Below are positions 1 through 64,000 of a DNA stretch of 64,000 nucleotides, piece by piece. The notes beneath the pieces were generated by a model. The model made no database searches and was not told the DNA's origin. It saw nothing but the letters and a program-made list of their open reading frames with translations. The stretch's first letter is position 1; every line of letters starts with the position of its first letter. The stretch is from a bacterium (GTDB lineage Bacteria; Patescibacteriota; Patescibacteriia; UBA1558; UBA10009), in the NCBI GenBank assembly GCA_018672055.1, contig JABHGM010000001.1, positions 608,977-672,976 on the forward strand. Reading direction: 5' to 3'. A program made the position numbers and the translations under genes.

Positions 1-540
1 AAAAGATGTCCAATTGATTTTTTAGATTTAGAACTTCTTAAATTAAAGAAAATGGGTTTTAAGTATAAAGTGCTTAAAAAATATAAGGCACGTAATAAAA
101 AAACTAACTTAGTAGATATTAAAACATTTCCTTCAGATTTAGTAGCTTTACCTGATAAAATATATGGACGTCCTTATCCTGGACTTAACATTGATAATTT
201 ACCTTTCTTTGTACCAATAGCAACTCAAGCCAAAGGTAGAACTTTTATTCATGATTGGGCATATGAGAATAGATCAATCTATTTTACTGAATTTAATAAA
301 CTAGGCGCTTCAATACAATTAAATGATCAACATAGACTATTTGTAGAAGGACCTACTAAATTAACTGGCACAGAAATAATGTGTCCTTCAGCACTACGTC
401 CGGGAGCTATTTTAATTGTTGGCATGCTAGCAGCTCAAGGTGAGTCTGTTTTAAGGGATGTCTATCAAGTAGAAAGAGGCTATGAAGATTTACATAAACG
501 TTTACTTACTCTAGGAGCTAAAATAGTTAAGAAAGATTAG
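1..540 (+). CDS. murA: UDP-N-acetylglucosamine 1-carboxyvinyltransferase (MurA), C-terminal part. The ORF is open from base 1, so the 5' end lies outside the window.
   Basis: Frame is open from position 1. The C-terminal motif block (…RPGAILIVGMLAAQGESVLRDVYQVERGYEDLHKRLLTLGAKI) matches the MurA/EPSP-synthase fold C-terminus. Confidence 0.75.
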   Translation, partial: KRCPIDFLDLELLKLKKMGFKYKVLKKYKARNKKTNLVDIKTFPSDLVALPDKIYGRPYPGLNIDNLPFFVPIATQAKGRTFIHDWAYENRSIYFTEFNKLGASIQLNDQHRLFVEGPTKLTGTEIMCPSALRPGAILIVGMLAAQGESVLRDVYQVERGYEDLHKRLLTLGAKIVKKD

Positions 541-596
541 TTTTGACTAAATTGATATTTTCTGATAAAATATTGATATTATAATTTACAAAAAGC

Positions 597-1868
597 ATGG
601 AAAGTTACTCAAATTTACCAAGTGGTTACAATTTAAAAAACAAGAAAATAATACTAGGTGTTAGCCTTTTGATCCTCGCGATCATTATTTTTTTTATTGG
701 CTTAGTAGTTGGCTTAAATAAGCAATTAGATTTAGAAAAATCACCTAGTGGAATTCAAGATACAGGTAGAGTACTAAATACCGATGCTTTACCTGAATAT
801 TTAGCTAAAGATGTTAATTTTAAGCTCTTTTGGAAGGTTTGGGATATAATTAGATCTAAGTATATAGATCGTGATCAAATAACTGATGCTCAGCTATTTT
901 ATGGCTCTATGAAGGGTGTAGTAGCTGCTTTAGGCGATCCATATTCTGTATTTTTAGATCCTGTCATATCTGAGGAATTTACTGAGGAGTTATCTGGTAA
1001 GTTTCAAGGTATTGGCGCTGAAATTGGTATGAAACAAGAACGTTTAACTATTATTTCACCTTTACCTGAATCACCAGCAGAAAAAGCCGGTTTAAAGCCA
1101 GGTGATAAGGTAATGGCTATTGATGGTAATGAAACTACAGGTATATCCTTAGATGAAGCTGTTAAGCAGATTAGAGGTGAAAAAGGTACTGAAGTTATTT
1201 TAACTGTGGCTCGTGAAAATGCAGATTCATTTTTAGACATAACTATTACTAGAGATACTATTGATATTAAAAGTGTAGTTTTAGAAATGAAAGATAATAT
1301 TGGATATATTAAATTAACTCATTTTAATCAAGATACAGCGCAAGAGTTTGGTGAAATTGTTAATGAACTTTTAACTAAGTCTCCTAAAGGTGTAATTCTA
1401 GATCTTAGAAATAATGCTGGTGGCTATTTAGACGTAGCTATAGAAATAGCTGGTTATTGGGTAAAAAATGGTGATGTTGTAGTTAAAGAAAGCTTTGGTG
1501 ATGTTGAAATTGATAGAAACTATAATTCAACAGGTCAAGAGCAACTTGCTAGTTATAAGACAGTAGTAATTGTAAATGGCGGTAGTGCTTCAGCCTCAGA
1601 AATTGTAGCTGGTGCTTTACAAGATTTTGAATTAGCTAATGTAGTTGGTGAGGTTACATTTGGTAAAGGTTCTGTACAAGAACTTGAACAATTAAGTGAT
1701 GGTTCATCTGTAAAAATAACAATTGCTCGTTGGTTAACACCATTTGGTAGATCTATTGATAAAGAAGGTGTTGCACCTGATGAGATTGTTGAATTCACTG
1801 AAGAGAATTATGAAAATGAGGAAGATCCACAATTAGATAGAGCTTTAGAAATAATAAATAACGAATAA
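597..1868 (+). CDS. ctpA: Carboxy-terminal processing protease (S41 family) with PDZ domain and N-terminal membrane anchor
   Basis: PDZ-like segment GIGAEIGMKQERLTIISPLPESPAEKAGLKPGDKVMAIDG. S41 core motifs LDLRNNAGGYL and GSASASEIVAGALQD. Hydrophobic N-terminus. Confidence 0.85.
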   Translation: MESYSNLPSGYNLKNKKIILGVSLLILAIIIFFIGLVVGLNKQLDLEKSPSGIQDTGRVLNTDALPEYLAKDVNFKLFWKVWDIIRSKYIDRDQITDAQLFYGSMKGVVAALGDPYSVFLDPVISEEFTEELSGKFQGIGAEIGMKQERLTIISPLPESPAEKAGLKPGDKVMAIDGNETTGISLDEAVKQIRGEKGTEVILTVARENADSFLDITITRDTIDIKSVVLEMKDNIGYIKLTHFNQDTAQEFGEIVNELLTKSPKGVILDLRNNAGGYLDVAIEIAGYWVKNGDVVVKESFGDVEIDRNYNSTGQEQLASYKTVVIVNGGSASASEIVAGALQDFELANVVGEVTFGKGSVQELEQLSDGSSVKITIARWLTPFGRSIDKEGVAPDEIVEFTEENYENEEDPQLDRALEIINNE

Positions 1869-1870
1869 CT

Positions 1871-2314
1871 ATGAAAGTAATATTAATCGAAGATGTTAAA
1901 AGTTTAGGGGAAAAAGGCGATGTAAAGAATGTAGCTAATGGCTATGCTCGTAATTTTTTAATTCCACAAGGACAAGTTAAGAGAGCTACTAAAGAAAATA
2001 TAGCTGAATTAAATAAGCTAAAAGAGAAAAGTGAAGTAAAGGAAGCTAAAGTATTAAAAAATAAGGTAGAAGTTACTAAGAAGTTAAAAAAAGTAGCTTT
2101 AAATTTTAAAGCTAAGGCTTCAGAGACTGGTCATTTATTTGCAGCTATAAATTCAAAAGATATAGCTTCTGAACTTCTTAAAAAAGGTATTAAAGTTAAA
2201 GCTTCACAATTAGTAATTGATAAGCCTCTTAAAGAAGTAGGTAATAATGAGATAAAAGTTAAAATAAATAATGAAGAAGTGGTTTTAAATATAAAGATTG
2301 AAGCTATTAAATAA
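1871..2314 (+). CDS. rplI: 50S ribosomal protein L9
   Basis: N-terminus MKVILIEDVKSLGEKGDVKNVANGYARNFLIPQG is the canonical L9 signature. Size 147 aa. Confidence 0.9.
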   Translation: MKVILIEDVKSLGEKGDVKNVANGYARNFLIPQGQVKRATKENIAELNKLKEKSEVKEAKVLKNKVEVTKKLKKVALNFKAKASETGHLFAAINSKDIASELLKKGIKVKASQLVIDKPLKEVGNNEIKVKINNEEVVLNIKIEAIK

Positions 2315-2315
2315 T

Positions 2316-4007
2316 ATGGGTGATAAAAAAACAAAATACATATTTGTCTCAGGTGGTGTTTTATCAGGGCTTGGTAAAGGTGTTGTTGCTGCTTCACTTG
2401 GTACTCTTCTTCAAAATAGAGGATATAAGATAGGTGTTATTAAATGTGAGAACTATATTAACATAGATTCTGGTACTATTAATCCTATTGAACATGGAGA
2501 TCCTTTTTTATGTGAAGATGGCTTAGAAGCAGATATGGATCTTGGTACTTATGAAAGATTTTTAAATCAAGAAATGGGTCAAAGGAACTTTACTACCATG
2601 GGTCAGATATATAAGACAGTAATTGATAGAGAAAGATCATTTGGTTATAAAGGTGAAGATGTAGAAGCTATACCTCACGTTTCTGATGAAATAATTACTC
2701 GTATTAAAAACGCTGGTGAAGGTAAAGATATTATTATAATAGAACTGGGTGGTACAGCAGGTGAGTATCAAAATATGCTTTACTATGAAGCTTGTCGTAT
2801 TATGAAAGCTAAAATGCCAGGTAGAGTATTAAATATACATGTAAGTTATGTACCAATACCAAATCATATTGGTGAACCCAAAACAATGCCTACTCAATTA
2901 TCTATTAGAACTGTAATGAGTATGGGTATTTTACCTGAATTCTTAGTATTAAGATCAGAAGCTTTAATTGATAAGAGAAGAAAGTATTTATTAGGTTTAA
3001 AAACTAGTGTTGAGGGAGATAATGTAATAATGGCTCAAGATCTAGGCACTATCTATGAATTACCTGTAGTATTTGCTAAACAAGAATTTGATAGAAAAGT
3101 ACTTAAATATTTTAATTTACCACTTAGAACACCTAAACTTGGTGAATGGAATAAGATGGTTAAAAAGATTAAATCAGAAAAAAAGAGAAAGATTAATATA
3201 GTAATTGCTGGTAAATATATTAGTACAGGGGATTATGAATTACTTGATTCATATGCTTCCTTAATTGAGGCTATTCAACATGCTTGTTGGCATTTAAATA
3301 CAGAACTTAATTTAAGATTTGTAAATACTGAAGATATTGAAAAAGAAGGTGTTAAATTAATTAAAAAACCAGATGGTATTATTGTGCCAATTGGTTGGGG
3401 TAATAGGGGAGCTGAAGGTAAAATATCTGCTATTAAATACGCTCGTGAGAAAAAAATACCTTATTTAGGTTTGTGTTATGGTATGCAACTAGCTTGTGTT
3501 GAATTTGCTCGTAACGTAGTTGGTTTAAAAGATGCAAATTCAGTAGAAATGAATCCTGATACTCCGGACCCAATAATTCATGATATTCCTATGAATAGTA
3601 AGTATCAAGTTATAAAAGGTAAAGGAACTTCAATGAGACTTGGTTCATTTGATTGCTATTTAAAAAATAATACATTAGCTTCTTCAGTATATTTAAAGCA
3701 TAATCAAGCTGAAGAATTAAGTGATAATCAAAAAGCTAAAGAAAAAGTAACAGCAGCTGGCAATATTAAAATATCTGAAAGACATAGACATAGATTTGAA
3801 TTTAATAATGAGTATAGAGAAAAGCTAGAAGAAAAAGGTCTAATTATATCTGGTACTTCTCCTGATAACTTCTTTGTTGAAGTAATTGAATTACCTAAAT
3901 CTATGCATCCTTTCTTTATTGCTACACAAGGACATCCAGAGTATAAGTCATCACCACTTAAACCACATCCAATATTTGTTGAATTCCTTCGTGCTGGACT
4001 TAAATAA
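2316..4007 (+). CDS. pyrG: CTP synthase. The ORF track starts at 2298; the start at 2316 gives the canonical N-terminus.
   Basis: TKYIFVSGGVLSGLGKG P-loop-like N-terminus. C-terminal glutamine amidotransferase motifs (LGLCYGMQLA, GHPEYKS). ATG at 2316 follows the rplI stop. Confidence 0.9.
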   Translation: MGDKKTKYIFVSGGVLSGLGKGVVAASLGTLLQNRGYKIGVIKCENYINIDSGTINPIEHGDPFLCEDGLEADMDLGTYERFLNQEMGQRNFTTMGQIYKTVIDRERSFGYKGEDVEAIPHVSDEIITRIKNAGEGKDIIIIELGGTAGEYQNMLYYEACRIMKAKMPGRVLNIHVSYVPIPNHIGEPKTMPTQLSIRTVMSMGILPEFLVLRSEALIDKRRKYLLGLKTSVEGDNVIMAQDLGTIYELPVVFAKQEFDRKVLKYFNLPLRTPKLGEWNKMVKKIKSEKKRKINIVIAGKYISTGDYELLDSYASLIEAIQHACWHLNTELNLRFVNTEDIEKEGVKLIKKPDGIIVPIGWGNRGAEGKISAIKYAREKKIPYLGLCYGMQLACVEFARNVVGLKDANSVEMNPDTPDPIIHDIPMNSKYQVIKGKGTSMRLGSFDCYLKNNTLASSVYLKHNQAEELSDNQKAKEKVTAAGNIKISERHRHRFEFNNEYREKLEEKGLIISGTSPDNFFVEVIELPKSMHPFFIATQGHPEYKSSPLKPHPIFVEFLRAGLK

Positions 4008-4016
4008 TATATTACT
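3973..4016 (+). repeat. Copy 1 of a 44-bp direct repeat: last 29 nt of pyrG plus 15 nt downstream
   Basis: TATTTGTTGAATTCCTTCGTGCTGGACTTAAATAATATATTACT recurs at 5917-5960 with a single mismatch. Confidence 0.85.
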
Positions 4017-4042
4017 AATATATAATAATTTAGTTAAAAAAT

Positions 4043-5149
4043 ATGGGTAGTGAGCAACCAAAAATTGAGACAATAGAGGGTCAATCAGATAGTAATATAT
4101 CTGAGGAAGATATTAAAAATTTTAAAAAGCCAGAATCACCTGAGCTTGTAGACGAAATGATGGAGAGTGTAACTGAAGATGAGAAAAAAGCACTAATAAA
4201 TATTAACGAACAGCTTCCTAGTAGTGTAAAAGCACAAATTCTTGCAGGAGTTAAAAATAACATTCAAATTTTAAAAGAGTTTGGAAACAATATAGGTGAA
4301 AAGATTGATTGGGACAAAGTAGATAAAAAGAAATTAATTGCTTTAGGCATATATGGAGCTGGTGCATTAATGGGTGGTGTTGCAGATAATGTTGAAGCTG
4401 AAGATTCCAATGATGGACTTGATTCTGATTTTATTAAAGGTACTTTATCATCTTCAATTAGCAATTTTGAACAGATTGATGGATTATCACAGGAAGAGGG
4501 TAGTCTATTTATAAGAAAAGCAATAGCTTTAGCTGAAGTAAATGATATGGATAGATTGAATTATGGATTTGCCGTGAATGAAATGGAATCATGGGTAAAA
4601 TATTCTCATGAAAATAATGTTTCGATGCAACAGTTTGAGTATGGCTTAGATGAGATTGTTGCTAAGTTTTCTGAACCTGAGAATAAAGAAGGTAGTGATG
4701 ATCAAGAATCTGCAGAATTTAATAAATACGAAGACATGACAGCTGATTTACCAGAGACAGGAGAATTAGAGTTTAATGATAATTTTTCTGAATATGAAAA
4801 GATGCAAATACAGGAATACTATGATGTTAATGTAGGGACAGTTAATGAATTGACTAAACTGTTGACAGAATGGGAAGCTAAATATGGATATAAATCTAAT
4901 TTTGCTTCATTTGAAAATAATGTAAAAGATAGGGTAGATTCAATTATTAGTGAATTAAATGATATAAAAGATGGAGTACAGAGATCTGATTATAAAATAG
5001 AAGTAAGTATTAGTAGTGTAGGTGGTAATCCTTCTAGATTGAAAGCTGAAGGAATAATGAATATAGTTGAGGCTAAGAGTCATTTATTAAGTGATAGTGA
5101 AATAATTGAAAAACTTTTTGATGATATGAAAAAAGAGACAGGAAGGTAA
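4043..5149 (+). CDS. Hypothetical acidic protein (368 aa) inside the repeat-bounded insert
   Basis: Long ORF rich in D/E with no recognisable catalytic motif. Own terminator downstream. Confidence 0.5.
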   Translation: MGSEQPKIETIEGQSDSNISEEDIKNFKKPESPELVDEMMESVTEDEKKALININEQLPSSVKAQILAGVKNNIQILKEFGNNIGEKIDWDKVDKKKLIALGIYGAGALMGGVADNVEAEDSNDGLDSDFIKGTLSSSISNFEQIDGLSQEEGSLFIRKAIALAEVNDMDRLNYGFAVNEMESWVKYSHENNVSMQQFEYGLDEIVAKFSEPENKEGSDDQESAEFNKYEDMTADLPETGELEFNDNFSEYEKMQIQEYYDVNVGTVNELTKLLTEWEAKYGYKSNFASFENNVKDRVDSIISELNDIKDGVQRSDYKIEVSISSVGGNPSRLKAEGIMNIVEAKSHLLSDSEIIEKLFDDMKKETGR

Positions 5150-5170
5150 TAGTATAAAGATATTTTTTAA

Positions 5171-5200
5171 AAGCTTTATCGCTAATGATAAGGCTTTTTT
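5171..5200 (+). terminator. Rho-independent terminator after the 4043-5149 gene
   Basis: Hairpin AAGCTTTATCGC…GATAAGGCTT followed by TTTTTT. Confidence 0.5.
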
Positions 5201-5264
5201 GAATATTTTATGCGATTGGTAATTTAATAGCCATAAACTATATTTTCTTTAGTTATTTGTATAT

Positions 5265-5293
5265 TTGACAAAATAATGTAAATATGGTAGTAT
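5265..5293 (+). promoter_or_regulatory. Putative sigma-70-type promoter for the 5352 gene
   Basis: TTGACA, 17-bp spacer, TAGTAT. Followed by an AAGGAA RBS ahead of the ATG at 5352. Confidence 0.4.
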
Positions 5294-5351
5294 ACAGTAT
5301 TAGGGTAATGCACTTTAATAAATAAACATAGTAAATCAAAAAAGGAAAATA

Positions 5352-5756
5352 ATGAAATATTTTATTTCTATTCTAATAGTTATGGTTAACTTATCTACCA
5401 TAAATGCGCAGAAAGAAACCATGACATGCAATGAGATTCTTAGCTTCACTACAATAATTAACAGGACTATTGAGATTGAAAATAATGAATATAAAATGTA
5501 TGCAATCTTGCAAGTTCCTGTTTCTGAAAACGAGTGGCTTCTTGAGCATGGATATGCTTTAGACGAAATTGTTTATGTAAAAGGGTTTGGTAAAAGTGAT
5601 AATTTAACACTAACAAGAGAAATCGCTACAATGGACGCAAGAGGAAATGCAGCTTGTCTCGGATATGAGGAAATAAGAATCAATCAAACCGTGAAAAAGG
5701 ATTCTTGGCAAAAAAATAAAAGAATGATAGATAAATTATTATTTTGGAGAAAATAA
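5352..5756 (+). CDS. Small secreted protein (134 aa) with predicted signal peptide; hypothetical
   Basis: N-terminus MKYFISILIVMVNLSTINAQ resembles a Sec signal peptide. RBS present. Strong terminator immediately downstream. Confidence 0.5.
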   Translation: MKYFISILIVMVNLSTINAQKETMTCNEILSFTTIINRTIEIENNEYKMYAILQVPVSENEWLLEHGYALDEIVYVKGFGKSDNLTLTREIATMDARGNAACLGYEEIRINQTVKKDSWQKNKRMIDKLLFWRK

Positions 5757-5783
5757 TACGTCATTATTTCAATAATTGTTAAT

Positions 5784-5815
5784 CCGGCTAATAAATTTAT
5801 TAGCCGGGTTTTTTC
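5784..5815 (+). terminator. Rho-independent terminator
   Basis: Perfect hairpin CCGGCTAATAAATTTATTAGCCGG followed by GTTTTTTCT. Confidence 0.75.
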
Positions 5816-5916
5816 TATTAAAAACTGATAAATCTAATTATTATTATGTATTGATATTATATTCATATTATTGTAATATATGTTCATATATAACAAATAA
5901 AATATCTGAAAGACTA

Positions 5917-5960
5917 TATTTGTTGAATTCCTACGTGCTGGACTTAAATAATATATTACT
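5917..5960 (+). repeat. Copy 2 of the 44-bp direct repeat of the pyrG 3' end
   Basis: 43/44 identity to 3973-4016. Lies in non-coding DNA upstream of the 6059 gene. Confidence 0.85.
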
Positions 5961-5974
5961 TATATTGAATAATA

Positions 5975-6003
5975 TTGACATTTCACAAAGCTTAAGTTAG
6001 TAT
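5975..6003 (+). promoter_or_regulatory. Putative promoter for the repeat-protein gene
   Basis: TTGACA, 17 bp, TAGTAT, with TATATA just downstream. About 55 nt before the ATG at 6059. Confidence 0.35.
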
Positions 6004-6058
6004 ATAACTTAAGTTTTCTTACTTATTGATTGTTTAATTATTGTTAAGTTAGTCAAAT

Positions 6059-7861
6059 ATGGAAAATAGTGGTGAAAAATTTTTACACCAAAAAGATCCT
6101 AAATTACACGTTAGTGATTTTGTTGAACACGAGCAATCTAGAAAGAAGAGATCAAGTCAAGAAACATCACAAAAGCCTGTTGATAAGATTTCTGATTGGT
6201 TAGAAGTTATTGAAAAAACTCATATGGGTCATGAAGATGACCCTCGTGTTTTAGAACGTCTTAAAGATTATTATCATAACCAGCATGTTATTAAACCAGA
6301 TGATGTTCCAGAAAGCTATTTTGAAAATCAGAGAAGATTAGCTAGAGAACAAGGGCATGGTGATGTTGAAGTTTCAGATATAGATAAACAACAATTAACT
6401 GAAGCAATTATTTCAGATCAACGTTCTACTCTTGATAATTGGATAAATTATTACACTTCTTCACATTCAGAAAGTTTTCCTACTTGGTCTAAGCATTGGT
6501 CATTTAATGGCATGTTGAAATTATCAAATTATGATAAGGAAAAACATAAATTTAATAAAAGAAGTAAAGATACTGTAGCTCCTTTTCCAGATTTAAATCG
6601 TGAAGCTTTAGCTCATGTAGTTAATGCAATAGTGAAACAAGTTAAAGATGTAAAAGTGAAAGAAGCTAAAGATAAACAAGTTAAAGATGAAGATACACTA
6701 GATATACAGAAGGATCCAGAATTTGAAAAATTACTTCAAGATGCTAATTTTGCTAAACTATATGCTTATGCAATTGAAAAGGTAACTCCTGCTAAGGAAA
6801 GTGAATTATTAAGCACTAAAGGTGAATGGATTAAATATGATAAAGATTCAGATCATATGCCATTAGTTAATTCAATTCAAGGTCATGGTACTGGTTGGTG
6901 TACAGCTGGAGAATCAACAGCTGAAAGTCAGCTAAAAAATGGTGACTTTTTTGTTTATTATTCTCAAGATAAAAAAGGTGATTTTAAGACTCCTAGAGCA
7001 GCTATTAGAATGAATGGTAATGATATAGCTGAAGTTAGAGGTATAGCTCATGAACAAAATTTAGATCCATATATTAATGATACAGTAGACGAAAAATTAA
7101 AAGATTTTCCAAATGGTGAAGCGTATAAAAAGAAAACAGCTGATATGAAAAGATTAACTGAAATTGAAAATATTTTAAAAAAGGGACGAGAATTAGATAA
7201 AAATGATTTGAGATTTTTATATCAAGTTGATGATACAATAGAAGGATTTGGCTATCGTGATGATCCTAGAATAGAAGAAATTATAGAAGAAAGAGATAAA
7301 AAAAGTGATTTATCTCAAATTTTTAATATTGAAAAAAATAAGATTAGTATAACTAAAAATGAAGCGATTAATAACGAAGATATTGTTTATCATTATGGTG
7401 GTCTTTATCTAACCGGCTTAACTTCACTAGAAGGTTTAAAATTACCGGAAACTGTTAATGGTGATTTAGATCTAAGAGGTTTAACTTCAGCAGAAGGTTT
7501 AAGATTGCCAGAAACTGTCAATGGTAATTTAAATCTAAGCGGCTTAACTTCAGCAGAAGGCTTAAAACTACCAGAAACTGTCAATGGTAATTTAAGTCTA
7601 ATCAGCCTAACCTCAGCAGAAGGCTTAAAATTTCCAGAAACTGTCAATGGTAATTTAAATCTAATCAGCTTAACTTCAGCAGATGGTTTAAATCTCCCAG
7701 AAACTGTCAATGGTGGTCTTCATCTAACCGGCTTAACTTCACTAGAAGGCTTAAAACTGCCAGAAACTGTCAATGGTTTTATTTATATAGGAGGCTTAGT
7801 AGAGGCAGAAATATCAGATTTAAAAAAAAGTGATAAAGTTTTCATGGTTAAAGAAGGTTGA
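6059..7861 (+). CDS. Large hypothetical protein (600 aa) with six C-terminal 20-aa leucine-rich (LRR-like) tandem repeats
   Basis: Repeats LTSxEGLKLPETVNGxLxLxG occur six times. The N-terminal ~440 aa are non-repetitive. Confidence 0.6.
   Translation: MENSGEKFLHQKDPKLHVSDFVEHEQSRKKRSSQETSQKPVDKISDWLEVIEKTHMGHEDDPRVLERLKDYYHNQHVIKPDDVPESYFENQRRLAREQGHGDVEVSDIDKQQLTEAIISDQRSTLDNWINYYTSSHSESFPTWSKHWSFNGMLKLSNYDKEKHKFNKRSKDTVAPFPDLNREALAHVVNAIVKQVKDVKVKEAKDKQVKDEDTLDIQKDPEFEKLLQDANFAKLYAYAIEKVTPAKESELLSTKGEWIKYDKDSDHMPLVNSIQGHGTGWCTAGESTAESQLKNGDFFVYYSQDKKGDFKTPRAAIRMNGNDIAEVRGIAHEQNLDPYINDTVDEKLKDFPNGEAYKKKTADMKRLTEIENILKKGRELDKNDLRFLYQVDDTIEGFGYRDDPRIEEIIEERDKKSDLSQIFNIEKNKISITKNEAINNEDIVYHYGGLYLTGLTSLEGLKLPETVNGDLDLRGLTSAEGLRLPETVNGNLNLSGLTSAEGLKLPETVNGNLSLISLTSAEGLKFPETVNGNLNLISLTSADGLNLPETVNGGLHLTGLTSLEGLKLPETVNGFIYIGGLVEAEISDLKKSDKVFMVKEG
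7396..7790 (+). repeat. Six in-frame 60-bp tandem coding repeats with a duplicated lead-in
   Basis: Units start at 7418. The first and sixth units, and the GGTGGTCTT(T/C)ATCTAACCGGC lead-in before them, are near-identical. The antisense ORF 7405..7710 is a repeat shadow. Confidence 0.85.
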
Positions 7862-7870
7862 CATTTTATT

Positions 7871-7904
7871 AAAACTGAGTTAATATATTACTCAGTTTTA
7901 TTGT
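7871..7904 (+). terminator. Rho-independent terminator of the repeat-protein gene, abutting the tRNA
   Basis: Perfect inverted repeat AAAACTGAGT(taatatatta)ACTCAGTTTT followed by ATTGTT. Confidence 0.6.
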
Positions 7905-7978
7905 TCGGAGGTCGTCTAACGGTAGGACACCTGGTTTTGGTCCAGGCAATAGGGGTTCGATTCCCTTCCTCCGAGCCA
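7905..7978 (+). tRNA. tRNA-Gln (anticodon UUG), CCA encoded
   Basis: Folded by hand. The 7-bp acceptor stem TCGGAGG/CCTCCGA pairs. D-arm GTCT-AACGGTA-GGAC carries the GG. Anticodon stem CCTGG/CCAGG encloses loop TTTTGGT, giving anticodon TTG. T-arm AGGGG-TTCGATT-CCCTT is followed by discriminator G and CCA. Confidence 0.8.
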
Positions 7979-8170
7979 AATAATTTATGCTATAATACTA
8001 GTATATTAATCCACTAATCATTTTTATATGGCTAAAGGAAATAACTCACACAAAAAAGAGAAAAAGAAACCTAAGAAAAAGGATAAGAAATAGATTATAT
8101 TCTCTTTTTGAGTCAAATAAAAGATCATCTATTAAATTAGGTGATTTTTTGATTTATATTTGAATAATGA

Positions 8171-8199
8171 TTGACTTAGTAGTAATAAGATGATATATT
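8171..8199 (+). promoter_or_regulatory. Strong sigma-70-like promoter with extended -10
   Basis: TTGACT, 17 bp, TGaTATATT. About 50 nt upstream of the 8250 ATG, which has an AGGAG RBS. Confidence 0.55.
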
Positions 8200-8249
8200 C
8201 ATTTATTGTTCATTTTATTAATCAGTCACAAATTATTTAGGAGACCATA

Positions 8250-8495
8250 ATGAGTGAAAAAAGAGATATGATAGATGGTAAATGGTATAAACTTACACCA
8301 CCATCGGTTATAGGTGGAAAAAGTTATTCTCTTGTTTGCTGTGAGTATAAAGATCTAAATCCAAAGTATCCAAATGATTATATTGTAAAAGGTATATCAG
8401 AAGGTGGAACTGAACTTGAAAGTTTTATCTTACGCTTTGGAGATAAAGGTGTATGTGTAGAACTAGCAGAACCACCAACTCAAGAATCAAATTAA
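8250..8495 (+). CDS. Hypothetical small protein (81 aa)
   Basis: Good RBS (AGGAGACCATA-ATG), dedicated promoter and terminator. No recognisable domain. Confidence 0.5.
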   Translation: MSEKRDMIDGKWYKLTPPSVIGGKSYSLVCCEYKDLNPKYPNDYIVKGISEGGTELESFILRFGDKGVCVELAEPPTQESN

Positions 8496-8521
8496 GAGTA
8501 GCTGAATAAGCTTATTACTTA

Positions 8522-8547
8522 AGACTTCCTTCGGGAGGTCTTTTTTT
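8522..8547 (+). terminator. Rho-independent terminator
   Basis: Hairpin AGACTTCC-TTCG-GGAGGTCT followed by TTTTTTT. Confidence 0.6.
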
Positions 8548-8562
8548 AACCTAAATAAAAAA

Positions 8563-8589
8563 AACCGTCTTTAATTATCTGACGGTTTT
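8563..8589 (-). terminator. Conserved terminator module T1 of paralog A. An A-tract precedes it and a T-rich run follows.
   Basis: AACCGTCTTTAATTATCTGACGGTT hairpin. Nearly identical to 9749-9775 and related to 16062-16081. Confidence 0.6.
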
Positions 8590-8615
8590 GATATAAATGA
8601 TATTTGATTAAAGTG

Positions 8616-9011
8616 TTACTTTATTACAAATTCAATATTTATCTGGTCCGTAAATTTACCTTTGCTTTCATATAATATTCCAACAGAAATTATTACATTT
8701 TCATTCCAAGCTTTTTCTAAACCTTTAAAAGCTTTATCTGTTATTACAGTATTTGAAAATCCATAATATTCTCTTTGTTCAGTAGTTAGATGAATAGTTA
8801 CATGTCCTTTGTCTATTAACTTGTATACTATATCTAAGTCTATAATAAACTTTTTTAGCATACGAGGTGTAATAACATTTAACATGGTATTGATAGCGTC
8901 TGATTTATCTTTATCTACATCCGTGATTATTTCGCTAATTTTACCAAGCTTTTTTGATCTTTTTTGAATAACATTCATTAAATAATTATTTTGTAATTTA
9001 TCGGTCTCCAT
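8616..9011 (-). CDS. Small-protein family member A (131 aa); function unknown
   Basis: Homologous to the 9786..10196 and 16096..16461 products (shared YY/…LEKAWNENVII block). RBS AAAGAGG present. Confidence 0.6.
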   Translation of the reverse strand: METDKLQNNYLMNVIQKRSKKLGKISEIITDVDKDKSDAINTMLNVITPRMLKKFIIDLDIVYKLIDKGHVTIHLTTEQREYYGFSNTVITDKAFKGLEKAWNENVIISVGILYESKGKFTDQINIEFVIK

Positions 9012-9032
9012 GATTATTCCTCTTTATTGTTT

Positions 9033-9093
9033 TATATGTGCAGTTTTTATACCTTATTACGCATTTATTATTTTGTCAATAATATATGTTATA
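9033..9093 (-). promoter_or_regulatory. Conserved ~75-bp upstream module P1 with TTGACAAAATAAT and TATAAAA elements
   Basis: Near-identical to 10222-10283 (upstream of paralog B). Contains TTGACA and TATAAA hexamers and the AAAGAGG RBS. Confidence 0.5.
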
Positions 9094-9117
9094 TTTTTTG
9101 TTTTATATAATAAAAAA

Positions 9118-9141
9118 GCTCAGCAGAAATCTCTGCTGAGC
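9118..9141 (-). terminator. Rho-independent terminator of the 9158-9571 gene
   Basis: Hairpin GCTCAGCAG(aaatct)CTGCTGAGC. On the minus strand it is followed by TTTTTTATT. Confidence 0.6.
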
Positions 9142-9157
9142 ACTTAGGATATATTGT

Positions 9158-9571
9158 TTAGCCTCTTAACAATGAGCTAAATTCAATTTCACCATAACGT
9201 GAGTTTGTTTCGTATCGAAGCTTTGCTTCAACATGTGTGTCCAATGAATTTTTATCACGTTTTTTACCTGTTGAAATATTGCCATGCACTAAGATGTACC
9301 ATACACCTTTGCCCATGTTTGTTAACGTGATTACGGATTTAACTATGAGAAAGTACTTTTTATGTAAATCTACAATACCAAGTTTTTCCATCTCCACCCC
9401 AGGTCCAAAATTTTCTGTATATGTGGTAACTGGATCACCGGGAGTGAATTTAAACCATAATGGATCTACAAATATGATTTTATTTTGATGAATAAAGGCT
9501 GCGCAGATCTCAGATCTACGTGGGCCATTATCAATTTTTGGCATAACATGTGGTGTTCTTGGTGTTGTCAT
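9158..9571 (-). CDS. Hypothetical protein (137 aa) with visibly higher GC than its surroundings. The track ORF extends to 9610, but the RBS supports a start at 9571.
   Basis: AAAGGAG lies 8 nt before the ATG giving MTTPRTPHV…; the upstream MCPYKR extension has no RBS. Codons are richer in G/C than neighbouring genes. No domain recognised. Confidence 0.5.
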   Translation of the reverse strand: MTTPRTPHVMPKIDNGPRRSEICAAFIHQNKIIFVDPLWFKFTPGDPVTTYTENFGPGVEMEKLGIVDLHKKYFLIVKSVITLTNMGKGVWYILVHGNISTGKKRDKNSLDTHVEAKLRYETNSRYGEIEFSSLLRG

Positions 9572-9692
9572 ACAACAACTCCTTTCTTTTTTGCGCTTAT
9601 AAGGGCACATTCCTTGTTGCTTTGTTCTTAATGAGCCACCTACCCATACAGGCAGGGATTTTGTTAACCAATACCTTATCGATTAACAGGTT

Positions 9693-9728
9693 ACTATATA
9701 CTAGCATTTATAAATTGTCAATGCTAGT
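9693..9728 (-). promoter_or_regulatory. Putative promoter with -35 inside a 7-bp inverted repeat, followed by a ~115-nt leader
   Basis: Minus strand reads TTGACA, 17 bp, TATAGT. The plus strand shows CTAGCAT(…13 nt incl. -35…)ATGCTAG. The leader up to 9572 contains GC-rich hairpin-capable segments. Confidence 0.4.
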
Positions 9729-9748
9729 TTTTAAATTTTAATAAAAAA

Positions 9749-9775
9749 GAACCGTCTTAAATTATCTGACGGTTC
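9749..9775 (-). terminator. Conserved terminator module T2 of paralog B
   Basis: GAACCGTCTTAAATTATCTGACGGTTC, flanked by an A-tract and T-rich run. About 90% identical to 8563-8589. Confidence 0.6.
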
Positions 9776-9785
9776 TGATGAAATA

Positions 9786-10196
9786 TTATTCCTTGATTTC
9801 TAGAAATACTAATTCGAATTTAATTTCTAACTTTTTCTCGTCTCTAGAAAGGTTTATGGGGAAGAATGTAAGATTAATTATTACGTTTCCATTCCATTTT
9901 TTTTCTAATAATTCAAATTTATTTTGAGTAAGGAATTTATCTTCAAAATAATATTTTCCTATATCATTACCTTCTAATACTATAGAAATTTTTTCTTTAT
10001 ATAGTAACTTCTCTAGTATACTATAGTCTTGAATAAAATCTTTTAGGTTATCTGGTGTCTTATGCAGAAAAGTTCTAATTACGTTAGATTCATATTCATC
10101 TCCCATTTTAATCATTTTTTTAACACTTTCAAGTATTTCTGATCTGGCTAGAATGGCTTCTAACAAATGTTTTTCTTTTACATCACCTATAGCCAT
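9786..10196 (-). CDS. Small-protein family member B (136 aa)
   Basis: Homologous to 8616..9011 and 16096..16461. RBS AAAGGAG present. Confidence 0.6.
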   Translation of the reverse strand: MAIGDVKEKHLLEAILARSEILESVKKMIKMGDEYESNVIRTFLHKTPDNLKDFIQDYSILEKLLYKEKISIVLEGNDIGKYYFEDKFLTQNKFELLEKKWNGNVIINLTFFPINLSRDEKKLEIKFELVFLEIKE

Positions 10197-10221
10197 GATT
10201 ACTCCTTTTTGGCTTATTTTT

Positions 10222-10283
10222 TTATATGTTCAGTTTTTATACCTTATTACTCATTTATCATTTTGTCAATAATATATATATAA
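10222..10283 (-). promoter_or_regulatory. Conserved upstream module P2, paralogous to 9033-9093
   Basis: The TTATATGT(G/T)CAGTTTTTATACCTTATTAC(G/T)CATTTAT(T/C)ATTTTGTCAATAATATAT block is shared with P1. Confidence 0.5.
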
Positions 10284-10295
10284 ATAACTAAAACA

Positions 10296-10324
10296 TTGAC
10301 AAAATAAGAGAAAAATGATAGACT
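10296..10324 (+). promoter_or_regulatory. Putative promoter of the DEAD-box helicase gene, extended -10
   Basis: TTGACA, 17 bp, TGaTAGACT. The ATG at 10332 lies ~8 nt downstream, giving a near-leaderless transcript. Confidence 0.4.
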
Positions 10325-10331
10325 CAGCATT

Positions 10332-12050
10332 ATGATTTCAAAAGACAAAATTAAAACGTTTAAAGAACTAGGTTTAAAGGAAGATATAATGAAAAGTTTG
10401 GATGATTTAGGTTTTGAAAAGCCTACACCTATTCAAGCTGAAACTATTCCTTTCATTTTAAATTCTAAAAATGATTTAGTTGCTTTAGCACAAACTGGTA
10501 CTGGTAAAACAGCTGCTTTTAGTTTACCTATTTTAAACCAAATAAGTACTAATAAAAGAAGCTTAGATGCTTTTATACTATGTCCTACTCGTGAACTAGC
10601 TATACAAATATCAAGGGATATTGAATCATATACTAAACATACTAAAGGTATTAGTGTTACTGCTGTATATGGTGGTACTAGAATAGATTTACAGATTAGA
10701 ACACTAAGAAGAGGTGTAAATATTGTAGTTGGTACACCAGGTAGAGTACATGATTTAATTAGAAGAAATGTACTTAAATTAAACAGTGTTAAATGGTTAG
10801 TTTTAGATGAAGCTGATGAGATGCTAGATATGGGGTTTAAAGACGATCTAGACGCCATTTTAGAGCAAACACCGGATACTAGGCAGACATTACTGTTCTC
10901 AGCTACTATGTCTCGTGGTGTAAGTAATATTGCTAAGAATTATATGAAAAAGGCTAAAGAGATAAGTGTTGGTAGTAGAAATACTGGTGCTGAAAATGTT
11001 ACTCATGAATATTATGTAGTTCAAGCTAGAGATAGATTTGAAACACTAAAACGTATTTTAGATTGTATTCCTGATGTTTATGGTATATTATTTTGTAGAA
11101 CTAGACGTGAAACACAAGATGTTGCTGATAAGTTAAGGCAAGCTAAGTATCAAGCAGAAGCAATACACGGAGATGTTTCTCAGAGTAATAGGACTAAGAT
11201 AATGGATAGGTTTAAGAATAAGCATATTAAATTACTAGTTGCTACTGATGTAGCTGCTCGTGGTATTGATGTTAAAGATTTAACACATATTATTAATTAT
11301 AATCTACCTGATCAAAATACTTCATATACTCATAGAAGTGGTAGAACAGGTAGAGCAGATAAGAGTGGTATAGCTATATCCATAGTTGGACCAAGAGATA
11401 TTAGAAAGATTAAAGAATTAGAAAAGGCTTTAAATAAGCCATTTGAGTATAAACAAGTACCAAGCGGTAAAGATATACATGAAAGACAAATTGATAATTT
11501 TATTGATTCAATTAAAGTATCTGATTCTGAAAAAATTGATGCCAAGTTTCTTGAAGATATTACTCATAAATTAAAAGGAGTTAAGAAAGAAGATTTAATA
11601 AAACATTTTGTTTCTAAAGAATTAAGTCATTTATTTAATGATAATCAAGGAACTCGTGATTTAAATAGTACTTTTAAAGCTAATGCTGAAAAGAGCAGAA
11701 CTTTAAATAATGCTACTTATTTAAAGATTAATTTAGGTAGAAAACATAGATTTAATATCAAAACATTATTTGCTATGATCAATTCTAGTAATAAGTTACG
11801 TGGCATGCATATTGGACAAATAGATTTACATCCAGAGTATTCTACATTTGCTGTTGAAAAAAAGTATGTATCAGAAGTAATCAATTCTTTAAATAAGAAT
11901 AAGTTTAGTAAAATGCCAGTTGAGGTTAGTGTAAGTAATGATCAAATTACTGAAGCTACAGATAATTTTTCAAGAAAAAGAAATAGAAGAAAGAATAAGA
12001 GTCCTAGAAGAAATAAAGGTAATAGAGGTGATTACAGAAGACGTAGATAA
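10332..12050 (+). CDS. DEAD-box ATP-dependent RNA helicase with C-terminal DbpA-like RNA-binding domain and basic RG/RR tail
   Basis: Motifs AQTGTGKT, PTRELA, DEAD (LVLDEADEML), SAT, HRSGRTGR. Tail NRRKNKSPRRNKGNRGDYRRRR. Confidence 0.9.
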   Translation: MISKDKIKTFKELGLKEDIMKSLDDLGFEKPTPIQAETIPFILNSKNDLVALAQTGTGKTAAFSLPILNQISTNKRSLDAFILCPTRELAIQISRDIESYTKHTKGISVTAVYGGTRIDLQIRTLRRGVNIVVGTPGRVHDLIRRNVLKLNSVKWLVLDEADEMLDMGFKDDLDAILEQTPDTRQTLLFSATMSRGVSNIAKNYMKKAKEISVGSRNTGAENVTHEYYVVQARDRFETLKRILDCIPDVYGILFCRTRRETQDVADKLRQAKYQAEAIHGDVSQSNRTKIMDRFKNKHIKLLVATDVAARGIDVKDLTHIINYNLPDQNTSYTHRSGRTGRADKSGIAISIVGPRDIRKIKELEKALNKPFEYKQVPSGKDIHERQIDNFIDSIKVSDSEKIDAKFLEDITHKLKGVKKEDLIKHFVSKELSHLFNDNQGTRDLNSTFKANAEKSRTLNNATYLKINLGRKHRFNIKTLFAMINSSNKLRGMHIGQIDLHPEYSTFAVEKKYVSEVINSLNKNKFSKMPVEVSVSNDQITEATDNFSRKRNRRKNKSPRRNKGNRGDYRRRR

Positions 12051-12074
12051 TATTAATTTAAATATATATTAAAA

Positions 12075-12099
12075 ACATTCCCATATTGGGAATGTTTTA
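12075..12099 (+). terminator. Rho-independent terminator
   Basis: ACATTCCCA-TAT-TGGGAATGT 9-bp stem followed by TTTT. Confidence 0.7.
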
Positions 12100-12162
12100 G
12101 TTTAAACTAGAATTATTAATATATTTTTGATATAGTATATCTATAATTTATATATATTAAAT

Positions 12163-12777
12163 ATGAATAGTGGAAAAGAATTAGTAACTGAATTAATAAA
12201 ACTTCAGACTAAATATACTAAAACAGATAGAGCAATTACTACACGTGAAAAGTATGAAGCTTTTTATTTAAATAAATTTGTTAAAGAATTAGATTTTAAT
12301 AATAAATTATTAAGAGAATCATTAATTGAACATGTAGGGCATTTACCAATTATTGCTACTTTTTTATACCCTCATATTGAGAATAGAGATAAAATAGATT
12401 TAGGTAAAACATTATTAATGTTAGCTATACATGATATTGGTGAAACTGAAGTAGGTGATGTTATAACATATAAGAAAACAAAAGAGCATCAAAATTTAGA
12501 AATAGCTGCTGCTAAAAATATACTTGATGAGTCATATATTGATATTTTTCAAGAGTTTGAAGATGTAGAAAGCTTAGAAGCTAAATTTGCTAAAGCTATT
12601 GATTCATTAGCTCCACTTTTACATGAGGTAGATTTACCAGATGTAACTGCAAAGAGATTTAAATATTTTGGTTTTAATGAAGAAACTATTATAAAAAAGA
12701 AAAGACCCCTTTTTATTTGGGATAGTGTGTTGCTAGGTATATTTGATTATTGTATTGAAGAATATAAAAAGATTTAA
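12163..12777 (+). CDS. HD-domain phosphohydrolase (YfbR-like 5'-deoxynucleotidase family)
   Basis: H…HD signature: HVGHLP … LAIHDIGETEVGD. Confidence 0.6.
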   Translation: MNSGKELVTELIKLQTKYTKTDRAITTREKYEAFYLNKFVKELDFNNKLLRESLIEHVGHLPIIATFLYPHIENRDKIDLGKTLLMLAIHDIGETEVGDVITYKKTKEHQNLEIAAAKNILDESYIDIFQEFEDVESLEAKFAKAIDSLAPLLHEVDLPDVTAKRFKYFGFNEETIIKKKRPLFIWDSVLLGIFDYCIEEYKKI

Positions 12778-12852
12778 AATTAATTAGAATATATATAATA
12801 TATCACTAATTAGCGATATTTATATATATTTTTTTAATAAAGTATACATACT

Positions 12853-12888
12853 TGACAATATTCTATAAATATGCTATTATAGTATAAT
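12853..12888 (+). promoter_or_regulatory. Strong promoter driving the GC-rich module
   Basis: TTGACA, 17 bp, TATTAT, with a second TATAAT 2 bp later. The ~120-nt leader carries hairpin TTACTGTAA-TGTT-TACAGTAA at 12923-12946. Confidence 0.55.
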
Positions 12889-12986
12889 GTTTTTTGAAAA
12901 TTAAATAATTTAGAAATCAATGGTTACTGTAATGTTTACAGTAAAATAAGTAGTTTATTAGAAAGTAAGAAACACGTAAAACGTTT

Positions 12987-13039
12987 ATCCAAAGGAGATA
13001 AAGATGAGTAAATATCCAAAGGAGATAAAGATGAGTAAA
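12987..13039 (+). repeat. 27-bp tandem duplication spanning the RBS and start codon
   Basis: ATCCAAAGGAGATAAAGATGAGTAAA occurs twice (12987-13012 and 13014-13039), separated by one T. It creates two in-frame ATGs 27 nt apart. Confidence 0.85.
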
Positions 13040-13432
13040 AAAAATGAATACCGTGATGGTGCAACAATAGTAGCTAAAGAGTCAGCTTGGACTTTTTGGA
13101 GATTTTTACCACTATTACTTCTTGTTATTGTAGTAGTACTTCTGGTCGTTTGGAGTCTGAAAAGTACTGGTATCATCGGAAAGGATATTGAACGTGAAGT
13201 CGTTCAACACAGCCAGCAGTATGTTGAGTCAAAACAGGCTAAATTGCAGAATCTGTATACCAAGTATGTTGAATTACAAACAAAGGCAACAGAGGCTGAA
13301 TTTGCCGGTGTAACAGAACTGGTTGATGTATATTATGCACAGCAGAAAGCAATTTTGGTTCAGATGCGCCGAGAGGTAACAAACATTCCCTCTCATCAGG
13401 TTCCACCAGAAGTTCAGAAGCTCTTACAATAA
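13031..13432 (+). CDS. Membrane-anchored coiled-coil protein, hypothetical. The alternative start at 13004 is created by the duplication.
   Basis: Single TM helix (FLPLLLLVIVVVLLVVW) then a helical, Q/E-rich region. Noticeably higher GC than the flanking genes. Confidence 0.55.
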   Translation: MSKKNEYRDGATIVAKESAWTFWRFLPLLLLVIVVVLLVVWSLKSTGIIGKDIEREVVQHSQQYVESKQAKLQNLYTKYVELQTKATEAEFAGVTELVDVYYAQQKAILVQMRREVTNIPSHQVPPEVQKLLQ

Positions 13433-13459
13433 AAAACTCAAATGATAAGGAGAAATGAA

Positions 13460-14083
13460 ATGAAGAAATGTAGATTATACTTTATGGGTTTACTGATTTT
13501 TGCAGTAATGATACTAACAGGCTGTAATGCATGTGCAAATAACAGTTCTGAGGCAAAAGATCAGGCAACGGTTGCTAAACAGCAGGGGATTTATCAAGAT
13601 GTGCAACCAGTGCATATCTATGATTATTCTATTCCCAGAGATATATATCAGCAGATATATGATGTTACAACGACTCAAGTTGTTGCAACATATTCCGTGA
13701 TTGAATCAATTACTGGATTAACTCGGTACGAATGTCCTTCTATGGGTTATGCTATTCCAGCTGATGTTAGTTTAACGAATCCTCTCCAGGGTACTTATAA
13801 CTTTGATAGTGTTGGAGTAGATGAGTTTTCTCAGGTAATTGAACAGGCAGAGCCTAATGGTCTATTCAGTTCAAAGAATACTGATGCCACATGGGTAATG
13901 TGTGTAGAGTTGGGAAGCGGAGAGGTGTATCCTATTTATGTAGAACATAAAGTAATGACATTTCCATTTATTATGGAAAAAAATAAGAAAGATCAATGGG
14001 TTCGAGCTGATAATAAACCAATCGCTTTCAAAATCGAAATCAAAAATGGTAATCAAGGAGGCAAACCTCCTAAGGTAAATTAA
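13460..14083 (+). CDS. Predicted lipoprotein, hypothetical. The track ORF starts at 13442.
   Basis: AAGGAGA sits 6 nt before the ATG at 13460. Signal plus lipobox MKKCRLYFMGLLIFAVMILTGC. GC-richer composition. Confidence 0.6.
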   Translation: MKKCRLYFMGLLIFAVMILTGCNACANNSSEAKDQATVAKQQGIYQDVQPVHIYDYSIPRDIYQQIYDVTTTQVVATYSVIESITGLTRYECPSMGYAIPADVSLTNPLQGTYNFDSVGVDEFSQVIEQAEPNGLFSSKNTDATWVMCVELGSGEVYPIYVEHKVMTFPFIMEKNKKDQWVRADNKPIAFKIEIKNGNQGGKPPKVN

Positions 14084-14105
14084 ATTTACTGACCATAAAT
14101 AATAA

Positions 14106-14146
14106 AACCCGGCATGTATTCTGTATGTGTCGGGTTATTTTTTTAA
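14106..14146 (+). terminator. Rho-independent terminator between the convergent 13460-14083 gene and typA
   Basis: AACCCGGCAT…GTGTCGGGTT hairpin followed by ATTTTTTTT. Confidence 0.6.
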
Positions 14147-14160
14147 TCTAAAAATATTTT

Positions 14161-15951
14161 TTATTTAGCTCTATGTACTCTAACTCTTTCGCTTTCAGTT
14201 AAAGCTTGTTTTCTTAAACGTATATTATGTGGGGTAACTTCTAAGTATTCATCTTCGCTCATTATGCTCATACCACGTTCTAGGGTTAAATCAATAGGTG
14301 GTGTTAAGTTTATTGCTTCATCAGCACCTGAGGCTCTCATATTACTTAGTTGTTTACCTTTAATTGGGTTAACTGTCATATCATCGCCTTTAGCTGCATT
14401 ACCGATTACCATACCCTCATATACTTCTGTATTAGCTGGTATATATAGTTCGCCTCTATTTTGTAAGTTATATAGTGAAAAGCCTAAGGCTTTACCTGTA
14501 GCCATTGAAATCATAGAACCTAGTTCTGTTTTTTTAATTTCACCAGCATATGGTTTAAAACCAATTACGTGAGTATATAATATGCCTTCACCCTTAGTAT
14601 CAACTACAAATTCATTCTTATAACCTAGTAATCCACGTGTTGGTATTTCAAAGATAAGTCTTGTATTACCATGTTCTGGTCCCATTTCTAAAAGGTTACC
14701 TTTTCTTTTAGCTAGTTTTTTAATAACTGCACCTGTCATATCATCTGGTACATTAATAGTTACTTCTTCAAAAGGTTCTGATTTTTTACCATCTATATCT
14801 TTAATAATAACGTGAGGTTGAGAAATTTGTAATTCATAACCTTCACGTCTCATATTTTCTAAAAGAATTGCAATATGCATTTCACCTCTACCATGTACTT
14901 TGTAATATTCTGAAACAGAGAAATCTATTTTAAGTCCTACATTAACTTCTAATTCTTTTTCTAATCTTTCTTTAATTTGAGTATTTGTAACAAACTTACC
15001 ATCTTGTCCAGCATACGGAGAGTTATTTACGTAAAAATTTAAGGAAATTGTTGGTTCATCAATACTAATTGCTGGTAGTGGTTCTTGCTTTTCATCATCA
15101 CATATTGTTTCACCAATATATATATCAGGAAGTCCAGCAATCATAACAATGTCACCGGCACTAGCAACTTTTACTTCTTCTCTGGCTACTCCTTTAAAAG
15201 TAAATAGTTTTGTAATCTTGCCTTTTCTTATAGTACCATCTACATTTTTTATAAAAATATTATCTGCTTGTTTTATAGTTCCTTGATAGATTCTACCGAT
15301 AGCTAAACGTCCTAAGTAATCATCATAAGCTAAATTAAAAGGTTGAACAGTTAAAGGTTTTTTTAAAGCCTCTTCAAGTGAAGCAACTGGTACATGTTCT
15401 AAAATAGCGTCTAATAGGGGAGTTAAATCTTTTTTTTCATCATCATAATTTGTTATAGCAACACCTTGTTTAGCTATAGCATAAAGAGTAGTAAAATCTA
15501 ATTGTTCATCAGTTGCTCCTAGATCTAAAAATAGTTCATATACTTGTTCTTGTGCTATATCAGGTTGAGCTGCTGGTTTATCAATTTTATTTATTACGAC
15601 AATTGGTTTTAAACCTAAATCAAGAGACTTCTTTAAAACAAACTTAGTTTGAGGCATTGGTCCTTCTTGAGCATCAACAACTAAAATAACACTATCAATT
15701 GATCTTAAAACACGTTCTACCTCGGAACCGAAATCAGCATGTCCTGGAGTATCAACTATATTAATCTTAGATTCTTTGTAGTAGACAGAAGTATTTTTTG
15801 AATAAATAGTAATACCACGCTCTTGTTCTAGAGCGTCGTTATCCATACTAGTATCACTGGTAGACATACCTGTTTGTTGCATTAGAGCATCAGTTAAGGT
15901 TGTTTTACCATGATCTACATGGGCTATAATTGCTATATTTCTAATAGTCAT
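14161..15951 (-). CDS. typA: Translational GTPase TypA/BipA
   Basis: AIIAHVDHGKTTL, DTPGHADF, NKID G-domain motifs. Length 596 aa. Confidence 0.9.
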   Translation of the reverse strand: MTIRNIAIIAHVDHGKTTLTDALMQQTGMSTSDTSMDNDALEQERGITIYSKNTSVYYKESKINIVDTPGHADFGSEVERVLRSIDSVILVVDAQEGPMPQTKFVLKKSLDLGLKPIVVINKIDKPAAQPDIAQEQVYELFLDLGATDEQLDFTTLYAIAKQGVAITNYDDEKKDLTPLLDAILEHVPVASLEEALKKPLTVQPFNLAYDDYLGRLAIGRIYQGTIKQADNIFIKNVDGTIRKGKITKLFTFKGVAREEVKVASAGDIVMIAGLPDIYIGETICDDEKQEPLPAISIDEPTISLNFYVNNSPYAGQDGKFVTNTQIKERLEKELEVNVGLKIDFSVSEYYKVHGRGEMHIAILLENMRREGYELQISQPHVIIKDIDGKKSEPFEEVTINVPDDMTGAVIKKLAKRKGNLLEMGPEHGNTRLIFEIPTRGLLGYKNEFVVDTKGEGILYTHVIGFKPYAGEIKKTELGSMISMATGKALGFSLYNLQNRGELYIPANTEVYEGMVIGNAAKGDDMTVNPIKGKQLSNMRASGADEAINLTPPIDLTLERGMSIMSEDEYLEVTPHNIRLRKQALTESERVRVHRAK

Positions 15952-15962
15952 AATTTAAGGGT

Positions 15963-15988
15963 TTAAATAAAACCGCCTCAACAGGCGG
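15963..15988 (-). promoter_or_regulatory. Terminator-like hairpin plus U-tract inside the typA 5' leader (possible attenuator)
   Basis: Minus strand reads CCGCCT-GTTG-AGGCGG then TTTTATTTAA. It lies between the putative typA promoter and its ATG. Confidence 0.4.
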
Positions 15989-16007
15989 AACCTTTAATAA
16001 CTCAGGA

Positions 16008-16036
16008 ATAATACTATATCTTTAAATAAAAGTCAA
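16008..16036 (-). promoter_or_regulatory. Putative typA promoter
   Basis: Minus strand TTGACT, 17 bp, TATTAT. Confidence 0.4.
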
Positions 16037-16061
16037 GTGTAATAGGCGTTTGTATTAAAAA

Positions 16062-16081
16062 AACCGTCATTATTGACGGTT
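16062..16081 (-). terminator. Conserved terminator module T3 of paralog C
   Basis: AACCGTCATTATTGACGGTT followed by TGATTTGAT. Same stem sequence as T1 and T2. Confidence 0.55.
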
Positions 16082-16095
16082 TGATTTGATAGTAT

Positions 16096-16461
16096 TTAAA
16101 CTAAGGCAACTTTGATACTTATAACTATCCATTCATATGGCACTTGCGTAAAAGTAAATGAAATATTGTTATCCCAAGCTTTTGTTAGTTTTTCAAAACT
16201 GGCTTTTGTTGTCCGATGATCCTTAAAGACAGAATTTCTATTTTTTTCCTTAAGAATGATAGATAACTCTATTTTGCCTTTTTTTATTAAAGCCTCTATT
16301 AAGCCTGATGCTTTAATATAGTGGTGGAGCTCTTTGGGCGCAGCTTCAATTAACTTACGTATAACATCATTTTCTTTTTCTTTAAGGTCTTGAAACTTTT
16401 TTTCATATTCAGTTTCTAACTCCAACTTGGCAGTTATTAGATTAGATAACAGATTTGCCAT
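16096..16461 (-). CDS. Small-protein family member C (121 aa)
   Basis: Shares the LIxKGKIxLSIIL…FEKLTKAWDNN block with members A and B. Upstream TTGACAAAATA element. Confidence 0.55.
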   Translation of the reverse strand: MANLLSNLITAKLELETEYEKKFQDLKEKENDVIRKLIEAAPKELHHYIKASGLIEALIKKGKIELSIILKEKNRNSVFKDHRTTKASFEKLTKAWDNNISFTFTQVPYEWIVISIKVALV

Positions 16462-16559
16462 TATTACCTCGTTTTAGATTTTTGTATTATTTACTAATAT
16501 CTTTTTGTACAAGATAGGTCAGCTTACTCTTGTTATTCTATTTTGTCAAGGTTTTGGTC

Positions 16560-16874
16560 TTATTCTTCTTCAGGTTTTTCAATTTCTATTTTTTTAAATG
16601 GGTCTGTTATTTCTGAAACATCAATAATTGGGGAGTAATTGTTATTTAATTTTTCTATAACATTTTCAGTTAAATTTATATCAATTTTATTAAGTGATAC
16701 TTTATCAATATATTGTAGAATTAATTTACTATTATCTTGAATTACGTGATATTGTCTAAATATTAAAAAGAGCGAGGAAGAAATAATTAAAAGCGTTACT
16801 ATTAGTATTACTAAAGTAATGTTAATTTTAGGTAATTTAATTTTTAAATTTATTTTTTTCATATAGTTAACCAA
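16560..16874 (-). CDS. Small single-pass membrane protein at the distal end of the pilMNO operon (PilP-position)
   Basis: N-terminal TM helix VILIVTLLIISSSLFLIF. Overlaps the pilO stop. No lipobox. Confidence 0.4.
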   Translation of the reverse strand: MVNYMKKINLKIKLPKINITLVILIVTLLIISSSLFLIFRQYHVIQDNSKLILQYIDKVSLNKIDINLTENVIEKLNNNYSPIIDVSEITDPFKKIEIEKPEEE

Positions 16875-17383
16875 TATGTGTAACCTAGAATATCAGCTGA
16901 AAGTGAAGTATTATTTTGCCTTATATTAATATTTTGAATTGTTAAATTATAGTTTATGCTAGATATTTCGGATAAATATTTAAGTAAATCATCAAAATCA
17001 CCATCTATTTTAAAGTTAAAAGGAATTCTTATTATATTAGGTCTAAATTCATCTTTTTGTAAATCTAGAGTTAAAGTTTGCTCTAAATTATATTTTTCAG
17101 CTATTGTTTCTAATTGTTCAATTAATTCTAATTCTTGACCTTCAGATAATAGTATTTCTTCTAACGTTGGAATTTTTTCATTTAATTCATCATATTGCAT
17201 AGCTAATTGATTAAAGTCTTCACCTGTTTTAAATTTAATTTCAAGTTGACTAGCTTCTGATTTAAATTGATTATGTACAGTGTTTAGATTACTTGAATAA
17301 GGGAAAATAAAGAATAATAAGACAATAGTTAGAATAACTAGTTGAATCAAATATTTAGTAATTTGTCCTGTATTTAATTTCAT
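16859..17383 (-). CDS. pilO: Type IV pilus assembly protein PilO-like
   Basis: Position after pilN. N-terminal TM followed by coiled-coil and a C-terminal beta region typical of PilO. Confidence 0.55.
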   Translation of the reverse strand: MKLNTGQITKYLIQLVILTIVLLFFIFPYSSNLNTVHNQFKSEASQLEIKFKTGEDFNQLAMQYDELNEKIPTLEEILLSEGQELELIEQLETIAEKYNLEQTLTLDLQKDEFRPNIIRIPFNFKIDGDFDDLLKYLSEISSINYNLTIQNINIRQNNTSLSADILGYTYWLTI

Positions 17384-17907
17384 AGTCTGTTAAAAAATCC
17401 ACTTATTTCAAAAGTAATATTTTCTCTTTGTAATATATCTGTAATAGGTGTATTTAGATCAAAGAATATTTCAGAATTTTCTAAGTTATCTTTAAATAAT
17501 AAATATTCTTCTCTAGATTCTGCGTGACCCTGCATAGTAAACTGATTTGTTTTAAGCTGAGCATTTATTTGAATAATTAAAACATTATTTGGCACTAAGC
17601 TAGCTAGCTCTTTTAAAAAGCCAGGCCAATCATTAAATGATTTTTGAATACTGTCTATTGTAGTAATTTCTTCATTTAAATAATTTATCTTATCAGTTAA
17701 TAATTTATTACTTGCAGCTACAGCACCTTTTTTTTGTTCTACGGTTCTACTTAAATTAGCTATGGTTTGATTAATTGGAATTAAACTAATAGCAATTAAA
17801 ATACTAGCAATAATTAAAAGGTTTAAGAAATTTTCTATATATAAATATACATTCCTTACTTTAAGTAATTTTTGTTGTTTAGGTGATATTAAATTTAAAT
17901 GGATCAT
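17380..17907 (-). CDS. pilN: Type IV pilus assembly protein PilN-like
   Basis: Short cytoplasmic N-terminus, single TM, periplasmic coiled-coil. Translationally coupled to pilM and pilO. Confidence 0.55.
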   Translation of the reverse strand: MIHLNLISPKQQKLLKVRNVYLYIENFLNLLIIASILIAISLIPINQTIANLSRTVEQKKGAVAASNKLLTDKINYLNEEITTIDSIQKSFNDWPGFLKELASLVPNNVLIIQINAQLKTNQFTMQGHAESREEYLLFKDNLENSEIFFDLNTPITDILQRENITFEISGFFNRL

Positions 17908-17910
17908 ATT

Positions 17911-18978
17911 TTAAGTATTTAAATTCCTAAGTGCTAAACCTATAGCTGTAGCGTAAGAAGCAACTTGATTTTCTGGTAACTTAACTTTATCTAAAGATAC
18001 ATTAGTTAAAGGATTTGTTAAATGTACTTTCATTTTAGTTTCTTTTGTTAAAAATGTATCTAAGTTTGGCATTTGTGATCCACCGCCAGTTAAGTATAGT
18101 TTTTTAATAGATTTTTGTGTTTTAAAATGCTCTTGATAGAAATAATTAGCTTCCCTTATTTTTTTAGCTATTTTTTTAATTTCAGGAGCTATTAATTTTT
18201 CTGAATAACCTTCTGCTTTAGATGAGTTTAAACCTAGGCTACGTTTTACTTTTTCTGCTTCTTTTGAAGTAATCTTTAATTGTTTTCTAATTATCTCAGT
18301 TAAACCATCACTAGAAAATGATAGTGATATAGTAAATGGAATAACATTATGAGCATAGATAAATAGACCGGTTCTTCTAGCACCAAGATCTAAAACCATA
18401 ACAGGTTCGGTTAATTTTTCTTTAAAAGAAAATATACTTCTAGCTAGTGTTACTGCTTCAATTTCTAATGAGCAGGGGACAAGATCAGAATTAGTTAGTA
18501 CTTCTTGATAATTATCAACTATTTCTTTAGGGCAAACACCGATTAAAACTTGTGTTTTATCTCTAGGATCTATATATTGCCAGTCTAGATATACTTCATT
18601 AATAGAATAGGGAATATGTTTTTTAGCTTCTTGAACTATTTCTTCTAATATATTTTTACCTTCAGGGTAATCTAAATTAATTAATTTTATAAATGTTTTT
18701 TGTTCTGGTAAACAAACGTTTGTTACTTTGCTAATTAATTTTTGTCCTGTTACATTATTAATTAACTTATCAATTATAACTTCTGCTTTTTTAGAATCTA
18801 CAATTTTTCCTTCTTTTAAAACACCTTTAGGTACTGCTTGATAACTAAAACTAACAAGTTTAATTTTCTTGTTTATTTTTTTTAATTGGACCAATCTAAA
18901 GGCTCTTTCACTAATATCTAATCCAAATGAATTATTTTTCATGCAAAGTGGTATCATATTTAATATTCTTCTTCCCAA
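17911..18978 (-). CDS. pilM: Type IV pilus assembly ATPase-fold protein PilM
   Basis: Actin-like/FtsA-like fold motifs (GLDISERAFRLV…, LDLGARRTGL, YLTGGGSQMP). Confidence 0.8.
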   Translation of the reverse strand: MGRRILNMIPLCMKNNSFGLDISERAFRLVQLKKINKKIKLVSFSYQAVPKGVLKEGKIVDSKKAEVIIDKLINNVTGQKLISKVTNVCLPEQKTFIKLINLDYPEGKNILEEIVQEAKKHIPYSINEVYLDWQYIDPRDKTQVLIGVCPKEIVDNYQEVLTNSDLVPCSLEIEAVTLARSIFSFKEKLTEPVMVLDLGARRTGLFIYAHNVIPFTISLSFSSDGLTEIIRKQLKITSKEAEKVKRSLGLNSSKAEGYSEKLIAPEIKKIAKKIREANYFYQEHFKTQKSIKKLYLTGGGSQMPNLDTFLTKETKMKVHLTNPLTNVSLDKVKLPENQVASYATAIGLALRNLNT

Positions 18979-20165
18979 TGTTCAATATTAATTATTGGAG
19001 ATGTTTCTGGGGTACCTAATCCTCTACTTATTATAGCTTGATCATAGTTAATATTCAATGGTGCCCAGAAGTCATAAACACTTAAATTTCTTGTATAAAG
19101 TCCTCCATTTAATCCATAGCCAGTAAATATTGAAGATATTATTATTTCATCTGCTGCGTAAACTAAACCATCAATTTGAATGTCGTCAGAGAAGAAACCA
19201 AAAACTATTTTTCTCTTTGTTATGATCCCTGAAGGATCACTACCATTTGAATTAACAAATAAATCAGGATTACTCACCCAGAATGGCCAGAAACTAGTTC
19301 CTAGATTTATATTACCATCAGCTACTAACATACCATTTACAGTTAAATTATGTCCTTTTTTAATATCAATATTACCAGTAACATAGGTTATTCCGTCGAT
19401 TATCAAATTTGATGTTCCATCAAGTAAGTCATCAAATTCAGAACTTGTATATATATTGTCTGCTAAATTTTTATATGAATTTGGATCAGCTGAATCAAAA
19501 TCAATTCCAGGCATAGCAATAGTTTCTGGAGCAGGTGGATAATTATCAGCATTAAGGGTAGCTGCCTCTAAACTTGACGTCCAAGATACATTAATTTGAT
19601 CAACGGCAGAAGCATCACCAGCAATATCTAAAATGCTATAGAAGTTTGCTTCAATATCATTATTTGTAAATATACTTCCAGTTTGGACTTCTAGATTAGC
19701 TCCAAAGTAAGTCATAGAATCATCAGTATACATAACAACATCATCTATTGCTGATTCACTAGTTGCTTGAAACACTTTTGTTTTTACGATTCTTTGAGTA
19801 CTGGCTCTGTCTGTAGTAATTACAGCGACAGAGCTAATTTCTGCTTCTGCTAAACCTGTATTATCTATACTTACTAAGTAATATGAGTTAGGGATAAATG
19901 GATTATTTCTTAAAAGAGATTCTGACCAAGTTGGATTTGTTTTAAAACTTGTTTGCCATGTAGGATCATTTTTTATTTTCCATAATGCTTCATTAATTCC
20001 TGCTTCTGCTAAATAATATGTTTCAGTTGCTAAGTTTTGACTATGAGCTAATTTTGAATCAGTGACTATGAATGAAAGAAAATAAAAAACCATTAAAAAA
20101 AGTATAGCTATTATTATGGTAATAGTTGCTAAAACATAGCCTGATTGTTTTTTCATTTTATTCAT
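18960..20165 (-). CDS. PilX-N-terminal-domain-like pilus protein (401 aa)
   Basis: N-terminus KKQSGYVLATITIIIAILFLMV matches the QxG(F/Y/V)xL + hydrophobic pattern of PilX_N proteins. Sits between the prepilins and pilM. Confidence 0.5.
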   Translation of the reverse strand: MNKMKKQSGYVLATITIIIAILFLMVFYFLSFIVTDSKLAHSQNLATETYYLAEAGINEALWKIKNDPTWQTSFKTNPTWSESLLRNNPFIPNSYYLVSIDNTGLAEAEISSVAVITTDRASTQRIVKTKVFQATSESAIDDVVMYTDDSMTYFGANLEVQTGSIFTNNDIEANFYSILDIAGDASAVDQINVSWTSSLEAATLNADNYPPAPETIAMPGIDFDSADPNSYKNLADNIYTSSEFDDLLDGTSNLIIDGITYVTGNIDIKKGHNLTVNGMLVADGNINLGTSFWPFWVSNPDLFVNSNGSDPSGIITKRKIVFGFFSDDIQIDGLVYAADEIIISSIFTGYGLNGGLYTRNLSVYDFWAPLNINYDQAIISRGLGTPETSPIINIEHWEEEY

Positions 20166-20167
20166 AA

Positions 20168-20749
20168 CTATTCTCTTGAATTTCTACCCCAAACACTACT
20201 ATATATATGTTCATTAATATTATTTTTAGTAAGCCATACTTCAATATTAGTAAAGTCTTCACCATAGAAAGCTATATTTGAAATATATTCTGCAATTATT
20301 TTATTATCAGTAACAATAGATTCTGGTGGCTCTAAAAATTGATCAACAGCGTCCCAGTAAACAAATGTACCAGGTTCCTCAGAAAAATAATAAGTTATCC
20401 GTTGTCTATATAGATCAGTGCCACTTAAATAATATCTTAAGTATTGTATATCAGGTACACCATGGCCATCTTGGAATTGAAATTCCGTTGGCGGATCAAA
20501 ACCTTCAACTCCTTTACTTTCAGGTAGGGGTGTTACAATATCTTGAGATTGCCTTATTTCACGAGTAATTCTATCTATTATTATCCTGCCATTTTGCAAA
20601 AGCTCCATTTTTGTATTACTGGTATTAAATGATTTTTGTGAGAGTAAATACAGATCATAGACTATGAAAAATATAACAATACTTAAAGAAACAGTTAACA
20701 TGACTTCAATTAAAGTAAATCCTATATTTTTCTTAGACTTTTTTATCAT
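20168..20749 (-). CDS. Prepilin-type (type IV) minor pilin
   Basis: Class III signal KKNIGFTLIEVMLTVSLSIVIF (G-F-T-L-I-E). Confidence 0.7.
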   Translation of the reverse strand: MIKKSKKNIGFTLIEVMLTVSLSIVIFFIVYDLYLLSQKSFNTSNTKMELLQNGRIIIDRITREIRQSQDIVTPLPESKGVEGFDPPTEFQFQDGHGVPDIQYLRYYLSGTDLYRQRITYYFSEEPGTFVYWDAVDQFLEPPESIVTDNKIIAEYISNIAFYGEDFTNIEVWLTKNNINEHIYSSVWGRNSRE

Positions 20750-21165
20750 AAATGCGAATTAAGTGTTCTTATAGTTAAGGTAGTATTTTCACCAGTCATT
20801 ATATTTATCCAAACAATATCTGTTTCAATTAGTTTTAAACCAAGGTCTGTTTGAGTTTCATTTAAGCTACTATCTAAGTATTTTACTCTGGTAATTCTTT
20901 TAAATTCACTAAAATCATTATCAATAGTTGATAATGATTCCTCTATAACTGTACCTACATTAATTTGTTCATATCCTTGGCTAATTAACTCTTCTATCTT
21001 TGCTTGAGCAAAGTTAACAGCTAGTGTTTTTTGTTCTGATTGTTTGGTAGCATTCATACCAAAAGGAAATAACCTAACAATACTAAAAACAGCTACAGAT
21101 AATATACTGAGAGCTACTAAAACTTCTAATAAAGAAAATCCCTTATTGTTCTTGCCAATTAACAT
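20746..21165 (-). CDS. Prepilin-type minor pilin
   Basis: NNKGFSLLEVLVALSILSVAVF N-terminus. Confidence 0.7.
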   Translation of the reverse strand: MLIGKNNKGFSLLEVLVALSILSVAVFSIVRLFPFGMNATKQSEQKTLAVNFAQAKIEELISQGYEQINVGTVIEESLSTIDNDFSEFKRITRVKYLDSSLNETQTDLGLKLIETDIVWINIMTGENTTLTIRTLNSHL

Positions 21166-21589
21166 AGCCTGATGGTTTTATATCTACTAAAGTTGTTATT
21201 TCTGCATGTAAGTGAGTTATGAAAACTTGTCCTGCGTAATCTACTCCTCCGCCAAAGTTAAATGAAACTTCATTATCTTGGATACCAGTGTTACTAGCAA
21301 AGTAAACTGTTTCATCTAATGCATATGTTTCTATAGTTACGTCAGGATCTCCAATTTTTACTAAAGAGTAAGAATTATTTAGCGGTGTAATTATAATCGC
21401 ATATTTAATTTGTTCAGTTACTGTATATTGTTGAGCTATTTTTAAATGAGAAATAAACTGTTTAGTACTACTTTTTATTTCTAAATTCTGAGTATAGTTT
21501 TTAAATGTAGGAAATGAAATTAAAGAAACCGTTGCTATAACAATTATAACGGCGATTATCTCAGCTAAAGTGAAGCCTTTTTTATTCAT
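21143..21589 (-). CDS. Prepilin-type pilin (GspH/FimT-like)
   Basis: MNKKGFTLAEIIAVIIVIATVSLISF N-terminus. Confidence 0.7.
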   Translation of the reverse strand: MNKKGFTLAEIIAVIIVIATVSLISFPTFKNYTQNLEIKSSTKQFISHLKIAQQYTVTEQIKYAIIITPLNNSYSLVKIGDPDVTIETYALDETVYFASNTGIQDNEVSFNFGGGVDYAGQVFITHLHAEITTLVDIKPSGYVNWQEQ

Positions 21590-21590
21590 A

Positions 21591-22727
21591 TTATTGAAAT
21601 TGTTCAGTCAAATTATACATTGGCATTATAATAGCAAGAGCCATAAAGGCTACAGCACCACCTAGAAGTAACATTAAAATTGGTTCAATTATAGAAGGTA
21701 GAGATTTCATAATGCGATCTATTTCATCTTCATAGAATGAAGCAAGTTCACCCAATATTTCATCTATTTTTCCTGTTTGTTCACCTGTTGATATCATTTG
21801 AATAATAACTGGTGGAAATAGTATTTCATATTCTGATAAAGCATCTGATATATTAACTCCTTCTTTAAGCTTTATAGCTGATTCCTGCATAGCTTTCTTA
21901 TAATGATAATTAGAGAGTGTTTCTGAGGTAATTTCAAATGTTTTAACAATTGGAATATCTGTTTTAATTAAAGAGCTAAGAGTTCTAGTAAATTTAGCTA
22001 GATTAATTTTTTTTATAATAGCTCCAAAGACAGGTATTCTAAGTAAAACGTAATGAAATATTTTTTTACCTTTTTTAGATTTAATAAATGATATAAATAA
22101 GCTAATGAAACCAATAAAGCCTAGAGCTGTTATTAAACCATTATTTACAATAGCGTCAGAAAAGTTTATTAAAAACCTTGTAGCAAAAGGAAGTTCAGCG
22201 TTCATTTGGTCAAAAATGGCAGTAATTTTAGGAATAACAAAAACTAGCATACCAATACCAATTCCAGTCATGGCAATAATAACAATTATTGGATAAGTCA
22301 TTGCTGATCTAATCCTACTTTTTAATTCATTTGAAGTTTTTATTTGAATATATATTTGATCTAAGACTTCATCTAAGTGCCCTGAAATTTCTCCAGATTC
22401 AATCATACTGACAATTAGGTTATTGAAGATGCCTTTATTTTTTTTTAAACTTTCTGTCAAAGAAACGCCTTTTTCTGTATCTTTGTAAAGATTAAATAAT
22501 AATTTTTTAAATTTTTTATTTTTAGTTTGTTGAGATAGTGTTTTTAATGCTTTATCTAAAGGTAAGCCACTTTTAACCATTACTTTAAGATTTTGCATGA
22601 AAAATTGCTTATCTTTATTTGAGATAGTTGATATTTCTGATAATGAGTTATATAGCTTTTTTAGAAAAGGTGTTTTTTTACCAGTTTTCTTTTCTTTTTT
22701 TTCAACTTGTTGTAAATCTATTGCCAT
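21591..22727 (-). CDS. pilC: Type IV pilus inner-membrane platform protein PilC (GspF family)
   Basis: Duplicated GspF-type domains, three TM segments, and position after pilB. Confidence 0.85.
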   Translation of the reverse strand: MAIDLQQVEKKEKKTGKKTPFLKKLYNSLSEISTISNKDKQFFMQNLKVMVKSGLPLDKALKTLSQQTKNKKFKKLLFNLYKDTEKGVSLTESLKKNKGIFNNLIVSMIESGEISGHLDEVLDQIYIQIKTSNELKSRIRSAMTYPIIVIIAMTGIGIGMLVFVIPKITAIFDQMNAELPFATRFLINFSDAIVNNGLITALGFIGFISLFISFIKSKKGKKIFHYVLLRIPVFGAIIKKINLAKFTRTLSSLIKTDIPIVKTFEITSETLSNYHYKKAMQESAIKLKEGVNISDALSEYEILFPPVIIQMISTGEQTGKIDEILGELASFYEDEIDRIMKSLPSIIEPILMLLLGGAVAFMALAIIMPMYNLTEQFQ

Positions 22728-24452
22728 TTATTCTTGAGTTACTCTTAAGACTTCTTCAATAGCTGTAATGCCTTGAAGGGCTTTCATGAAGCCGTCTTGA
22801 GTTAGAGTTAAATTATTTTCTTTAAGATGTTGTTTTTCAATTTCTTCAGCTGTTGCTTTATGAGCAATTAAATCTGAAATAGCTAATGTATTTTCCATTA
22901 CTTCATATATTCCTGTTCTACCTTTGTAACCTGAATCATTACATTGCTTACAACCTTTTCCTTTATAGAATAATACTTTTTCAAATGAATTATTCTTTTT
23001 AGATAGCAGACCTTGTTCAGTTAAAAATACTTGCATTGATTCTAAATCGAAATGTCTTTTTAACTGTTCAACTACTTTTTTATCTAAGTTATAGCTAATA
23101 ATACAATTTTTACATATTTTTCTAACTAGTCTTTGAGCTAAAACACAATTTAGAGTAGTACTTACTAAAAATGGTTGAATACCCATATTTAACATTCTTT
23201 GAGGTGTCGAAGCTACGTCATTAGTATGTAAGGTAGATAATACTAAATGACCTGTCATCGATGCATTAATGGCAATTTCTGCTGTTTCTTTATCTCTAAT
23301 TTCACCAACCATAATAATATCTGGATCTTGTCTTAAAAGAGATCTGAGCCCTGCTGCAAAAGTAAAATCAATCTTAGGATTTACTTGACTTTGATTAATT
23401 CTTGGCATTCTGTATTCAATGGGGTCTTCAACAGAAGAAATATTTACTTCAGGCTTATTCAAAACATTCATAATGGTATAGAGAGTAGTAGTCTTACCAG
23501 AACCAGTAGGACCAGTTACTAGTATCATGCCATGAGGCTTTTCAATATTAGTTTTTAAAATTTTAAATGGTTTTTCTTGGAGTCCAAGTTGTTCTAAATT
23601 TAAAGCTTTAACTGATTCATTAAGCAATCTCATAACAACTTTTTCACCATCAAATACTGGAATTATTGAAACTCTAAAAGCAACTTTATATTGTTGATTA
23701 GCTATTTTAAACCTACCGTCTTGAGGTAATCTATGTTCATCAAGTTTTAAGTTAGATAGTACTTTAATTCTAGCTACAATACCTGATCTAACAGATTTAG
23801 GTAAATTCATAACGTCTCTTAACATACCATCAACTCTATATCTAACAACAACATCTTTTTCAGTTGGTTCAATATGAATATCTGAAGCTTCTTCAAAAAT
23901 TGCATATTCTAGTAAAGTATCAACAATTCTAATAACAGGTAAGTCTTGAGCCAACTCTTTTAAATTCTTTTTACCTTTTTCTGATTCTTTTTCATCAGTA
24001 ATATTTTTAAATTCAGCTTCTATACTTTGATGATATTGTTTTATACCTTCTTTAAATGATTTAGGAGTTGTTAAGTGTAATTTTAAATTTGTTTCCAATT
24101 TCTTTTTAAGAAACTCAATTGTTTGTAAATCAGTGGGATCAGTAGTAGCAATACTAATACCCATAGCGTCTTTATTAAATGCTAATATTTCATGGGTTTG
24201 AGCAATTGGTTCGGGTATTAAAAATAAGACATCTTTTCTAATAGTCTCATTCTTTAGTTTAATTAGTGGAAGTTTATAGAAAGCAGCTAATTGTGAATAC
24301 AAGCTATCTATATTTACTAAATCTTTTTCAATAATATAATCAAAAAGTTTTTCTTTTTCTTTCTTAGCTTCATTCTTAGCTTTTTCTAAAGCTTCTTTTT
24401 CAATTAAATCATTTTTTAGTAAAATGTTTTCTAATTTTTTATCTTCTATCAT
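22728..24452 (-). CDS. pilB: Type IV pilus assembly ATPase PilB (GspE family)
   Basis: Walker A GPTGSGKTTT, Asp box, His box, and C-terminal tetracysteine CKNC…CKQC. Confidence 0.9.
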   Translation of the reverse strand: MIEDKKLENILLKNDLIEKEALEKAKNEAKKEKEKLFDYIIEKDLVNIDSLYSQLAAFYKLPLIKLKNETIRKDVLFLIPEPIAQTHEILAFNKDAMGISIATTDPTDLQTIEFLKKKLETNLKLHLTTPKSFKEGIKQYHQSIEAEFKNITDEKESEKGKKNLKELAQDLPVIRIVDTLLEYAIFEEASDIHIEPTEKDVVVRYRVDGMLRDVMNLPKSVRSGIVARIKVLSNLKLDEHRLPQDGRFKIANQQYKVAFRVSIIPVFDGEKVVMRLLNESVKALNLEQLGLQEKPFKILKTNIEKPHGMILVTGPTGSGKTTTLYTIMNVLNKPEVNISSVEDPIEYRMPRINQSQVNPKIDFTFAAGLRSLLRQDPDIIMVGEIRDKETAEIAINASMTGHLVLSTLHTNDVASTPQRMLNMGIQPFLVSTTLNCVLAQRLVRKICKNCIISYNLDKKVVEQLKRHFDLESMQVFLTEQGLLSKKNNSFEKVLFYKGKGCKQCNDSGYKGRTGIYEVMENTLAISDLIAHKATAEEIEKQHLKENNLTLTQDGFMKALQGITAIEEVLRVTQE

Positions 24453-24475
24453 AATGTTGACAATAATTAATATAA

Positions 24476-24484
24476 ATTATACCA
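24476..24484 (-). promoter_or_regulatory. Extended -10 element (TGgTATAAT) of the pilB operon promoter
   Basis: Reverse complement of ATTATACCA. Located ~25 nt upstream of the pilB ATG. Confidence 0.4.
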
Positions 24485-24534
24485 TAATATTTCAGATTTC
24501 GCTACAGCTATCTCTTAATAAATTTGTGAATATC

Positions 24535-24543
24535 TGTTATAAT
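24535..24543 (+). promoter_or_regulatory. Extended -10 element (TGtTATAAT) of the divergent promoter for the membrane-protein/mraY operon
   Basis: TTAATA lies 17 bp upstream. The ATG at 24553 is ~10 nt downstream. Confidence 0.45.
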
Positions 24544-24552
24544 ATACATATC

Positions 24553-24921
24553 ATGAAAGATACATTTTTAGACACTTTATTTAATTTTTTTTCTAAACCA
24601 ATACTTTATTGGCCTTTTTTAATTTCTTTGATTTTAAATATATTAATTTGGATAATCCTATTAATTAAAGTTCCTGTATCAGGAAGTGGTATTCCATTAC
24701 ATTATAATATATATTTTGGTATTGATTGGTTTGGTTCCTGGGTAATGGTATTTACTTATCCTTTTGTTGGTATTTTAATTATAATAATTAACTTTTTAAT
24801 ATCATTAAAATTACAACTTAAAGAAGTTTTTTTAACTAAGCTGATTGGATTCTTTAATATATTAATACAACTAATTTTATTACTTGGTATAGCTACTCTT
24901 TTACTAAATTATTTTAAATAA
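24553..24921 (+). CDS. Small polytopic membrane protein, hypothetical, first gene of the mraY operon. The track ORF begins at 24424 and overlaps the pilB start.
   Basis: Placing the start at ATG 24553 puts it just after the promoter. Three or four hydrophobic helices. Confidence 0.45.
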   Translation: MKDTFLDTLFNFFSKPILYWPFLISLILNILIWIILLIKVPVSGSGIPLHYNIYFGIDWFGSWVMVFTYPFVGILIIIINFLISLKLQLKEVFLTKLIGFFNILIQLILLLGIATLLLNYFK

Positions 24922-24923
24922 AT

Positions 24924-25976
24924 ATGATTGAAAACTTTGAAGTTATAAAAATATTTATTCTGTCTATTATCTCATTTGTAGTAGCTATTTTATTTACACC
25001 TATTTTAACTCACTATTTGTATAAGTATAAGATAGGTAAGAGAATTAGAAATTCTAAGAAAGCACCAATTTTTTTAAAACTTCATAAGAAAAAAGAAGGC
25101 ACACCAACAATGGGTGGTATTATTATTTGGTTAACAGTTTTAATTTTAGCTTTAACTTTTTATTATCTACCAAAGATATTTCAATTTGAATTTCTTCAAA
25201 ATTTTAACTTTCTAACTAGAAGTGAAACATTATTACCACTTGGTGCTTTAATTGCTACAGCTATTATTGGTTTAATTGATGATTTACTTGGTGTAAAAGG
25301 CATTGGTGTTCATGGCGGAGGTTTGTCAGTAAAGATTAAATTATTAATCTATACTTTAATTGCTAGTTTTGGAGCTTACTGGTTTTACTTTAAATTAGAC
25401 TGGGATGTTTTACATGTACCATTTTTCGGTTCTTTTGAAATTGGCTTATGGTATATCCCTATATTTATTTTTATTATCGCCGCTACATCTTTTTCAGTTA
25501 ATGAAACTGATGGTTTAGACGGCTTAGCAGGTGGTGTTTTGTTAACATCATTTGCTTCATACGGAACTATTGCATTTTTGCAAGGTAAATTTGAACTAGC
25601 TGCATTTTGTGCAGTGATTATAGGGGCCTTAACTGCATTTCTCTGGTTTAATATAAATCCAGCTCGTTTTATTATGGGGGATACTGGTTCAATGTCTCTG
25701 GGTATTACTCTAGGTATTGTAGCTATGCTTACTAATATGGTTCTATTATTACCAGTTATTGGCTTTATCTTCGTTATAGAATCATTATCAGTAATAATTC
25801 AATTAACTCATAAAAGATTATTTAAAGGTAAAAAATTATTTAAATCTACACCTATTCATCATCATTTTGAAGCGATTGGTTGGTCTGAACCTAAAATAGT
25901 AATGAGATTTTGGTTAATCTCTGGCTTTACTTCTGTAATTGGTTTAATAATATTTTTACTTGATAATGTTTGGTAA
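24924..25976 (+). CDS. mraY: Phospho-N-acetylmuramoyl-pentapeptide transferase MraY
   Basis: Ten-TM GT4-like transferase with conserved PIHHHFE and DD…D motifs. Confidence 0.9.
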   Translation: MIENFEVIKIFILSIISFVVAILFTPILTHYLYKYKIGKRIRNSKKAPIFLKLHKKKEGTPTMGGIIIWLTVLILALTFYYLPKIFQFEFLQNFNFLTRSETLLPLGALIATAIIGLIDDLLGVKGIGVHGGGLSVKIKLLIYTLIASFGAYWFYFKLDWDVLHVPFFGSFEIGLWYIPIFIFIIAATSFSVNETDGLDGLAGGVLLTSFASYGTIAFLQGKFELAAFCAVIIGALTAFLWFNINPARFIMGDTGSMSLGITLGIVAMLTNMVLLLPVIGFIFVIESLSVIIQLTHKRLFKGKKLFKSTPIHHHFEAIGWSEPKIVMRFWLISGFTSVIGLIIFLLDNVW

Positions 25977-25982
25977 TAAGTT

Positions 25983-27326
25983 ATGTTTCAAGATTTAAAA
26001 GATAAAAATATTCACATAGTAGGTATTTCAGGAACAGAGGGTAGTAGCCTTGCTCTTTTTTTTATAAATCAAAATTTTAAGAATTTAACAGGTCATGATT
26101 TTAGCACTAAAGCAAATTTTAGAAAAAATTACATAAATTATCATAAAGAAGTTAGTTTAAAAAAAATAAAGAGTGATTTAAAAAAGTTAAATGGTATTAA
26201 AATAAATTATAATAAAAATTATTTAAAAGATTTAAATGAAGCTGATTTTATCTTAGTACCATCTTCTTGGTTTAGATATAAATGTAATAATAAGTTGAAA
26301 AAGTATAGTAAGAAGAAATATTTTTGGAATTGGTATAATTTATTACTTCATTATTACCAAGGTACATTTATAGGAATAACTGGCACAGCTGGTAAAGGTA
26401 CTACAACTAATTTAATATTTAAGATATTAAAAAAATCTAAAAAGAATGTTATCCAAGTGGGGGAGAGTTGGCAAGAAATTGATTTTAATAAAATATTTAA
26501 AGCAGATAGTAAATCATATTTAGTTGCTGAGTTATCAAATAGAACTTTAACCTTTGCTTCTAAAGTAAAAAGAAGTCCAGACTTAGCAGTTATTACAAAT
26601 ATTACTAAGAATCATTTAGATGATCATCAAGGTTCATTTAATAAGTATTACAAAACTAAATTAGATATTTCAAAATATCAAACTAAGGATAATATATTAT
26701 TTTTAAATAATAAATTAAAAGGAATTAAAACAAAAGCTAAAAAAATATATTTTTCATTTAATAATGTAGTAGTTAAGAATAAGAATTTAATCGGAGAACA
26801 TTTATTATCTGATGTAGCTGCTGCTGAATTAGTAGCTAAAGCATTAAAAATTAGTAAACAGAATATAAATAAAGGTTTAAACAGTTTTAAAGCAAGAAGC
26901 GGCCGTTTAGAATATATTGGAAGTAAAAATGGAGTAAATTTGATTAATGATGCAGCTTCAACTAGACCTGAAGCTACAATATTTGCTGTTAAATCATTTC
27001 CAAAAGGAAAAGTTAATTTAATTTTAGAAGGTTCAAGATATAAGTTAGATGTAAAACAATACTTACTATTAATTGATACAGTTAAAAGATATAAGGTGAG
27101 AAATGTAGCGCTTAGTGGACAAATTACTAGATTATTATATTCAATGCTAAAAAAAGAATCTATTAATGTAGTTAAAACAAAAAGTTTATTAGATTCAATT
27201 AAACAATTATATAAGCTATCAGAAAAAGGTGATTATCTATTATTATCACCAAGTGCTGAGAGTTTTGGAGAATTTAAAGATTATAGAGGTAGAATTGAGC
27301 TATTTAATAAATATTTTAAAAAATGA
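25983..27326 (+). CDS. murD: Mur ligase, probably UDP-N-acetylmuramoylalanine--D-glutamate ligase MurD
   Basis: GITGTAGKGTTTNL ATP-binding motif. Position between mraY and ftsW. Divergent and lysine-rich. Confidence 0.6.
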   Translation: MFQDLKDKNIHIVGISGTEGSSLALFFINQNFKNLTGHDFSTKANFRKNYINYHKEVSLKKIKSDLKKLNGIKINYNKNYLKDLNEADFILVPSSWFRYKCNNKLKKYSKKKYFWNWYNLLLHYYQGTFIGITGTAGKGTTTNLIFKILKKSKKNVIQVGESWQEIDFNKIFKADSKSYLVAELSNRTLTFASKVKRSPDLAVITNITKNHLDDHQGSFNKYYKTKLDISKYQTKDNILFLNNKLKGIKTKAKKIYFSFNNVVVKNKNLIGEHLLSDVAAAELVAKALKISKQNINKGLNSFKARSGRLEYIGSKNGVNLINDAASTRPEATIFAVKSFPKGKVNLILEGSRYKLDVKQYLLLIDTVKRYKVRNVALSGQITRLLYSMLKKESINVVKTKSLLDSIKQLYKLSEKGDYLLLSPSAESFGEFKDYRGRIELFNKYFKK

Positions 27327-28483
27327 AAAAAAAGCTAAAAAAGAAACTTAAAAGTTTATTAATGTATCCATTCGCTCATTCATCATTTGAGCATAAACCT
27401 GATTTTGTTTTAATAATAACTTTAGGCGTTTTAACTTTTGTCGGGCTACTTCTGTTATCATCTGCTAGTTCTGTTCAAGCATTTCAAAAATTTAATGATA
27501 GTTATTACTTTTTAAAGAATCAGGTTATAAGAGGCTTAATACCAGGTATTATTGCTTTTTTTATTGTCTCACGTATTGATTTTAGAAAATGGAAAGGTTT
27601 AGCTTTTTGGATGTTAATTGGCTCTATTGCCTTACTTATTTTAGTTTTCATACCAGGCATTGGCGTTTCCTATGGTAAAGCGCAAAGTTGGATAAGTGTC
27701 TTTGGTTTTTCATTTCAACCAACTGAGATTGTTAAATTAACTTTTTTAATATATTTAGCTACTTGGCTAGCTAAAAAAGATGAACATCAAATAAAAGATT
27801 TTGAATATAGTTTTTTACCTTTTCTTTTTGTTTTAGGTGTTATAGTATTTTTAATTTTAGCTCAACCTGATCTTGGAACTTTAATTGTAATTTTAGCTAT
27901 TTCATTTATGGTTTACTTTGCGGCAGGGGCGCCTTGGAAACATATCTTAGCCTTAGTTGGTGGTGGAGTAATTATATTATTTATTGCTATTCAAATTGCG
28001 CCATATAGATTAGATAGAATTACAGCATTTTTTAATCCTGGAATTGACCCGCAAGGTTCTAGTTATCATATTACACAGGCAAAACTTGCTATTGGTTCTG
28101 GCGGTATGTTTGGTATGGGTATGGGTAAATCAAGACAGAAATTTAATTATTTACCTGAAGTATCAGGCGATTCAATATTTGCAGTTATTGCCGAAGAAAT
28201 GGGCTTTTTCTTTGCTGTAGCTATACTACTTTCCTTTTTAACTATAATGATACGTGGTTTTAAAATCGCGAGGGGTTCACCTGACAATTTTGGTAAGCTT
28301 TTAGCTATTGGTATTACCAGCTGGATTTCTTTTCAAGCATTTGTTAATATTGCAGCAATGGTAGGACTTTTGCCTTTAACAGGCATTCCTTTGCCTTTTA
28401 TTAGCTACGGTGGTACAGCTTTGACCATATTATTACTAGCTTCTGGAATACTAGTAAATATTTCCAAACAAACAAAAAATTAA
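27323..28483 (+). CDS. ftsW: SEDS-family peptidoglycan glycosyltransferase FtsW/RodA
   Basis: Ten-TM protein with conserved PEVSGDSIFAVIAEE and PLPFISYGGT motifs. Confidence 0.85.
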   Translation: MKKKLKKKLKSLLMYPFAHSSFEHKPDFVLIITLGVLTFVGLLLLSSASSVQAFQKFNDSYYFLKNQVIRGLIPGIIAFFIVSRIDFRKWKGLAFWMLIGSIALLILVFIPGIGVSYGKAQSWISVFGFSFQPTEIVKLTFLIYLATWLAKKDEHQIKDFEYSFLPFLFVLGVIVFLILAQPDLGTLIVILAISFMVYFAAGAPWKHILALVGGGVIILFIAIQIAPYRLDRITAFFNPGIDPQGSSYHITQAKLAIGSGGMFGMGMGKSRQKFNYLPEVSGDSIFAVIAEEMGFFFAVAILLSFLTIMIRGFKIARGSPDNFGKLLAIGITSWISFQAFVNIAAMVGLLPLTGIPLPFISYGGTALTILLLASGILVNISKQTKN

Positions 28484-28485
28484 TT

Positions 28486-29493
28486 ATGAAAGTTATTTTA
28501 ACAGGTGGTGGTACATTAGGTTCTGTTAGTCCTTTAATAGGTATTTGGCAGAAACTTAAAATTCAAGACAAAAATCTTGAAACTATTTTTATTGGTACAA
28601 AACATGGACCTGAAAAAGAGTTTGTTAGAAAATATAATATATTATTTAAAAGTATAGCAGCTACTCGATTTAGAAGATATTTTAGCTTATTTAATTTATT
28701 AATACCTTTTTTAATTTTAATATCATTTATTCAATCACTAATTATATTATTAAAATACAAACCAGATTGGATAATTTCAGCAGGTGGTTATGTGCAAGTA
28801 CCTTTGATTTGGGCTAGTAAATTTTTTAAAACTAAAGTTGTACTATATCAATCTGATTTAAAAGTAGGACTAGCTAATAAATTAAATACTTCACAAGCAG
28901 ATTTAATATTTACTACTTTTTCTGAATCAAAAGAATATTTTAAAGATAAAAGTAAAGTACAAGTAGTGGGCACTGTTTTAAGAGATGAAATAAATAATGT
29001 AGCTAGTGAAATAGATAATAGTATTTTAGTTTTAGGTGGTGGTACTGGAGCAAGTAGTATAAATAGTTTAATAAAAGATTCACTAGATGAATTAACTATA
29101 AATTACAAAGTTATTCAAGTTACGGGCAAAGGTAAGCAGATTGATATGAAACATGATAATTATGAACAACATGAAATATTACTAGATGATTATTATGAAA
29201 AGATAAGTAAAGCTAAGCTTGTTATTTCAAGAGCTGGTTTATCATCTATTATGGAACTTGCATATCTTTCTAAAAATACTATTTTAATTCCTTTACCTAA
29301 TTCTCCTCAGGAAAGTAATGCAGAATATATTTGTGAAAGAAATGGAGCAATTTGCTTAAATCAAGAGGGCTTAACTAAAGATAGATTTTTAAAAGAAGTA
29401 AAAAAAGAAATTAATTTAGGAAGTAATTTTAATGAAATATTTAAGCTTCATGGTGAAGAGATAATAGCTAAAATAATATATGGATTTAAGTAG
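28486..29493 (+). CDS. murG: Undecaprenyl-PP-MurNAc-pentapeptide UDP-GlcNAc transferase MurG
   Basis: GGGTLGSVSP N-terminal G-loop. Dcw cluster position. Confidence 0.85.
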   Translation: MKVILTGGGTLGSVSPLIGIWQKLKIQDKNLETIFIGTKHGPEKEFVRKYNILFKSIAATRFRRYFSLFNLLIPFLILISFIQSLIILLKYKPDWIISAGGYVQVPLIWASKFFKTKVVLYQSDLKVGLANKLNTSQADLIFTTFSESKEYFKDKSKVQVVGTVLRDEINNVASEIDNSILVLGGGTGASSINSLIKDSLDELTINYKVIQVTGKGKQIDMKHDNYEQHEILLDDYYEKISKAKLVISRAGLSSIMELAYLSKNTILIPLPNSPQESNAEYICERNGAICLNQEGLTKDRFLKEVKKEINLGSNFNEIFKLHGEEIIAKIIYGFK

Positions 29494-30847
29494 TATAAAA
29501 AAAGTACATCTAATTGGTATTGGTGGTATAGGCATTTCAGCTATTGCTAAGTTTTTATTTGAGAATGGAAAACAAGTAACTGGTTCTGATGTAGAAAAAT
29601 CAATAGTAATAGACCGGTTAAATGATTCAGGAATTAAAGTAGTTATTGGTCATAATGAATCAAATATTTCAGAGGATATTGATTTAGTAATATATTCAGT
29701 AGCTGTCCCAGAAGATAATATAGAGCGACTTAAAGTACGAGAGTTTGGTATAAAAGAAATCACATATGGTGAGTTTTTAGGCGAGCTTAGTCTTAAATAC
29801 AAAACTATTGCTGTAACTGGTACTAATGGTAAAACTACAACTTCTTCTTTACTAGGTAGTACTTATGTTGACCTTTATTTAGATCCTACAGTTATAATAG
29901 GTAGTTTACTAAATAAATTTAAGGGTAATCTGCATTTAGGTAGTTCTGAGTATTTAATTGTTGAAGCTGATGAGTATAAAGCAAATATGCTTAAAGTAGA
30001 CCCAACTCATATATTACTTACATCTATTGAAGAAGATCATTTAGATTTTTATAAAGATATCGATGATATAATTCAACATTTTCAAAAGTTTGTTGATAAA
30101 TTACCTGAAGATGGATATTTAATATATAACGGTGATGATGTAAATATTAAAAAACTTTACTTACCTGATAATTCAATAAGTTGCGGTAAGGATGATAATT
30201 CAGATTATTATTATCAAGATTTAGTTATTAAAGATGGTCAACAAAAATTTAAAGTATATTATAAGAGTAAATTGCTTGATGATTTTAATTTAACTATACC
30301 TGGAGAATATAATGTATTAAATTCTTTAATGGTTATTGCTTTGTCACATAAATTAAAATTAAATTTAAAAGATGTGAAAGAGTCACTCATTAAATTTAAT
30401 GGTTTATGGCGAAGATATGAAACAGTTGGCATGCTAGAGGATAATGTCCTGCTTATTTCTGATTATACTCATCATCCAGATGCTATTATTAAAACATTGA
30501 AAGCTTCTAAAGATTTTTATCCAGACAGAAGACTATTTTTAGTCTATCAGCCTCATCAACACGATAGAACAAAGAAATTATTTAAAGATTTTGTTAAAGC
30601 ATTTGATCTAGCTGATTTTACTATACTTCATGAAATATATGATGTAGCAGGTAGAAAGTATAGTGGTGATGAAAAAGTAAGTTCTAATGATATAGTTAAG
30701 GAAATAAATAAAGATAATGTAATATATTCTGATAGTTTTGAAAAAACAAAAGAATTGATAAATAGTAATTTAAAGCCAAATGACTTACTTCTTGTGATGG
30801 GTGCTGGGGAAATTGATAAAATAGCCAGAGAACTATATGCTAGATAA
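29480..30847 (+). CDS. murC: UDP-N-acetylmuramate--L-alanine ligase MurC
   Basis: HLIGIGGIGISAIA and VTGTNGKTTT motifs. Confidence 0.85.
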   Translation: MDLSSIKKVHLIGIGGIGISAIAKFLFENGKQVTGSDVEKSIVIDRLNDSGIKVVIGHNESNISEDIDLVIYSVAVPEDNIERLKVREFGIKEITYGEFLGELSLKYKTIAVTGTNGKTTTSSLLGSTYVDLYLDPTVIIGSLLNKFKGNLHLGSSEYLIVEADEYKANMLKVDPTHILLTSIEEDHLDFYKDIDDIIQHFQKFVDKLPEDGYLIYNGDDVNIKKLYLPDNSISCGKDDNSDYYYQDLVIKDGQQKFKVYYKSKLLDDFNLTIPGEYNVLNSLMVIALSHKLKLNLKDVKESLIKFNGLWRRYETVGMLEDNVLLISDYTHHPDAIIKTLKASKDFYPDRRLFLVYQPHQHDRTKKLFKDFVKAFDLADFTILHEIYDVAGRKYSGDEKVSSNDIVKEINKDNVIYSDSFEKTKELINSNLKPNDLLLVMGAGEIDKIARELYAR

Positions 30848-31790
30848 ATTTAAAAAAATAGATCCAGACATTAAAGAAAACTTTTCATTAAAAGAGTTTA
30901 CTACTTTTAAAATAGGTGGAAATTGTAAATACTTTTCTTTAGTTAAAGATGTTAAGCAATTAGTAGAACTAATTAAATTAGCTCGTAGTAATAATGTTCC
31001 AATTCAATTAATAGGTGGTGGTAGTAATATATTAATTTCAGATAATGGATTTTCTGGGTTAGTAATTAAATTACAGTTTAATACTTTAGAAATTAAAGAT
31101 ACTAATGTAGAGGTAAGCGCTGATATAGAATTATCTGATCTTATCAATCAAACTGTTAATTCAGGGCTAATAAGTTTAGCTGTTATGATGGGCATTCCTG
31201 GGACCATTGGTGGAGCTGTAGTTGGTAATGCTGGTGCTTATGGTATTCAAATAAGTAATTTTTTTGAAAAAGCTACTGTTTTAGATAATAACTTAGAAGT
31301 TAAAGAGTTGAGTTGTGATGATTTAGATTTTAAATATAGGCATAGTATTTTAAAAGAAAATGATTGGATTGTTTTAAATATTAATTTAAAGTTAGAAAAA
31401 GGGGATAGAGATGAAGCTTTAAAGAAAATGTCTGAAATAGTTGATGACAGAGAATCCAAGCATCCAGGTTTTCCTTCTGCTGGTAGTACTTTTAAGAATA
31501 TTGAAATAAATGATGAAGTAATTAGTATCTTAAAAGATAAGAATATTGAAATACCAAATAAGTTTATTGAATATAAAAAGATACCAGCGGCATTTTTAAT
31601 TGATCACTTAGGTTTAAAAGGAAAAATTATTGGTGGAGCTCAAATATCAGATGAACATGCAAATCATATTATAAATGCTAAAGATGCTAAAGCAGATCAC
31701 GTTGTTCAATTAATTAGCTTTGTAAAGATGAAAGTACGTGATGAAATAGGTATTCAACTTAAAGAAGAAGTACGATATATTGGATTTTAG
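30837..31790 (+). CDS. murB: UDP-N-acetylenolpyruvoylglucosamine reductase MurB
   Basis: FAD-binding GGGSN motif and C-terminal GSTFKN…; follows murC. Confidence 0.85.
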   Translation: MLDKFKKIDPDIKENFSLKEFTTFKIGGNCKYFSLVKDVKQLVELIKLARSNNVPIQLIGGGSNILISDNGFSGLVIKLQFNTLEIKDTNVEVSADIELSDLINQTVNSGLISLAVMMGIPGTIGGAVVGNAGAYGIQISNFFEKATVLDNNLEVKELSCDDLDFKYRHSILKENDWIVLNINLKLEKGDRDEALKKMSEIVDDRESKHPGFPSAGSTFKNIEINDEVISILKDKNIEIPNKFIEYKKIPAAFLIDHLGLKGKIIGGAQISDEHANHIINAKDAKADHVVQLISFVKMKVRDEIGIQLKEEVRYIGF

Positions 31791-31799
31791 ATAAACAAA

Positions 31800-31828
31800 A
31801 AACATAATGAGATTATATTATGTTTTTT
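31800..31828 (+). terminator. Bidirectional rho-independent terminator between murB (+) and the prs-like gene (-)
   Basis: AAACATAAT(gagattat)ATTATGTTT 9-bp stem, A-tract before and T-tract after. Confidence 0.65.
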
Positions 31829-31836
31829 CATTTACT

Positions 31837-32847
31837 TTATAAATCGAAGAATTTTTTAGCTGTTGATCTTTCATCAATTATATCTTTAACTAAATGAGAA
31901 ATATCCTCTGACACATCAACTACATTAATAGCTAGTTCGCCTTTAGAATTTTTAATCTTTAAAAATTCTGGGTTAATTGGAGTTGTATTTGTTATATGTA
32001 ATTTATCTAACCAACCTCTTGAAAATGCTTCTGAAATGTTAGAAAATGTTGTATCTTCTGTTGGATCAAAATGGACAGCAAAAGCGTGTATTTCTGGTGC
32101 TTTAAATTCTTCTTTTAAATTTTTTAAAGTTTTAAGCATTGTACCAAAGCTTAATACCATATCATCAAATATACCTATTTTATTACCAACTAATTTACCA
32201 TAAGTTTTTGAATCTTTAAGAGGTATGTTTTTTAAACCAATAGTTTGTTTTTCATCATGAGCTTTTGAAGTAATAAAAATTGGATTATTAGTAACAAGTT
32301 TTTCATCAACTTTATAAGCTCTTTTTAATGATCCTTCATCAGTACAAGCTATTTGATCAATACCTGTTTCTTTAGCTAATTCAATTAACTTGGAAATCAA
32401 GTAAAATCTACGTCTTCTAACTGGATAAAAGTATCCGAGATGAGTGGAATGATGAGGATCAAATACATTTATTGAATTAGGTTTAAGTCTAACAATACGT
32501 CTAGCTAGATAAGGTAGATTAGGAATATGACCAGCTGTATGCTCAATATCATCTTTACCACAGAACCAAGGGAAGATAAAATGTAATTCTTTAGCTCCGC
32601 CACAAGCATCTGCCATTAGTTCTAATTCTTCAATAGGTGAACCTATTCCTCTATAGATTAGAGGAGTAATAATAATTATTTTTTTACCAGCTACACTTTT
32701 TTCATCTGGTCTATCAGCTCTTGGATAACCATTTCCCCAGGTACCTGTATCAATAAAAAGAGGATCACATTTTAAATGAGAAGCTATTTTATTTAATAAG
32801 TCAGGATGTGTTTTACCTGAAACTATTATAAAATTATTATTTTTCAT
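31837..32847 (-). CDS. Divergent ribose-phosphate pyrophosphokinase-family (PRTase) protein
   Basis: Prs-like N-domain (FIIVSGKTHPDLLNKIASHL), DPHH…GYF resembling DLHA…GFF, and PRPP-loop IGIFDDMVLSFGTM. Confidence 0.55.
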   Translation of the reverse strand: MKNNNFIIVSGKTHPDLLNKIASHLKCDPLFIDTGTWGNGYPRADRPDEKSVAGKKIIIITPLIYRGIGSPIEELELMADACGGAKELHFIFPWFCGKDDIEHTAGHIPNLPYLARRIVRLKPNSINVFDPHHSTHLGYFYPVRRRRFYLISKLIELAKETGIDQIACTDEGSLKRAYKVDEKLVTNNPIFITSKAHDEKQTIGLKNIPLKDSKTYGKLVGNKIGIFDDMVLSFGTMLKTLKNLKEEFKAPEIHAFAVHFDPTEDTTFSNISEAFSRGWLDKLHITNTTPINPEFLKIKNSKGELAINVVDVSEDISHLVKDIIDERSTAKKFFDL

Positions 32848-32894
32848 ATATTTATATTTCTATTTTATTCTTTATTAACAAAATGTCAAATAAA

Positions 32895-32921
32895 AAAGCT
32901 GGTTTTAGTAACCAGCTTTTT
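32895..32921 (-). terminator. Terminator separating the two prs-family genes
   Basis: AAAGCTGGTT-TTAGT-AACCAGCTTT hairpin. On the minus strand it is followed by TTTTTTATTT. Confidence 0.6.
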
Positions 32922-32923
32922 GT

Positions 32924-33856
32924 CTATTTTGGAAATAGACTACTAATTGATTCTTCGTTGTGGATATTTGAGATTGCTTTTCCAAAAAGGCTTGATACAG
33001 ATACTACTTTTATTTTTTTATGAGTCTTCTTAAGCTTTATTGTATCTGCTATCCAGATTTTTGTTACTTTGGATTCTGAGATTCTTTCAAGTGCTGAACC
33101 AGAGAGTACTGCGTGTGGTATCATTACATGTACTTCCTTAGCTCCTTCAGATAATAGTTCTGCAACAGCACTACATATTGTACCTGCAGTATCAATTAAA
33201 TCATCAATAATCACACAGATTCCATCTACAACACTACAATGGAGAATGGCCTTATCTACTTTGTTATCTTCAGGTCTGTTTTTGTCAATTATTCTGAGAG
33301 GCCAATTATATCTCTTTGCTATACCGCCTACTGTCTTAGCAGCACCATGGTCAGGTGCTACTGCAATTATCCTTCCGGATAATGTTGGTATCATAGATTC
33401 AAGTATAGTGTCGGCAGCCCATAATGGATCAACTGGTATTTCAAAGAAACCTTCAATAGCTGGTGCATGTAGATCCATAGTTAATATTAGATGAGCACCA
33501 ACTTTTTCAGTAAATATGGCCACCATCTTTGCTGTTATTGGTACCCTTGGTTCAGATTTACGTTCCTGTCTTGCATAACCGTAATATGGAATTACTGCTG
33601 TGATGCGTCTTGCTTTTGCTCTTTTTGCTGCATCTATAGCTATCCAAAGCTGAAACCAGTGATCTATAGGTGGTTGAGTGCTAGCGATTATAAATACATC
33701 CATTCCACGTATATTTTGTTGAAATTGACAATGCCATTCACCATCAGAGAAGTCTTTAAATGTCAGTTTTCCTAAGTCGATTTTTAATGACTTACATACA
33801 TCAGAAGCAAATTGTTTACTGTCTGGTATTGCAAATATTCCAAATTTTCCGTTCAT
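32924..33856 (-). CDS. prs: Ribose-phosphate pyrophosphokinase (PRPP synthetase). The track ORF extends to 33904.
   Basis: GGAG-AAAA-ATG precedes the start MNGKFGIFA. Motifs ITAVIPYYGYARQERK, DLHAPAIEGFF, VIIDDLIDTAGT, NEESISSLF. Confidence 0.85.
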   Translation of the reverse strand: MNGKFGIFAIPDSKQFASDVCKSLKIDLGKLTFKDFSDGEWHCQFQQNIRGMDVFIIASTQPPIDHWFQLWIAIDAAKRAKARRITAVIPYYGYARQERKSEPRVPITAKMVAIFTEKVGAHLILTMDLHAPAIEGFFEIPVDPLWAADTILESMIPTLSGRIIAVAPDHGAAKTVGGIAKRYNWPLRIIDKNRPEDNKVDKAILHCSVVDGICVIIDDLIDTAGTICSAVAELLSEGAKEVHVMIPHAVLSGSALERISESKVTKIWIADTIKLKKTHKKIKVVSVSSLFGKAISNIHNEESISSLFPK

Positions 33857-33981
33857 TTTTTCTCCAAATTTATGATTGTTGCTATTATTAGTATGTACGA
33901 GCACCTAAATCTTAATGAAAAATCAAAGGATTGTCAAATTAGTAGATATTTGTTAAAATAACCCCGTTTATTATATAAATT

Positions 33982-36651
33982 ATGAATATATTAGAAAAAT
34001 TTTTTGGTGATGCTAACGATAAGTATTTAAAGAGTTTAGACCCTTTAGTTTCTGAGATAAATGGATTAGAAAAGGATATCAAGCCTTTAAGTCAAGCTGA
34101 ACTAAAAAAAGAACTAAAAGCAGGTAAATCTTTAGAAGATATCTTACCTGTTGCTTTTGCTATGGTTAGAGAAGCAGCTTGGAGAACTTTAGAACAAAGA
34201 CATTACGATGTTCAATTAATAGGTGGTATTGTCTTGCATAAAGGACAAATTGCTGAAATGAGAACTGGTGAAGGTAAAACTTTAACAGCAACACTAGCTG
34301 TTTATTTAAATGCTTTAGAAGAAAAAGGTGTTCATGTTATAACAGTAAACGATTATCTATCACGTCGTGATGCTGTTTGGATGGGTCAGATATATAATTA
34401 TTTAGGTTTAAGTGTTTCATGTTTACAACATGATAGTGCTTTTCTTTACGACGAAACATTAGACGCTACTGATTCTTTAGATACTGAAAGAGATTTAGGA
34501 ATAAAAGTATCTGATAAATTTTTAAAGCCTGTTTCTAGAAATGAAGCCTACGCAGCAGATATTACATATGGTACTAATAATGAATTTGGTTTTGATTACT
34601 TAAGAGATAATATGGTACCTGAGCTTGGTAAAAAAGTACAAAGACCTCTTAATTTTACTATTATTGATGAAGTTGATTCAGTTTTAATTGATGAAGCTCG
34701 TACTCCACTAATTATTTCAGCTCCTGCTGAAGAATCTAATGATAAGTATTATCAATTTGCTAAGCTAGTTAGGATTCTATCTGAAAACGAAGATTACAAT
34801 ATAGATGAAAAGATGAGAAGTTGTACTTTAACTGAAGATGGAGTAAGTAAAATTGAAAAAGCTTTGAATGTAGATAATATTTACGAGACTCACGGTATTA
34901 ATACTTTGCATCATTTAGAAGAAGCTTTAAAAGCTGAATACATATTTAAAAAAGATAAAGATTACGTTGTTAAGCAAGGTGAAGTTATTATAGTAGATGA
35001 ATTTACTGGAAGGCTTATGCAAGGTAGAAGATATTCAGGTGGTTTGCATCAAGCAATTGAAGCTAAAGAAGCAGTTACTATACAAAGAGAGAGTGTTACT
35101 ATGGCAACGGTTACATTCCAAAACTATTTTAGAATGTACAATAAAATTGCAGGTATGACTGGTACTGCTGCTACTGAAGGTGAAGAATTTAGTAAAATAT
35201 ATAGTTTAGATGTAACTATTATACCTACTAATAAGCCAACTGTTAGAAAAGATAATAATGACAAGATATATGTTAATGAGTTGGCTAAGTACCACGCTGT
35301 AGTTAAAGAAATAAAAGAGCGTAATAAAAATGGACAACCTGTTTTAATTGGTACTATATCAATTGAAAAAAATGAAGTATTGTCTCAGTTACTTACGCAT
35401 GCTGGTGTAGAGCACGAAGTACTTAATGCTAAGAATCATGCCAGAGAAGCTGAAATTTTAGCTCAGGCAGGACGTTTTGGAGCAGTTACTGTAGCTACTA
35501 ATATGGCTGGTCGTGGTGTTGATATTATACTTGGAGGTAATCCTAAAGTAGAAACTGATTATGATAAAGTAATTGATTTAGGTGGTTTACATGTTATTGG
35601 TACTGAACGTCATGAATCTAGAAGAATTGATAATCAGTTAAGAGGTAGAGGTGGCCGGCAAGGTGATCCAGGCTCTTCTCAGTTTTTTGTATCAATGGAA
35701 GATGATTTAATGAGAATCTTTGGTAGTGATAGGATGAAGAATATTATGACTACTCTTAAAGTACCTGAAGATATGCCAATTGAAAATAAGTTATTGTCTA
35801 GATCTATTGAATCAGCTCAACGTAAAGTTGAAGGTAATAATTTTGATATACGTAAACACTTAGTTGAATATGATGATGTTTTAAGTAAACAGAGAAATTT
35901 AATTTATGATAAACGTGATGAGATATTAGAATTGCATGAGAAAAAAGAAGAAGCTAGTACTAAAGATTTAGTAATAAACATGGTTTCACAAGAATTTACA
36001 CAAATTATTTCATTTCATTTGCCAGAAGATAATAAGAAAGAAATTATTGAAAACGTTTCTACTATATTTCCTTTAAGTAATGATGAAAAGAAAGAAATAG
36101 AAAATAACTTAGTAGATGAGTTAAAAGCTAATGAATATTTAAATAATTTAGCTCTCGATAAGTATAGTAAGATGGAAGAGCAATTAAAAGGCATGCCTCA
36201 ATTTAAAGAAACTCAGGAACCTTTAAGAGAAATTGAAAAGTTTGTTATGATTAGAACTATAGATAATTTATGGGTTGAACATTTAGAAGCAATTGAACAT
36301 TTAAGAACTGGCATTGGTTTACGAGGTTATGGACAAAGAGATCCATTAATTGAGTATAAGAAAGAATCATTTAATTTATTTGAACAATTATTATCAGAAA
36401 TTCAGAATCAAGTTGTTCATGCTATATTTAAATACGGTGGTGTAAGTGCTTTACCTCAAGGTCAAAATAAACAGGCTACAACTGAAGTAAAGAGTAGTGT
36501 TAATGCTTTTCAAGCAACTCAGAATAAGAAGAGCCAAGTTAAACAAGAAGTAGCTAGTAAGATTAAAGATGATAGTGGTAAAAAAGTAGGACGTAATGAT
36601 CCATGTCCTTGTGGCAGTGGTAAAAAATATAAGAAATGTTGTGGTAAATAA
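33982..36651 (+). CDS. secA: Preprotein translocase ATPase SecA
   Basis: DEAD-like motor motifs ([20 protein letters not shown]). C-terminal zinc-binding [14 protein letters not shown]. Confidence 0.95.
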
Positions 36652-36656
36652 AATAC

Positions 36657-37211
36657 ATGAAACTTAATGAAGAAGAATTAATAAAAATAGCAAAGCCTTA
36701 TTTTGAATTAGCTAGAGATGGTGATTGGAATCATGCACTTAGAGTTGTTGATTGGGTCAAAAAATTATCTTTTGATAGAGATGATTTAGATTTATTAATT
36801 ACAGCTGCATATATTCATGATATTGGCTGGTCTGGAGTTGCTCCAAAAGGTAAAATTGATCTTGACGAAATGTTGATATTAGAATCAAAAGCAAATGAAA
36901 ATTCATCTAGATTAATTACAGAAGTGTTAACTAAGTTAAATTTTACTGATTCAGATATTTTTAATGTAATAAGATTAGTAACTGCGGCAGATACTAGAAA
37001 AGGAGATAAAGATGATGAATCTATAATTATTGATGCAGATAATTTAAGTAAGCTGTGTATAGAGCATTTACAAGAGAAATATCAACCTAAGAGTTTTATG
37101 AAATTAATAAATATTTGGAAAGAATTGGGTTGGACAATTAAAACTGAAAAAGGTAAAGAATTGTACCCTAAGCTTTTAGCTGATATTGAAAAAGTAGTTA
37201 ATAATAAATAA
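36657..37211 (+). CDS. HD-domain phosphohydrolase
   Basis: H…HD: NHALRVVDW … AAYIHDIGW. Confidence 0.65.
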
Positions 37212-37250
37212 CTTGCCAAATCATTTAAATGTGCTAGAATATTGTAAATT

Positions 37251-38954
37251 ATGTCAAAAATTCATAAAGTTATAACTCGTCAAAAAATATGGCTCACCTT
37301 AGTGGGCATTTTGATTTTGGTCATATTTTCTGGGTTAATTAGTTATCCTCAATTACCACTTAGTATTCCAGGTGAATCATTTTTTTCTCAGTTTAAGCCT
37401 CATTTAGGCCTTGATTTACAAGGTGGAGCTCATTTAGTGTATCAAGCTGATGTTTCAGAATTACCTGCTCCTGATCAAGATTCTGCACTTGAAGGCGTTA
37501 GAGATGTTATTGAACGTAGAGTTAATGCTTTTGGTGTATCTGAACCTATTGTTCAAACTGGTTCAAATCATAGGTTAATTATTGAACTTGCTGGTATACA
37601 TGATGTAAATGATGCTATACAACAAATAGGGGAAACTCCACTTTTAGAATTTAAAACTCAATTACCATCTCCACCACCTGTTGCCTTAACTGAAACTGAA
37701 AAACAAGAAGCTATTCAATTTAATTTAGATATATATAATAAAGCTAAAGGTATAATTTCAGAATTAGAAGCAGGTGCTGATTTTTCTGAGTTAGCAGGTC
37801 TTAACTCTGAAGATACTAGTAATAAAGATTTAGGTGGAGAACTTGGCTTTGCTGGCATAGGTATGTTTGTACCTGAATTTGAAAAAGCAATTTTTGAAGA
37901 TTTACATATTGGTGAAATAACAAGTGAACCAATTAAAACTGATTTTGGATATCATATTATTAAAAAAATAGCAGAACAAGGTGAAGGTGATGAAAAAGAA
38001 GTAAATAGTGCACATATTTTACTTTCAACTAAGGATGAAGAATATAAGCAAGCACAAATTTTAAATAGTGATCAGTGGCAGAATACACAGTTATCTGGAA
38101 AACATTTACAGAAAGCAATTGTTCAATTTGATCCAAATACAAATGCACCAAATATTGGTTTAGAGTTTAATTCTGAAGGTAGAGATTTATTTGCAGAGAT
38201 TACTAAAGGTAATATTGGTAAACCAGTTGCTATATTTTTAGATGGTTATGCAATTTCAATACCAACTGTTCAAGAAGAAATAACTGGTGGTAGTGCTGTT
38301 ATATCAGGTAATTTTAATTTAGTTGAAGCTAAAGAACTTGCTCAACGTTTAAATGCTGGTGCTCTACCAATACCTATTCATTTAATCTCTCAACAAACCG
38401 TAGGACCTTCACTTGGTAAGATATCACTTGAAAAAAGTTTAATAGCTGGATTACTTGGTTTAATTATAGTTGCTTTATTTATGATAATTTATTATAGATT
38501 ACCAGGTATTATTTCAGTTATTGCATTACTTATGTATGGTATATTTGCTTTAGCAGTATTTGAGGTATTTACAATTACTTTAACTTTAGCTGGTATTGCT
38601 GGTTTTATATTGTCTGTTGGTATGGCGGTTGATGCAAATATTTTAATATTTGAAAGAACTAAAGAAGAATTAAGATCTGGTAAACCTATTGGTAATAGTA
38701 TAGAAGAAGGTTTTTCTAGAGCTTGGTTATCAATTAGAGATTCAAATATATCAAGTATAATTACTTGTATAATTCTTGCTTGGTTTGGTTCTAGTTTAAT
38801 TAAAGGATTTGCAATTACACTTGGTATTGGTATTTTAATATCTATGTTTAGTGCATTTGTCGTAACTAAGACTTTGCTTAGATTATTTGCTACTAAGTTT
38901 TTTGCAAAGCATCCATTTTTATTTGGTGTTAAAAAGAAAAAAGAAAATGTTTAA
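37251..38954 (+). CDS. secD: Protein-export membrane protein SecD with a parvulin-type PPIase domain inserted in the periplasmic P1 domain
   Basis: SecD N-terminal TM plus LDLQGGAHLVYQAD, then P1-base GKPVAIFLDGYAISIPTVQEEITGG, then six C-terminal TMs. Between the N-terminal and P1-base elements: GADFSELAGL…DLGGELGFAGIGMFVPEFEKAIF…SEPIKTDFGYHIIKK (PpiC/parvulin signature). Confidence 0.85.
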   Translation: MSKIHKVITRQKIWLTLVGILILVIFSGLISYPQLPLSIPGESFFSQFKPHLGLDLQGGAHLVYQADVSELPAPDQDSALEGVRDVIERRVNAFGVSEPIVQTGSNHRLIIELAGIHDVNDAIQQIGETPLLEFKTQLPSPPPVALTETEKQEAIQFNLDIYNKAKGIISELEAGADFSELAGLNSEDTSNKDLGGELGFAGIGMFVPEFEKAIFEDLHIGEITSEPIKTDFGYHIIKKIAEQGEGDEKEVNSAHILLSTKDEEYKQAQILNSDQWQNTQLSGKHLQKAIVQFDPNTNAPNIGLEFNSEGRDLFAEITKGNIGKPVAIFLDGYAISIPTVQEEITGGSAVISGNFNLVEAKELAQRLNAGALPIPIHLISQQTVGPSLGKISLEKSLIAGLLGLIIVALFMIIYYRLPGIISVIALLMYGIFALAVFEVFTITLTLAGIAGFILSVGMAVDANILIFERTKEELRSGKPIGNSIEEGFSRAWLSIRDSNISSIITCIILAWFGSSLIKGFAITLGIGILISMFSAFVVTKTLLRLFATKFFAKHPFLFGVKKKKENV

Positions 38955-39987
38955 AATAATTCAAAATAGAAAATATTGGTTTAGTCTATCAGGTATCCTG
39001 GTTGTACTTAGTATTGTGTTTATATTAATCTGGGGATTAAAGTTAGGTATTGATTTTACTGGAGGTAGTTTACTTGAAATTGAATTTAGTAATACAAGAC
39101 CTAGCAATGAAGAAATAGATACTAAGTTAAGTGATTTAGAATTAACTACACTTAATTTACAACCATCTAATGAATTAGGTTTAATAATTAGAACTGAGTC
39201 AGTTACTGAAGAAAAACATCAAGCTATTTTAAATAAATTAAATGAGTTATTCATAGATTCTGATTTAAATGAAAATAATGAAGAAGGTATTTCTGATAAT
39301 TTAGAGATTGAAGGTGATAATATAGAAAGTTTAACGATTACTCCGGTTGGTGGAGATCAAGAAGTATCATTTGATGCTGAGGTTATTGGTACATCAGTAG
39401 GGGATAATTTAACTGAACTTAGATTTGATTCTATTGGACCTACTATTGGTAATGAATTAAAACAAAGAGCACTTTATGCAATTATAATTGTTTTAATAGC
39501 TATTATTTTCTATATAGCTTATGCTTTCCGTAAGATTTCAGAACCTGTTGAATCTTGGAAATATGGCTTAGCAGCAATTGTTGCTTTAGCTCATGATATT
39601 ATAATCATTACTGGTGCTTACTCTTTACTTGGTTATTTATATGGTTTTCAAGCTGATGCTCTTTTTGTAACAGCACTTTTAACTATACTTGGTTTTTCTG
39701 TTCATGATTCAATTGTTACCTTTGATAGAGTAAGAGAGAATTTACATCGTCATCAAGATGAAACCTTTGAAGTAGTAGTTAATAGATCTGTTAATGAAAC
39801 TATTGTTAGATCATTAAATACCTCACTTACTACTTTATTTGTACTTTTAGCTATTTACTTATTTGGTGGCGAAACTATTCATAATTTTGTATTAACTTTA
39901 ATGCTTGGTGTTATAATTGGTACATATTCCTCAATATTTGTAGCTTCACCTTTACTAGTTGTTTGGTACAAATTAAAGAAATATTAA
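38947..39987 (+). CDS. secF: Protein-export membrane protein SecF. The start overlaps the secD stop; the track ORF begins at 38887.
   Basis: MFKIIQNRKYWFSLSGILV… LGIDFTGGSLLE. Six C-terminal TMs. Confidence 0.85.
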   Translation: MFKIIQNRKYWFSLSGILVVLSIVFILIWGLKLGIDFTGGSLLEIEFSNTRPSNEEIDTKLSDLELTTLNLQPSNELGLIIRTESVTEEKHQAILNKLNELFIDSDLNENNEEGISDNLEIEGDNIESLTITPVGGDQEVSFDAEVIGTSVGDNLTELRFDSIGPTIGNELKQRALYAIIIVLIAIIFYIAYAFRKISEPVESWKYGLAAIVALAHDIIIITGAYSLLGYLYGFQADALFVTALLTILGFSVHDSIVTFDRVRENLHRHQDETFEVVVNRSVNETIVRSLNTSLTTLFVLLAIYLFGGETIHNFVLTLMLGVIIGTYSSIFVASPLLVVWYKLKKY

Positions 39988-40038
39988 TATAATATATATA
40001 GTAATAAGTCTAGTTAAAAGCTGGGCTTTTATAATTAC

Positions 40039-40067
40039 TTGACGATATTAATGATTTATGCTATACT
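40039..40067 (+). promoter_or_regulatory. Putative promoter of the sigma-r4/HARE-HTH gene
   Basis: TTGACG, 17 bp, TATACT. The leader contains palindromic TAGCTA…TAGCTA hexamers. Confidence 0.45.
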
Positions 40068-40127
40068 TAGCGCATAATCTAAATATTTAGCTATTTTTAG
40101 CTAATATTAGAGCATAAATATAACAAT

Positions 40128-41237
40128 ATGGAAACACAAGATTCAATACTAGATACAATTATTTCAACTAAGCAGGCAACTGTTTTAAATGAATTTAGTC
40201 CAAAGAAATTGGTTAATTTATTTTTGCAACTCCTTTCTACACGTGAGAAGGAGATTATTATTTTACGTCATGGTTTAGATGGTAATAGTAAAAGAACTTT
40301 AGAAAAAATTGGTAATAAATTTAATGTTACTCGTGAGAGAATTAGACAAATTGAGAACTCTGCTTTAAAGAAAATTAAAAAAAGTTCTGAATTTATTGAT
40401 GCATTAGAAGGTATTGAGTCTATTTTTAATCAAACATTAGAGGAACATGGTGGTATAATGCCGGAGTTTCTATTAATTGAAAGATCATTATCAACTGTTA
40501 ATGATACTACTGAAAATAAAGCATATGCTAGTTTTCTATTAAATTATTTAGTTAAAGAAAGTTTTAGTTTTGCACCTAATGATAGTAATTATGAATCAAT
40601 TTGGAAACTATCTTCAAGTTCAATGGATGATTTTGATAGTTTAAGAAATAAAGTTTTACAAGTGTTAGAAGGATATAATAAGCCAGTAACTATAGAAAAT
40701 ATTTATAAAAATCTATTAGATGATGATAAATTTCCAACTGATGATTTATCTGAAAGTATTTTAGATTCATTACTTCATTTAGCTAAGAAAATAGATTCAA
40801 ATCCATTTGATGAATGGGGTCTTAGTGATTGGAATACAATTACTTTAAAGAAAATTAGTGATAAGGTTTATTTAATTCTTAAAAAAGAAGGTAAACCATT
40901 ACATTTTAATAAAATTGCTAAGAAAATAGATTCAGTAACTCCTAGTAAAAAGAATGCAAATCCAGCAACTATACATAATGAATTAATTTTGGATGAAAAA
41001 TATGTTTTAGTTGGTCGTGGTATGTATGGACTTAAAGAGTGGGGTTATAAACCAGGTACTGTTGGTGATGTAATAACTGAAATTTTAAAGAACAACGATA
41101 AGCCATTAAGTAGAGATGAAATAATTGAACAAGTTTTAGATAAAAGATTTGTTAAAAAAAGTACAATTATTTTAGCTTTAATGGATAAATCAAAATTTAC
41201 CAGAGATGAAGAAGGTAAATATCTTTTGAAAAACTAA
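40128..41237 (+). CDS. Protein with N-terminal sigma-70 region-4-like HTH and C-terminal HARE-HTH-like domain (369 aa)
   Basis: Residues ~25-80 LSTREKEIIILRHGLDGNSKRTLEKIGNKFNVTRERIRQIENSALKKIKK are a classic region 4.2. No region 2 is present. C-terminus …KPLHFNKIAKKIDS…YVLVGRGMYGLKEWGY resembles HARE-HTH (RpoE-delta-like). Confidence 0.55.
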   Translation: METQDSILDTIISTKQATVLNEFSPKKLVNLFLQLLSTREKEIIILRHGLDGNSKRTLEKIGNKFNVTRERIRQIENSALKKIKKSSEFIDALEGIESIFNQTLEEHGGIMPEFLLIERSLSTVNDTTENKAYASFLLNYLVKESFSFAPNDSNYESIWKLSSSSMDDFDSLRNKVLQVLEGYNKPVTIENIYKNLLDDDKFPTDDLSESILDSLLHLAKKIDSNPFDEWGLSDWNTITLKKISDKVYLILKKEGKPLHFNKIAKKIDSVTPSKKNANPATIHNELILDEKYVLVGRGMYGLKEWGYKPGTVGDVITEILKNNDKPLSRDEIIEQVLDKRFVKKSTIILALMDKSKFTRDEEGKYLLKN

Positions 41238-41260
41238 AATATTAAAATAAAAAAAATAAA

Positions 41261-42835
41261 ATGGAGATTACTATTGACTTAAGTCTACTTACTTTTCTTG
41301 CCAATAACAGCTTAGGCAGTATTATTTGGAATATTTTTAGCCACGGTGGGTGGCTTGTTTTAGTTATATTAATATTTGTCACAGCATATTATATATACTT
41401 TGAGCGTAAAAAACAGAAGTTTATTAATAGTATAGAACATACAATGTTAGCTATTGATATACCTAAAGATAATGAACAAAGCTTAGTTGCAGTTGAACAA
41501 ATATTTGCTCATTTAACTGGAATAGGTAAACGTCTAAATTTAATTGAGAAGTATATTAAAGGTGAAACACCTTTAACTATAAGTTTAGAAATTATTTCCT
41601 TAGAGGGGTATATTCAATTTTTAATAAGAACTCCTGTAAAGTATAAAGATTTAGTTGAAGCTTCTATTTATGCTCAATATCCTGAAGCAGAAATTACTGA
41701 AGTTGAAGATTATATAAGCATGATGCCTGATGATGTTCATGATAAAGAATCTGATTTTAATATTTGGGGAACTGAATTTAGATTAGCTAAAGAAGACTGT
41801 TATCCAATTAAGACATATAGAAACTTTGAACATCCTTTAACTCAAATTTTTGTAGATCCTATGGCAGCTTTACTTGAAGTTATGAGTAAGTTGTCAAAAG
41901 GAGAACAATTAGGTATACAACTTGTAATACAACCAATATCTGATAATTGGAAAGAAAAAGGTTATCATTTAGTTAAAAAGTTAATTGGTGAAAAATCAGA
42001 GACTAAAGATCATATAGGTGATAAATTTGTAAAAAGTTCTCTAAAAACTTTAGAGGCTTTTTCTGAAGGTGTTATAAAAATATGGGGTGATATTGAAGAA
42101 AAGGATCCTGATAGAGATATGAAAAATCTTATACAAAATCTAACCCCTGGTGAAAAAAACGTAGTTGAAGCTATTCAACATAAATTATCACAACTTACTT
42201 TTGCTACTAAGTTAAGAGTATATTATTTAGCGCATAATGAAGTATTCCATAAAGGTAGAGGTGTTAGTTCTGTAGTTGGAGCAATTAATCAATTTAGTAC
42301 TTCTAATTTAAATTCATTTAAGAAAGATAAAAATGTTCAGACTAAGGTAGAATACTTTTTCAAAAAAAGAAGAGTTTCTGGTAGGCAAAAGAAATTCGTA
42401 TCAAATTACAAAGCTAGATCATTTACTAGAGGCTCAACTCCATTTATGTTATCAATTGAAGAGTTAGCTACTATATATCATTTCCCTATAATAACAGTTA
42501 AAGCACCAATGCTTAAAAAAGTTGAAGCTAAAAAGAGTGGTCCACCAACTACTTTACCTGCTGAAATGATTAAGTCTAAAGAATATTTTAAACAAATCTC
42601 TGAAACTGAAAAAGAAGATGTTGATGAAATTGATAATGAATTTAGTGGTGATGAGGAAGTTAAAGAGCCTGATCATGTAATTTCTGAGACTTTACCAGGA
42701 TATGATTTTGATAATGATTATTATGAAAAAAAGTTTGCAAAAGATAATTCAAAAATACGTAATGAAACTATTACTAAAGAAATAGTAAGAGAAAATGCTA
42801 CTCCACCTGATAATTTACCTTTTATAAATAATTAA
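41261..42835 (+). CDS. Membrane-anchored hypothetical protein (524 aa), first gene of a tightly packed trio
   Basis: One N-terminal TM (GGWLVLVILIFVTAYYIY) then a large soluble domain with no recognisable domain. Its stop is 1 nt from the next start. Confidence 0.5.
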   Translation: MEITIDLSLLTFLANNSLGSIIWNIFSHGGWLVLVILIFVTAYYIYFERKKQKFINSIEHTMLAIDIPKDNEQSLVAVEQIFAHLTGIGKRLNLIEKYIKGETPLTISLEIISLEGYIQFLIRTPVKYKDLVEASIYAQYPEAEITEVEDYISMMPDDVHDKESDFNIWGTEFRLAKEDCYPIKTYRNFEHPLTQIFVDPMAALLEVMSKLSKGEQLGIQLVIQPISDNWKEKGYHLVKKLIGEKSETKDHIGDKFVKSSLKTLEAFSEGVIKIWGDIEEKDPDRDMKNLIQNLTPGEKNVVEAIQHKLSQLTFATKLRVYYLAHNEVFHKGRGVSSVVGAINQFSTSNLNSFKKDKNVQTKVEYFFKKRRVSGRQKKFVSNYKARSFTRGSTPFMLSIEELATIYHFPIITVKAPMLKKVEAKKSGPPTTLPAEMIKSKEYFKQISETEKEDVDEIDNEFSGDEEVKEPDHVISETLPGYDFDNDYYEKKFAKDNSKIRNETITKEIVRENATPPDNLPFINN

Positions 42836-42836
42836 T

Positions 42837-44504
42837 ATGGCAGATCAAGATATAACATTACTAGCTCAAACAAATTTCAGAAATGATTCTGTAAAGTTTG
42901 GCATGAAAGAAGATGATAGAAGACGTCATACTTATGTTTTGGGTAAAACAGGTATGGGTAAAACAAATCTTTTAGAAAGTATGATTATTCAAGATATTCA
43001 AGCTGGACGTGGTGTTGCTGTAGTTGATCCTCATGGAGAATTAGTTGAAGGTATTTTAAAATATATTCCTAACGACAGAATAAATGATGTAATCTATTTT
43101 AATCCAGCTGATTATGATTTTCCTATTGCTTTTAATGTATTAGAGCAAGTTAGTGCTGAATATAGGCATTTAGTTGCTTCAGGTTTACTAGGTGTATTTC
43201 AAAAGATTTGGGCTGATTCATGGGGACCTAGACTTGAATATGTTTTAAATAATGCAATTTTAGCTTTACTTGAATACCCAGGTAGTACTTTACTTGGAGT
43301 TATGAAAATGTTAGTAGACAAGGAATATAGAAAAAAAGTAGTAGCTAAAATAACAGATCCTGTTGTTAAATCATTTTGGATTGATGAATATTCTAAATAT
43401 CCTGACAGATTTCAAACTGAAGCTATTGCTCCAATTCAGAATAAAGTTGGTAGATTTCTTTCATCATCTATGATGAGAAATATTGTTGGTCAAGTTAAAT
43501 CTGCAATTGATATTCGTGAAATAATGGATGGTAAGAAAATACTTTTACTTAATTTAAGTAAGGGTAGAATTGGTGAAGACAATTCAGCTTTACTTGGAGC
43601 TATGATGGTTACTAAGATGCAACTTGCTGCTATGAGTAGAGTAGATATACCAGAAGAAGAACGTAATGACTTTTATCTCTATGTTGATGAATTTCAAAAT
43701 TTTGCTACTGATTCCTTTGCAAATATTTTATCTGAAGCTCGTAAATATCGTTTAAATATTATTATTGCTCATCAATATATAGAACAGTTAGGTGATATAG
43801 TAAGAGCAGCTGTATTTGGTAATGTAGGTACTATTATAACTTTTAGGATTGGCGCTGAAGATGCTGATTTCTTAGTAAAAGAATTTACACCTAGATTTGA
43901 TGAAACAGATTTAGTAAATTTACCTAAGTTTAATATTTATCTAAAATTAATGATTGATGGAGTTTCTTCAGAACCATTTTCAGCTAGCACTTTTAAAGCT
44001 AGTGATATTTCAAATCAACCAGAAGACTTAGATACAGATGTTCTAATTGATAAAATAATTAAAGTTACTCGAGAAAGGTATGCAACTCAAAGAACTGTAA
44101 TTGAAGAAAAGATTATTAGATGGAGTGGAGTTAATGATGAAAAACCAGAGCCTAAAAAGGATAATAAGTTCAGAAAACCGAATAATTTTAAGAATAATAA
44201 TGATAGTAGACAAAATAATTTAAATAAGGTAAATTGTAGTTCCTGTGCTAAAGAGACCTTTGTTTCTTTTGTACCTGATGGTAAACGTCCTGTATATTGT
44301 AAGGATTGTTTAAATAAGGTTAAAGAGCAAAAAAATACGCCTCCACCTAGAATTGATATAAGTGATAAGGTAAATAATATGAAAAGTATTTCTTTAAAGG
44401 ATGCTTTAAATGATGATGAAACAGTTGATTTTAAGAATAATAAGAAAGTAGTCAAAGAAGACCCAAAAACACTAGACTCAGGGAATATAGTTAACTTTAA
44501 GTAA
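42837..44504 (+). CDS. FtsK/HerA-superfamily P-loop ATPase of the TraD/VirD4 coupling-protein type, soluble, with C-terminal Cys4 zinc ribbon
   Basis: Walker A VLGKTGMGKTN, Walker B LYVDEFQNF, and TraD-like ARKYRLNIIIAHQYIEQL. C-terminal CSSCAKE…YCKDCLNK. Confidence 0.6.
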   Translation: MADQDITLLAQTNFRNDSVKFGMKEDDRRRHTYVLGKTGMGKTNLLESMIIQDIQAGRGVAVVDPHGELVEGILKYIPNDRINDVIYFNPADYDFPIAFNVLEQVSAEYRHLVASGLLGVFQKIWADSWGPRLEYVLNNAILALLEYPGSTLLGVMKMLVDKEYRKKVVAKITDPVVKSFWIDEYSKYPDRFQTEAIAPIQNKVGRFLSSSMMRNIVGQVKSAIDIREIMDGKKILLLNLSKGRIGEDNSALLGAMMVTKMQLAAMSRVDIPEEERNDFYLYVDEFQNFATDSFANILSEARKYRLNIIIAHQYIEQLGDIVRAAVFGNVGTIITFRIGAEDADFLVKEFTPRFDETDLVNLPKFNIYLKLMIDGVSSEPFSASTFKASDISNQPEDLDTDVLIDKIIKVTRERYATQRTVIEEKIIRWSGVNDEKPEPKKDNKFRKPNNFKNNNDSRQNNLNKVNCSSCAKETFVSFVPDGKRPVYCKDCLNKVKEQKNTPPPRIDISDKVNNMKSISLKDALNDDETVDFKNNKKVVKEDPKTLDSGNIVNFK

Positions 44505-45989
44505 ATGAATGATTATAGAAAATTAAGATTTTTTGAAATGATTCCAGGCATATTAGTCTGGATTACTTTAATTTTGGCAGTTGTTGGTTCTATATTTGCT
44601 CCACTTATTACCATTTATTTTATAATTCTCTTTGATCTATTTTGGTTAATGAGAATTATTTATTTAGTTATTCATCTATTAATTTCATGGAAAAGATTTA
44701 AACTTGATTCTAAGATTAATTGGTTAGAAAAGCTATATGAAGTTAAAGATAAGGATTATAGAGATTATTATCATTTAATATTCTTACCTACTTTTGGTGA
44801 GCCATATGAAGTGGTTGATAAAACATTTAGTTCTTTGATTAAAGTAAATTATCAAACTAAAAAATTTATTATTGTTTTAGCTGGTGAAGAAGGGGATAAA
44901 GAAAATTTCTTAAAGATATCAAGCAAGATTAAAGAAAAATATGCTGATAAATTTTATAAACTTTTAATAACAATCCATCCTAAGAATTTACCAGGCGAAG
45001 TACCTGGCAAGGGTTCTAATACAAATTATGCTGGGCATAAATCACAAGAATTAATTGATGAATTAAAAATTCCTTATAGTAAAGTTATAGTATCATCATT
45101 TGATATTGATACTTGTGTTTATCCTGATTATTTTGCTTATTTAACATACAAATATTTAACTCATCCAAAACCTGAACACTCTAGTTTTCAACCTCTTGCT
45201 TTCTATCATAATAATATTTGGGAAAGTGATATTATAACTCGTGTAGTAGCTAATTCAACTACATTTTGGTTAATGACTGATTTAGCTAGATCTGAAAGAT
45301 TATTTACATTTTCTTCGCATAGTATGAGTTTTAATACTTTGGTTAAAGTTGGTTTTTGGCAAAAAGATATTGTTACTGAAGATTCAAGAATATTTTTACA
45401 ATGCTTACTTCATTATGATGGTGATTATGCAGTAACTCCAATGTATATTCCTGTTTCTATGAATACTGTATATATGGGTAATTTTTGGACTAGTGTTAAG
45501 AATCAATATAAGCAAATGAGAAGATGGGCTTGGGGCGTTGAACATATACCATATTTAATGATGAATCTAAAAAAACATCCTAAGATGCCTTTTAAAAAGA
45601 AGTTTTATTATTTTAATAATCAATTAGAAGGTGTCTACTCATGGGCTACTGCACCACTAATTATTTTTATTCTTGGTCGCTTACCTCTACTTGTAGCTGA
45701 TAAGTCCGTCCAGGGCACTGTATTGGCTCAGAACGCACCTATAATACTTCAATGGTTAATGAATATTGCTTTAATTGGCCTTATTTTAACAGCAGTATTT
45801 AGTACTAGAATATTACCTCAAAAACCACATAGTAAGAGTTTATTATATTATCCTTTAATGTTAATTCAGTGGATACTTTTTCCAATAACTATGGTTATAT
45901 TCGGTTCGTTTCCAGCAATTGATGCTCAAACTAGATTAATGCTTGGTGGTAAGTATAGATTAGGATTTTGGGTTACAGAGAAAAAGTAA
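44505..45989 (+). CDS. Processive family-2 glycosyltransferase (cellulose/chitin-synthase-like) with flanking TM helices
   Basis: N- and C-terminal TM bundles. Cytoplasmic GT2 core with the Q(Q)MRRWAWG (QxxRW) motif. Confidence 0.65.
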   Translation: MNDYRKLRFFEMIPGILVWITLILAVVGSIFAPLITIYFIILFDLFWLMRIIYLVIHLLISWKRFKLDSKINWLEKLYEVKDKDYRDYYHLIFLPTFGEPYEVVDKTFSSLIKVNYQTKKFIIVLAGEEGDKENFLKISSKIKEKYADKFYKLLITIHPKNLPGEVPGKGSNTNYAGHKSQELIDELKIPYSKVIVSSFDIDTCVYPDYFAYLTYKYLTHPKPEHSSFQPLAFYHNNIWESDIITRVVANSTTFWLMTDLARSERLFTFSSHSMSFNTLVKVGFWQKDIVTEDSRIFLQCLLHYDGDYAVTPMYIPVSMNTVYMGNFWTSVKNQYKQMRRWAWGVEHIPYLMMNLKKHPKMPFKKKFYYFNNQLEGVYSWATAPLIIFILGRLPLLVADKSVQGTVLAQNAPIILQWLMNIALIGLILTAVFSTRILPQKPHSKSLLYYPLMLIQWILFPITMVIFGSFPAIDAQTRLMLGGKYRLGFWVTEKK

Positions 45990-46907
45990 TTATTTTAAAT
46001 AGCCATTTATATATTCTTTAGCTGACATTATATTTTTACCCTCTATTTGAAGAGAATTAATACTTATTGATTTATCTTTTGTTTGGACAATTAATTGTCC
46101 ATTTTTATTTACTAATTTACCAATCTCAGAATCAAAGTTTTTACTTAATGAAGCACTATGTATTTTAATATTCTTTTCTTGATTATTGATTATAGTTTTA
46201 AAATAGGTTCCAGGCCATGGGTAATAAGCTCTTATCATTCTTTCAATTTCTTCTGCTGTTTGTTGCCAATTAATTAATCCATCTTCTCTCTTTAATATTT
46301 TTGAAAATGTAGCTTTACTATGATCTTGCTCTTTAACTTTAATATTATTTTTTAAATACTTTGGTAATATTTTAATTAGAATTTCTGCGCCTTTAATTGA
46401 TAATTTATCATGTAAGCTATCTGCTGTTTCATATTTTTCTAGTTTTACTTTTTTTTGCTTTACTATTGGTCCGTGATCCATGTCTTTATCCAGTTTAATA
46501 ATTGTAACAGAAGTTTTTTTATCACCATTTAGAATAGTTGTTTGAATAGGTGAGGGACCTCTGTATTTAGGCAAAGCTGAAGGATGTAGATTAAGGCAAC
46601 CTACTTTAAATTGTTTAAGTATTTTTTCTGAAAGAAAATCTCCATAAGCTACTACAATACCCAAATCAGGTTTTTCTTTAACTAAAAAATTAGCTAATTT
46701 ATTTAAATCATGAATTACTTCTAGATTATATGATTTAGCTAATTGTTTTATCTTAGTTTCTTGTAATGTTTGAGCTCTGCCAATCTTTTTATCACTTTGA
46801 GTTACTACAGCTATTATATTATATTTATTATCAACTAGTTTTTTAAGTGTTGGCATACTAAATTCAGGAGTACCAAAAAAAACTATTTTTTTTTCTTTAT
46901 AATTCAT
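45990..46907 (-). CDS. fmt: Methionyl-tRNA formyltransferase
   Basis: KIVFFGTPEFSMPTLKKL N-terminus, HPSALPKYRGPSPIQ motif. Confidence 0.9.
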   Translation of the reverse strand: MNYKEKKIVFFGTPEFSMPTLKKLVDNKYNIIAVVTQSDKKIGRAQTLQETKIKQLAKSYNLEVIHDLNKLANFLVKEKPDLGIVVAYGDFLSEKILKQFKVGCLNLHPSALPKYRGPSPIQTTILNGDKKTSVTIIKLDKDMDHGPIVKQKKVKLEKYETADSLHDKLSIKGAEILIKILPKYLKNNIKVKEQDHSKATFSKILKREDGLINWQQTAEEIERMIRAYYPWPGTYFKTIINNQEKNIKIHSASLSKNFDSEIGKLVNKNGQLIVQTKDKSISINSLQIEGKNIMSAKEYINGYLK

Positions 46908-47400
46908 TTATCTTGGCTAACTTTTTTAATTCTTTAATCTTATTCTTTCCTTTATTATACTTAAATATTTTATCAATAAATAAGATACCATTTAAATGAT
47001 CAATCTCATGTTGAATTACAGTAGCAAGTAATCCAGAAGCTCTTAGCCATTTACGCTTTCCATTTTTATCTTGATATCTAATATATACTTTTTTTGGTCT
47101 TTTAACTAAGCCAAAAATATTTGGAAATGACAAACAACCTTCTTCATATGTTGATTTTCTGAAAATGTTCTTCCAAATTATATTAGGGTTGATAATTGCT
47201 TTTGGACCATCATGAAAATTAATGATACAAATTCTAAGATCACTGTTTACTTGGTTAGCAGCTAAGCCTAAACCATCCTTTTTAAGCATTGTTTCGGACA
47301 TCTCTTTAATGAATAACTGAAATTCTTTACTTAGAATGTCCTTTACTTTTTTGGTTTTTTTCCTTAAAATCTTATTAGGATAATAGATTACATCTAACAT
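46897..47400 (-). CDS. def: Peptide deformylase
   Basis: GLGLAANQV, EGCLSFP, HEIDHLNG motifs. Confidence 0.9.
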   Translation of the reverse strand: MLDVIYYPNKILRKKTKKVKDILSKEFQLFIKEMSETMLKKDGLGLAANQVNSDLRICIINFHDGPKAIINPNIIWKNIFRKSTYEEGCLSFPNIFGLVKRPKKVYIRYQDKNGKRKWLRASGLLATVIQHEIDHLNGILFIDKIFKYNKGKNKIKELKKLAKINEL

Positions 47401-47419
47401 AGTTTAATATTACAATAAA

Positions 47420-47677
47420 ATGAATAATTTTAATAGTTTCAAAGATATTATCACATCTAAGCAAGATGTAAAGCCACCTGCATATAAGTGGCAGCAATTT
47501 GCTTTAGATATAATACGTGAGCTTGATATACCTAATATGAAGAAAAGCTCTGTATTTAAGATATGTAAAGATATGCCTCAGCAACGAGTTCAACAAGCTT
47601 TAACTGATACTAAAGAATTATGTGATAAAGGAGAGAAGTGGAAATACTTTTTTAAAGTAATTAATGAGAATAAATAA
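47420..47677 (+). CDS. Hypothetical small protein (85 aa)
   Basis: ORF ends exactly at a strong bidirectional terminator. No domain recognised. Confidence 0.4.
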   Translation: MNNFNSFKDIITSKQDVKPPAYKWQQFALDIIRELDIPNMKKSSVFKICKDMPQQRVQQALTDTKELCDKGEKWKYFFKVINENK

Positions 47678-47703
47678 AAAACATACCTTTAAAGGTATGT
47701 TTT
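47677..47703 (+). terminator. Bidirectional rho-independent terminator
   Basis: AAAACATACC-TTTA-AAGGTATGTTTT. Confidence 0.7.
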
Positions 47704-47707
47704 AAGT

Positions 47708-48520
47708 TTATCTTAAATTTAAATCCATTGTTAAATAACCAACACCAAATGGATATTCATAACTTAGTGTTTCTGATTTATATTTAGTTTCACCTAAAAC
47801 ACCCAGAAGTAATAATATGGAGCTATATAAGCATTCTTCAACTTCATTCAGTAAATTAGTATCAAAGTTTAATATATCTTGATTCTTATTTTTTTCAAGT
47901 AATTCAATAACTAGTTTGTCATACTCTAAACCTTTCTTTGAATAACCTCCGGGAGCATCTTCTGTTAAATTATGTGATAATTCTCCAGTAGCTATTACTG
48001 CAATATGTTTATTTGAATTATTTATTACTTTTCTAATTGCTTTACCGAAGTTATAATGTTCTTTATTTGAAAGTGATGAGTAAGATATTGGTACTATTGA
48101 TATTTCTTGTCCTTGATTTGTTAAATTACTAAGCGGTACAGTAAAATTATATTTTAAATCTTCATCAGTTGATAGAATAACCGGAAATTTAGTTTCCGTT
48201 GCTTCTCTTATTTTATAACCTAATTCTAAGTCATTTTTAAATTCAAATTTAGTTTCCATATCACCAAATTTTTCAAACTGACCTATTAATTTAGGTGAAT
48301 GATTAATAACAAAAGTAGGCTCAATATCTTCATGAGGTGAAGAAAAAATAATAATTGTATCTACATTCCTGTGATATAAATCATTTTTAATTTCTTGGAA
48401 TGCTTTTTGAGTTTTTTTAAGTTTTTCAAAATTATCTTGTCCAATAGTTTTAAGTAAAAGAGGGGAATGTGGCGTAATTGCTGCGCTAACTAATGACATA
48501 TTATTGTAAGTCTTCTTCAA
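47708..48520 (-). CDS. LigB/MEMO1-superfamily (class III extradiol dioxygenase-like) protein
   Basis: AAITPHSP… and ATGELSHNL resemble the conserved His-containing motifs of this fold. Weak call. Confidence 0.4.
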   Translation of the reverse strand: MKKTYNNMSLVSAAITPHSPLLLKTIGQDNFEKLKKTQKAFQEIKNDLYHRNVDTIIIFSSPHEDIEPTFVINHSPKLIGQFEKFGDMETKFEFKNDLELGYKIREATETKFPVILSTDEDLKYNFTVPLSNLTNQGQEISIVPISYSSLSNKEHYNFGKAIRKVINNSNKHIAVIATGELSHNLTEDAPGGYSKKGLEYDKLVIELLEKNKNQDILNFDTNLLNEVEECLYSSILLLLGVLGETKYKSETLSYEYPFGVGYLTMDLNLR

Positions 48521-49979
48521 TTAACTCAAGTTCTGAAGAACTTCCATTACTTATTGCATCTAAAGTTAAACTTGTAGGATGAATACTAAGTGCTTCAGTT
48601 GATGTTTCAACGATGTAATCCCAGTTATAACCTCTAGAAGTAAATGAATCTCCGTCTTTAATATGATATTTTTTACCTTCAGAAACTACATACACTTTAT
48701 CTTCATCTTTATCTTTAATTAAAGTGTTATCTTTAAATTTAACTGGTGCACCTTTTGGATATTTAGCCAGTTCTTCTGTATGACCTTTCATAACTGTTTG
48801 ATCTGGATAGTTTTCATTTAATATTTCTATAGAAACAATGGGGTATTTAATTCCATTTTTAACATAATAAATACCATTAGTAGTTGCATCTTGTATTAAA
48901 GCACCTGTTGGATAAACACTTTCCAAAGTTAAATCTAAACCTGAATCAAATGAATTTAAATCAGCATATGTTATATCAATAACTTCTTCAGGATTGTATC
49001 CTAGAGTTCTAAAAACTTCAGTTGAAACAATATGTCTTAACTTATCATCAACTAAAAGATATATATTTTGATCAGGGTCAGCTAGTATTGAATATTGAGA
49101 AAATTTAATTTCATTACCTAAGACAAATTCATCAAGCTCTTCTGGAGATACAATAATTATATCTTTAGGATCATATCTAGTAATTAAGGCTGAGAATGAG
49201 GCAAATGGTCTTTTTTCATTATTTTTTATTAAATATACTTTGTCACTATTACTTGCTTTTAAAAGAGTACCATTTGGTCTAAAAGTAGTTACTTCAAACC
49301 AATTATTCCATATCTTCCAAAAATTATAGTTTGCTCCAATCCTATATCCATCCATTACTGTATTTCCTTGATATGGATTATATGTATAAAGAGCTGCAGT
49401 AGCTTTTGTTTGAGGAGTTATGTCTTGCAAATCTTGAGATGTTTTTGGTAAACCAACACACCATTTAGTAAAGGTACAATTATAATTTGCTTTATGCATA
49501 CCTTTAACATTTAGATCATCAAAGTAATTTCTAAATCTTCTAGCTGCTGCATTAACTTGTTGAGAAAATCCCTTATACTTATCTAAACAAACTCCACCAT
49601 AACAACTATATCCTGTTGCCCAGTTTAATTGATTATCTGAAGGATCATTTTCGGTTACTAAACTTTGTTCTTTTTGTAAAAGGGCTAGTATAAATTTAGG
49701 ATTAATTTGATTTACTTGAGCCGCTTGCCAAATAACATAATAGGCGGATAACCTAGTTGTAGGATCAACATAAGTATCTAAAACACCACCCTTATCTTCA
49801 GTAAAGTCTCTTACTTCTTCAATAGACATTGAAGTGTAATCAATCATTTCATCATCAGATATAAGGTAGTTTTTATTAAAATCAGGATTGTCTTCATATG
49901 AAGTAACAATCCCTACTAATGTATTAAAAGGCATTAAGCCAATTAGTAGTGCAATTACTATTATTTGTTTATATTTCAT
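48501..49979 (-). CDS. Secreted hypothetical protein. The track ORF extends to 50036 through an AT-rich promoter region.
   Basis: A start at MKYKQIIVIALLIGL… gives a signal/anchor N-terminus. Cys-containing mid-region (YSCYGGVCLDKY). No confident domain. Confidence 0.45.
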   Translation of the reverse strand: MKYKQIIVIALLIGLMPFNTLVGIVTSYEDNPDFNKNYLISDDEMIDYTSMSIEEVRDFTEDKGGVLDTYVDPTTRLSAYYVIWQAAQVNQINPKFILALLQKEQSLVTENDPSDNQLNWATGYSCYGGVCLDKYKGFSQQVNAAARRFRNYFDDLNVKGMHKANYNCTFTKWCVGLPKTSQDLQDITPQTKATAALYTYNPYQGNTVMDGYRIGANYNFWKIWNNWFEVTTFRPNGTLLKASNSDKVYLIKNNEKRPFASFSALITRYDPKDIIIVSPEELDEFVLGNEIKFSQYSILADPDQNIYLLVDDKLRHIVSTEVFRTLGYNPEEVIDITYADLNSFDSGLDLTLESVYPTGALIQDATTNGIYYVKNGIKYPIVSIEILNENYPDQTVMKGHTEELAKYPKGAPVKFKDNTLIKDKDEDKVYVVSEGKKYHIKDGDSFTSRGYNWDYIVETSTEALSIHPTSLTLDAISNGSSSELELIEEDLQ

Positions 49980-50114
49980 ATATATTATTATATCAATTAT
50001 TATATATATTTCATAGCTATTTATATCCACATTCACTATTTATTATGACGATTCTAATATATCAATATTTCAATTTATATAGATAGTATAAATAACTACT
50101 AGTAAATTATATCA

Positions 50115-50143
50115 TTGATAATCTAGTCTAAAAATGTTAAAAT
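50115..50143 (+). promoter_or_regulatory. Putative promoter (TTGATA, 17 bp, TGtTAAAAT) for the tagA-gltX-M23 operon
   Basis: Read directly from the sequence ~10 nt upstream of the ATG at 50153. Confidence 0.4.
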
Positions 50144-50152
50144 GAGCATAAT

Positions 50153-50953
50153 ATGTTAGTAGATATATTAGGAGTGAAAGTTAATAATATGTCATATAGT
50201 AACACCTTAAATGAAATAAGGAGTTATTTTAGTTTAAATAATAAAGAATATATAGTAACAGCTAATCCTGAGATAATTTTACATGCTTTAAATGATGTTA
50301 AGTATCAAGAAATAGTAAATAAAGCATCATTAGTTACAGCTGATGGAATAGGTATACTATGGGCTGCTAAGTTTTTAAAACTTAAAAGTAATTCATATAT
50401 TAAATCAATTTTTCAGATAATTTACACTGGCGTATTATTAATTATCAATCCTAAATATTTTACTAATATTTTTCCTGAAAGAATAACTGGTGTTGATTTA
50501 ATGCAAAAGATTTGCAAGGAGGCAAATAAAAATTCTTGGAAAATATATTTACTTGGCGGAGAAGAGGGAGTTGCTAAAAAAACTGCTAGTAAATTACAAA
50601 GAAGGTATAAAGATTTAAAAATAGTTGGTTTTGAACAAGAACCAGATAATAAAACTATTAATAGAATAAATGAATCTAAAGTAGATATATTATTTGTAGC
50701 TTTCGGCGCTCCTAAACAAGAATTTTGGATTGATAAGAATTTAAATGATTTAAATATTAAATTAGCTATGGGAGTAGGTGGCGCTTTTGATTTCATATCA
50801 GGTAAAGCTAAAAGAGCTCCTCAAATATATTTAGATTTAAATATCGAATGGCTATTTCGTTTAATAAATGAGCCATGGAGATTTATACGAATATTTAATG
50901 CTACCTTTCGATTTATATATATAATTACAAAATTTAAACATCAAATGAAATAA
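50153..50953 (+). CDS. tagA: WecB/TagA/CpsF-family glycosyltransferase
   Basis: Family-typical ANPEIILHA…, GVDLM…, KIYLLGGEEGVAKK…, FVAFGAPKQEFWI motifs. Confidence 0.8.
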   Translation: MLVDILGVKVNNMSYSNTLNEIRSYFSLNNKEYIVTANPEIILHALNDVKYQEIVNKASLVTADGIGILWAAKFLKLKSNSYIKSIFQIIYTGVLLIINPKYFTNIFPERITGVDLMQKICKEANKNSWKIYLLGGEEGVAKKTASKLQRRYKDLKIVGFEQEPDNKTINRINESKVDILFVAFGAPKQEFWIDKNLNDLNIKLAMGVGGAFDFISGKAKRAPQIYLDLNIEWLFRLINEPWRFIRIFNATFRFIYIITKFKHQMK

Positions 50954-52414
50954 ATGTTAAGAAAAAAAGTTAAAACTAGATTTGCTCCTTCACCAACTGG
51001 TTATTTACACATTGGTGGTCTTCGTAGTGCTCTCTACGCATATCTTTTTGCAAAACAAAATAAAGGTAAATTTATCTTAAGAATAGAAGATACTGACAGA
51101 TCTAGATATGTAGAAGGTGCTGAGATTCAGATAATGAACTCATTATCAAAAATAGGTTTAAAATGGGATGAAGGCCCTTACCTTAATAATGACAGCAAAA
51201 TCAAAGAAAAAGGTCAAAATGGGCCATATTTTCAGTCTAAAAGGCTTAAAATATATGGTAAATATGTTGATATGTTACTTAAATCAGATAATGCCTATCA
51301 TTGTTTTTGTTCTGAAGAAAGACTTAAGAAATTAAGAGAAGAACAAAAGAATAATAATCAGCCAACTAAGTATGATGGTAGTTGTAGAAGCTTACCAAAA
51401 AAAGAAGTTGCTAAGAAATTAAGTAATAATGAAGAGTATGTTATACGTTTGAAAGTACCAGATAAAGGAGAAATTAAATTTAAAGATATAATTAGAGGTC
51501 AAGTAAAATTTCAAATGGAAGACATTGATGATCAAGTTATTTTAAAATCAGATGGTTTTCCTACGTATCACTTAGCAGTAGTTGTAGATGATAATTTAAT
51601 GGACATTACTCATGTTATACGTGGTGAAGAATGGATATCTTCAACACCAAAACATATCTTGATATATAAGGCACTTGGTTGGGAAATACCAGAATTCGCT
51701 CATTTGCCATTACTTTTAAATAAAGATAGATCTAAGCTCTCTAAAAGACAAGGAGATGTTGCAGTAGAAGATTATTTTAATAAAGGATATTTAGTTGAAG
51801 CATTATTAAACTATATTGCTTTACTTGGTTGGCATCCTAGTGATGATAAGGAAATATTTAGTTTAAAAGAATTAATTAAGAATTTTGAATTAAAACGTGT
51901 TCAAAAAGCTGGTGCTATCTTTGATGTAAATAAATTAAATTGGTTTAATTGTCATTATATCTCAAATAAGAGTGAAAAAGAGATAATTAAATTAGCAGAT
52001 AAATATTTACCTGACATTGATCACAAATTATTAATTAAAATATTGAGATTAGAAAAAAAACGTTTAGAAACTCTAGATCAAATAGGGGATATATGTAGTA
52101 TATTTCTAGGTATAGTTGATTATGATCCAGAAATATTAATATTTAAAAAGAGTAATAAGGAAGATACTTTTAAAGCTTTAAATTTAGTAAATGATGAATT
52201 AGTAAAGTATAAGAAATGGAAACAGGATAAATTACTTAAAGTATTAACTAGTTTAGTAAAAGATAATAACTTAAAAAATGGCGATCTATTTTGGCCACTA
52301 CGCGTAAGTTTAAGTGGTCAAGAAAAAAGTCCACCACCTGAAGAAATAATGGAAATAATTGGCAAAGAAGAATCATTGAATAGAATAAATAAAGCTCTAG
52401 CTAAATTAAAATGA
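50954..52414 (+). CDS. gltX: Glutamyl-tRNA synthetase
   Basis: RFAPSPTGYLHIGGLRSALY (HIGH) and KLSKR (KMSKS) class I motifs. Confidence 0.9.
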   Translation: MLRKKVKTRFAPSPTGYLHIGGLRSALYAYLFAKQNKGKFILRIEDTDRSRYVEGAEIQIMNSLSKIGLKWDEGPYLNNDSKIKEKGQNGPYFQSKRLKIYGKYVDMLLKSDNAYHCFCSEERLKKLREEQKNNNQPTKYDGSCRSLPKKEVAKKLSNNEEYVIRLKVPDKGEIKFKDIIRGQVKFQMEDIDDQVILKSDGFPTYHLAVVVDDNLMDITHVIRGEEWISSTPKHILIYKALGWEIPEFAHLPLLLNKDRSKLSKRQGDVAVEDYFNKGYLVEALLNYIALLGWHPSDDKEIFSLKELIKNFELKRVQKAGAIFDVNKLNWFNCHYISNKSEKEIIKLADKYLPDIDHKLLIKILRLEKKRLETLDQIGDICSIFLGIVDYDPEILIFKKSNKEDTFKALNLVNDELVKYKKWKQDKLLKVLTSLVKDNNLKNGDLFWPLRVSLSGQEKSPPPEEIMEIIGKEESLNRINKALAKLK

Positions 52415-53643
52415 ATAAATTAATCTATACATTACTATTATTAAGTTTAATACCTTTAACTTTACTAGCTCAAAATAGTGAAGAAGGAGGTAATCTTATT
52501 GAAGCTTTTGATCCTGAAATTCAAAGGATAAAAGATAGTATCCAAACAAGCCAAGATCAAATTAATGAGCTACAAAAGCAACGAAAAACATATGAGGAGA
52601 ATTTAAAGATTAAAAGGCAACAAATTAATACTTTAAAGAATCAAATAGGTATTTTAGATGATTCAATTGCTAAGCTTGTTTTAGAAGTTCAAACTACTGA
52701 ATTACAAATAGAACAAAGTAATTTAGAGATTCAAAATATTGAACTACAAATAGGTCATAAAGAAGATGAAATAGATAATCAACAAAGTAAAATATCAAAA
52801 GTACTAAATACCATAAATAAGAATAGTAGAAAAAAGAATAATTTAGAAATACTAATTTTAGAAGGTAATTTAGGTAACTTTTTTAATGAAATTAATCAAT
52901 TACAGTCATTAGAAAATACTTTAAGTGTAGAACTTACAGGTTTAAATGACTTAAAAGATGATTTAATAAATAAAGGCAAAGCTTTAAATACAAGAAAAGA
53001 ACAACTAAGTAATTTACATGATAAATTATTAAGTAACCAAGAAAGAAAATTAGCTGATCAATATGTTAAAGGCAATTTACTAGATCAGACTCAAGGCCAA
53101 GAAGAATCTTTTCAAAGCTTATTATCTCAAGTTAAAGCAGAACAAGCTGGTATAGAAGCAGAAATTCAAAATTTAGAGATAGCTGCAAGACGTAGGTTAT
53201 TAGAAACAGAAGGCATTCTACCAAATGATGATGAATTTATTTGGCCAGTACCTTCAAGAAAAGTTACTGCATATTTTCATGATCCAGATTACCCATATAG
53301 ATATATTTTTGAACATCCAGCAATTGATGTAGGGGATACACCACAAGGTACACCAATTAGAGCATCTAGATCTGGATATGTTGCAACAGTTAGATTTACG
53401 CCCGGATCAAGTGCTTATGGCTATATATTATTAGTTCATCCAGGTGGCTTATCTACGGTCTATGGACATATTAGTAAACCTTATGTTGAAGAAGATAATT
53501 TTGTAGTTCAAGGTGAAGTTATTGCTTTATCTGGTGGAGGACCAGGTACATCAGGAGCTGGTAGGCTAACTACTGCACCCCATCTACATTTTGAAACTAG
53601 ATTAAATGGTATACCAGTTAACCCATTAAATTATTTACCTTAA
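52411..53643 (+). CDS. M23-family metallopeptidase with N-terminal signal and long coiled-coil (EnvC-like)
   Basis: C-terminal HPAIDVGD…GYILLVHPGGLSTVYGH…HLHFE M23 motifs. Q/E/L-rich heptad region. Confidence 0.8.
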   Translation: MNKLIYTLLLLSLIPLTLLAQNSEEGGNLIEAFDPEIQRIKDSIQTSQDQINELQKQRKTYEENLKIKRQQINTLKNQIGILDDSIAKLVLEVQTTELQIEQSNLEIQNIELQIGHKEDEIDNQQSKISKVLNTINKNSRKKNNLEILILEGNLGNFFNEINQLQSLENTLSVELTGLNDLKDDLINKGKALNTRKEQLSNLHDKLLSNQERKLADQYVKGNLLDQTQGQEESFQSLLSQVKAEQAGIEAEIQNLEIAARRRLLETEGILPNDDEFIWPVPSRKVTAYFHDPDYPYRYIFEHPAIDVGDTPQGTPIRASRSGYVATVRFTPGSSAYGYILLVHPGGLSTVYGHISKPYVEEDNFVVQGEVIALSGGGPGTSGAGRLTTAPHLHFETRLNGIPVNPLNYLP

Positions 53644-53664
53644 TTAATAATTAAATATAAATTT

Positions 53665-53874
53665 ATGGAAGACACAAATCAACCAGCAGTAGAAAAAAAG
53701 AGTATGTGCGGAAAGATGAGTTTTTGCTGTTGTAAAGCATTTTTAGCTGCTTTAATTATTGTATTTGTCTGGTGGTGGACACCATCATGGGCAAATATTG
53801 CTATTACTGTTCTAGCTGCTTTAATAATAATTGGTTCAGGTACTTGCGGCTGTAAGAAGAATAAGAATTGCTAA
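53665..53874 (+). CDS. Cysteine-rich small membrane protein (69 aa)
   Basis: MCGKMSFCCCKAF…, one TM, C-terminal GTCGCKKNKNC. Nine Cys in 69 aa. Confidence 0.4.
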   Translation: MEDTNQPAVEKKSMCGKMSFCCCKAFLAALIIVFVWWWTPSWANIAITVLAALIIIGSGTCGCKKNKNC

Positions 53875-53887
53875 TAGTAATTTAAAA

Positions 53888-53917
53888 AAGAGTTAAGTAA
53901 AAATTAGCTCTTTTTTT
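53888..53917 (+). terminator. Putative terminator after the Cys-rich gene
   Basis: GAGTTAA-gtaaaaa-TTAGCTC (one mismatch) followed by TTTTTTTATT. Confidence 0.4.
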
Positions 53918-53920
53918 ATT

Positions 53921-53963
53921 ATCTATTATATTGCTTGACTTAAATTGAATAATTCATTAAAGT
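53921..53963 (+). promoter_or_regulatory. Cassette promoter module copy A (ATCTATTATATTGCTTGACTTAAA, then 17 bp, then TAAAGT)
   Basis: The first 24 bp recur at 54500-54523 and 55021-55044 with 1-3 mismatches. Confidence 0.5.
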
Positions 53964-53992
53964 AGTTGTAATAATTAAAAAAGGAGTAAGTC

Positions 53993-54433
53993 TTGAATAT
54001 AAAAGAAGTAATTGAAATAGCTAAATCAATTAAGCTAGGGGAGGAACGTACTTTTAATCTAGATAATGATTTAGATGTAATGGGAAGAGAAAAAATATTT
54101 TTTCAGCTTTCAAAAAATGGTACAGCAAAAACTTATTATGTTGGCGGAACTGGAAAAGAGTTGACTTTAAAATGTATTTCTCTAGATATTAAAATCGGTG
54201 ATTATTGGCTATTAGATTGTAATTCTCTTGTTTTCGTAATTGAGATCCTTCAATTCAATTCAGGATATAAATGCAATATAATAAGTGGAGTAAAATTTGA
54301 AGAGCAATATATTTGTTTGAAAGAAGCCTATGTGTCAGAAAATCATTTTATAGAAAAACTTAGTACTTACAAAGCTAGAGAAATTTTAAATAGTAAACAG
54401 GAACAAATAAAAAAAGATTTATTTGAACTATAA
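53993..54433 (+). CDS. Hypothetical soluble protein (146 aa), cassette 1, TTG start
   Basis: AAGGAG RBS 7 nt before TTG. Own promoter module and terminator. Confidence 0.45.
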   Translation: MNIKEVIEIAKSIKLGEERTFNLDNDLDVMGREKIFFQLSKNGTAKTYYVGGTGKELTLKCISLDIKIGDYWLLDCNSLVFVIEILQFNSGYKCNIISGVKFEEQYICLKEAYVSENHFIEKLSTYKAREILNSKQEQIKKDLFEL

Positions 54434-54447
54434 AAAAGTTTAAGTAT

Positions 54448-54482
54448 AAGGATTCCGTGTAAAAACAGGATCCTTATTTTAT
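54448..54482 (+). terminator. Rho-independent terminator of cassette 1
   Basis: TAAGGATTCC-gtgtaaaaaca-GGATCCTTA followed by TTTTATT. Confidence 0.6.
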
Positions 54483-54499
54483 TAAATAAAGTATTATAT

Positions 54500-54564
54500 A
54501 TCTATTATATTGCTTGACATTAACTATCAGTATGGTAAGTTGTAAAGTCAGTAAATTTACTGAT
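54500..54564 (+). promoter_or_regulatory. Cassette promoter module copy B plus 16-bp perfect palindrome TCAGTAAATTTACTGA (54548-54563)
   Basis: TTGACA at 54514-54519. A further TATCAGTA copy sits in the spacer. The palindrome lies at the predicted transcription start. Confidence 0.5.
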
Positions 54565-54590
54565 AAACGAACTTTAAAAGGGGGATTGAA

Positions 54591-54977
54591 ATGAGAAATT
54601 ATTTAAAGATTGCAATATTTCCGTTTGCACTTATTCTTTCAATATTTTTTATAAATATTACTTTAAAGGGTAATTATTTTGTAGCAGTATTGAGTATTTT
54701 ATTAGGCGTAGTAGCTTTTAATAGATTTAAAATCTATATTTCAAAGCCTTCATTTCTAATAGATTATATAGTTGTTATCTTAATAGCATTTGCTGCTCAA
54801 GTAAGTCATAATCCAACAGTAAGTATGTTTTCTACATTTTTTGCCATCGGTTTTACAACTTTTGGAACATATCTAATGTTTAATCTAAAATATCCAACTG
54901 AGCAATTTAAACATATTTTCCTATTGATGATATCGGCTACACTAACATTAATGGTAGTATTATTTAAAACTTTCTAG
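54591..54977 (+). CDS. Small 4-TM membrane protein (128 aa), cassette 2, paralog of 55114..55506
   Basis: AAAAGGGGGA RBS. Four hydrophobic helices. Same architecture and N-terminal pattern (M+NxxxLxxFPxxLILxxFxxNIxLK) as cassette 3. Confidence 0.55.
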   Translation: MRNYLKIAIFPFALILSIFFINITLKGNYFVAVLSILLGVVAFNRFKIYISKPSFLIDYIVVILIAFAAQVSHNPTVSMFSTFFAIGFTTFGTYLMFNLKYPTEQFKHIFLLMISATLTLMVVLFKTF

Positions 54978-54986
54978 TTACTACTT

Positions 54987-55016
54987 AAAGAGTGGACTTA
55001 ACCTTCACTCTTTTTT
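54987..55016 (+). terminator. Terminator of cassette 2
   Basis: AAGAGTG-gacttaacctt-CACTCTT followed by TTTTTAATT. Confidence 0.55.
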
Positions 55017-55020
55017 AATT

Positions 55021-55085
55021 ATCCATTATATTACTTGACTTAAACTATCAGTATGGTATATTGTAACGTCAGTAAAATTACTGAT
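55021..55085 (+). promoter_or_regulatory. Cassette promoter module copy C (TTGACT, 16 bp, TATATT) plus palindrome TCAGTAAAATTACTGA (55069-55084)
   Basis: Same arrangement as copy B. The palindrome starts ~6 nt after the -10. Confidence 0.55.
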
Positions 55086-55113
55086 AAATGAACTTTCTAA
55101 TAAGGAGAGAGAG

Positions 55114-55506
55114 ATGAAAAATATAATTAGACTTACAGTGTTTCCAACTGTCTTAATATTAGCAGTATTTATTCTAAATATCGTTTTAAAGAGTAACCTG
55201 ACAGTGGGAATTATTAGCGCTGTAGTAGTATGTGCGTTGTTTATTCTATTTTACTTACATGAACCTCTTGGTATAGTTGCATTACATTGTGTAGCAGTTA
55301 TTTTCGCAGTAGCCGCAGCTCAATCAATTGATGATACTATTGCAAGGGCAGTTACTGCGGTATTGGCTTCAGTTTTAGTAACTTGCGGATCTTATCTAGT
55401 TTTAGTTGATGACTATACAATGCCAATAAAAAATTATTACATATCTCTAACTATACAATTTGTAGTAACATTATTACCAATGTTATTTATAATATTATGG
55501 CTATAG
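55114..55506 (+). CDS. Small 4-TM membrane protein (130 aa), cassette 3
   Basis: TAAGGAGAGAGAG RBS. Paralogous to cassette 2. Confidence 0.55.
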   Translation: MKNIIRLTVFPTVLILAVFILNIVLKSNLTVGIISAVVVCALFILFYLHEPLGIVALHCVAVIFAVAAAQSIDDTIARAVTAVLASVLVTCGSYLVLVDDYTMPIKNYYISLTIQFVVTLLPMLFIILWL

Positions 55507-55523
55507 GAGTAATAAAATTATTA

Positions 55524-55557
55524 AAAGGGCGGAGTTTATTCTTCACCCTTTTTTTTA
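55524..55557 (+). terminator. Bidirectional terminator between cassette 3 and the recombinase gene
   Basis: AAAGGGCGGAG…CTTCACCCTTT followed by TTTTTTTATT. Confidence 0.5.
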
Positions 55558-56517
55558 TTCATTTAAATCTTTTCCGCTATGGAATTTACTATGTATGTCT
55601 TTTAATTTTTTTGAAACTACGTGAGTATATATTTGAGTTGTAGCAATACTTTTATGGCCTAAGAATTCTTGTACTGTTCTAATATCTACGCCTTTTTCTA
55701 ATAGATCAGTAGCAAAGCTGTGTCTAAGAGTATGGGGGACAGTATGAGCTGGTATACCAGTTTTTAAAGCATGTTTTTTTACTATACTTTCTATGGATCT
55801 TGTTGTTAAACGTAGGGGAGAGTCCTTTGGTCCGCTGTAACGTATAAATAGCGCTTTATCTGAATCATTTCTCGTGTTTAAATATTTTTTTATACATTCA
55901 ACAGCTCTTGCTGAAATATAGACAGTTCTAGGGACACTTCCCTTGCCAATTACAGAAATTTCTAAACTATCATTTATTTTAGGAATTTTTATTTGTTCTC
56001 GATTTAACGCTGTTAGTTCTGCAACACGAAGTCCTGTTGAAAATAATATTTCTAAAATAGATCTATCTCTTAAACCTACAGTAGTCTTAGTATTAGGGGA
56101 GAGGAGTAATTTTTCTACTTGGTCTAATGACAAGAAGTTAATATTTTTTTCTGTTTTTTGTTTACTTAACTTTATTTTTTCAGCTGGTATTGATTGTATA
56201 TCACGATCTGCAAAAAAATTAAGTATATTACGTAGAGCAATGAGGTAGTGGTTCTGTGTATTTTTAGTTAAAAGCTTATTAGTAGTTTTATTTACTTGTT
56301 TTGATAGATACACCCTATATTGCCAAATATCATTGCTAGTTAGCTCATGAGGCTTTATCTTGTCTTTTTTAACTAGTCTTAACCAAGTAAAGAACTTATT
56401 TAATTGCCTAGTATATGTTTCTTGGCTTCTATTACTAAGACCTTTCTCAATTTCTAAGTATTCTAAGAAATCAGTTAAATACTTAATGATTGGTTTTTTA
56501 CCTTTCTTTAGTGACAT
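55555..56517 (-). CDS. xerC: Tyrosine site-specific recombinase of the XerC/XerD type
   Basis: N-terminal SAM-like core-binding domain. Catalytic motifs …GLRVAELTALN…, HTLRHSFATDLLEKGVDIRTVQEFLGHKSIATTQIYTHV (R…HxxR…Y). Confidence 0.85.
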   Translation of the reverse strand: MSLKKGKKPIIKYLTDFLEYLEIEKGLSNRSQETYTRQLNKFFTWLRLVKKDKIKPHELTSNDIWQYRVYLSKQVNKTTNKLLTKNTQNHYLIALRNILNFFADRDIQSIPAEKIKLSKQKTEKNINFLSLDQVEKLLLSPNTKTTVGLRDRSILEILFSTGLRVAELTALNREQIKIPKINDSLEISVIGKGSVPRTVYISARAVECIKKYLNTRNDSDKALFIRYSGPKDSPLRLTTRSIESIVKKHALKTGIPAHTVPHTLRHSFATDLLEKGVDIRTVQEFLGHKSIATTQIYTHVVSKKLKDIHSKFHSGKDLNE

Positions 56518-56622
56518 AGTACTTTAGACTTCGATAAACTATTATTATACGAAGTGTTATTATACCTATATAATATAGTATATTTCTAATTTAATCAAGC
56601 TTCTCTCCTTATTCGAAGGTAA

Positions 56623-57486
56623 TTACTTATATATTACTTGATTTTCTATTCTTAAATTAATGTATTCTATTTGATTTAATCTATCTACATCAATTTTTCT
56701 ATCCTCAATAGATCTTTTTAACTTATGTAATTGATTGTTTAAACTTAATATACTGTTTAGATGTATCTCAAAACCTTGTTTAGTAATAACTTTTAAGTAG
56801 TTAGCTTTAGGACCTGGTATCTTAAATGATTCAATTTCAACTAAAGGTACCTGATATGACTCAAAGTTGTAAAATAATTCAATAATAAGGTCTATTATGT
56901 CCAAATTTATCACTTTTTGACCTATCTCTATATCTGAACTAGATTCATCTTCTAAAACAGGTAAACTTGAATTAACTATGTCTTGAACTTGGATTTCTCT
57001 ATAGATCTCCCCCTCTGCGTTAAATAAAAAATATCTTCCATTGGATAACCAGAAAAAATTTCCACGTCTTTCATTTATTTCAATAAATAATGTATTTGGT
57101 TGGTACTTAGTTATAACTAACTCATCTAATGCATATTTTTCTTGAAAATCATCTTGTAGCCTACTCTTGCTTAAAAAGAAATAATTATTTTGCGGGAAAA
57201 CAAACCAACTATTTTTTTCTATTGATTCATATATTAATTCTTGTAATTCATCCTGTGAAACTTCACTATTACCTGAGAGTATAAAATTATCTATTTTAAA
57301 ATGATTTGAATAGAATAAAAAGTATACTAAGTATAATATGATAACTACGCCTAAATAAAATAAGACTTTACGTCTAAGTCTTGATGACTCTTCGTTTTCA
57401 AAGACATGAGCTCTTTTACTACGTGGCTTATTAAAGTCATGTTTTGATTTTTTTGAGTAACCTGATTTAATATATGTTTTAGACAT
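56623..57486 (-). CDS. ftsQ: Cell division protein FtsQ/DivIB-like
   Basis: Basic cytoplasmic N-terminus, single TM, POTRA-like region. Located immediately after ddl. Confidence 0.6.
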   Translation of the reverse strand: MSKTYIKSGYSKKSKHDFNKPRSKRAHVFENEESSRLRRKVLFYLGVVIILYLVYFLFYSNHFKIDNFILSGNSEVSQDELQELIYESIEKNSWFVFPQNNYFFLSKSRLQDDFQEKYALDELVITKYQPNTLFIEINERRGNFFWLSNGRYFLFNAEGEIYREIQVQDIVNSSLPVLEDESSSDIEIGQKVINLDIIDLIIELFYNFESYQVPLVEIESFKIPGPKANYLKVITKQGFEIHLNSILSLNNQLHKLKRSIEDRKIDVDRLNQIEYINLRIENQVIYK

Positions 57487-57488
57487 AT

Positions 57489-58601
57489 TTATTTATACCA
57501 ATCTGTTTTTGGTTTATATGATGTATTTAACTCATTTTTAGCTTTATTTCTATCAATTGCTAGAGTAATTAACTCATCTAATAAATCACTATACTCCAAG
57601 CCTGATGCCTGCCATAGCTTTGAATACATACTAATCTTTGTAAATCCAGGAATTGTATTTACTTCATTTAAGATTACTTTATTATCTTTAGTTAAAAAGA
57701 AATCAACTCTAGCCATACCAGAAAGATCAAGAGCTTTAAATGTTTTAATTGCTATACCTTGAATCTCTTTAATTACTTTTTCGTCTAATTTAGCTGGTAT
57801 TTCATTTTTTGACTTTCCATCAATGTATTTATCTTGATAACTATAGAACTCATCTCCTGGTATTATTTCACCTGGGAGTGATGCTCGAGGTTCATCATTG
57901 CCAAGTACAGCACATTCAATTTCTTTAATATCTTCTAAGCCTTGTTCTATTATAATCTTCCTATCAAATTCAAAGGCAATATCAATAGCTTTAGCTAACT
58001 CATCTTTACTCTTTACTTTATTTATACCTACTGAAGAACCTAAATTAGCAGGCTTTACAAATACAGGGTAAGTTAATTCTTTTTCAATTTGTTTAATATT
58101 TGATTCTTTATCATTTAACCATTCATTTTTTAGCAAGCTTTTAAATGCAACTTGTTCAATGCCATGCCAAATAACTACTTTTTTCATAGTTACTTTATCC
58201 ATAGCAACAGAACTACCCAAAACTCCAGAACCAACATATGGAATATTGGCTAGCTCAAATAGACCTTGAATTGCTCCATCTTCACCATATGTACCATGTA
58301 ACACTGGAAATACTACATCTAAACCTAAATTAGCCATATTTTGGTCATCCAGGGCTACTAATTCATGATTTGTAGGATCAGGAGTAAGTATTTTTTCTAC
58401 AAGCTCTTTATTATTACCAGATTTGAGTTCATTCAAAACATTATCTGCTATCCACTTACCAGATTTAGTAATACCAATTGGAATTACTTCATACTTATTT
58501 TTGTCTAGTGATTCAATTACACTTTCTCCTGAAATTATTGAAACTTCATGTTCACCAGATCTACCACCCATTATCACCCCTACTCTTAATTTATGACTCA
58601 T
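57489..58601 (-). CDS. ddl: D-alanine--D-alanine ligase
   Basis: ATP-grasp fold with the conserved motifs of Ddl (…HGTYGEDGAIQGL…, …NEVNTIPGFT…). Confidence 0.9.
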   Translation of the reverse strand: MSHKLRVGVIMGGRSGEHEVSIISGESVIESLDKNKYEVIPIGITKSGKWIADNVLNELKSGNNKELVEKILTPDPTNHELVALDDQNMANLGLDVVFPVLHGTYGEDGAIQGLFELANIPYVGSGVLGSSVAMDKVTMKKVVIWHGIEQVAFKSLLKNEWLNDKESNIKQIEKELTYPVFVKPANLGSSVGINKVKSKDELAKAIDIAFEFDRKIIIEQGLEDIKEIECAVLGNDEPRASLPGEIIPGDEFYSYQDKYIDGKSKNEIPAKLDEKVIKEIQGIAIKTFKALDLSGMARVDFFLTKDNKVILNEVNTIPGFTKISMYSKLWQASGLEYSDLLDELITLAIDRNKAKNELNTSYKPKTDWYK

Positions 58602-58621
58602 ATATTTAGTGTCGTAAAATA

Positions 58622-59740
58622 TTATTTAATTATTCTTTTTAATAAAGGATTAATTCTAGTTACAACTTCGTAATTAATTGTTTTTAAATTTTTAGCTATT
58701 TGATCTGCACTTATTATATTCTTGCCTTGCTTTCCTATTAAAATTACTTCGTCCCCTACCTTAACACGCTTACCAGTTATATCAACCATAATTAAGTTCA
58801 TACATACTCTGCCAACTAGTTTACATTTTTTACCTTTAATTAAAACAAAACTATTATTTGATAATTTCCTATCATATCCATCGTTATAGCCTACTCTTAG
58901 GATAGCTATTTCTTTATTACTTTTTACTTTAAAGGTTCTGCCATAACCAATAGTACTTCCCTTTTTTAATGATTTAACCTGAATTACTTTTGTTTTCCAA
59001 GAAAGTATTGGTTTTAATTTAAATTTATTTTTTAAATTATTATTTTCAATTGAATACAAACCATAAAGTGATATGCCAAGTCTAATTAGATTTAAATGAT
59101 ACTTTTTATTAATTAAAGTAGCAGCACTACAAGCTGCATGAATTAAGGGTACTTTAATATTTAATTTAGATACTAACTCATTTAATAGTTTGGTTTGCTT
59201 TAAAGTAAAACTTTGGTTTGTTTCTTCAGCTGATGCATAATGAGTAAATATACCTTCAAGTTTTAAATAATTTGAAATAGTAATTAATTTTGCTAGTTTA
59301 ATGATTTCTTTTTCAAATACGCCTAGTCTAGATATTCCTGAATCGAATTTAAGATGTAGATTTGCATTCTTTTTAAGCTTTTTACTTATACTACTAATAT
59401 ATTTTATTTGTTTTGAATTATAGGCTACTAAACTGATATTATTTTTAATAGCTAGAGTAATTTGTTTCTTGTCTAAATCGTAATAGCTTAATACTAAAAT
59501 TGGTTTACTTATTTTATTTTTTCTTAAATAAAGAGCTTCTTCTAAATTAACTACTCCAAACCAATCAACATTTTTATTTTTATTACAAATTTTTGATATT
59601 TCTAATAAGCCGTGACCATAAGCATTGCTCTTGACCACGGACATTAATTTTACATTACTTCCAATCAATTTTTTAAATTGTCTTAAGTTGTATTCTAAAT
59701 TAGCTTTACTAATTTCAACCCAAGAATTTGTATACTTCAT
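58622..59740 (-). CDS. alr: Alanine racemase
   Basis: PLP-lysine motif VVKSNAYGHG. Confidence 0.85.
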   Translation of the reverse strand: MKYTNSWVEISKANLEYNLRQFKKLIGSNVKLMSVVKSNAYGHGLLEISKICNKNKNVDWFGVVNLEEALYLRKNKISKPILVLSYYDLDKKQITLAIKNNISLVAYNSKQIKYISSISKKLKKNANLHLKFDSGISRLGVFEKEIIKLAKLITISNYLKLEGIFTHYASAEETNQSFTLKQTKLLNELVSKLNIKVPLIHAACSAATLINKKYHLNLIRLGISLYGLYSIENNNLKNKFKLKPILSWKTKVIQVKSLKKGSTIGYGRTFKVKSNKEIAILRVGYNDGYDRKLSNNSFVLIKGKKCKLVGRVCMNLIMVDITGKRVKVGDEVILIGKQGKNIISADQIAKNLKTINYEVVTRINPLLKRIIK

Positions 59741-59741
59741 T

Positions 59742-60977
59742 TTATTTTATAACTTTTTTTCCTACAAATTTTCTTAAAGCTTTAGGAACTTTAATACTAC
59801 CATCTGCTTGTTGATTTTGTTCTACTATAGCCGGTATTAACCTACTTGTTGCTAAGCCTGAAGCATTTAAAGTATGTACGTATTCATTTTTGTCTGATTT
59901 ACTATCTTTATACTTGATATTACCACGTCTAGCTTGATAATCTAGAGCATTAGATATGCTTGATACTTCTTTGTATGTGTTCATGCTTGGTATCCAGACT
60001 TCTAAGTCAATTGTTTTTGCCATAGCAGCTGAGACATCTTTAGCTGCGAGCTTTACTGTATTAAAATGTAAATCTAAACCTTTTACTAAATCTTCTGCGT
60101 ATTTTAAGAGTTCATCAAATGCTTTCCATGATTCTTCAGGTTTTGTAAATTGAAACATTTCAATCTTATTGAATTGATGTCCTCTGATCATACCTCTTTC
60201 TTCTGTTCTATAACTGCCTGCTTCTCTTCTAAAGCAAGTTGAGTATGCAAAGTACTTTAAAGGTAAATCAGTTTCATTTAGTACTTCATTTTTATGATAG
60301 TTACCCAGCATCATTTCAGAGGTAGCATTTAAACATAATTTGTTTTCAGTCCAGAATAAGTCTTCTCTAAATTTAGGTAAGTGACCAGATGTAAAAGCAC
60401 TATCTTCATTAAGTAAATATGGCGGTATGATAAACTGATAATTATTTTTACGATGAAAATCAATAAAGTAATTAAGCAAGGCCCATTCTAAGAGTGCTCC
60501 ATCCCCTACATATGTCCAAAAACCTGAACCTGACATCTTAGCTGATCTTTTATAATCTATAATACCCAAGCTTTCTACTAGATCAACATGATTTTTAATT
60601 TCAAATTTAAATTTAGGCTGCTTACTGTATGTGTCAATGATTTCATTGTTCTCTTTATCCCCTGCTTTAACATCATCTGCAGGTATATTTGGTAAAGCTG
60701 ACATTAATTTTTTATATTCTGTTTCAACTTTATTTAACTCATCATCTAGTTTTTTTATTTCACCACCTAGCTTCTTCATTTTACTTATTGTTTCAGTATC
60801 AGGCTTTGTTTTAGAGAATTTATTACGTTCTGCTTTAAGTTTTTCTACATTAGATATTAGATGTTTTCTATCATCATCTAATTTAATTAATAAATCTAAA
60901 TCAACTTTATCTAATCTTTTTAGTAAAGCTTTATTTATTTCTTCTTTATTATTTCTAATGTTATTTATATCCAACAT
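59742..60977 (-). CDS. serS: Seryl-tRNA synthetase
   Basis: N-terminal coiled-coil arm followed by class II core motifs (…FRRE…, …GSGLAT…). Confidence 0.9.
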   Translation of the reverse strand: MLDINNIRNNKEEINKALLKRLDKVDLDLLIKLDDDRKHLISNVEKLKAERNKFSKTKPDTETISKMKKLGGEIKKLDDELNKVETEYKKLMSALPNIPADDVKAGDKENNEIIDTYSKQPKFKFEIKNHVDLVESLGIIDYKRSAKMSGSGFWTYVGDGALLEWALLNYFIDFHRKNNYQFIIPPYLLNEDSAFTSGHLPKFREDLFWTENKLCLNATSEMMLGNYHKNEVLNETDLPLKYFAYSTCFRREAGSYRTEERGMIRGHQFNKIEMFQFTKPEESWKAFDELLKYAEDLVKGLDLHFNTVKLAAKDVSAAMAKTIDLEVWIPSMNTYKEVSSISNALDYQARRGNIKYKDSKSDKNEYVHTLNASGLATSRLIPAIVEQNQQADGSIKVPKALRKFVGKKVIK

Positions 60978-60978
60978 A

Positions 60979-61560
60979 TTATTTTAAATATTTTAATATA
61001 TCATTAATATTTTTTTGTCTATGATTTACATTATTATATTCTTCTTCAGTTAGATCCATGAAATGTTTATTATACTTTTTTAGTTTAAAAAGTGCTCTAT
61101 AAGGAAAACCTTCAGGATAATTACTATTTAAGTCACTTGAGATATATCCAGCTATGCTATTTTCAAAAGTTTTAATTGAATCTTCGTTTACAAATGCAAG
61201 TACTGCTACAAATCTGGCATTATTATTATCTTTAAGTAATGGTAACTTACTTTTTAAACACTCTACTATTTCTTCATCACTTGCTTCATAACCTAGCCAT
61301 CTTCTAGATAATACGCCTGGTTCACCATTTAAAGCTTCAATTTCTATACCACCATCCTCTGATAAGGTAGGCATTTTAGTTAAATTGTAATAATACTTTG
61401 CTTTATCAATTGCATTCTCTTCAAATGTGTCTTTATTTTCTTCAAACTTATCTTCAATTTTTAATTCCTTTAATGAGGTTACTTCAATACCTTCATTTTT
61501 TAAACTATTACCATAGTCATCTACTTTGGCTGGATTATGACTAGCAATTAGTATTTTCAT
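60979..61560 (-). CDS. rdgB: Non-canonical purine NTP pyrophosphatase (RdgB/HAM1 family)
   Basis: ILIASHNPAKVDDY… and SEDGGIEIEALNGEPGVLSRRW motifs. Confidence 0.8.
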   Translation of the reverse strand: MKILIASHNPAKVDDYGNSLKNEGIEVTSLKELKIEDKFEENKDTFEENAIDKAKYYYNLTKMPTLSEDGGIEIEALNGEPGVLSRRWLGYEASDEEIVECLKSKLPLLKDNNNARFVAVLAFVNEDSIKTFENSIAGYISSDLNSNYPEGFPYRALFKLKKYNKHFMDLTEEEYNNVNHRQKNINDILKYLK

Positions 61561-63038
61561 TACTTTTTAGGTTTTAATGTTGGGAACAATATAACTTCTT
61601 TAATATTATGTGTTCCAGTTAAGACATTTACTAACCTATCAATACCCATGCCAAGTCCTGTTGTTGGTGGCATACCATATTTAAGAGCTTCAATAAATGC
61701 ATCATCTTTTTTCATGGCTTCTCTGTCACCTTTTTTATTTAAACTTTGTTGAAATTTAAATCTTTCTTCTTGATCAATGGGATCATTAAGCTCAGTAAAT
61801 GCATTCATTAGTTCAATACGTCCACCAATTATTAATTGAAATCTTTCAACGTAGTTTGGACGATCATCTAATTTCTTAGCTAGTGGTGATAATTCAATTG
61901 GATGATTAATAATATATGTAGGATTAATCATTTTAGGTCTAACAAATTCTTTAAATAACTCATCAGCTATTTTACCAACACCCCAACTCTTATCTACCTT
62001 TAACCCTTTTTTCTTAGCAACTTTTTGTAAAGATTTTTCATCTTCCTTATCTAAATCAATTTTCGTTTCTTTTAGTATTGCTTCCCTAAAATCAACTTTT
62101 TTATATGGTCCTTTAAAATCAATTTTTTGATTATCATATTCAACTGTTAGGTTACCAGTTACTTCTTTAACCATTTTTTCCATGAATTTTTCCATATACT
62201 CCATCAAGAAATTATATTCCTTATATGCCCAATAGAATTCAATTTGAGTAAACTCAGGGTTATGAGTATAATCTATACCTTCATTTCTAAAACATCTAGC
62301 AATTTCAAATACTTTTTCATATCCACCAATTATTAATTCTTTTAAAAATAGTTCAGGTGCAATACGTAAGTATAATTCTGTATCTAAAGCTTTGTGATAT
62401 GTTTTAAATGGTTCAGCAATAGCTCCAGAAGCAACAGTTTGAAGTATAGGTGTATCAACTTCTAAGAAACCTTCATCTAAAAAGTAATTACGTATAAATT
62501 GAATTACTTTACTACGAGTGTAGAAAATTTCTTTAACTTTAGGATTTGATAATAAGTCTAAGTACCTTTTTCTAAATCTAGTTTCTGTATCACTTAAACC
62601 ATGCCATTTTTCAGGAAGTGGTAATAAAGACTTAGTAAGTAGTTTCCATTTATTTACCATAATACTATTTTCACCCTTATGTGTAACAAAACAAGTACCA
62701 GAAATTTCAACAAAATCACCAACATCAATTAGCTTAGTAAATTGCTTATACTCAGTATCACCTATTTCTTTTTTTGATAAAGCTATTTGAATCTTACCAG
62801 ATTCATCCTCTATGTGAGCAAAAGTTAAATTACCGTGACTTCTTACCATTCTAAGTCTACCTACTAGAGTTAACTTTTTATTACCTTTTTCAAGCTTTTT
62901 AAAATCTTCAATTATCTCACTTATTTCATGAGTTCGCTCGCAATGCTTAGGATATGGTGATATATCCTCATTTTGGAGCATTTTTAGCTTCTCAAGACGT
63001 ATTTTTGCCTCATCTGAGGGGTTTATTTTATTATTCAT
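61560..63038 (-). CDS. lysS: Lysyl-tRNA synthetase (class II)
   Basis: OB-fold anticodon-binding domain followed by class II motifs 1-3 (…FRNEG…, …GGIDR…). Confidence 0.9.
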   Translation of the reverse strand: MNNKINPSDEAKIRLEKLKMLQNEDISPYPKHCERTHEISEIIEDFKKLEKGNKKLTLVGRLRMVRSHGNLTFAHIEDESGKIQIALSKKEIGDTEYKQFTKLIDVGDFVEISGTCFVTHKGENSIMVNKWKLLTKSLLPLPEKWHGLSDTETRFRKRYLDLLSNPKVKEIFYTRSKVIQFIRNYFLDEGFLEVDTPILQTVASGAIAEPFKTYHKALDTELYLRIAPELFLKELIIGGYEKVFEIARCFRNEGIDYTHNPEFTQIEFYWAYKEYNFLMEYMEKFMEKMVKEVTGNLTVEYDNQKIDFKGPYKKVDFREAILKETKIDLDKEDEKSLQKVAKKKGLKVDKSWGVGKIADELFKEFVRPKMINPTYIINHPIELSPLAKKLDDRPNYVERFQLIIGGRIELMNAFTELNDPIDQEERFKFQQSLNKKGDREAMKKDDAFIEALKYGMPPTTGLGMGIDRLVNVLTGTHNIKEVILFPTLKPKK

Positions 63039-63102
63039 ATAATGATAATTATAGCTAAATTAAGGTATTTTGACAAATAAAAAAGAGCTGTTGGCCAACT
63101 CT

Positions 63103-63366
63103 TTAATTAGCATTATCTAATTTAAAGTCAAATAATTTATATTTGTCTACAATATATTGTTCCATATCATAATAATGAGTTATATCCAATTCAATTAACT
63201 GAAAAGAAATTCCAAAATTAATTTGTATAATTATGGCTAGCTGAAGACCTTCTAAGGAGTTATCAAGATTAAATATCATCATATCATCATTAATTTTAGA
63301 TGGACTAATATTGTAATATGCAGAAATAATTTTTTTAAGTTCAGTTCTTATTTCACTCTTATTCAT
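63103..63366 (-). CDS. Hypothetical small protein (87 aa)
   Basis: ORF only. No RBS. No domain recognised. Confidence 0.3.
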   Translation of the reverse strand: MNKSEIRTELKKIISAYYNISPSKINDDMMIFNLDNSLEGLQLAIIIQINFGISFQLIELDITHYYDMEQYIVDKYKLFDFKLDNAN

Positions 63367-63376
63367 TAATCCTCCT

Positions 63377-64000
63377 TTAGGTTAATTTACCTTTGTATTT
63401 AAAATAGTATTTTAACCAACTTACTAAATGTACTCTTCCTGATTTTTTAAATAAACCAAATATACCTACTCCTTCAGCTGAATCTCTATGATGGTAATGA
63501 ATTACCTTAGCTTCAGCAATATACCATACTTCATAACCATTCTGCCAAAATCTACGTGACCAATCAAGATCTTCTACATACATAAAGAATCTATCATCTA
63601 ATAGGCCAACTTTATCTAAAATATTTTTTCTAACTAATATGCAAGCACCAAATAACCAATCTACTTTTTTATTACTTTCATGATCCCAGTCTTTCATAAA
63701 GTAATCATTATTCCATTCTTTACCTGCTACTGAATTTCTTAAAAATGATCTTCTAAAAAAAGGTAACTTCCAGTCAGGAAATCTAGAACAGCTATACTGT
63801 AGCGATCCGTCAGGATTTAAAAGTTTAGGTCCTGACATGCCAACATTTTCATTTTCATCCATATACTTAACTAAACTTATTAAAGCTTCATTATTTAAAA
63901 TAATATCAGGGTTAATTACTAAAGCATACTCGCCTACTGATACATTAATACCTAGATTATTACCACCCGAGAAACCTAGGTTTTTTCCTGATTCAATTAG
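63377..64000 (-). CDS. Family-2 glycosyltransferase, C-terminal ~200 codons; the gene continues beyond the window end
   Basis: The frame stays open to base 64000 (…FSGGNNLG…INPDIILNNEA…). The FMYVEDLDWSRRF motif is typical of GT2. Confidence 0.7.
   Translation of the reverse strand, partial: LIESGKNLGFSGGNNLGINVSVGEYALVINPDIILNNEALISLVKYMDENENVGMSGPKLLNPDGSLQYSCSRFPDWKLPFFRRSFLRNSVAGKEWNNDYFMKDWDHESNKKVDWLFGACILVRKNILDKVGLLDDRFFMYVEDLDWSRRFWQNGYEVWYIAEAKVIHYHHRDSAEGVGIFGLFKKSGRVHLVSWLKYYFKYKGKLT

Follow-up and report, generated by a model that had tools for sequence, protein, structure and literature searches.

A DUF8128 membrane protein and a coupling-protein-type ATPase as a candidate two-gene translocase in Patescibacteria

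Organization of the locus and its products

The window analysed here is a 64,000-nucleotide stretch of a low-GC Patescibacteria (CPR) chromosome (GCA_018672055.1, JABHGM010000001.1:608977-672976). The original prediction, made from sequence, described a tightly coupled trio at positions 41261-45989: a membrane-anchored protein, a soluble TraD/VirD4-like ATPase with a zinc ribbon, and a processive glycosyltransferase. All three open reading frames lie on the + strand, and their motifs and spacings are confirmed. The features of the locus are as follows.

40006-40028, + strand: terminator-like hairpin after secF
40039-40067, + strand: promoter-like site, TTGACG-17-TATACT with TG, the best such site of the region
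40128-41237, + strand: upstream gene, 369 aa, sigma-70 region 4 and HARE-HTH (RNAP-delta-like) domain
41261-42835, + strand: gene 1, 524 aa, DUF8128 (PF26449), membrane anchor and predicted cytoplasmic module resembling the VirB4 N-terminal domain
41318-41407, + strand: gene 1, residues 20-49, single transmembrane (TM) helix with ERKKQK after it; the model has a helix at 18-57
42803-42823, + strand: gene 1, residues 515-521, C-terminal peptide PPDNLPF, preceded by a disordered linker
42837-44504, + strand: gene 2, 555 aa, soluble coupling-protein (VirD4/TrwB/TraD)-type ATPase of the FtsK/HerA superfamily
42942-42965, + strand: Walker A GKTGMGKT of gene 2, residues 36-43, invariant in 24 homologues
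43674-43775, + strand: Walker B YLYVDE of gene 2, residues 280-285, through the SEARKYRLNIIIAHQ box, to residue 313
44235-44309, + strand: CxxC-x17-CxxC zinc ribbon of gene 2, residues 467-491, preceded by a K/N/R-rich linker
44505-45989, + strand: gene 3, 494 aa, processive-type family-2 glycosyltransferase (GT2), co-oriented and abutting

A single T separates the TAA of gene 1 from the ATG of gene 2 (1 nt), and the ATG of gene 3 lies directly 3' of the gene 2 TAA in the same reading frame (0 nt). The trio has the same composition as the remainder of the window. The operon likely starts one gene earlier than the trio, at 40128, with an upstream gene that ends only 23 nt before gene 1. Its product matches Pfam Sigma70_r4 (2.6e-14) and HARE-HTH (1.5e-8), with TIGR04567 above cut-off. 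The hairpin and promoter-like site at 40006-40067 likely mark the operon start, both calls being consensus matches only, with an overall number of sites not above shuffled expectation.

Gene 2 combines an FtsK/HerA-type P-loop domain and intact Walker A and B motifs with coupling-protein profile matches, and its class assignment rests on these curated profiles. Pfam returns PF10412 (TrwB_AAD_bind) at 43.1 bits (cut-off 20.5), PF01935 (DUF87) at 39.6 bits, and PF12696 (TraG-D_C) at 22.6 bits. NCBIfam gives SXT_TraD and CD1115-type VirD4 matches, all under their full-length cut-offs. TrwB is the closest solved structure by sequence, and together these matches bear out the proposed clustering with TraD, VirD4, TrwB, and HerA. 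The region from Walker B to the ARKYRLNIIIAHQ box (residues 301-313) aligns to TrwB, TraD, and TrsE, and residues D284, E285, R302, K303, Y304, R305, H312, and Q313 are invariant among homologues. In single-reference tests of a VirB4-like against a VirD4-like ATPase, only the P-loop and Walker B regions align. Homologues across Patescibacteria lineages are 60-80% identical, with the catalytic residues and all four ribbon cysteines invariant.

A hydropathy scan detects no hydrophobic segment anywhere in gene 2, and thus no N-terminal TM domain in the same polypeptide, in keeping with the soluble protein that had been described. The Cys4 ribbon reported at its end is likewise present. Its CxxC pairs begin at residues 467 and 488, and it matches zf_Tbcl_2 (PF23477; 1.9e-11) and TIGR04272 (2.4e-11). 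The ribbon is specific to the split form and is missing from the fused paralogue considered below. Because a basic linker precedes this invariant CxxC-x17-CxxC element, the substrate of the pair is probably DNA. An antisense open reading frame of 122 aa (44087-44455) lies wholly inside the conserved ATPase coding sequence.

Gene 1 contains one TM segment by hydropathy, and the positive-inside rule places its large domain in the cytoplasm, at least as judged from sequence. The protein had been seen as a membrane anchor with a large novel domain. The anchor stands, but the domain is not wholly novel, as it belongs to the family named DUF8128 and is predicted to share the fold of the VirB4 N-terminal domain. 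The 524-aa product carries the PF26449 annotation on a contig bearing the same genes. The annotation also appears, among 120 homologues listed, on a partial copy with 100% identity and on 117 others; the assignment of gene 1 thus comes through the annotated copy and the homologues rather than direct scoring of the window protein. The family comprises 3,292 clusters (50% identity, E<=1e-3).

Profile searches of the 524-aa protein yielded DUF8128 homologues but no sequence link to known VirB4 families. Pfam searches with 24 family members at E<=10 gave no link to known families, NCBIfam returned no known family for gene 1, and a PDB profile search found no sequence-level relative. Comparison by hhalign and hmmsearch with F TraC and pSK41 TrsE, TrsD, and TrsJ found no link, and in hhalign against TraC and TrsE nothing rose above noise except the P-loop and Walker B regions. 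VirB4 profiles (CagE_TrbE_VirB, AAA_10, TIGR VirB4/TraC) matched neither gene 1, the 24 family members, nor the ATPase.

Structure prediction adds a different view. In Foldseek searches with the AF2 model of gene 1 (pLDDT 73), the only significant PDB matches are TrwK/VirB4 chains, with E-values from 2e-5 to 6e-4. For a model of the fused paralogue, full-length TrwK is the best match over about 800 columns (E 4.5e-9), followed by TrwB, DotL, Cag-beta, HerA, and the VirB4 C-terminal domain. These matches, obtained with predicted models and with low global TM-scores (0.2-0.38), suggest a VirB4 N-terminal domain fold for gene 1. Against the VirB4 link, DUF8128 has no sequence-level similarity to VirB4 N-terminal domains, TraC, TrsE, or TrsD.

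The C-terminal peptide of gene 1 repeats the protein's own PPxxLP motif (residues 429-434). Residues P516, N518, L519, and P520 are invariant or nearly so among homologues, 62 of 81 of which have this motif at their very C-terminus. In fused proteins, as an alignment to their linker indicates, the PPxxLP motif leads into the ATPase domain. The peptide would be a candidate docking element for the ATPase.

Gene 3 encodes a processive QxxRW glycosyltransferase, as had been predicted. Its GT-A domain carries DxD (DID, residue 200), [TS]ED (TED, 291), and QxxRW (QMRRW, 337) motifs, all conserved in six homologues, and is flanked by TM segments at both ends (7-62 and 379-472). It matches Pfam Glyco_trans_2_3 (1.7e-7, 31.7 bits, cut-off 27) and NCBIfam PgaC_IcaA (9e-6, 24.9 bits, far under the cut-off of 422), and a PDB sequence search with it found no relative. 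A gene caller set the start at Met12 on an identical public contig. The start at 44505 is plausible nonetheless, since residues D3, R8, E11, and P14 are invariant in homologues.

Conservation of the pair and its neighbours

Across 80 related species-level loci, several of them on contigs that end right after gene 1, the ATPase gene directly follows gene 1 in 53. Natural DUF8128-ATPase fusions of about 850 aa are also abundant, and more than 100 carry both PF26449 and PF10412. In an 846-aa example (L076/P0241), residues 3-407 align to the gene 1 family (hhalign 99.5%, E 2.6e-22), followed by the ATPase at residues 411-755. The PHROG family phrog_5156 spans both genes in order, its profile positions 17-385 matching gene 1 and 397-807 the ATPase. 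In Bacillus phage G, residues 7-323 of gp156 align to DUF8128 (97.5%, E 7.9e-12), and gp156 also matches the ATPase (tblastn 1e-36). Adjacency in most relatives, together with the single polypeptide of other Patescibacteria and phage G, argues that genes 1 and 2 form one unit and that gene 1 is the membrane-anchored partner it was proposed to be. Two clades keep DUF8128 with no neighbouring ATPase, so the domain may also function by itself or with a distant partner.

The glycosyltransferase behaves differently. It lies downstream in five of the 53 pair-keeping loci, all from one clade, and is missing from the other 48 and from the window's nearest relative (L001). A Falkowbacteria contig (L088) additionally carries it. 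Elsewhere, the genes 3' of the ATPase are unrelated housekeeping genes, for example alaS, mnmA, and a nucleoside-phosphorylase-like gene. The proposed trio is thus not co-conserved as a unit in relatives; the pair is. GT2 is a lineage-specific, co-transcribed neighbour and neither a component nor a conserved partner of the pair.

This distribution bears on the idea that the trio is a single export module for a polysaccharide made by GT2, with the ATPase and its anchor energising or gating the export. The shared strand and the 1-nt and 0-nt spacing fit such a module. The same GT2 family is found again 3' of the ATPase gene in another clade (L025, L037, L051, L055, L066, L088), sometimes with a DUF1361 or PHP gene in between. 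In some lineages, further genes for envelope glycans, GT4 with DUF4012 or BacA with Wzy_C, follow the DUF8128 gene or the ATPase gene. However, synteny largely refutes the module, as the GT2 occurrences are phylogenetically clustered and amount to two or three events, and fused forms adjoin dnaX or a sigma-like gene rather than glycosyltransferases. Processive GT2 synthases, moreover, are not known to need an FtsK/HerA-type ATPase; the product of BcsA and of hyaluronan and chitin synthases passes through the enzyme's own TM channel. We regard polysaccharide export as very improbable.

The conserved neighbourhood reads secD-secF-(sigma-r4/HARE-HTH)-DUF8128-ATPase and is not an exopolysaccharide locus. 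Most of the 80 loci carry a sigma-r4/HARE-HTH homologue directly 5' of DUF8128, making it the most conserved neighbour of the pair. No relaxase or type IV secretion system (T4SS) genes were found around the pair in the window or among the inspected neighbours of related loci. The module is chromosomal and strongly conserved, and it does not adjoin T4SS, relaxase, or integrase genes.

These observations leave next to no credence for a chance-retained remnant of an integrated element, whether conjugative or phage. The family names do come from conjugation proteins, and Bacillus phages and a PHROG family contain homologues. Yet the module is near-universal in the phylum, with 60-80% identity across lineages and conserved secDF synteny, and it sits in DNA of uniform composition with no integrase, relaxase, or phage genes nearby. 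It is also essentially absent from the 2.9 M viral contigs of IMG/VR, which gave one partial match; a phage or mobile origin within CPR was rejected on that result. A defence system was likewise considered and rejected, as PADLOC returned generic HerA and mad8 ATPase matches and nothing for gene 1.

A proposed split translocase and competing readings

With moderate confidence, we interpret genes 1 and 2 as encoding a single machine: an ATPase of the VirB4/VirD4 clade, built from two pieces and anchored in the membrane, that works as a split translocase orphaned from any T4SS. Gene 1 would hold the ATPase at the membrane's cytoplasmic face. By analogy with VirB3 and the VirB4 N-terminal domain, it would also organise the ATPase into a ring. 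Its C-terminal PPxNLP motif may dock on the ATPase, mimicking the linker of the fused form. ATP hydrolysis would then drive a polymer through or to the ring. The likeliest substrate would be DNA or nucleoprotein, which the ATPase would hold or recruit through its basic linker and Cys4 ribbon. A DNA substrate is suggested by homology, by the zinc ribbon, and by the neighbours, HARE-HTH here and dnaX beside the fused paralogue. For an anchor supplied in trans there is a precedent in pSK41, where TrsK lacks a TM segment and the upstream TrsJ has two.

Action on proteins or on an envelope machine, for example as an unfoldase or an assembly ATPase with Sec or type IV pili, appears improbable. secD-secF lies upstream in many loci, pilus genes occur within a few kb of the fused paralogue in two loci (L082, L085) and, in the window, at a distance of about 17 kb, and the protein-moving coupling proteins DotL and Cag-beta are among the fold matches. 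However, Saccharibacteria-type arrangements, among others, have lost the linkage to secDF, and no direct association with pilus genes is conserved. Nucleic acid is indicated instead by the HARE-HTH and dnaX neighbours and by the zinc ribbon with the basic linker before it.

Orphan coupling-protein homologues in Patescibacteria are already known, and the literature offers no explanation for them. VirD4-type homologues occur in 2,918 of 3,035 genomes (96%), and only 148 of 5,713 such homologues lie near virB4 (PMC12102498). With regard to the idea that the module replaces FtsK, FtsK has been reported in TM7x; our scan of 1.3 Mb of fetched CPR DNA, a sample too small and biased to bear on the idea, found none.

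The pair could be the missing coupling ATPase of a Patescibacteria T4SS encoded elsewhere in the genome, feeding DNA or effector proteins into its channel when a host cell is attacked by the epibiont. The ATPase belongs to the coupling-protein type, Patescibacteria T4SS loci have no recognisable coupling protein (Wang et al. 2023; PMC12102498), coupling-protein genes often lie away from virB4 (PMC12102498), and the fused homologue of phage G adjoins a VirB4-like ATPase. We nevertheless consider this role unlikely. Homologues occur in 96% of genomes and VirB4 in only 80%, no T4SS gene lies within 8 kb at any inspected locus, and in Southlakia epibionticum the fused orthologue is non-essential whereas T4SS genes are essential.

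A broader extension of the split-translocase reading is possible but tentative. The DUF8128-linked ATPases, whether split, fused, or phage-borne, would form a third, unrecognised lineage of the VirB4/VirD4 clade that forms an evolutionary bridge between both T4SS ATPases. This lineage would combine a retained VirB4-type N-terminal domain with a motor of the coupling-protein type. In Patescibacteria it would act as a T4SS-independent, phylum-wide membrane DNA translocase, possibly guided by the essential sigma-r4/HARE-HTH protein whose gene lies directly 5' of it.

The unit worth study is a two-gene motor rather than a lone ATPase or a polysaccharide trio. New here is that the orphan coupling proteins come with a dedicated N-terminal module, DUF8128, of predicted VirB4-like fold, which is found either joined to the ATPase in one polypeptide or as a membrane protein in its own right, and that the same DUF8128-ATPase architecture occurs in a Bacillus jumbo phage. 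Patescibacteria may hold a large share of bacterial diversity, and nearly every genome has orphan coupling proteins. The findings are also relevant to the divergence of the two ATPase families found in conjugation machines. Should the module move DNA with no T4SS involved, organisms that depend on scavenged nucleic acids would have a new DNA-handling route. SEML1_0293 of S. epibionticum provides a genetically tractable orthologue.

Comparison with known systems

Gene 3 shares the DxD, TED, and QxxRW motifs and flanking TM helices with cellulose, chitin, hyaluronan, and PNAG synthases. It differs from known processive GT2 synthases in its weak profile scores and in having no solved relative by sequence.

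VirB4, represented by TrwK of R388, consists of a membrane element, an alpha/beta N-terminal domain of about 350-400 aa, and an FtsK/HerA-type ATPase, in that order, and the pair is predicted to share this order of parts. Some VirB4 proteins are fused to the small TM protein VirB3. Unlike VirB4, the pair consists of two genes, ends in a zinc ribbon, and is not encoded with VirB3, VirB6, or VirB8; its ATPase scores with coupling-protein profiles and not with those of VirB4.

With VirD4, TrwB, and TraD, the ATPase shares its TrwB_AAD_bind, T4SS-DNA_transf, and TraG-D_C matches, the Walker A and B motifs, and the ARKYR...AHQ box, but it lacks their N-terminal two-helix TM domain. Unlike in coupling proteins, the anchor is a separate 524-aa protein with a domain of predicted VirB4-like fold, and the ATPase gene is a near-universal chromosomal gene of the phylum with no relaxase or T4SS nearby.

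The arrangement of gene 2 recurs in TrsK of pSK41, a soluble coupling-protein ATPase that has no TM segment and whose gene overlaps that of a small membrane protein, TrsJ, on its 5' side. The window ATPase also matches the CD1115/TrsK-type NCBIfam model. TrsJ, however, has 154 aa and two TM helices, lacks a large domain, and has no detectable homology to DUF8128; such two-partner systems also lie within conjugation operons, unlike the pair. TraI/TraJ of pIP501 represents a two-partner coupling protein of a Gram-positive plasmid.

TrsD-type proteins resemble gene 1, as read here, in concept, presenting a module like the VirB4 N-terminus as a gene of its own. They stand alone, are remotely related to that terminus, and are common beside virB4 in Patescibacteria (PMC12102498). 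TrsD of pSK41 (227 aa) has no similarity to DUF8128, and TrsD homologues adjoin virB4, whereas DUF8128 adjoins a coupling-protein-type ATPase.

In phage G gp156 and phrog_5156, a DUF8128-like N-terminal domain precedes the same ATPase, as in the pair. The gp156 protein differs in being fused, phage-encoded, and only 27% identical, with no TM part aligned, and in adjoining a VirB4-like ATPase (gp155).

The only relative with experimental data is SEML1_0293 of S. epibionticum, a fused-type protein of 921 aa with its ATPase at residues 402-719 (Wang et al. 2023; PMC10633639). Judged by length and domain positions, its N-terminal half would correspond to DUF8128. The sigma-r4 and HARE-HTH gene SEML1_0294 lies directly before it (Wang et al. 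2023 supplement; PMC10633639) and is essential by Tn-seq (Wang et al. 2023; PMC10633639). SEML1_0293 itself is non-essential in co-culture Tn-seq, with reads that drop about 4-fold over outgrowth (PMC10633639), and the high conservation of the pair is therefore not explained by essentiality in that setting. SEML1_0293 is a single polypeptide rather than two genes, but it shares with the pair the upstream sigma-r4/HARE-HTH gene and a domain of about 400 aa before a coupling-protein-type ATPase.

Gene layout and sequence features

The three open reading frames of the original prediction, which had suggested that they could represent an export or DNA/polymer-translocation module, are confirmed in the window sequence with the features described for them. 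They lie directly downstream of a sigma-like gene:

40128-41237, forward strand: sigma-like gene, 369 aa; sigma-70 region 4 without region 2, and an RNAP-delta-like HARE-HTH domain
41261-42835, forward strand: gene 1, 524 aa, stop codon TAA
42837-44504, forward strand: ATPase gene, 555 aa, starting one base past the gene 1 stop
44505-45989, forward strand: GT2 gene, 494 aa; its ATG abuts the ATPase TAA, the sole separator of the two genes (44502-44507), which share one reading frame

The sigma-like gene ends 23 nt before gene 1. Between secF and the sigma-like gene, a hairpin resembling a terminator is accompanied by the region's best promoter-like site, both recognised as consensus matches only, and this arrangement would be consistent with one four-gene transcript spanning 40128-45989. 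Housekeeping genes flank the trio, with secA, secD, and secF upstream and fmt, def, and gltX downstream, and GC content is even over the whole window at about 28%. The same gene order, with an identical ATPase, recurs on many public contigs, and the relatives found all belong to Patescibacteria.

Gene 1 encodes a protein with one hydrophobic segment (residues 20-49), and its large domain is predicted to be cytoplasmic because basic residues follow the transmembrane (TM) helix. Sequence-level searches of NCBIfam, the PDB, and the local copy of Pfam gave no match for it. Its homologues are pre-annotated as PF26449 (DUF8128), a family of 3,292 clusters (50% identity, E<=1e-3) of which we found no mention in the literature.

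The ATPase, in which no hydrophobic segment was found, carries a Walker A motif (GKTGMGKT, residue 36), a Walker B motif (YLYVDE, residue 280), the ARKYRLNIIIAHQ box, and a CxxC-x17-CxxC tail (residues 467 and 488) that matches zinc-ribbon models. Catalytic residues and the four ribbon cysteines do not vary among 24 homologues that are 60-80% identical. The family assignment of the original prediction is borne out by coupling-protein profiles in both Pfam (TrwB_AAD_bind, 3.3e-11; DUF87; TraG-D_C) and NCBIfam (SXT_TraD and a CD1115-type VirD4-like family), and TrwB is the sole solved structure related to it by sequence. These curated profiles place the motor with the coupling proteins and not with VirB4. 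A 122-aa antisense ORF (44087-44455, reverse strand), wholly inside the conserved ATPase coding sequence in its low-complexity tail, is probably spurious.

The GT2 protein scores weakly as a Glyco_trans_2_3 member, carries processive-synthase motifs (DID, TED, QMRRW), and has TM helices at either end. A sequence search for a solved relative returned none, and the window copy lacks about 15-25 N-terminal residues that homologues have.

Elsewhere, the window contains a type IV pilus cluster and several ORFs without an assigned family:

17911-24452, reverse strand: type IV pilus cluster, comprising the next four genes
22728-24452, reverse strand: PilB-like ATPase
21591-22727, reverse strand: PilC-like platform protein
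18960-20165, reverse strand: 401-aa ORF, no Pfam match
17911-18978, reverse strand: PilM
4043-5149, forward strand: 368-aa ORF, no match at E<=1e-5 in the local Pfam scan
6059-7861, forward strand: 600-aa ORF, no match at E<=1e-5 in the local Pfam scan
48501-50036, reverse strand: 511-aa ORF, also called as a gene on an identical contig, where it carries no family assignment

Synteny of the trio and fused forms of the pair

Homologues of the window genes were mapped onto 80 loci that carry a gene 1 homologue, all taken from species-representative genomes. The ATPase follows gene 1 directly in 53 of the 80, and several of the loci without an adjacent ATPase end right after gene 1. A homologue of the sigma-like gene stands immediately upstream in most loci, and secD-secF is found upstream in many. 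By contrast, GT2 lies downstream in only five (L025, L037, L051, L055, and L066), which form one clade in the gene 1 tree. Even there, an ORF intervenes between ATPase and GT2 in L037, L051, and L066 (a DUF1361 gene in L051). One further Falkowbacteria contig has GT2 preceded by a PHP gene, and GT2 is absent from L001, the nearest relative of the window. Elsewhere, the genes past the ATPase include alaS, mnmA, and a nucleoside-phosphorylase-like gene, among others. The predicted co-conservation thus holds for gene 1 and the ATPase but not for the trio, so that of the original interpretation the pair and the ATPase family stand, whereas the three-gene unit does not.

Synteny of the sigma-like gene with the pair holds across classes. 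One clade has DUF8128 without an adjacent ATPase (L030, L040, L047, L050, L054, L056, L063, L065, L067, L068, and L079). In L056, which was scanned with Pfam, the DUF8128 gene is followed by genes for a GT4 glycosyltransferase, a DUF4012 protein, and a DUF11-repeat protein, and by tgt; the other ten loci match L056 in ORF sizes and order in the region downstream of the match (~8000-9500). In one relative (L002, 8658-9962, forward strand), a defence-type OLD-family nuclease (AAA_21/AAA_15 with an OLD-like TOPRIM) is encoded two ORFs past the ATPase.

Gene 1 and the ATPase are one unit, and they also occur as a single protein. L075 and L076 encode, a few kb away, an 846-aa protein whose residues 3-407 resemble the gene 1 family (hhalign 99.5%, E 2.6e-22) and whose residues 411-755 are the ATPase; the zinc ribbon is missing from this fused paralogue. 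A database search with it yielded over 100 proteins with lengths near 850 aa (72-90% identical), all but a few annotated with PF26449 plus PF10412, PF01935, PF02534, and PF12696. Magasanikbacteria-type genomes show the order 167-aa ORF, fusion, dnaX, and C39-like peptidase, and also keep a stand-alone DUF8128 beside secDF with no adjacent ATPase. The conserved ORF of about 167 aa (L082 7319-7819; L085 8496-8999; L086 8495-8998), for which no Pfam match was found, is separated from the fusion gene by 1-2 nt in two of these three loci, and may encode another protein that works with the fused paralogue.

This architecture also occurs in phage. PHROG phrog_5156 (824 positions) aligns with gene 1 at 17-385 and with the ATPase at 397-807. 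In Bacillus phage G, the 825-aa protein gp156 combines an N-terminal half resembling DUF8128 (97.5%, E 7.9e-12) with the same ATPase in the C-terminal half (tblastn 1e-36); its gene adjoins that of gp155, a VirB4-like ATPase (L090, 1196-5338). Another large Bacillus phage, the SPO1-like CP-51, encodes a 911-aa ATPase homologue followed by a Replic_Relax-domain protein (L091, 2753-6314).

Two alternative readings conflict with synteny, distribution, and composition, and with how rarely matches turn up among viral contigs: a polysaccharide-export trio, as originally proposed, is very unlikely, and derivation of the pair from a mobile-element remnant is more improbable still.

The C-terminus of gene 1 consists of a disordered linker and a PPDNLPF motif, and in 62 of 81 homologues this motif lies at the very end of the protein. 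An internal copy (PPxxLP, residues 429-434) aligns with the short linker leading into the ATPase domain of the fusion, which suggests that docking of the tail peptide on the ATPase may occur.

Structural models and comparison with known systems

In the AlphaFold2 model of gene 1 (pLDDT 73), the only significant PDB matches were TrwK/VirB4 chains of the R388 type IV secretion system (T4SS; E 2e-5 to 6e-4), the next match having an E of 0.04. The fused protein (pLDDT 84) aligned best with full-length TrwK over ~790-820 columns (E 4.5e-9), and the next matches of its ATPase half alone were TrwB (18-20% identity), DotL, Cag-beta, HerA, and the VirB4 C-terminal domain. DUF8128 likely has the VirB4 N-terminal-domain fold, although global TM-scores of these predicted models are low (0.2-0.38).

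With slightly better than even confidence, we interpret the pair as a membrane-anchored ATPase, encoded by two genes and belonging to the VirB4/VirD4 clade, that is conserved in Patescibacteria and orphan of any T4SS locus. DUF8128 would act as the VirB4-like membrane and oligomerisation module of the ATPase. The substrate would most likely be DNA or nucleoprotein, as suggested by homology, by the basic linker with its zinc ribbon, and by the proximity of HARE-HTH and dnaX genes; we consider a role in protein or envelope processes quite unlikely. Service to a T4SS in trans carries more weight than the latter, yet we still regard it as unlikely. A phylum survey of 3,035 Patescibacteria genomes counted 5,713 VirD4-type homologues, distributed over 2,918 of the genomes; only 148 of these homologues lie close to virB4, and VirB4 was present in 2,417 genomes (PMC12102498). 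The T4SS of Southlakia epibionticum has no recognisable coupling or relaxase proteins (Wang et al. 2023, PMC10633639).

The neighbourhood in S. epibionticum ML1, a transformable strain, is like that of the window, except that a single gene stands where the window has two. SEML1_0294 (Sigma70_r4 plus HARE-HTH) lies immediately upstream of SEML1_0293, a 921-aa protein with the ATPase at residues 402-719; by Tn-seq, SEML1_0294 is essential and SEML1_0293 non-essential, with reads of 5817, 2940, and 1372 over time (Wang et al. 2023, PMC10633639). SEML1_0294, the counterpart of the 40128-41237 gene, is annotated 'RpoS'. The phylum survey also describes TrsD, a stand-alone protein distantly related to the VirB4 N-terminus (PMC12102498); no similarity was found between the TrsD of plasmid pSK41 and DUF8128. 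The pSK41 system offers a precedent for the arrangement of the pair: its coupling protein TrsK lacks TM helices, and the overlapping upstream gene, TrsJ, encodes a small membrane protein.

Follow-up and report, generated by a model that had tools for sequence, protein, structure and literature searches.

Organization of the locus

The analyzed window, a stretch of 64,000 nucleotides, belongs to the ~1 Mb chromosome (28.5% GC) of a marine member of the Patescibacteria (CPR). It contains an islet of four small genes, flanked by two conserved convergent blocks: gltX-M23 peptidase on the forward strand and serS-alr-ddl-ftsQ-xer on the reverse strand. The genes neighboring the array are gltX, M23 peptidase, WecG, xer, ftsQ and ddl. 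The islet encodes a 69-aa Cys-rich peptide, a 146-aa soluble protein (cassette 1), and two paralogous membrane proteins of 128 and 130 aa (cassettes 2 and 3). The gene strands meet at 55.5 kb, where terminator T3 serves both cassette 3 and xer; the array thus runs convergently into the recombinase gene, as an earlier preliminary description had it. The GC and GC3 contents of the cassettes are the same as those of the neighboring genes, a base composition indicating that the cassette DNA is native in origin. The islet is probably a group of lineage-specific genes of a small CPR genome, sited at what appears to be the replication terminus. The features are listed in Table 1.

Table 1 Features of the islet and the adjoining recombinase gene (window coordinates).
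Feature	Position	Strand	Description
69-aa peptide gene	53665-53874	+	First islet gene; 7 Cys, two hydrophobic segments
Terminator T0	53884-53920	+	13-bp stem, then T-run; -11.6 kcal/mol, z = -4.1; opens repeat D2
Repeat D2 copy A	53887-53944		Upstream of cassette 1
Module copy 1	53921-53944	+	-35 TTGACT 53935-53940; -10 TAAAGT 53958-53963; 17-nt spacer; lacks palindrome
Cassette 1 gene	53993-54433	+	146-aa soluble orphan; TTG start
Terminator T1	54446-54484	+	-13.4 kcal/mol, z = -4.7; hairpin sequence unlike T0, T2 and T3
Repeat D1 copy A	54494-54598	+	Module copy 2, spacer half-site, -10, palindrome, leader with Shine-Dalgarno
Module copy 2	54500-54523		-35 TTGACA 54514-54519; extended -10 TGgTAAGTT 54533-54541
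Spacer half-site, cassette 2	54525-54532		TATCAGTA
Palindrome, cassette 2	54548-54563		TCAGTAAATTTACTGA; 16 bp
Cassette 2 gene	54591-54977	+	128-aa membrane orphan, five predicted helices
Repeat D2 copy B	54987-55044	+	Terminator T2, T-run, module copy 3
Terminator T2	54987-55013	+	Within D2 copy B; then T-run
Repeat D1 copy B	55015-55119	+	-35, spacer half-site, -10, palindrome, leader
Module copy 3	55021-55044		-35 TTGACT 55035-55040; extended -10 TGgTATATT 55054-55062
Spacer half-site, cassette 3	55046-55053		TATCAGTA
Palindrome, cassette 3	55069-55084		TCAGTAAAATTACTGA; 16 bp
Cassette 3 gene	55114-55506	+	130-aa membrane protein, paralogous to the cassette 2 product
Bidirectional terminator T3	55523-55554	.	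Both strands fold, -12.9 / -12.4 kcal/mol; common to cassette 3 and xer
Xer-type tyrosine recombinase gene	55555-56517	-	Catalytic R...K...HxxR...H...Y in translation
dif-like site	56528-56555	-	ACTTCGTATAA-TAATAG-TTTATCGAAGT; 11-6-11 28-mer, 11-38 nt upstream of xer ATG

The islet proteins

The 69-aa peptide gene starts 21 nt past the M23 peptidase gene and is therefore probably co-transcribed with it; the peptide forms a single-member cluster found on 84 contigs. An AAGGAG Shine-Dalgarno sequence lies 7 nt upstream of the 146-aa open reading frame. A search among 5.8 billion proteins returned self-matches alone for this protein, and its AF2 model has a pLDDT of 44. The 128-aa and 130-aa proteins align with an E value of 5e-9 and 27% identity over their full length without internal gaps, rising to 36% over the N-terminal 53 residues, and their family has no other member among 1.84 billion representative proteins. 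Hydropathy and a low-confidence AF2 model both give five helices in these proteins. The preliminary description had taken the 69-aa peptide for a Cys-rich membrane peptide and had recognized the TTG-initiated 146-aa protein and the paralogy of cassettes 2 and 3, to which it had assigned four transmembrane segments rather than five. No significant Pfam, NCBIfam, PHROG or PADLOC family was found for any of the four islet proteins, and by these searches the three cassette proteins are species-specific orphans.

Several traits of the locus had suggested a bacteriocin/immunity or toxin/immunity system: its orphan proteins are small, one peptide is rich in Cys, and small polytopic membrane proteins are present in duplicate. 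The effector in such a system would be the 69-aa or the 146-aa protein, with immunity conferred by the membrane paralogues. The array layout loosely resembles that of immunity gene pairs. This reading is very improbable in our assessment, as it has neither a significant match in the four family collections nor an accessory gene: no C39 peptidase, ABC exporter, modification enzyme or two-component system is encoded within 10 kb on either side. The 69-aa peptide has no leader peptide and no double-glycine motif, and its two hydrophobic segments with Lys-rich termini suggest that it is membrane-resident.

Promoter module and transcription units

The 24-bp module (ATCYATTATATTRCTTGACWTWAA) has exact matches at the three positions originally reported, and shuffled sequences give none. 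The 64 kb hold no further copy when up to 3 mismatches are allowed. Scored against a 26-nt consensus, the three copies reach 25-26/26 and the next best site 19/26, which equals the shuffled background; a fourth copy was not found in the about 82 kb scanned, some 9% of the genome. The proposal that each copy heads its own transcription unit holds as well, since a promoter, a Shine-Dalgarno sequence, an open reading frame and a terminator were found for each. The predicted promoters combine a -35 element TTGAC(A/T), a spacer of 16-17 nt and a -10 element (TAAAGT, TGgTAAGTT and TGgTATATT for cassettes 1, 2 and 3, respectively). The four terminators fold with -9.7 to -13.4 kcal/mol (z of -3.1 to -4.7), and a T-run follows each. 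The last three islet genes would accordingly form independent monocistronic units.

Other promoters of the host follow the pattern TTGAC(A/T), 16-17 nt, (TGn)TAnnnT, which identifies the TTGAC of the module as the -35 element and places the palindrome described below at about +1. Transcription starts and promoter use are thus predictions from consensus matches. The module would comprise the -35 hexamer of a sigma-70-type promoter together with 13 bp upstream, in the position of an UP-element, and 5 bp downstream. The preliminary description had allowed that the module might prove to be a common promoter consensus. Only the -35 and -10 elements are shared with the other promoters scanned; the 13 bp 5' of the -35 hexamer are not, and judged by these comparisons the module differs from the generic promoter of the host genome.

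Long repeats and probable duplication history

The repeated DNA exceeds the 24 bp originally reported. Repeat D1 (105 nt, 79% identical) is common to cassettes 2 and 3, whereas repeat D2 (58 nt, 81% identical) is common to cassettes 1 and 3 and includes the preceding terminator hairpin. The D2 copies sit 49-127 nt 5' of their start codons. No homology between the 146-aa protein and the 128-aa or 130-aa protein, or between the 69-aa peptide and the 128-aa protein, was detected by tblastn at E <= 1. The account that we favor, with moderate confidence, is local duplication of gene and promoter in tandem together with promoter reuse, the palindrome probably being an operator and the Xer recombinase a bystander. 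A whole unit consisting of promoter, leader, gene and terminator would have been duplicated in tandem to yield cassettes 2 and 3, and the 58-nt terminator-plus-promoter block would have been reused before the unrelated 146-aa gene, an instance of promoter propagation as Matus-Garcia et al. (2012) use the term. The order of these duplication events is inferred from the repeats.

Cassettes 2 and 3 resemble an ordinary tandem duplication with promoter and operator in that they are adjacent, paralogous and on the same strand, with promoter, leader and a related terminator in common. They differ in the distribution of their divergence: the 83 nt of regulatory DNA upstream of the two genes are 86% identical, the coding DNA 53%. 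At third codon positions the identity is 52%, compared with 36% expected from composition alone. Regulatory identity so far above coding identity points to constraint or to gene conversion acting on the upstream block. In the array, duplicated orphan genes of a reduced CPR genome illustrate neatly how regulatory DNA can persist while the coding sequence diverges.

The D2 repeat was compared with putative mobile promoters, which are defined as sequences of >50 nt with at least 80% identity, located at -150 to -50 upstream of non-homologous coding sequences within one genome (Matus-Garcia, Nijveen & van Passel 2012, PMC3488235). At 58 nt and 81% identity, before the 146-aa and 130-aa genes, D2 has the sequence properties of that class, its promoter function being a consensus match. 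The coding sequences upstream of the two copies (69 aa and 128 aa) are non-homologous, as is the downstream pair. The array copies differ from putative mobile promoters in being adjacent (1.1 kb apart) instead of dispersed and in including the preceding terminator, and the family has three members within the DNA scanned. A bolder proposal is that the 58-nt terminator-promoter and 83-nt promoter-operator blocks are portable expression modules of this CPR lineage, that further copies elsewhere in the genome drive other orphan genes and that a lineage-specific repressor binds the TCAGTA half-sites. We regard it as improbable speculation; if true, small genes that were newly born or acquired would in this way be drawn into one regulon near the replication terminus.

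The palindrome upstream of the membrane paralogues

The palindrome TCAGTAAA(T/A)TTACTGA occurs in the window only upstream of cassettes 2 and 3, and the sole difference between its two copies falls in the loop. A third half-site is located in each -35/-10 spacer, exactly 21 bp 5' of the TCAGTA of the palindrome in both copies. The palindrome at the predicted start and the additional half-site in the spacer were both read as the preliminary description had placed them. Allowing <=2 mismatches, 0.46 matches to the palindrome are expected per window, and no shuffle reached the observed count. The ~60 nt from the -35 element to about +30 are about 90% identical between cassettes 2 and 3, and from the retention of this block while the coding DNA fell to 53% we infer a shared cis-regulatory site. 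The palindrome is probably an operator. A dimeric repressor would occupy the 16-bp palindrome at +1 plus the half-site on the same face of the DNA 21 bp upstream. It would thereby place both membrane paralogues under common control, from which cassette 1 would be exempt. A search for repressor candidates nearby, in which 10 small open reading frames were compared with Pfam, yielded 0 with a DNA-binding domain. Experimentally defined promoters are almost absent in the CPR group, and the array offers a testable promoter-operator pair.

The same sequence may act at the RNA level, as a 5'-terminal stem-loop that operates without a DNA-binding regulator and leaves the other anatomy unchanged. A stem of 7 bp with a 4-nt loop, its first base at +1 or +2, would protect the mRNAs of the two membrane proteins from 5'-end-dependent decay or modulate translation. 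In both leaders the centroid structure is this hairpin (-6.9 and -6.7 kcal/mol), the leaders of 60-62 nt fold with z values of -1.8 and -3.2, and the hairpin begins 1-2 nt from the predicted transcription start. The confinement of the single difference between the palindromes to the loop and the failure to find a regulator gene nearby also fit an RNA element. We consider this possible but rather unlikely, because the conserved block reaches 5' of the predicted start and includes the untranscribed TATCAGTA, spaced by a helical-repeat distance (21 bp), and a hairpin leaves this unexplained. Rfam covariance models gave no match to the leaders even at E <= 10; over the whole window one tRNA alone reached the gathering score, and no cis-regulatory RNA family did. 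With just two copies of the palindrome there is no covariation that could distinguish DNA-level from RNA-level function.

The high upstream identity could instead stem from gene conversion. Recent or recurrent conversion of the promoter-leader block would make this identity non-functional, the palindrome and half-site passengers, and the three genes constitutive. A second pair of diverged paralogues elsewhere in the window likewise has near-identical promoter and leader sequences, so that the pattern is not confined to the array; such recurrence is suggestive of a general genomic process and less so of a regulator specific to this locus. It would nonetheless be odd for conversion tracts in two independent gene pairs both to stop exactly at the start codon, and chance is unlikely to produce a perfect 16-bp palindrome together with a phased third half-site. 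We therefore judge the conversion scenario distinctly unlikely and retain the operator as the preferred function of the palindrome.

The neighboring Xer recombinase

The recombinase encoded next to the array aligns full-length with the XerC and XerD models at about 224 bits (E of about 1e-66 to 3e-66), scores that fall below the NCBI equivalog cut-offs. The XerS model gives 110 bits, and the integron-integrase model TIGR02249 gives 102.6 bits (cut-off 265) over the C-terminal residues 239-312 only. Among PDB structures, those of XerA, XerD and XerC-like proteins match best. The protein is 60-72% identical to orthologues across many Patescibacteria. The dif-like 28-mer is present just 5' of xer in 9/9 loci examined (the host and 8 related loci), with conserved arms and a variable center. 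No second dif-like site occurs in the window, where the next best sites score 15-16/22, equal to the shuffled background; within 53.6-55.6 kb there is no match of at least 15/22, and hence none flanking the cassettes. Cumulative GC skew (G-C) over 82 kb peaks in the bin 55597-56596, although gene orientation confounds the skew, which covers part of the chromosome only. The alignments and the conserved site indicate that this Xer is probably the enzyme that resolves chromosome dimers in the clade, with the adjacent dif-like site as its substrate, and that it neighbors the array by position only and is not part of it.

The preliminary description had viewed the locus as a recombinase-associated cassette array that breaks the dcw cluster. 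Mobile promoter-carrying cassettes, of the integron, dif module or IMEX kind, would then have been put in by Xer. The array does adjoin a tyrosine recombinase, lies 1-2.6 kb from the dif-like site and consists of lineage-specific genes, and in other bacteria elements that exploit Xer are known to enter the chromosome around dif (PMC6744903). The evidence on the other side is such that we hold mobile cassettes to be extremely improbable. The recombinase is a conserved, full-length housekeeping Xer that integron-integrase models match at its C-terminus alone, and its dif-like site is conserved and single. The relatives L005 and L110 have no such array and yet keep the ddl-ftsQ-xer order, which contradicts a disruption of the dcw cluster by the array. 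Base composition is native, and the variability in cassette content anticipated across strains did not appear: all 24 conspecific contigs read (24/24) carry the same genes, and two that were compared show 0-1 differences in 12.4 kb. What is probably an ordinary chromosome-resolving Xer with its own dif-like site argues for local duplication and against a new cassette system. The main value of the analysis is corrective in this respect, what seemed a new recombinase-linked cassette system being better described as a tandem duplication, with reuse of a promoter, next to a housekeeping Xer.

Integron arrays, Acinetobacter pdif modules and IMEX share with the array a series of single-gene units beside a tyrosine recombinase. 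An integron carries an IntI-type integrase with an integron-specific extra domain and promoterless cassettes ending in attC, whereas the array has no such integrase, each of its units has its own TTGAC -35 and -10 elements, and its 3' hairpins are of the terminator type with T-runs. A dif module or IMEX is bounded by dif or dif-like sites that bind XerC/D, and the array is unflanked by them and shows no variability between genomes.

Single-recombinase Xer systems with an adjacent dif site are known as XerS/difSL in streptococci and lactococci (PMC1914069) and as XerH/difH in Helicobacter (PMC3325230). The likeness to these systems concerns the neighboring Xer and not the cassettes: the site is directly 5' of xer, where the GC skew may switch sign, and its position suggests an arrangement akin to XerS/difSL. 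The enzyme differs in aligning full-length with XerC/XerD models and not with XerS, and the putative site differs in being a classical 28-mer of the 11-6-11 type. Its left arm, ACTTCGCATAA, is similar to that of bacterial dif, which in E. coli reads GGTGCGCATAA. This by-product of the analysis may prove of more use than the array itself, since a dif-like site conserved directly 5' of xer throughout the Patescibacteria would serve as a marker of replication termini in CPR genomes and MAGs.

Organization of the locus

The locus is best read as an islet of small, lineage-specific genes near the probable replication terminus that arose through duplication in place. Its three cassette genes (cassettes 1, 2 and 3) encode proteins of 146, 128 and 130 residues, p146, p128 and p130, and each gene is headed by a copy of a 24-bp module that contains the −35 element. 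The module was matched exactly at all three positions named in the preliminary description, and no fourth match with up to three mismatches occurs in the 64-kb window, nor did shuffled sequences yield any. Against a 26-nt consensus the three copies score 25–26 of 26 and the next best site scores 19 of 26, which equals the shuffled background; an extra 18.4 kb of flanking genome contained no further copies. Searches with YATTATATTRCTTGACNTNAA of genome and metagenome contig collections, both without the source organism, returned 45 and 54 single matches in unrelated taxa. None of these is accompanied by the palindrome described below or by the 19-nt module core, and they were judged to be chance matches. 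A viral origin was also rejected: two scans of viral contigs gave chance matches only, the sole palindrome match lying inside a phage coding region, and a tblastn search with p146 against phages returned nothing.

The repeated sequence includes the 24-bp module as first described but extends beyond it, to 105 nt between cassettes 2 and 3 (repeat D1) and to 58 nt between cassettes 1 and 3 (repeat D2). Modules 1 and 2 agree throughout the 19-nt core, and copy 3 resembles copy 1 in the sequence before the module and copy 2 in the sequence after it. The four terminators have folding energies of −9.7 to −13.4 kcal/mol; those of cassettes 2 and 3 are related (repeat D13), and the last folds on either strand, being common to cassette 3 and the convergent tyrosine recombinase gene, xer.

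Coordinates of features in the window and in related Patescibacteria loci.
Feature	Locus	Position	Strand	Description
Cassette 1 gene	window	53993-54433	+	p146
Cassette 2 gene	window	54591-54977	+	p128
Cassette 3 gene	window	55114-55506	+	p130
Module copies	window	53921, 54500, 55021		24 bp, contains −35
Repeat D1	window	54494-54598 vs 55015-55119		105 nt, 79% identical; spans promoter, leader and the first few codons in cassettes 2 and 3
Repeat D2	window	53887-53944 vs 54987-55044		58 nt, 81% identical; preceding terminator hairpin, T-run and module of cassettes 1 and 3
Palindrome copies	window	54548, 55069		cassettes 2 and 3
Bidirectional terminator	window	55523-55554	both	cassette 3 and xer
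xer	window	55555-56517	-	tyrosine recombinase
dif-like site (putative)	window	56528-56555	-	ACTTCGTATAA-TAATAG-TTTATCGAAGT, directly upstream of xer
Second paralogue pair	window	8616-9011 and 9786-10196	-	131 aa and 136 aa
Small ORF between gltX and xer	L003	6474-6776
Small ORF between gltX and xer	L007	6481-6882
Small ORF between gltX and xer	L108	3354-3746
Small ORF between gltX and xer	L109	2589-2906
Small ORF between gltX and xer	L121	4334-4711
Small ORF between gltX and xer	L122	4503-4874

Predicted promoter and operator

Other genes of the window are preceded by a strong TTGAC(A/T) −35, a 16–17 nt spacer and a TAnnnT −10, the last often following TGn. Because it matches this pattern, the TTGAC of the module is the predicted −35 and the conserved TATGGTA the predicted extended −10, which would place the start of the palindrome at approximately +1. 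The 13 bp that precede the −35 (ATCYATTATATTR) are absent from the other promoters examined, so the module does not correspond to the generic promoter consensus that had been considered as an alternative, at least within the ~82 kb examined, about 9% of the genome. TATATT within the module was rejected as an alternative −10, as copy 2 has no matching −35 and all other promoters of the window use TTGAC(A/T). A leader uORF (54533-54594, MVSCKVSKFTDKRTLKGGLK) was likewise dismissed: its ATG lies inside the extended −10, only 12 codons of it remain in copy 3, and each of the four nucleotides at which the copies differ alters an amino acid or creates a stop.

The palindrome TCAGTAAA(T/A)TTACTGA occurs in the window only upstream of cassettes 2 and 3, and in both copies a TATCAGTA half-site in the −35/−10 spacer precedes the TCAGTA of the palindrome by exactly 21 bp, so that the shared palindrome and its third spacer copy are both present as reported. 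A putative operator is favoured because a perfect 7-2-7 palindrome at the predicted +1 is joined by a half-site that lies on the same face, within the untranscribed spacer. A serious rival, which is compatible with an operator, is that the palindrome forms a stabilising hairpin at the 5′ end of the RNA, for which the predicted fold of −6.9 kcal/mol speaks. None of ten small ORFs of the window that were compared with Pfam encodes a DNA-binding domain that would point to a nearby regulator. The anatomy of the units, with promoter, operator-like site and terminator, is judged to be real.

Proteins of the islet

The three proteins belong to no family in Pfam, NCBIfam, PHROG or PADLOC, and word-indexed searches of 5.8 billion proteins returned self-matches only. 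A profile built from p128 and p130 recovered only these two proteins from 1.84 billion representatives. Sequence searches of the PDB provided no usable relative, the single 27-residue match of p146 (E = 1e-3) being disregarded. p128 and p130 align with 27% identity and no internal gaps, which bears out their description as paralogues; the four transmembrane helices attributed to them do not hold, as hydropathy and an AF2 model of low confidence point to five. The AF2 models are too poor for fold comparison, with pLDDT of 44 for p146, which is uninformative, and 54 for the membrane protein. The GC and GC3 of the cassettes resemble those of neighbouring core genes, and a foreign origin by composition was accordingly rejected. 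Upstream of cassette 1, a plus-strand gene (53665-53874) encodes the 69-residue peptide p69, whose Lys-rich ends each hold a cluster of Cys residues (CxxxxxCCC ... CxCxxxxxC) and whose two hydrophobic segments are separated by a WWW motif. Although p69 is the sole member of its cluster, it is found on 84 contigs.

Identity between cassettes 2 and 3 is 53% in the coding DNA and 52% at its third codon positions, for which composition by itself would give 36%. It rises to 86% over the 83 nt upstream and to ~90% between the −35 and a GAACTTT motif. We infer from these values that a regulatory block is under purifying selection or that gene conversion has been limited to that block. A second pair of paralogues in the window, orphans that are 33% identical and unrelated to the cassette pair, has a promoter and 5′UTR (~9026-9087 and ~10216-10277, minus strand) identical at ~58/62 nt, ATATATTATTGACAAAAT.ATAAATG.GTAATAAGGTATAAAAACTG.ACATATAAAA. 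A conserved promoter and leader with diverged coding sequence is therefore not special to the array. Elsewhere in the window, a plus-strand gene (6059-7861) encodes a 600-residue protein in which about eight consecutive, nearly identical repeats of 20 aa (LTSAEGLKLPETVNGNLNLS-like) make up the C-terminal part.

Variability and origin

The contig collection holds p128 in 158 indexed blocks, and its neighbours are the same in each of the 24 longest contigs. Two contigs compared with the window over 12.4 kb showed 0 and 1 differences, and the sole differences among cluster members are rare singletons that fall on very short contigs. The cassette variability between strains that had been envisaged is thus not seen among these contigs. 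L005 and L110, the closest relatives with other genes downstream of xer, have unrelated small ORFs there; the spot is therefore variable between lineages, and the three-gene set is fixed within the species.

On this reading cassettes 2 and 3 are the tandem duplicate of a complete unit and cassette 1 is the recipient of a terminator–promoter block. The 146-aa gene may have been placed inside an ancestral unit with duplication of the module, in an order of events that we infer; the mosaic of the module flanks fits such an insertion. The block of cassette 1 falls within the published operational definition of putative mobile promoters (PMC3488235). Of the original interpretation the unit anatomy stands, but the link to Xer and the idea of a recombinase-associated cassette system are unsupported, and the locus is an instance of already known processes, tandem duplication and promoter reuse.

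Xer, the dif-like site and gene order

The 320-residue Xer aligns over its full length with XerD and XerC models (E ~ 3e-66), and integron-integrase models match its C-terminus only. Its best solved relatives in the PDB are XerA, XerD and XerC-like proteins, and it is 60–72% identical to proteins of many Patescibacteria lineages. A dif-like 28-mer (11-6-11) with the consensus ACTTCG[T/C]ATAA-N6-TTTA[T/C]NGAAGT precedes the xer start codon by 5–45 nt in 9/9 Patescibacteria loci (the window, L003, L005, L007, L108, L109, L110, L121 and L122), which come from several metagenome sources, one labelled groundwater. All nine loci combine conserved arms with a variable 6-bp centre, a combination that, upstream of xer, is the hallmark of an Xer site. 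The position of this putative site recalls that of difSL, immediately upstream of xerS (PMC1914069); a literature search found no description of a dif-like site beside xer in CPR. No second dif-like site was detected in the window, the next best being at shuffled background, and none lies within the array. Cumulative G−C over 82 kb peaks in the bin 55597-56596, which contains the dif-like site, and the bidirectional terminator, 1 kb from it, is the point of convergence of the gene strands. The array therefore probably lies at the replication terminus, GC skew being confounded with gene orientation.

The array had been thought to replace ftsA-ftsZ. The order ddl-ftsQ-xer of the window recurs in L005 and L110, and murG-gltX-small ORF-xer-rpmA is found in L003, L007, L108, L109, L121 and L122. 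In this clade, then, the cell-wall and division gene cluster normally ends with xer, and the array has not displaced ftsA-ftsZ. No GGGTG(S/T)G tubulin-signature motif occurs in the six frames of the window, and ftsZ therefore lies elsewhere, as in the relatives with the ftsQ-xer order.

The small ORFs that occupy a conserved position between gltX and xer in relatives encode products of 100–133 aa with an N-terminal signal or anchor, the rest being charged, helical and coiled-coil-looking, and without a Pfam match. They were rejected as kin of p128 and p130, to which these signal-anchored coiled-coil proteins have no similarity, and could be short division proteins in the place of ftsQ. The S41 peptidase-L9-pyrG block (window 597-4007) is ~52 kb from xer here and adjoins xer-rpmA in several of the relatives compared (L003, L007, L108, L109 and L121); gltX in the window differs from that of those relatives in both its side and its strand with respect to xer. 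These shifted positions suggest inversions around the xer/dif region. In L121, a relative that comes from a JGI metagenome, CATTCCA(A/G)CA-like units form a short tandem array (~4800-4900) upstream of xer, between a terminator and the xer promoter.
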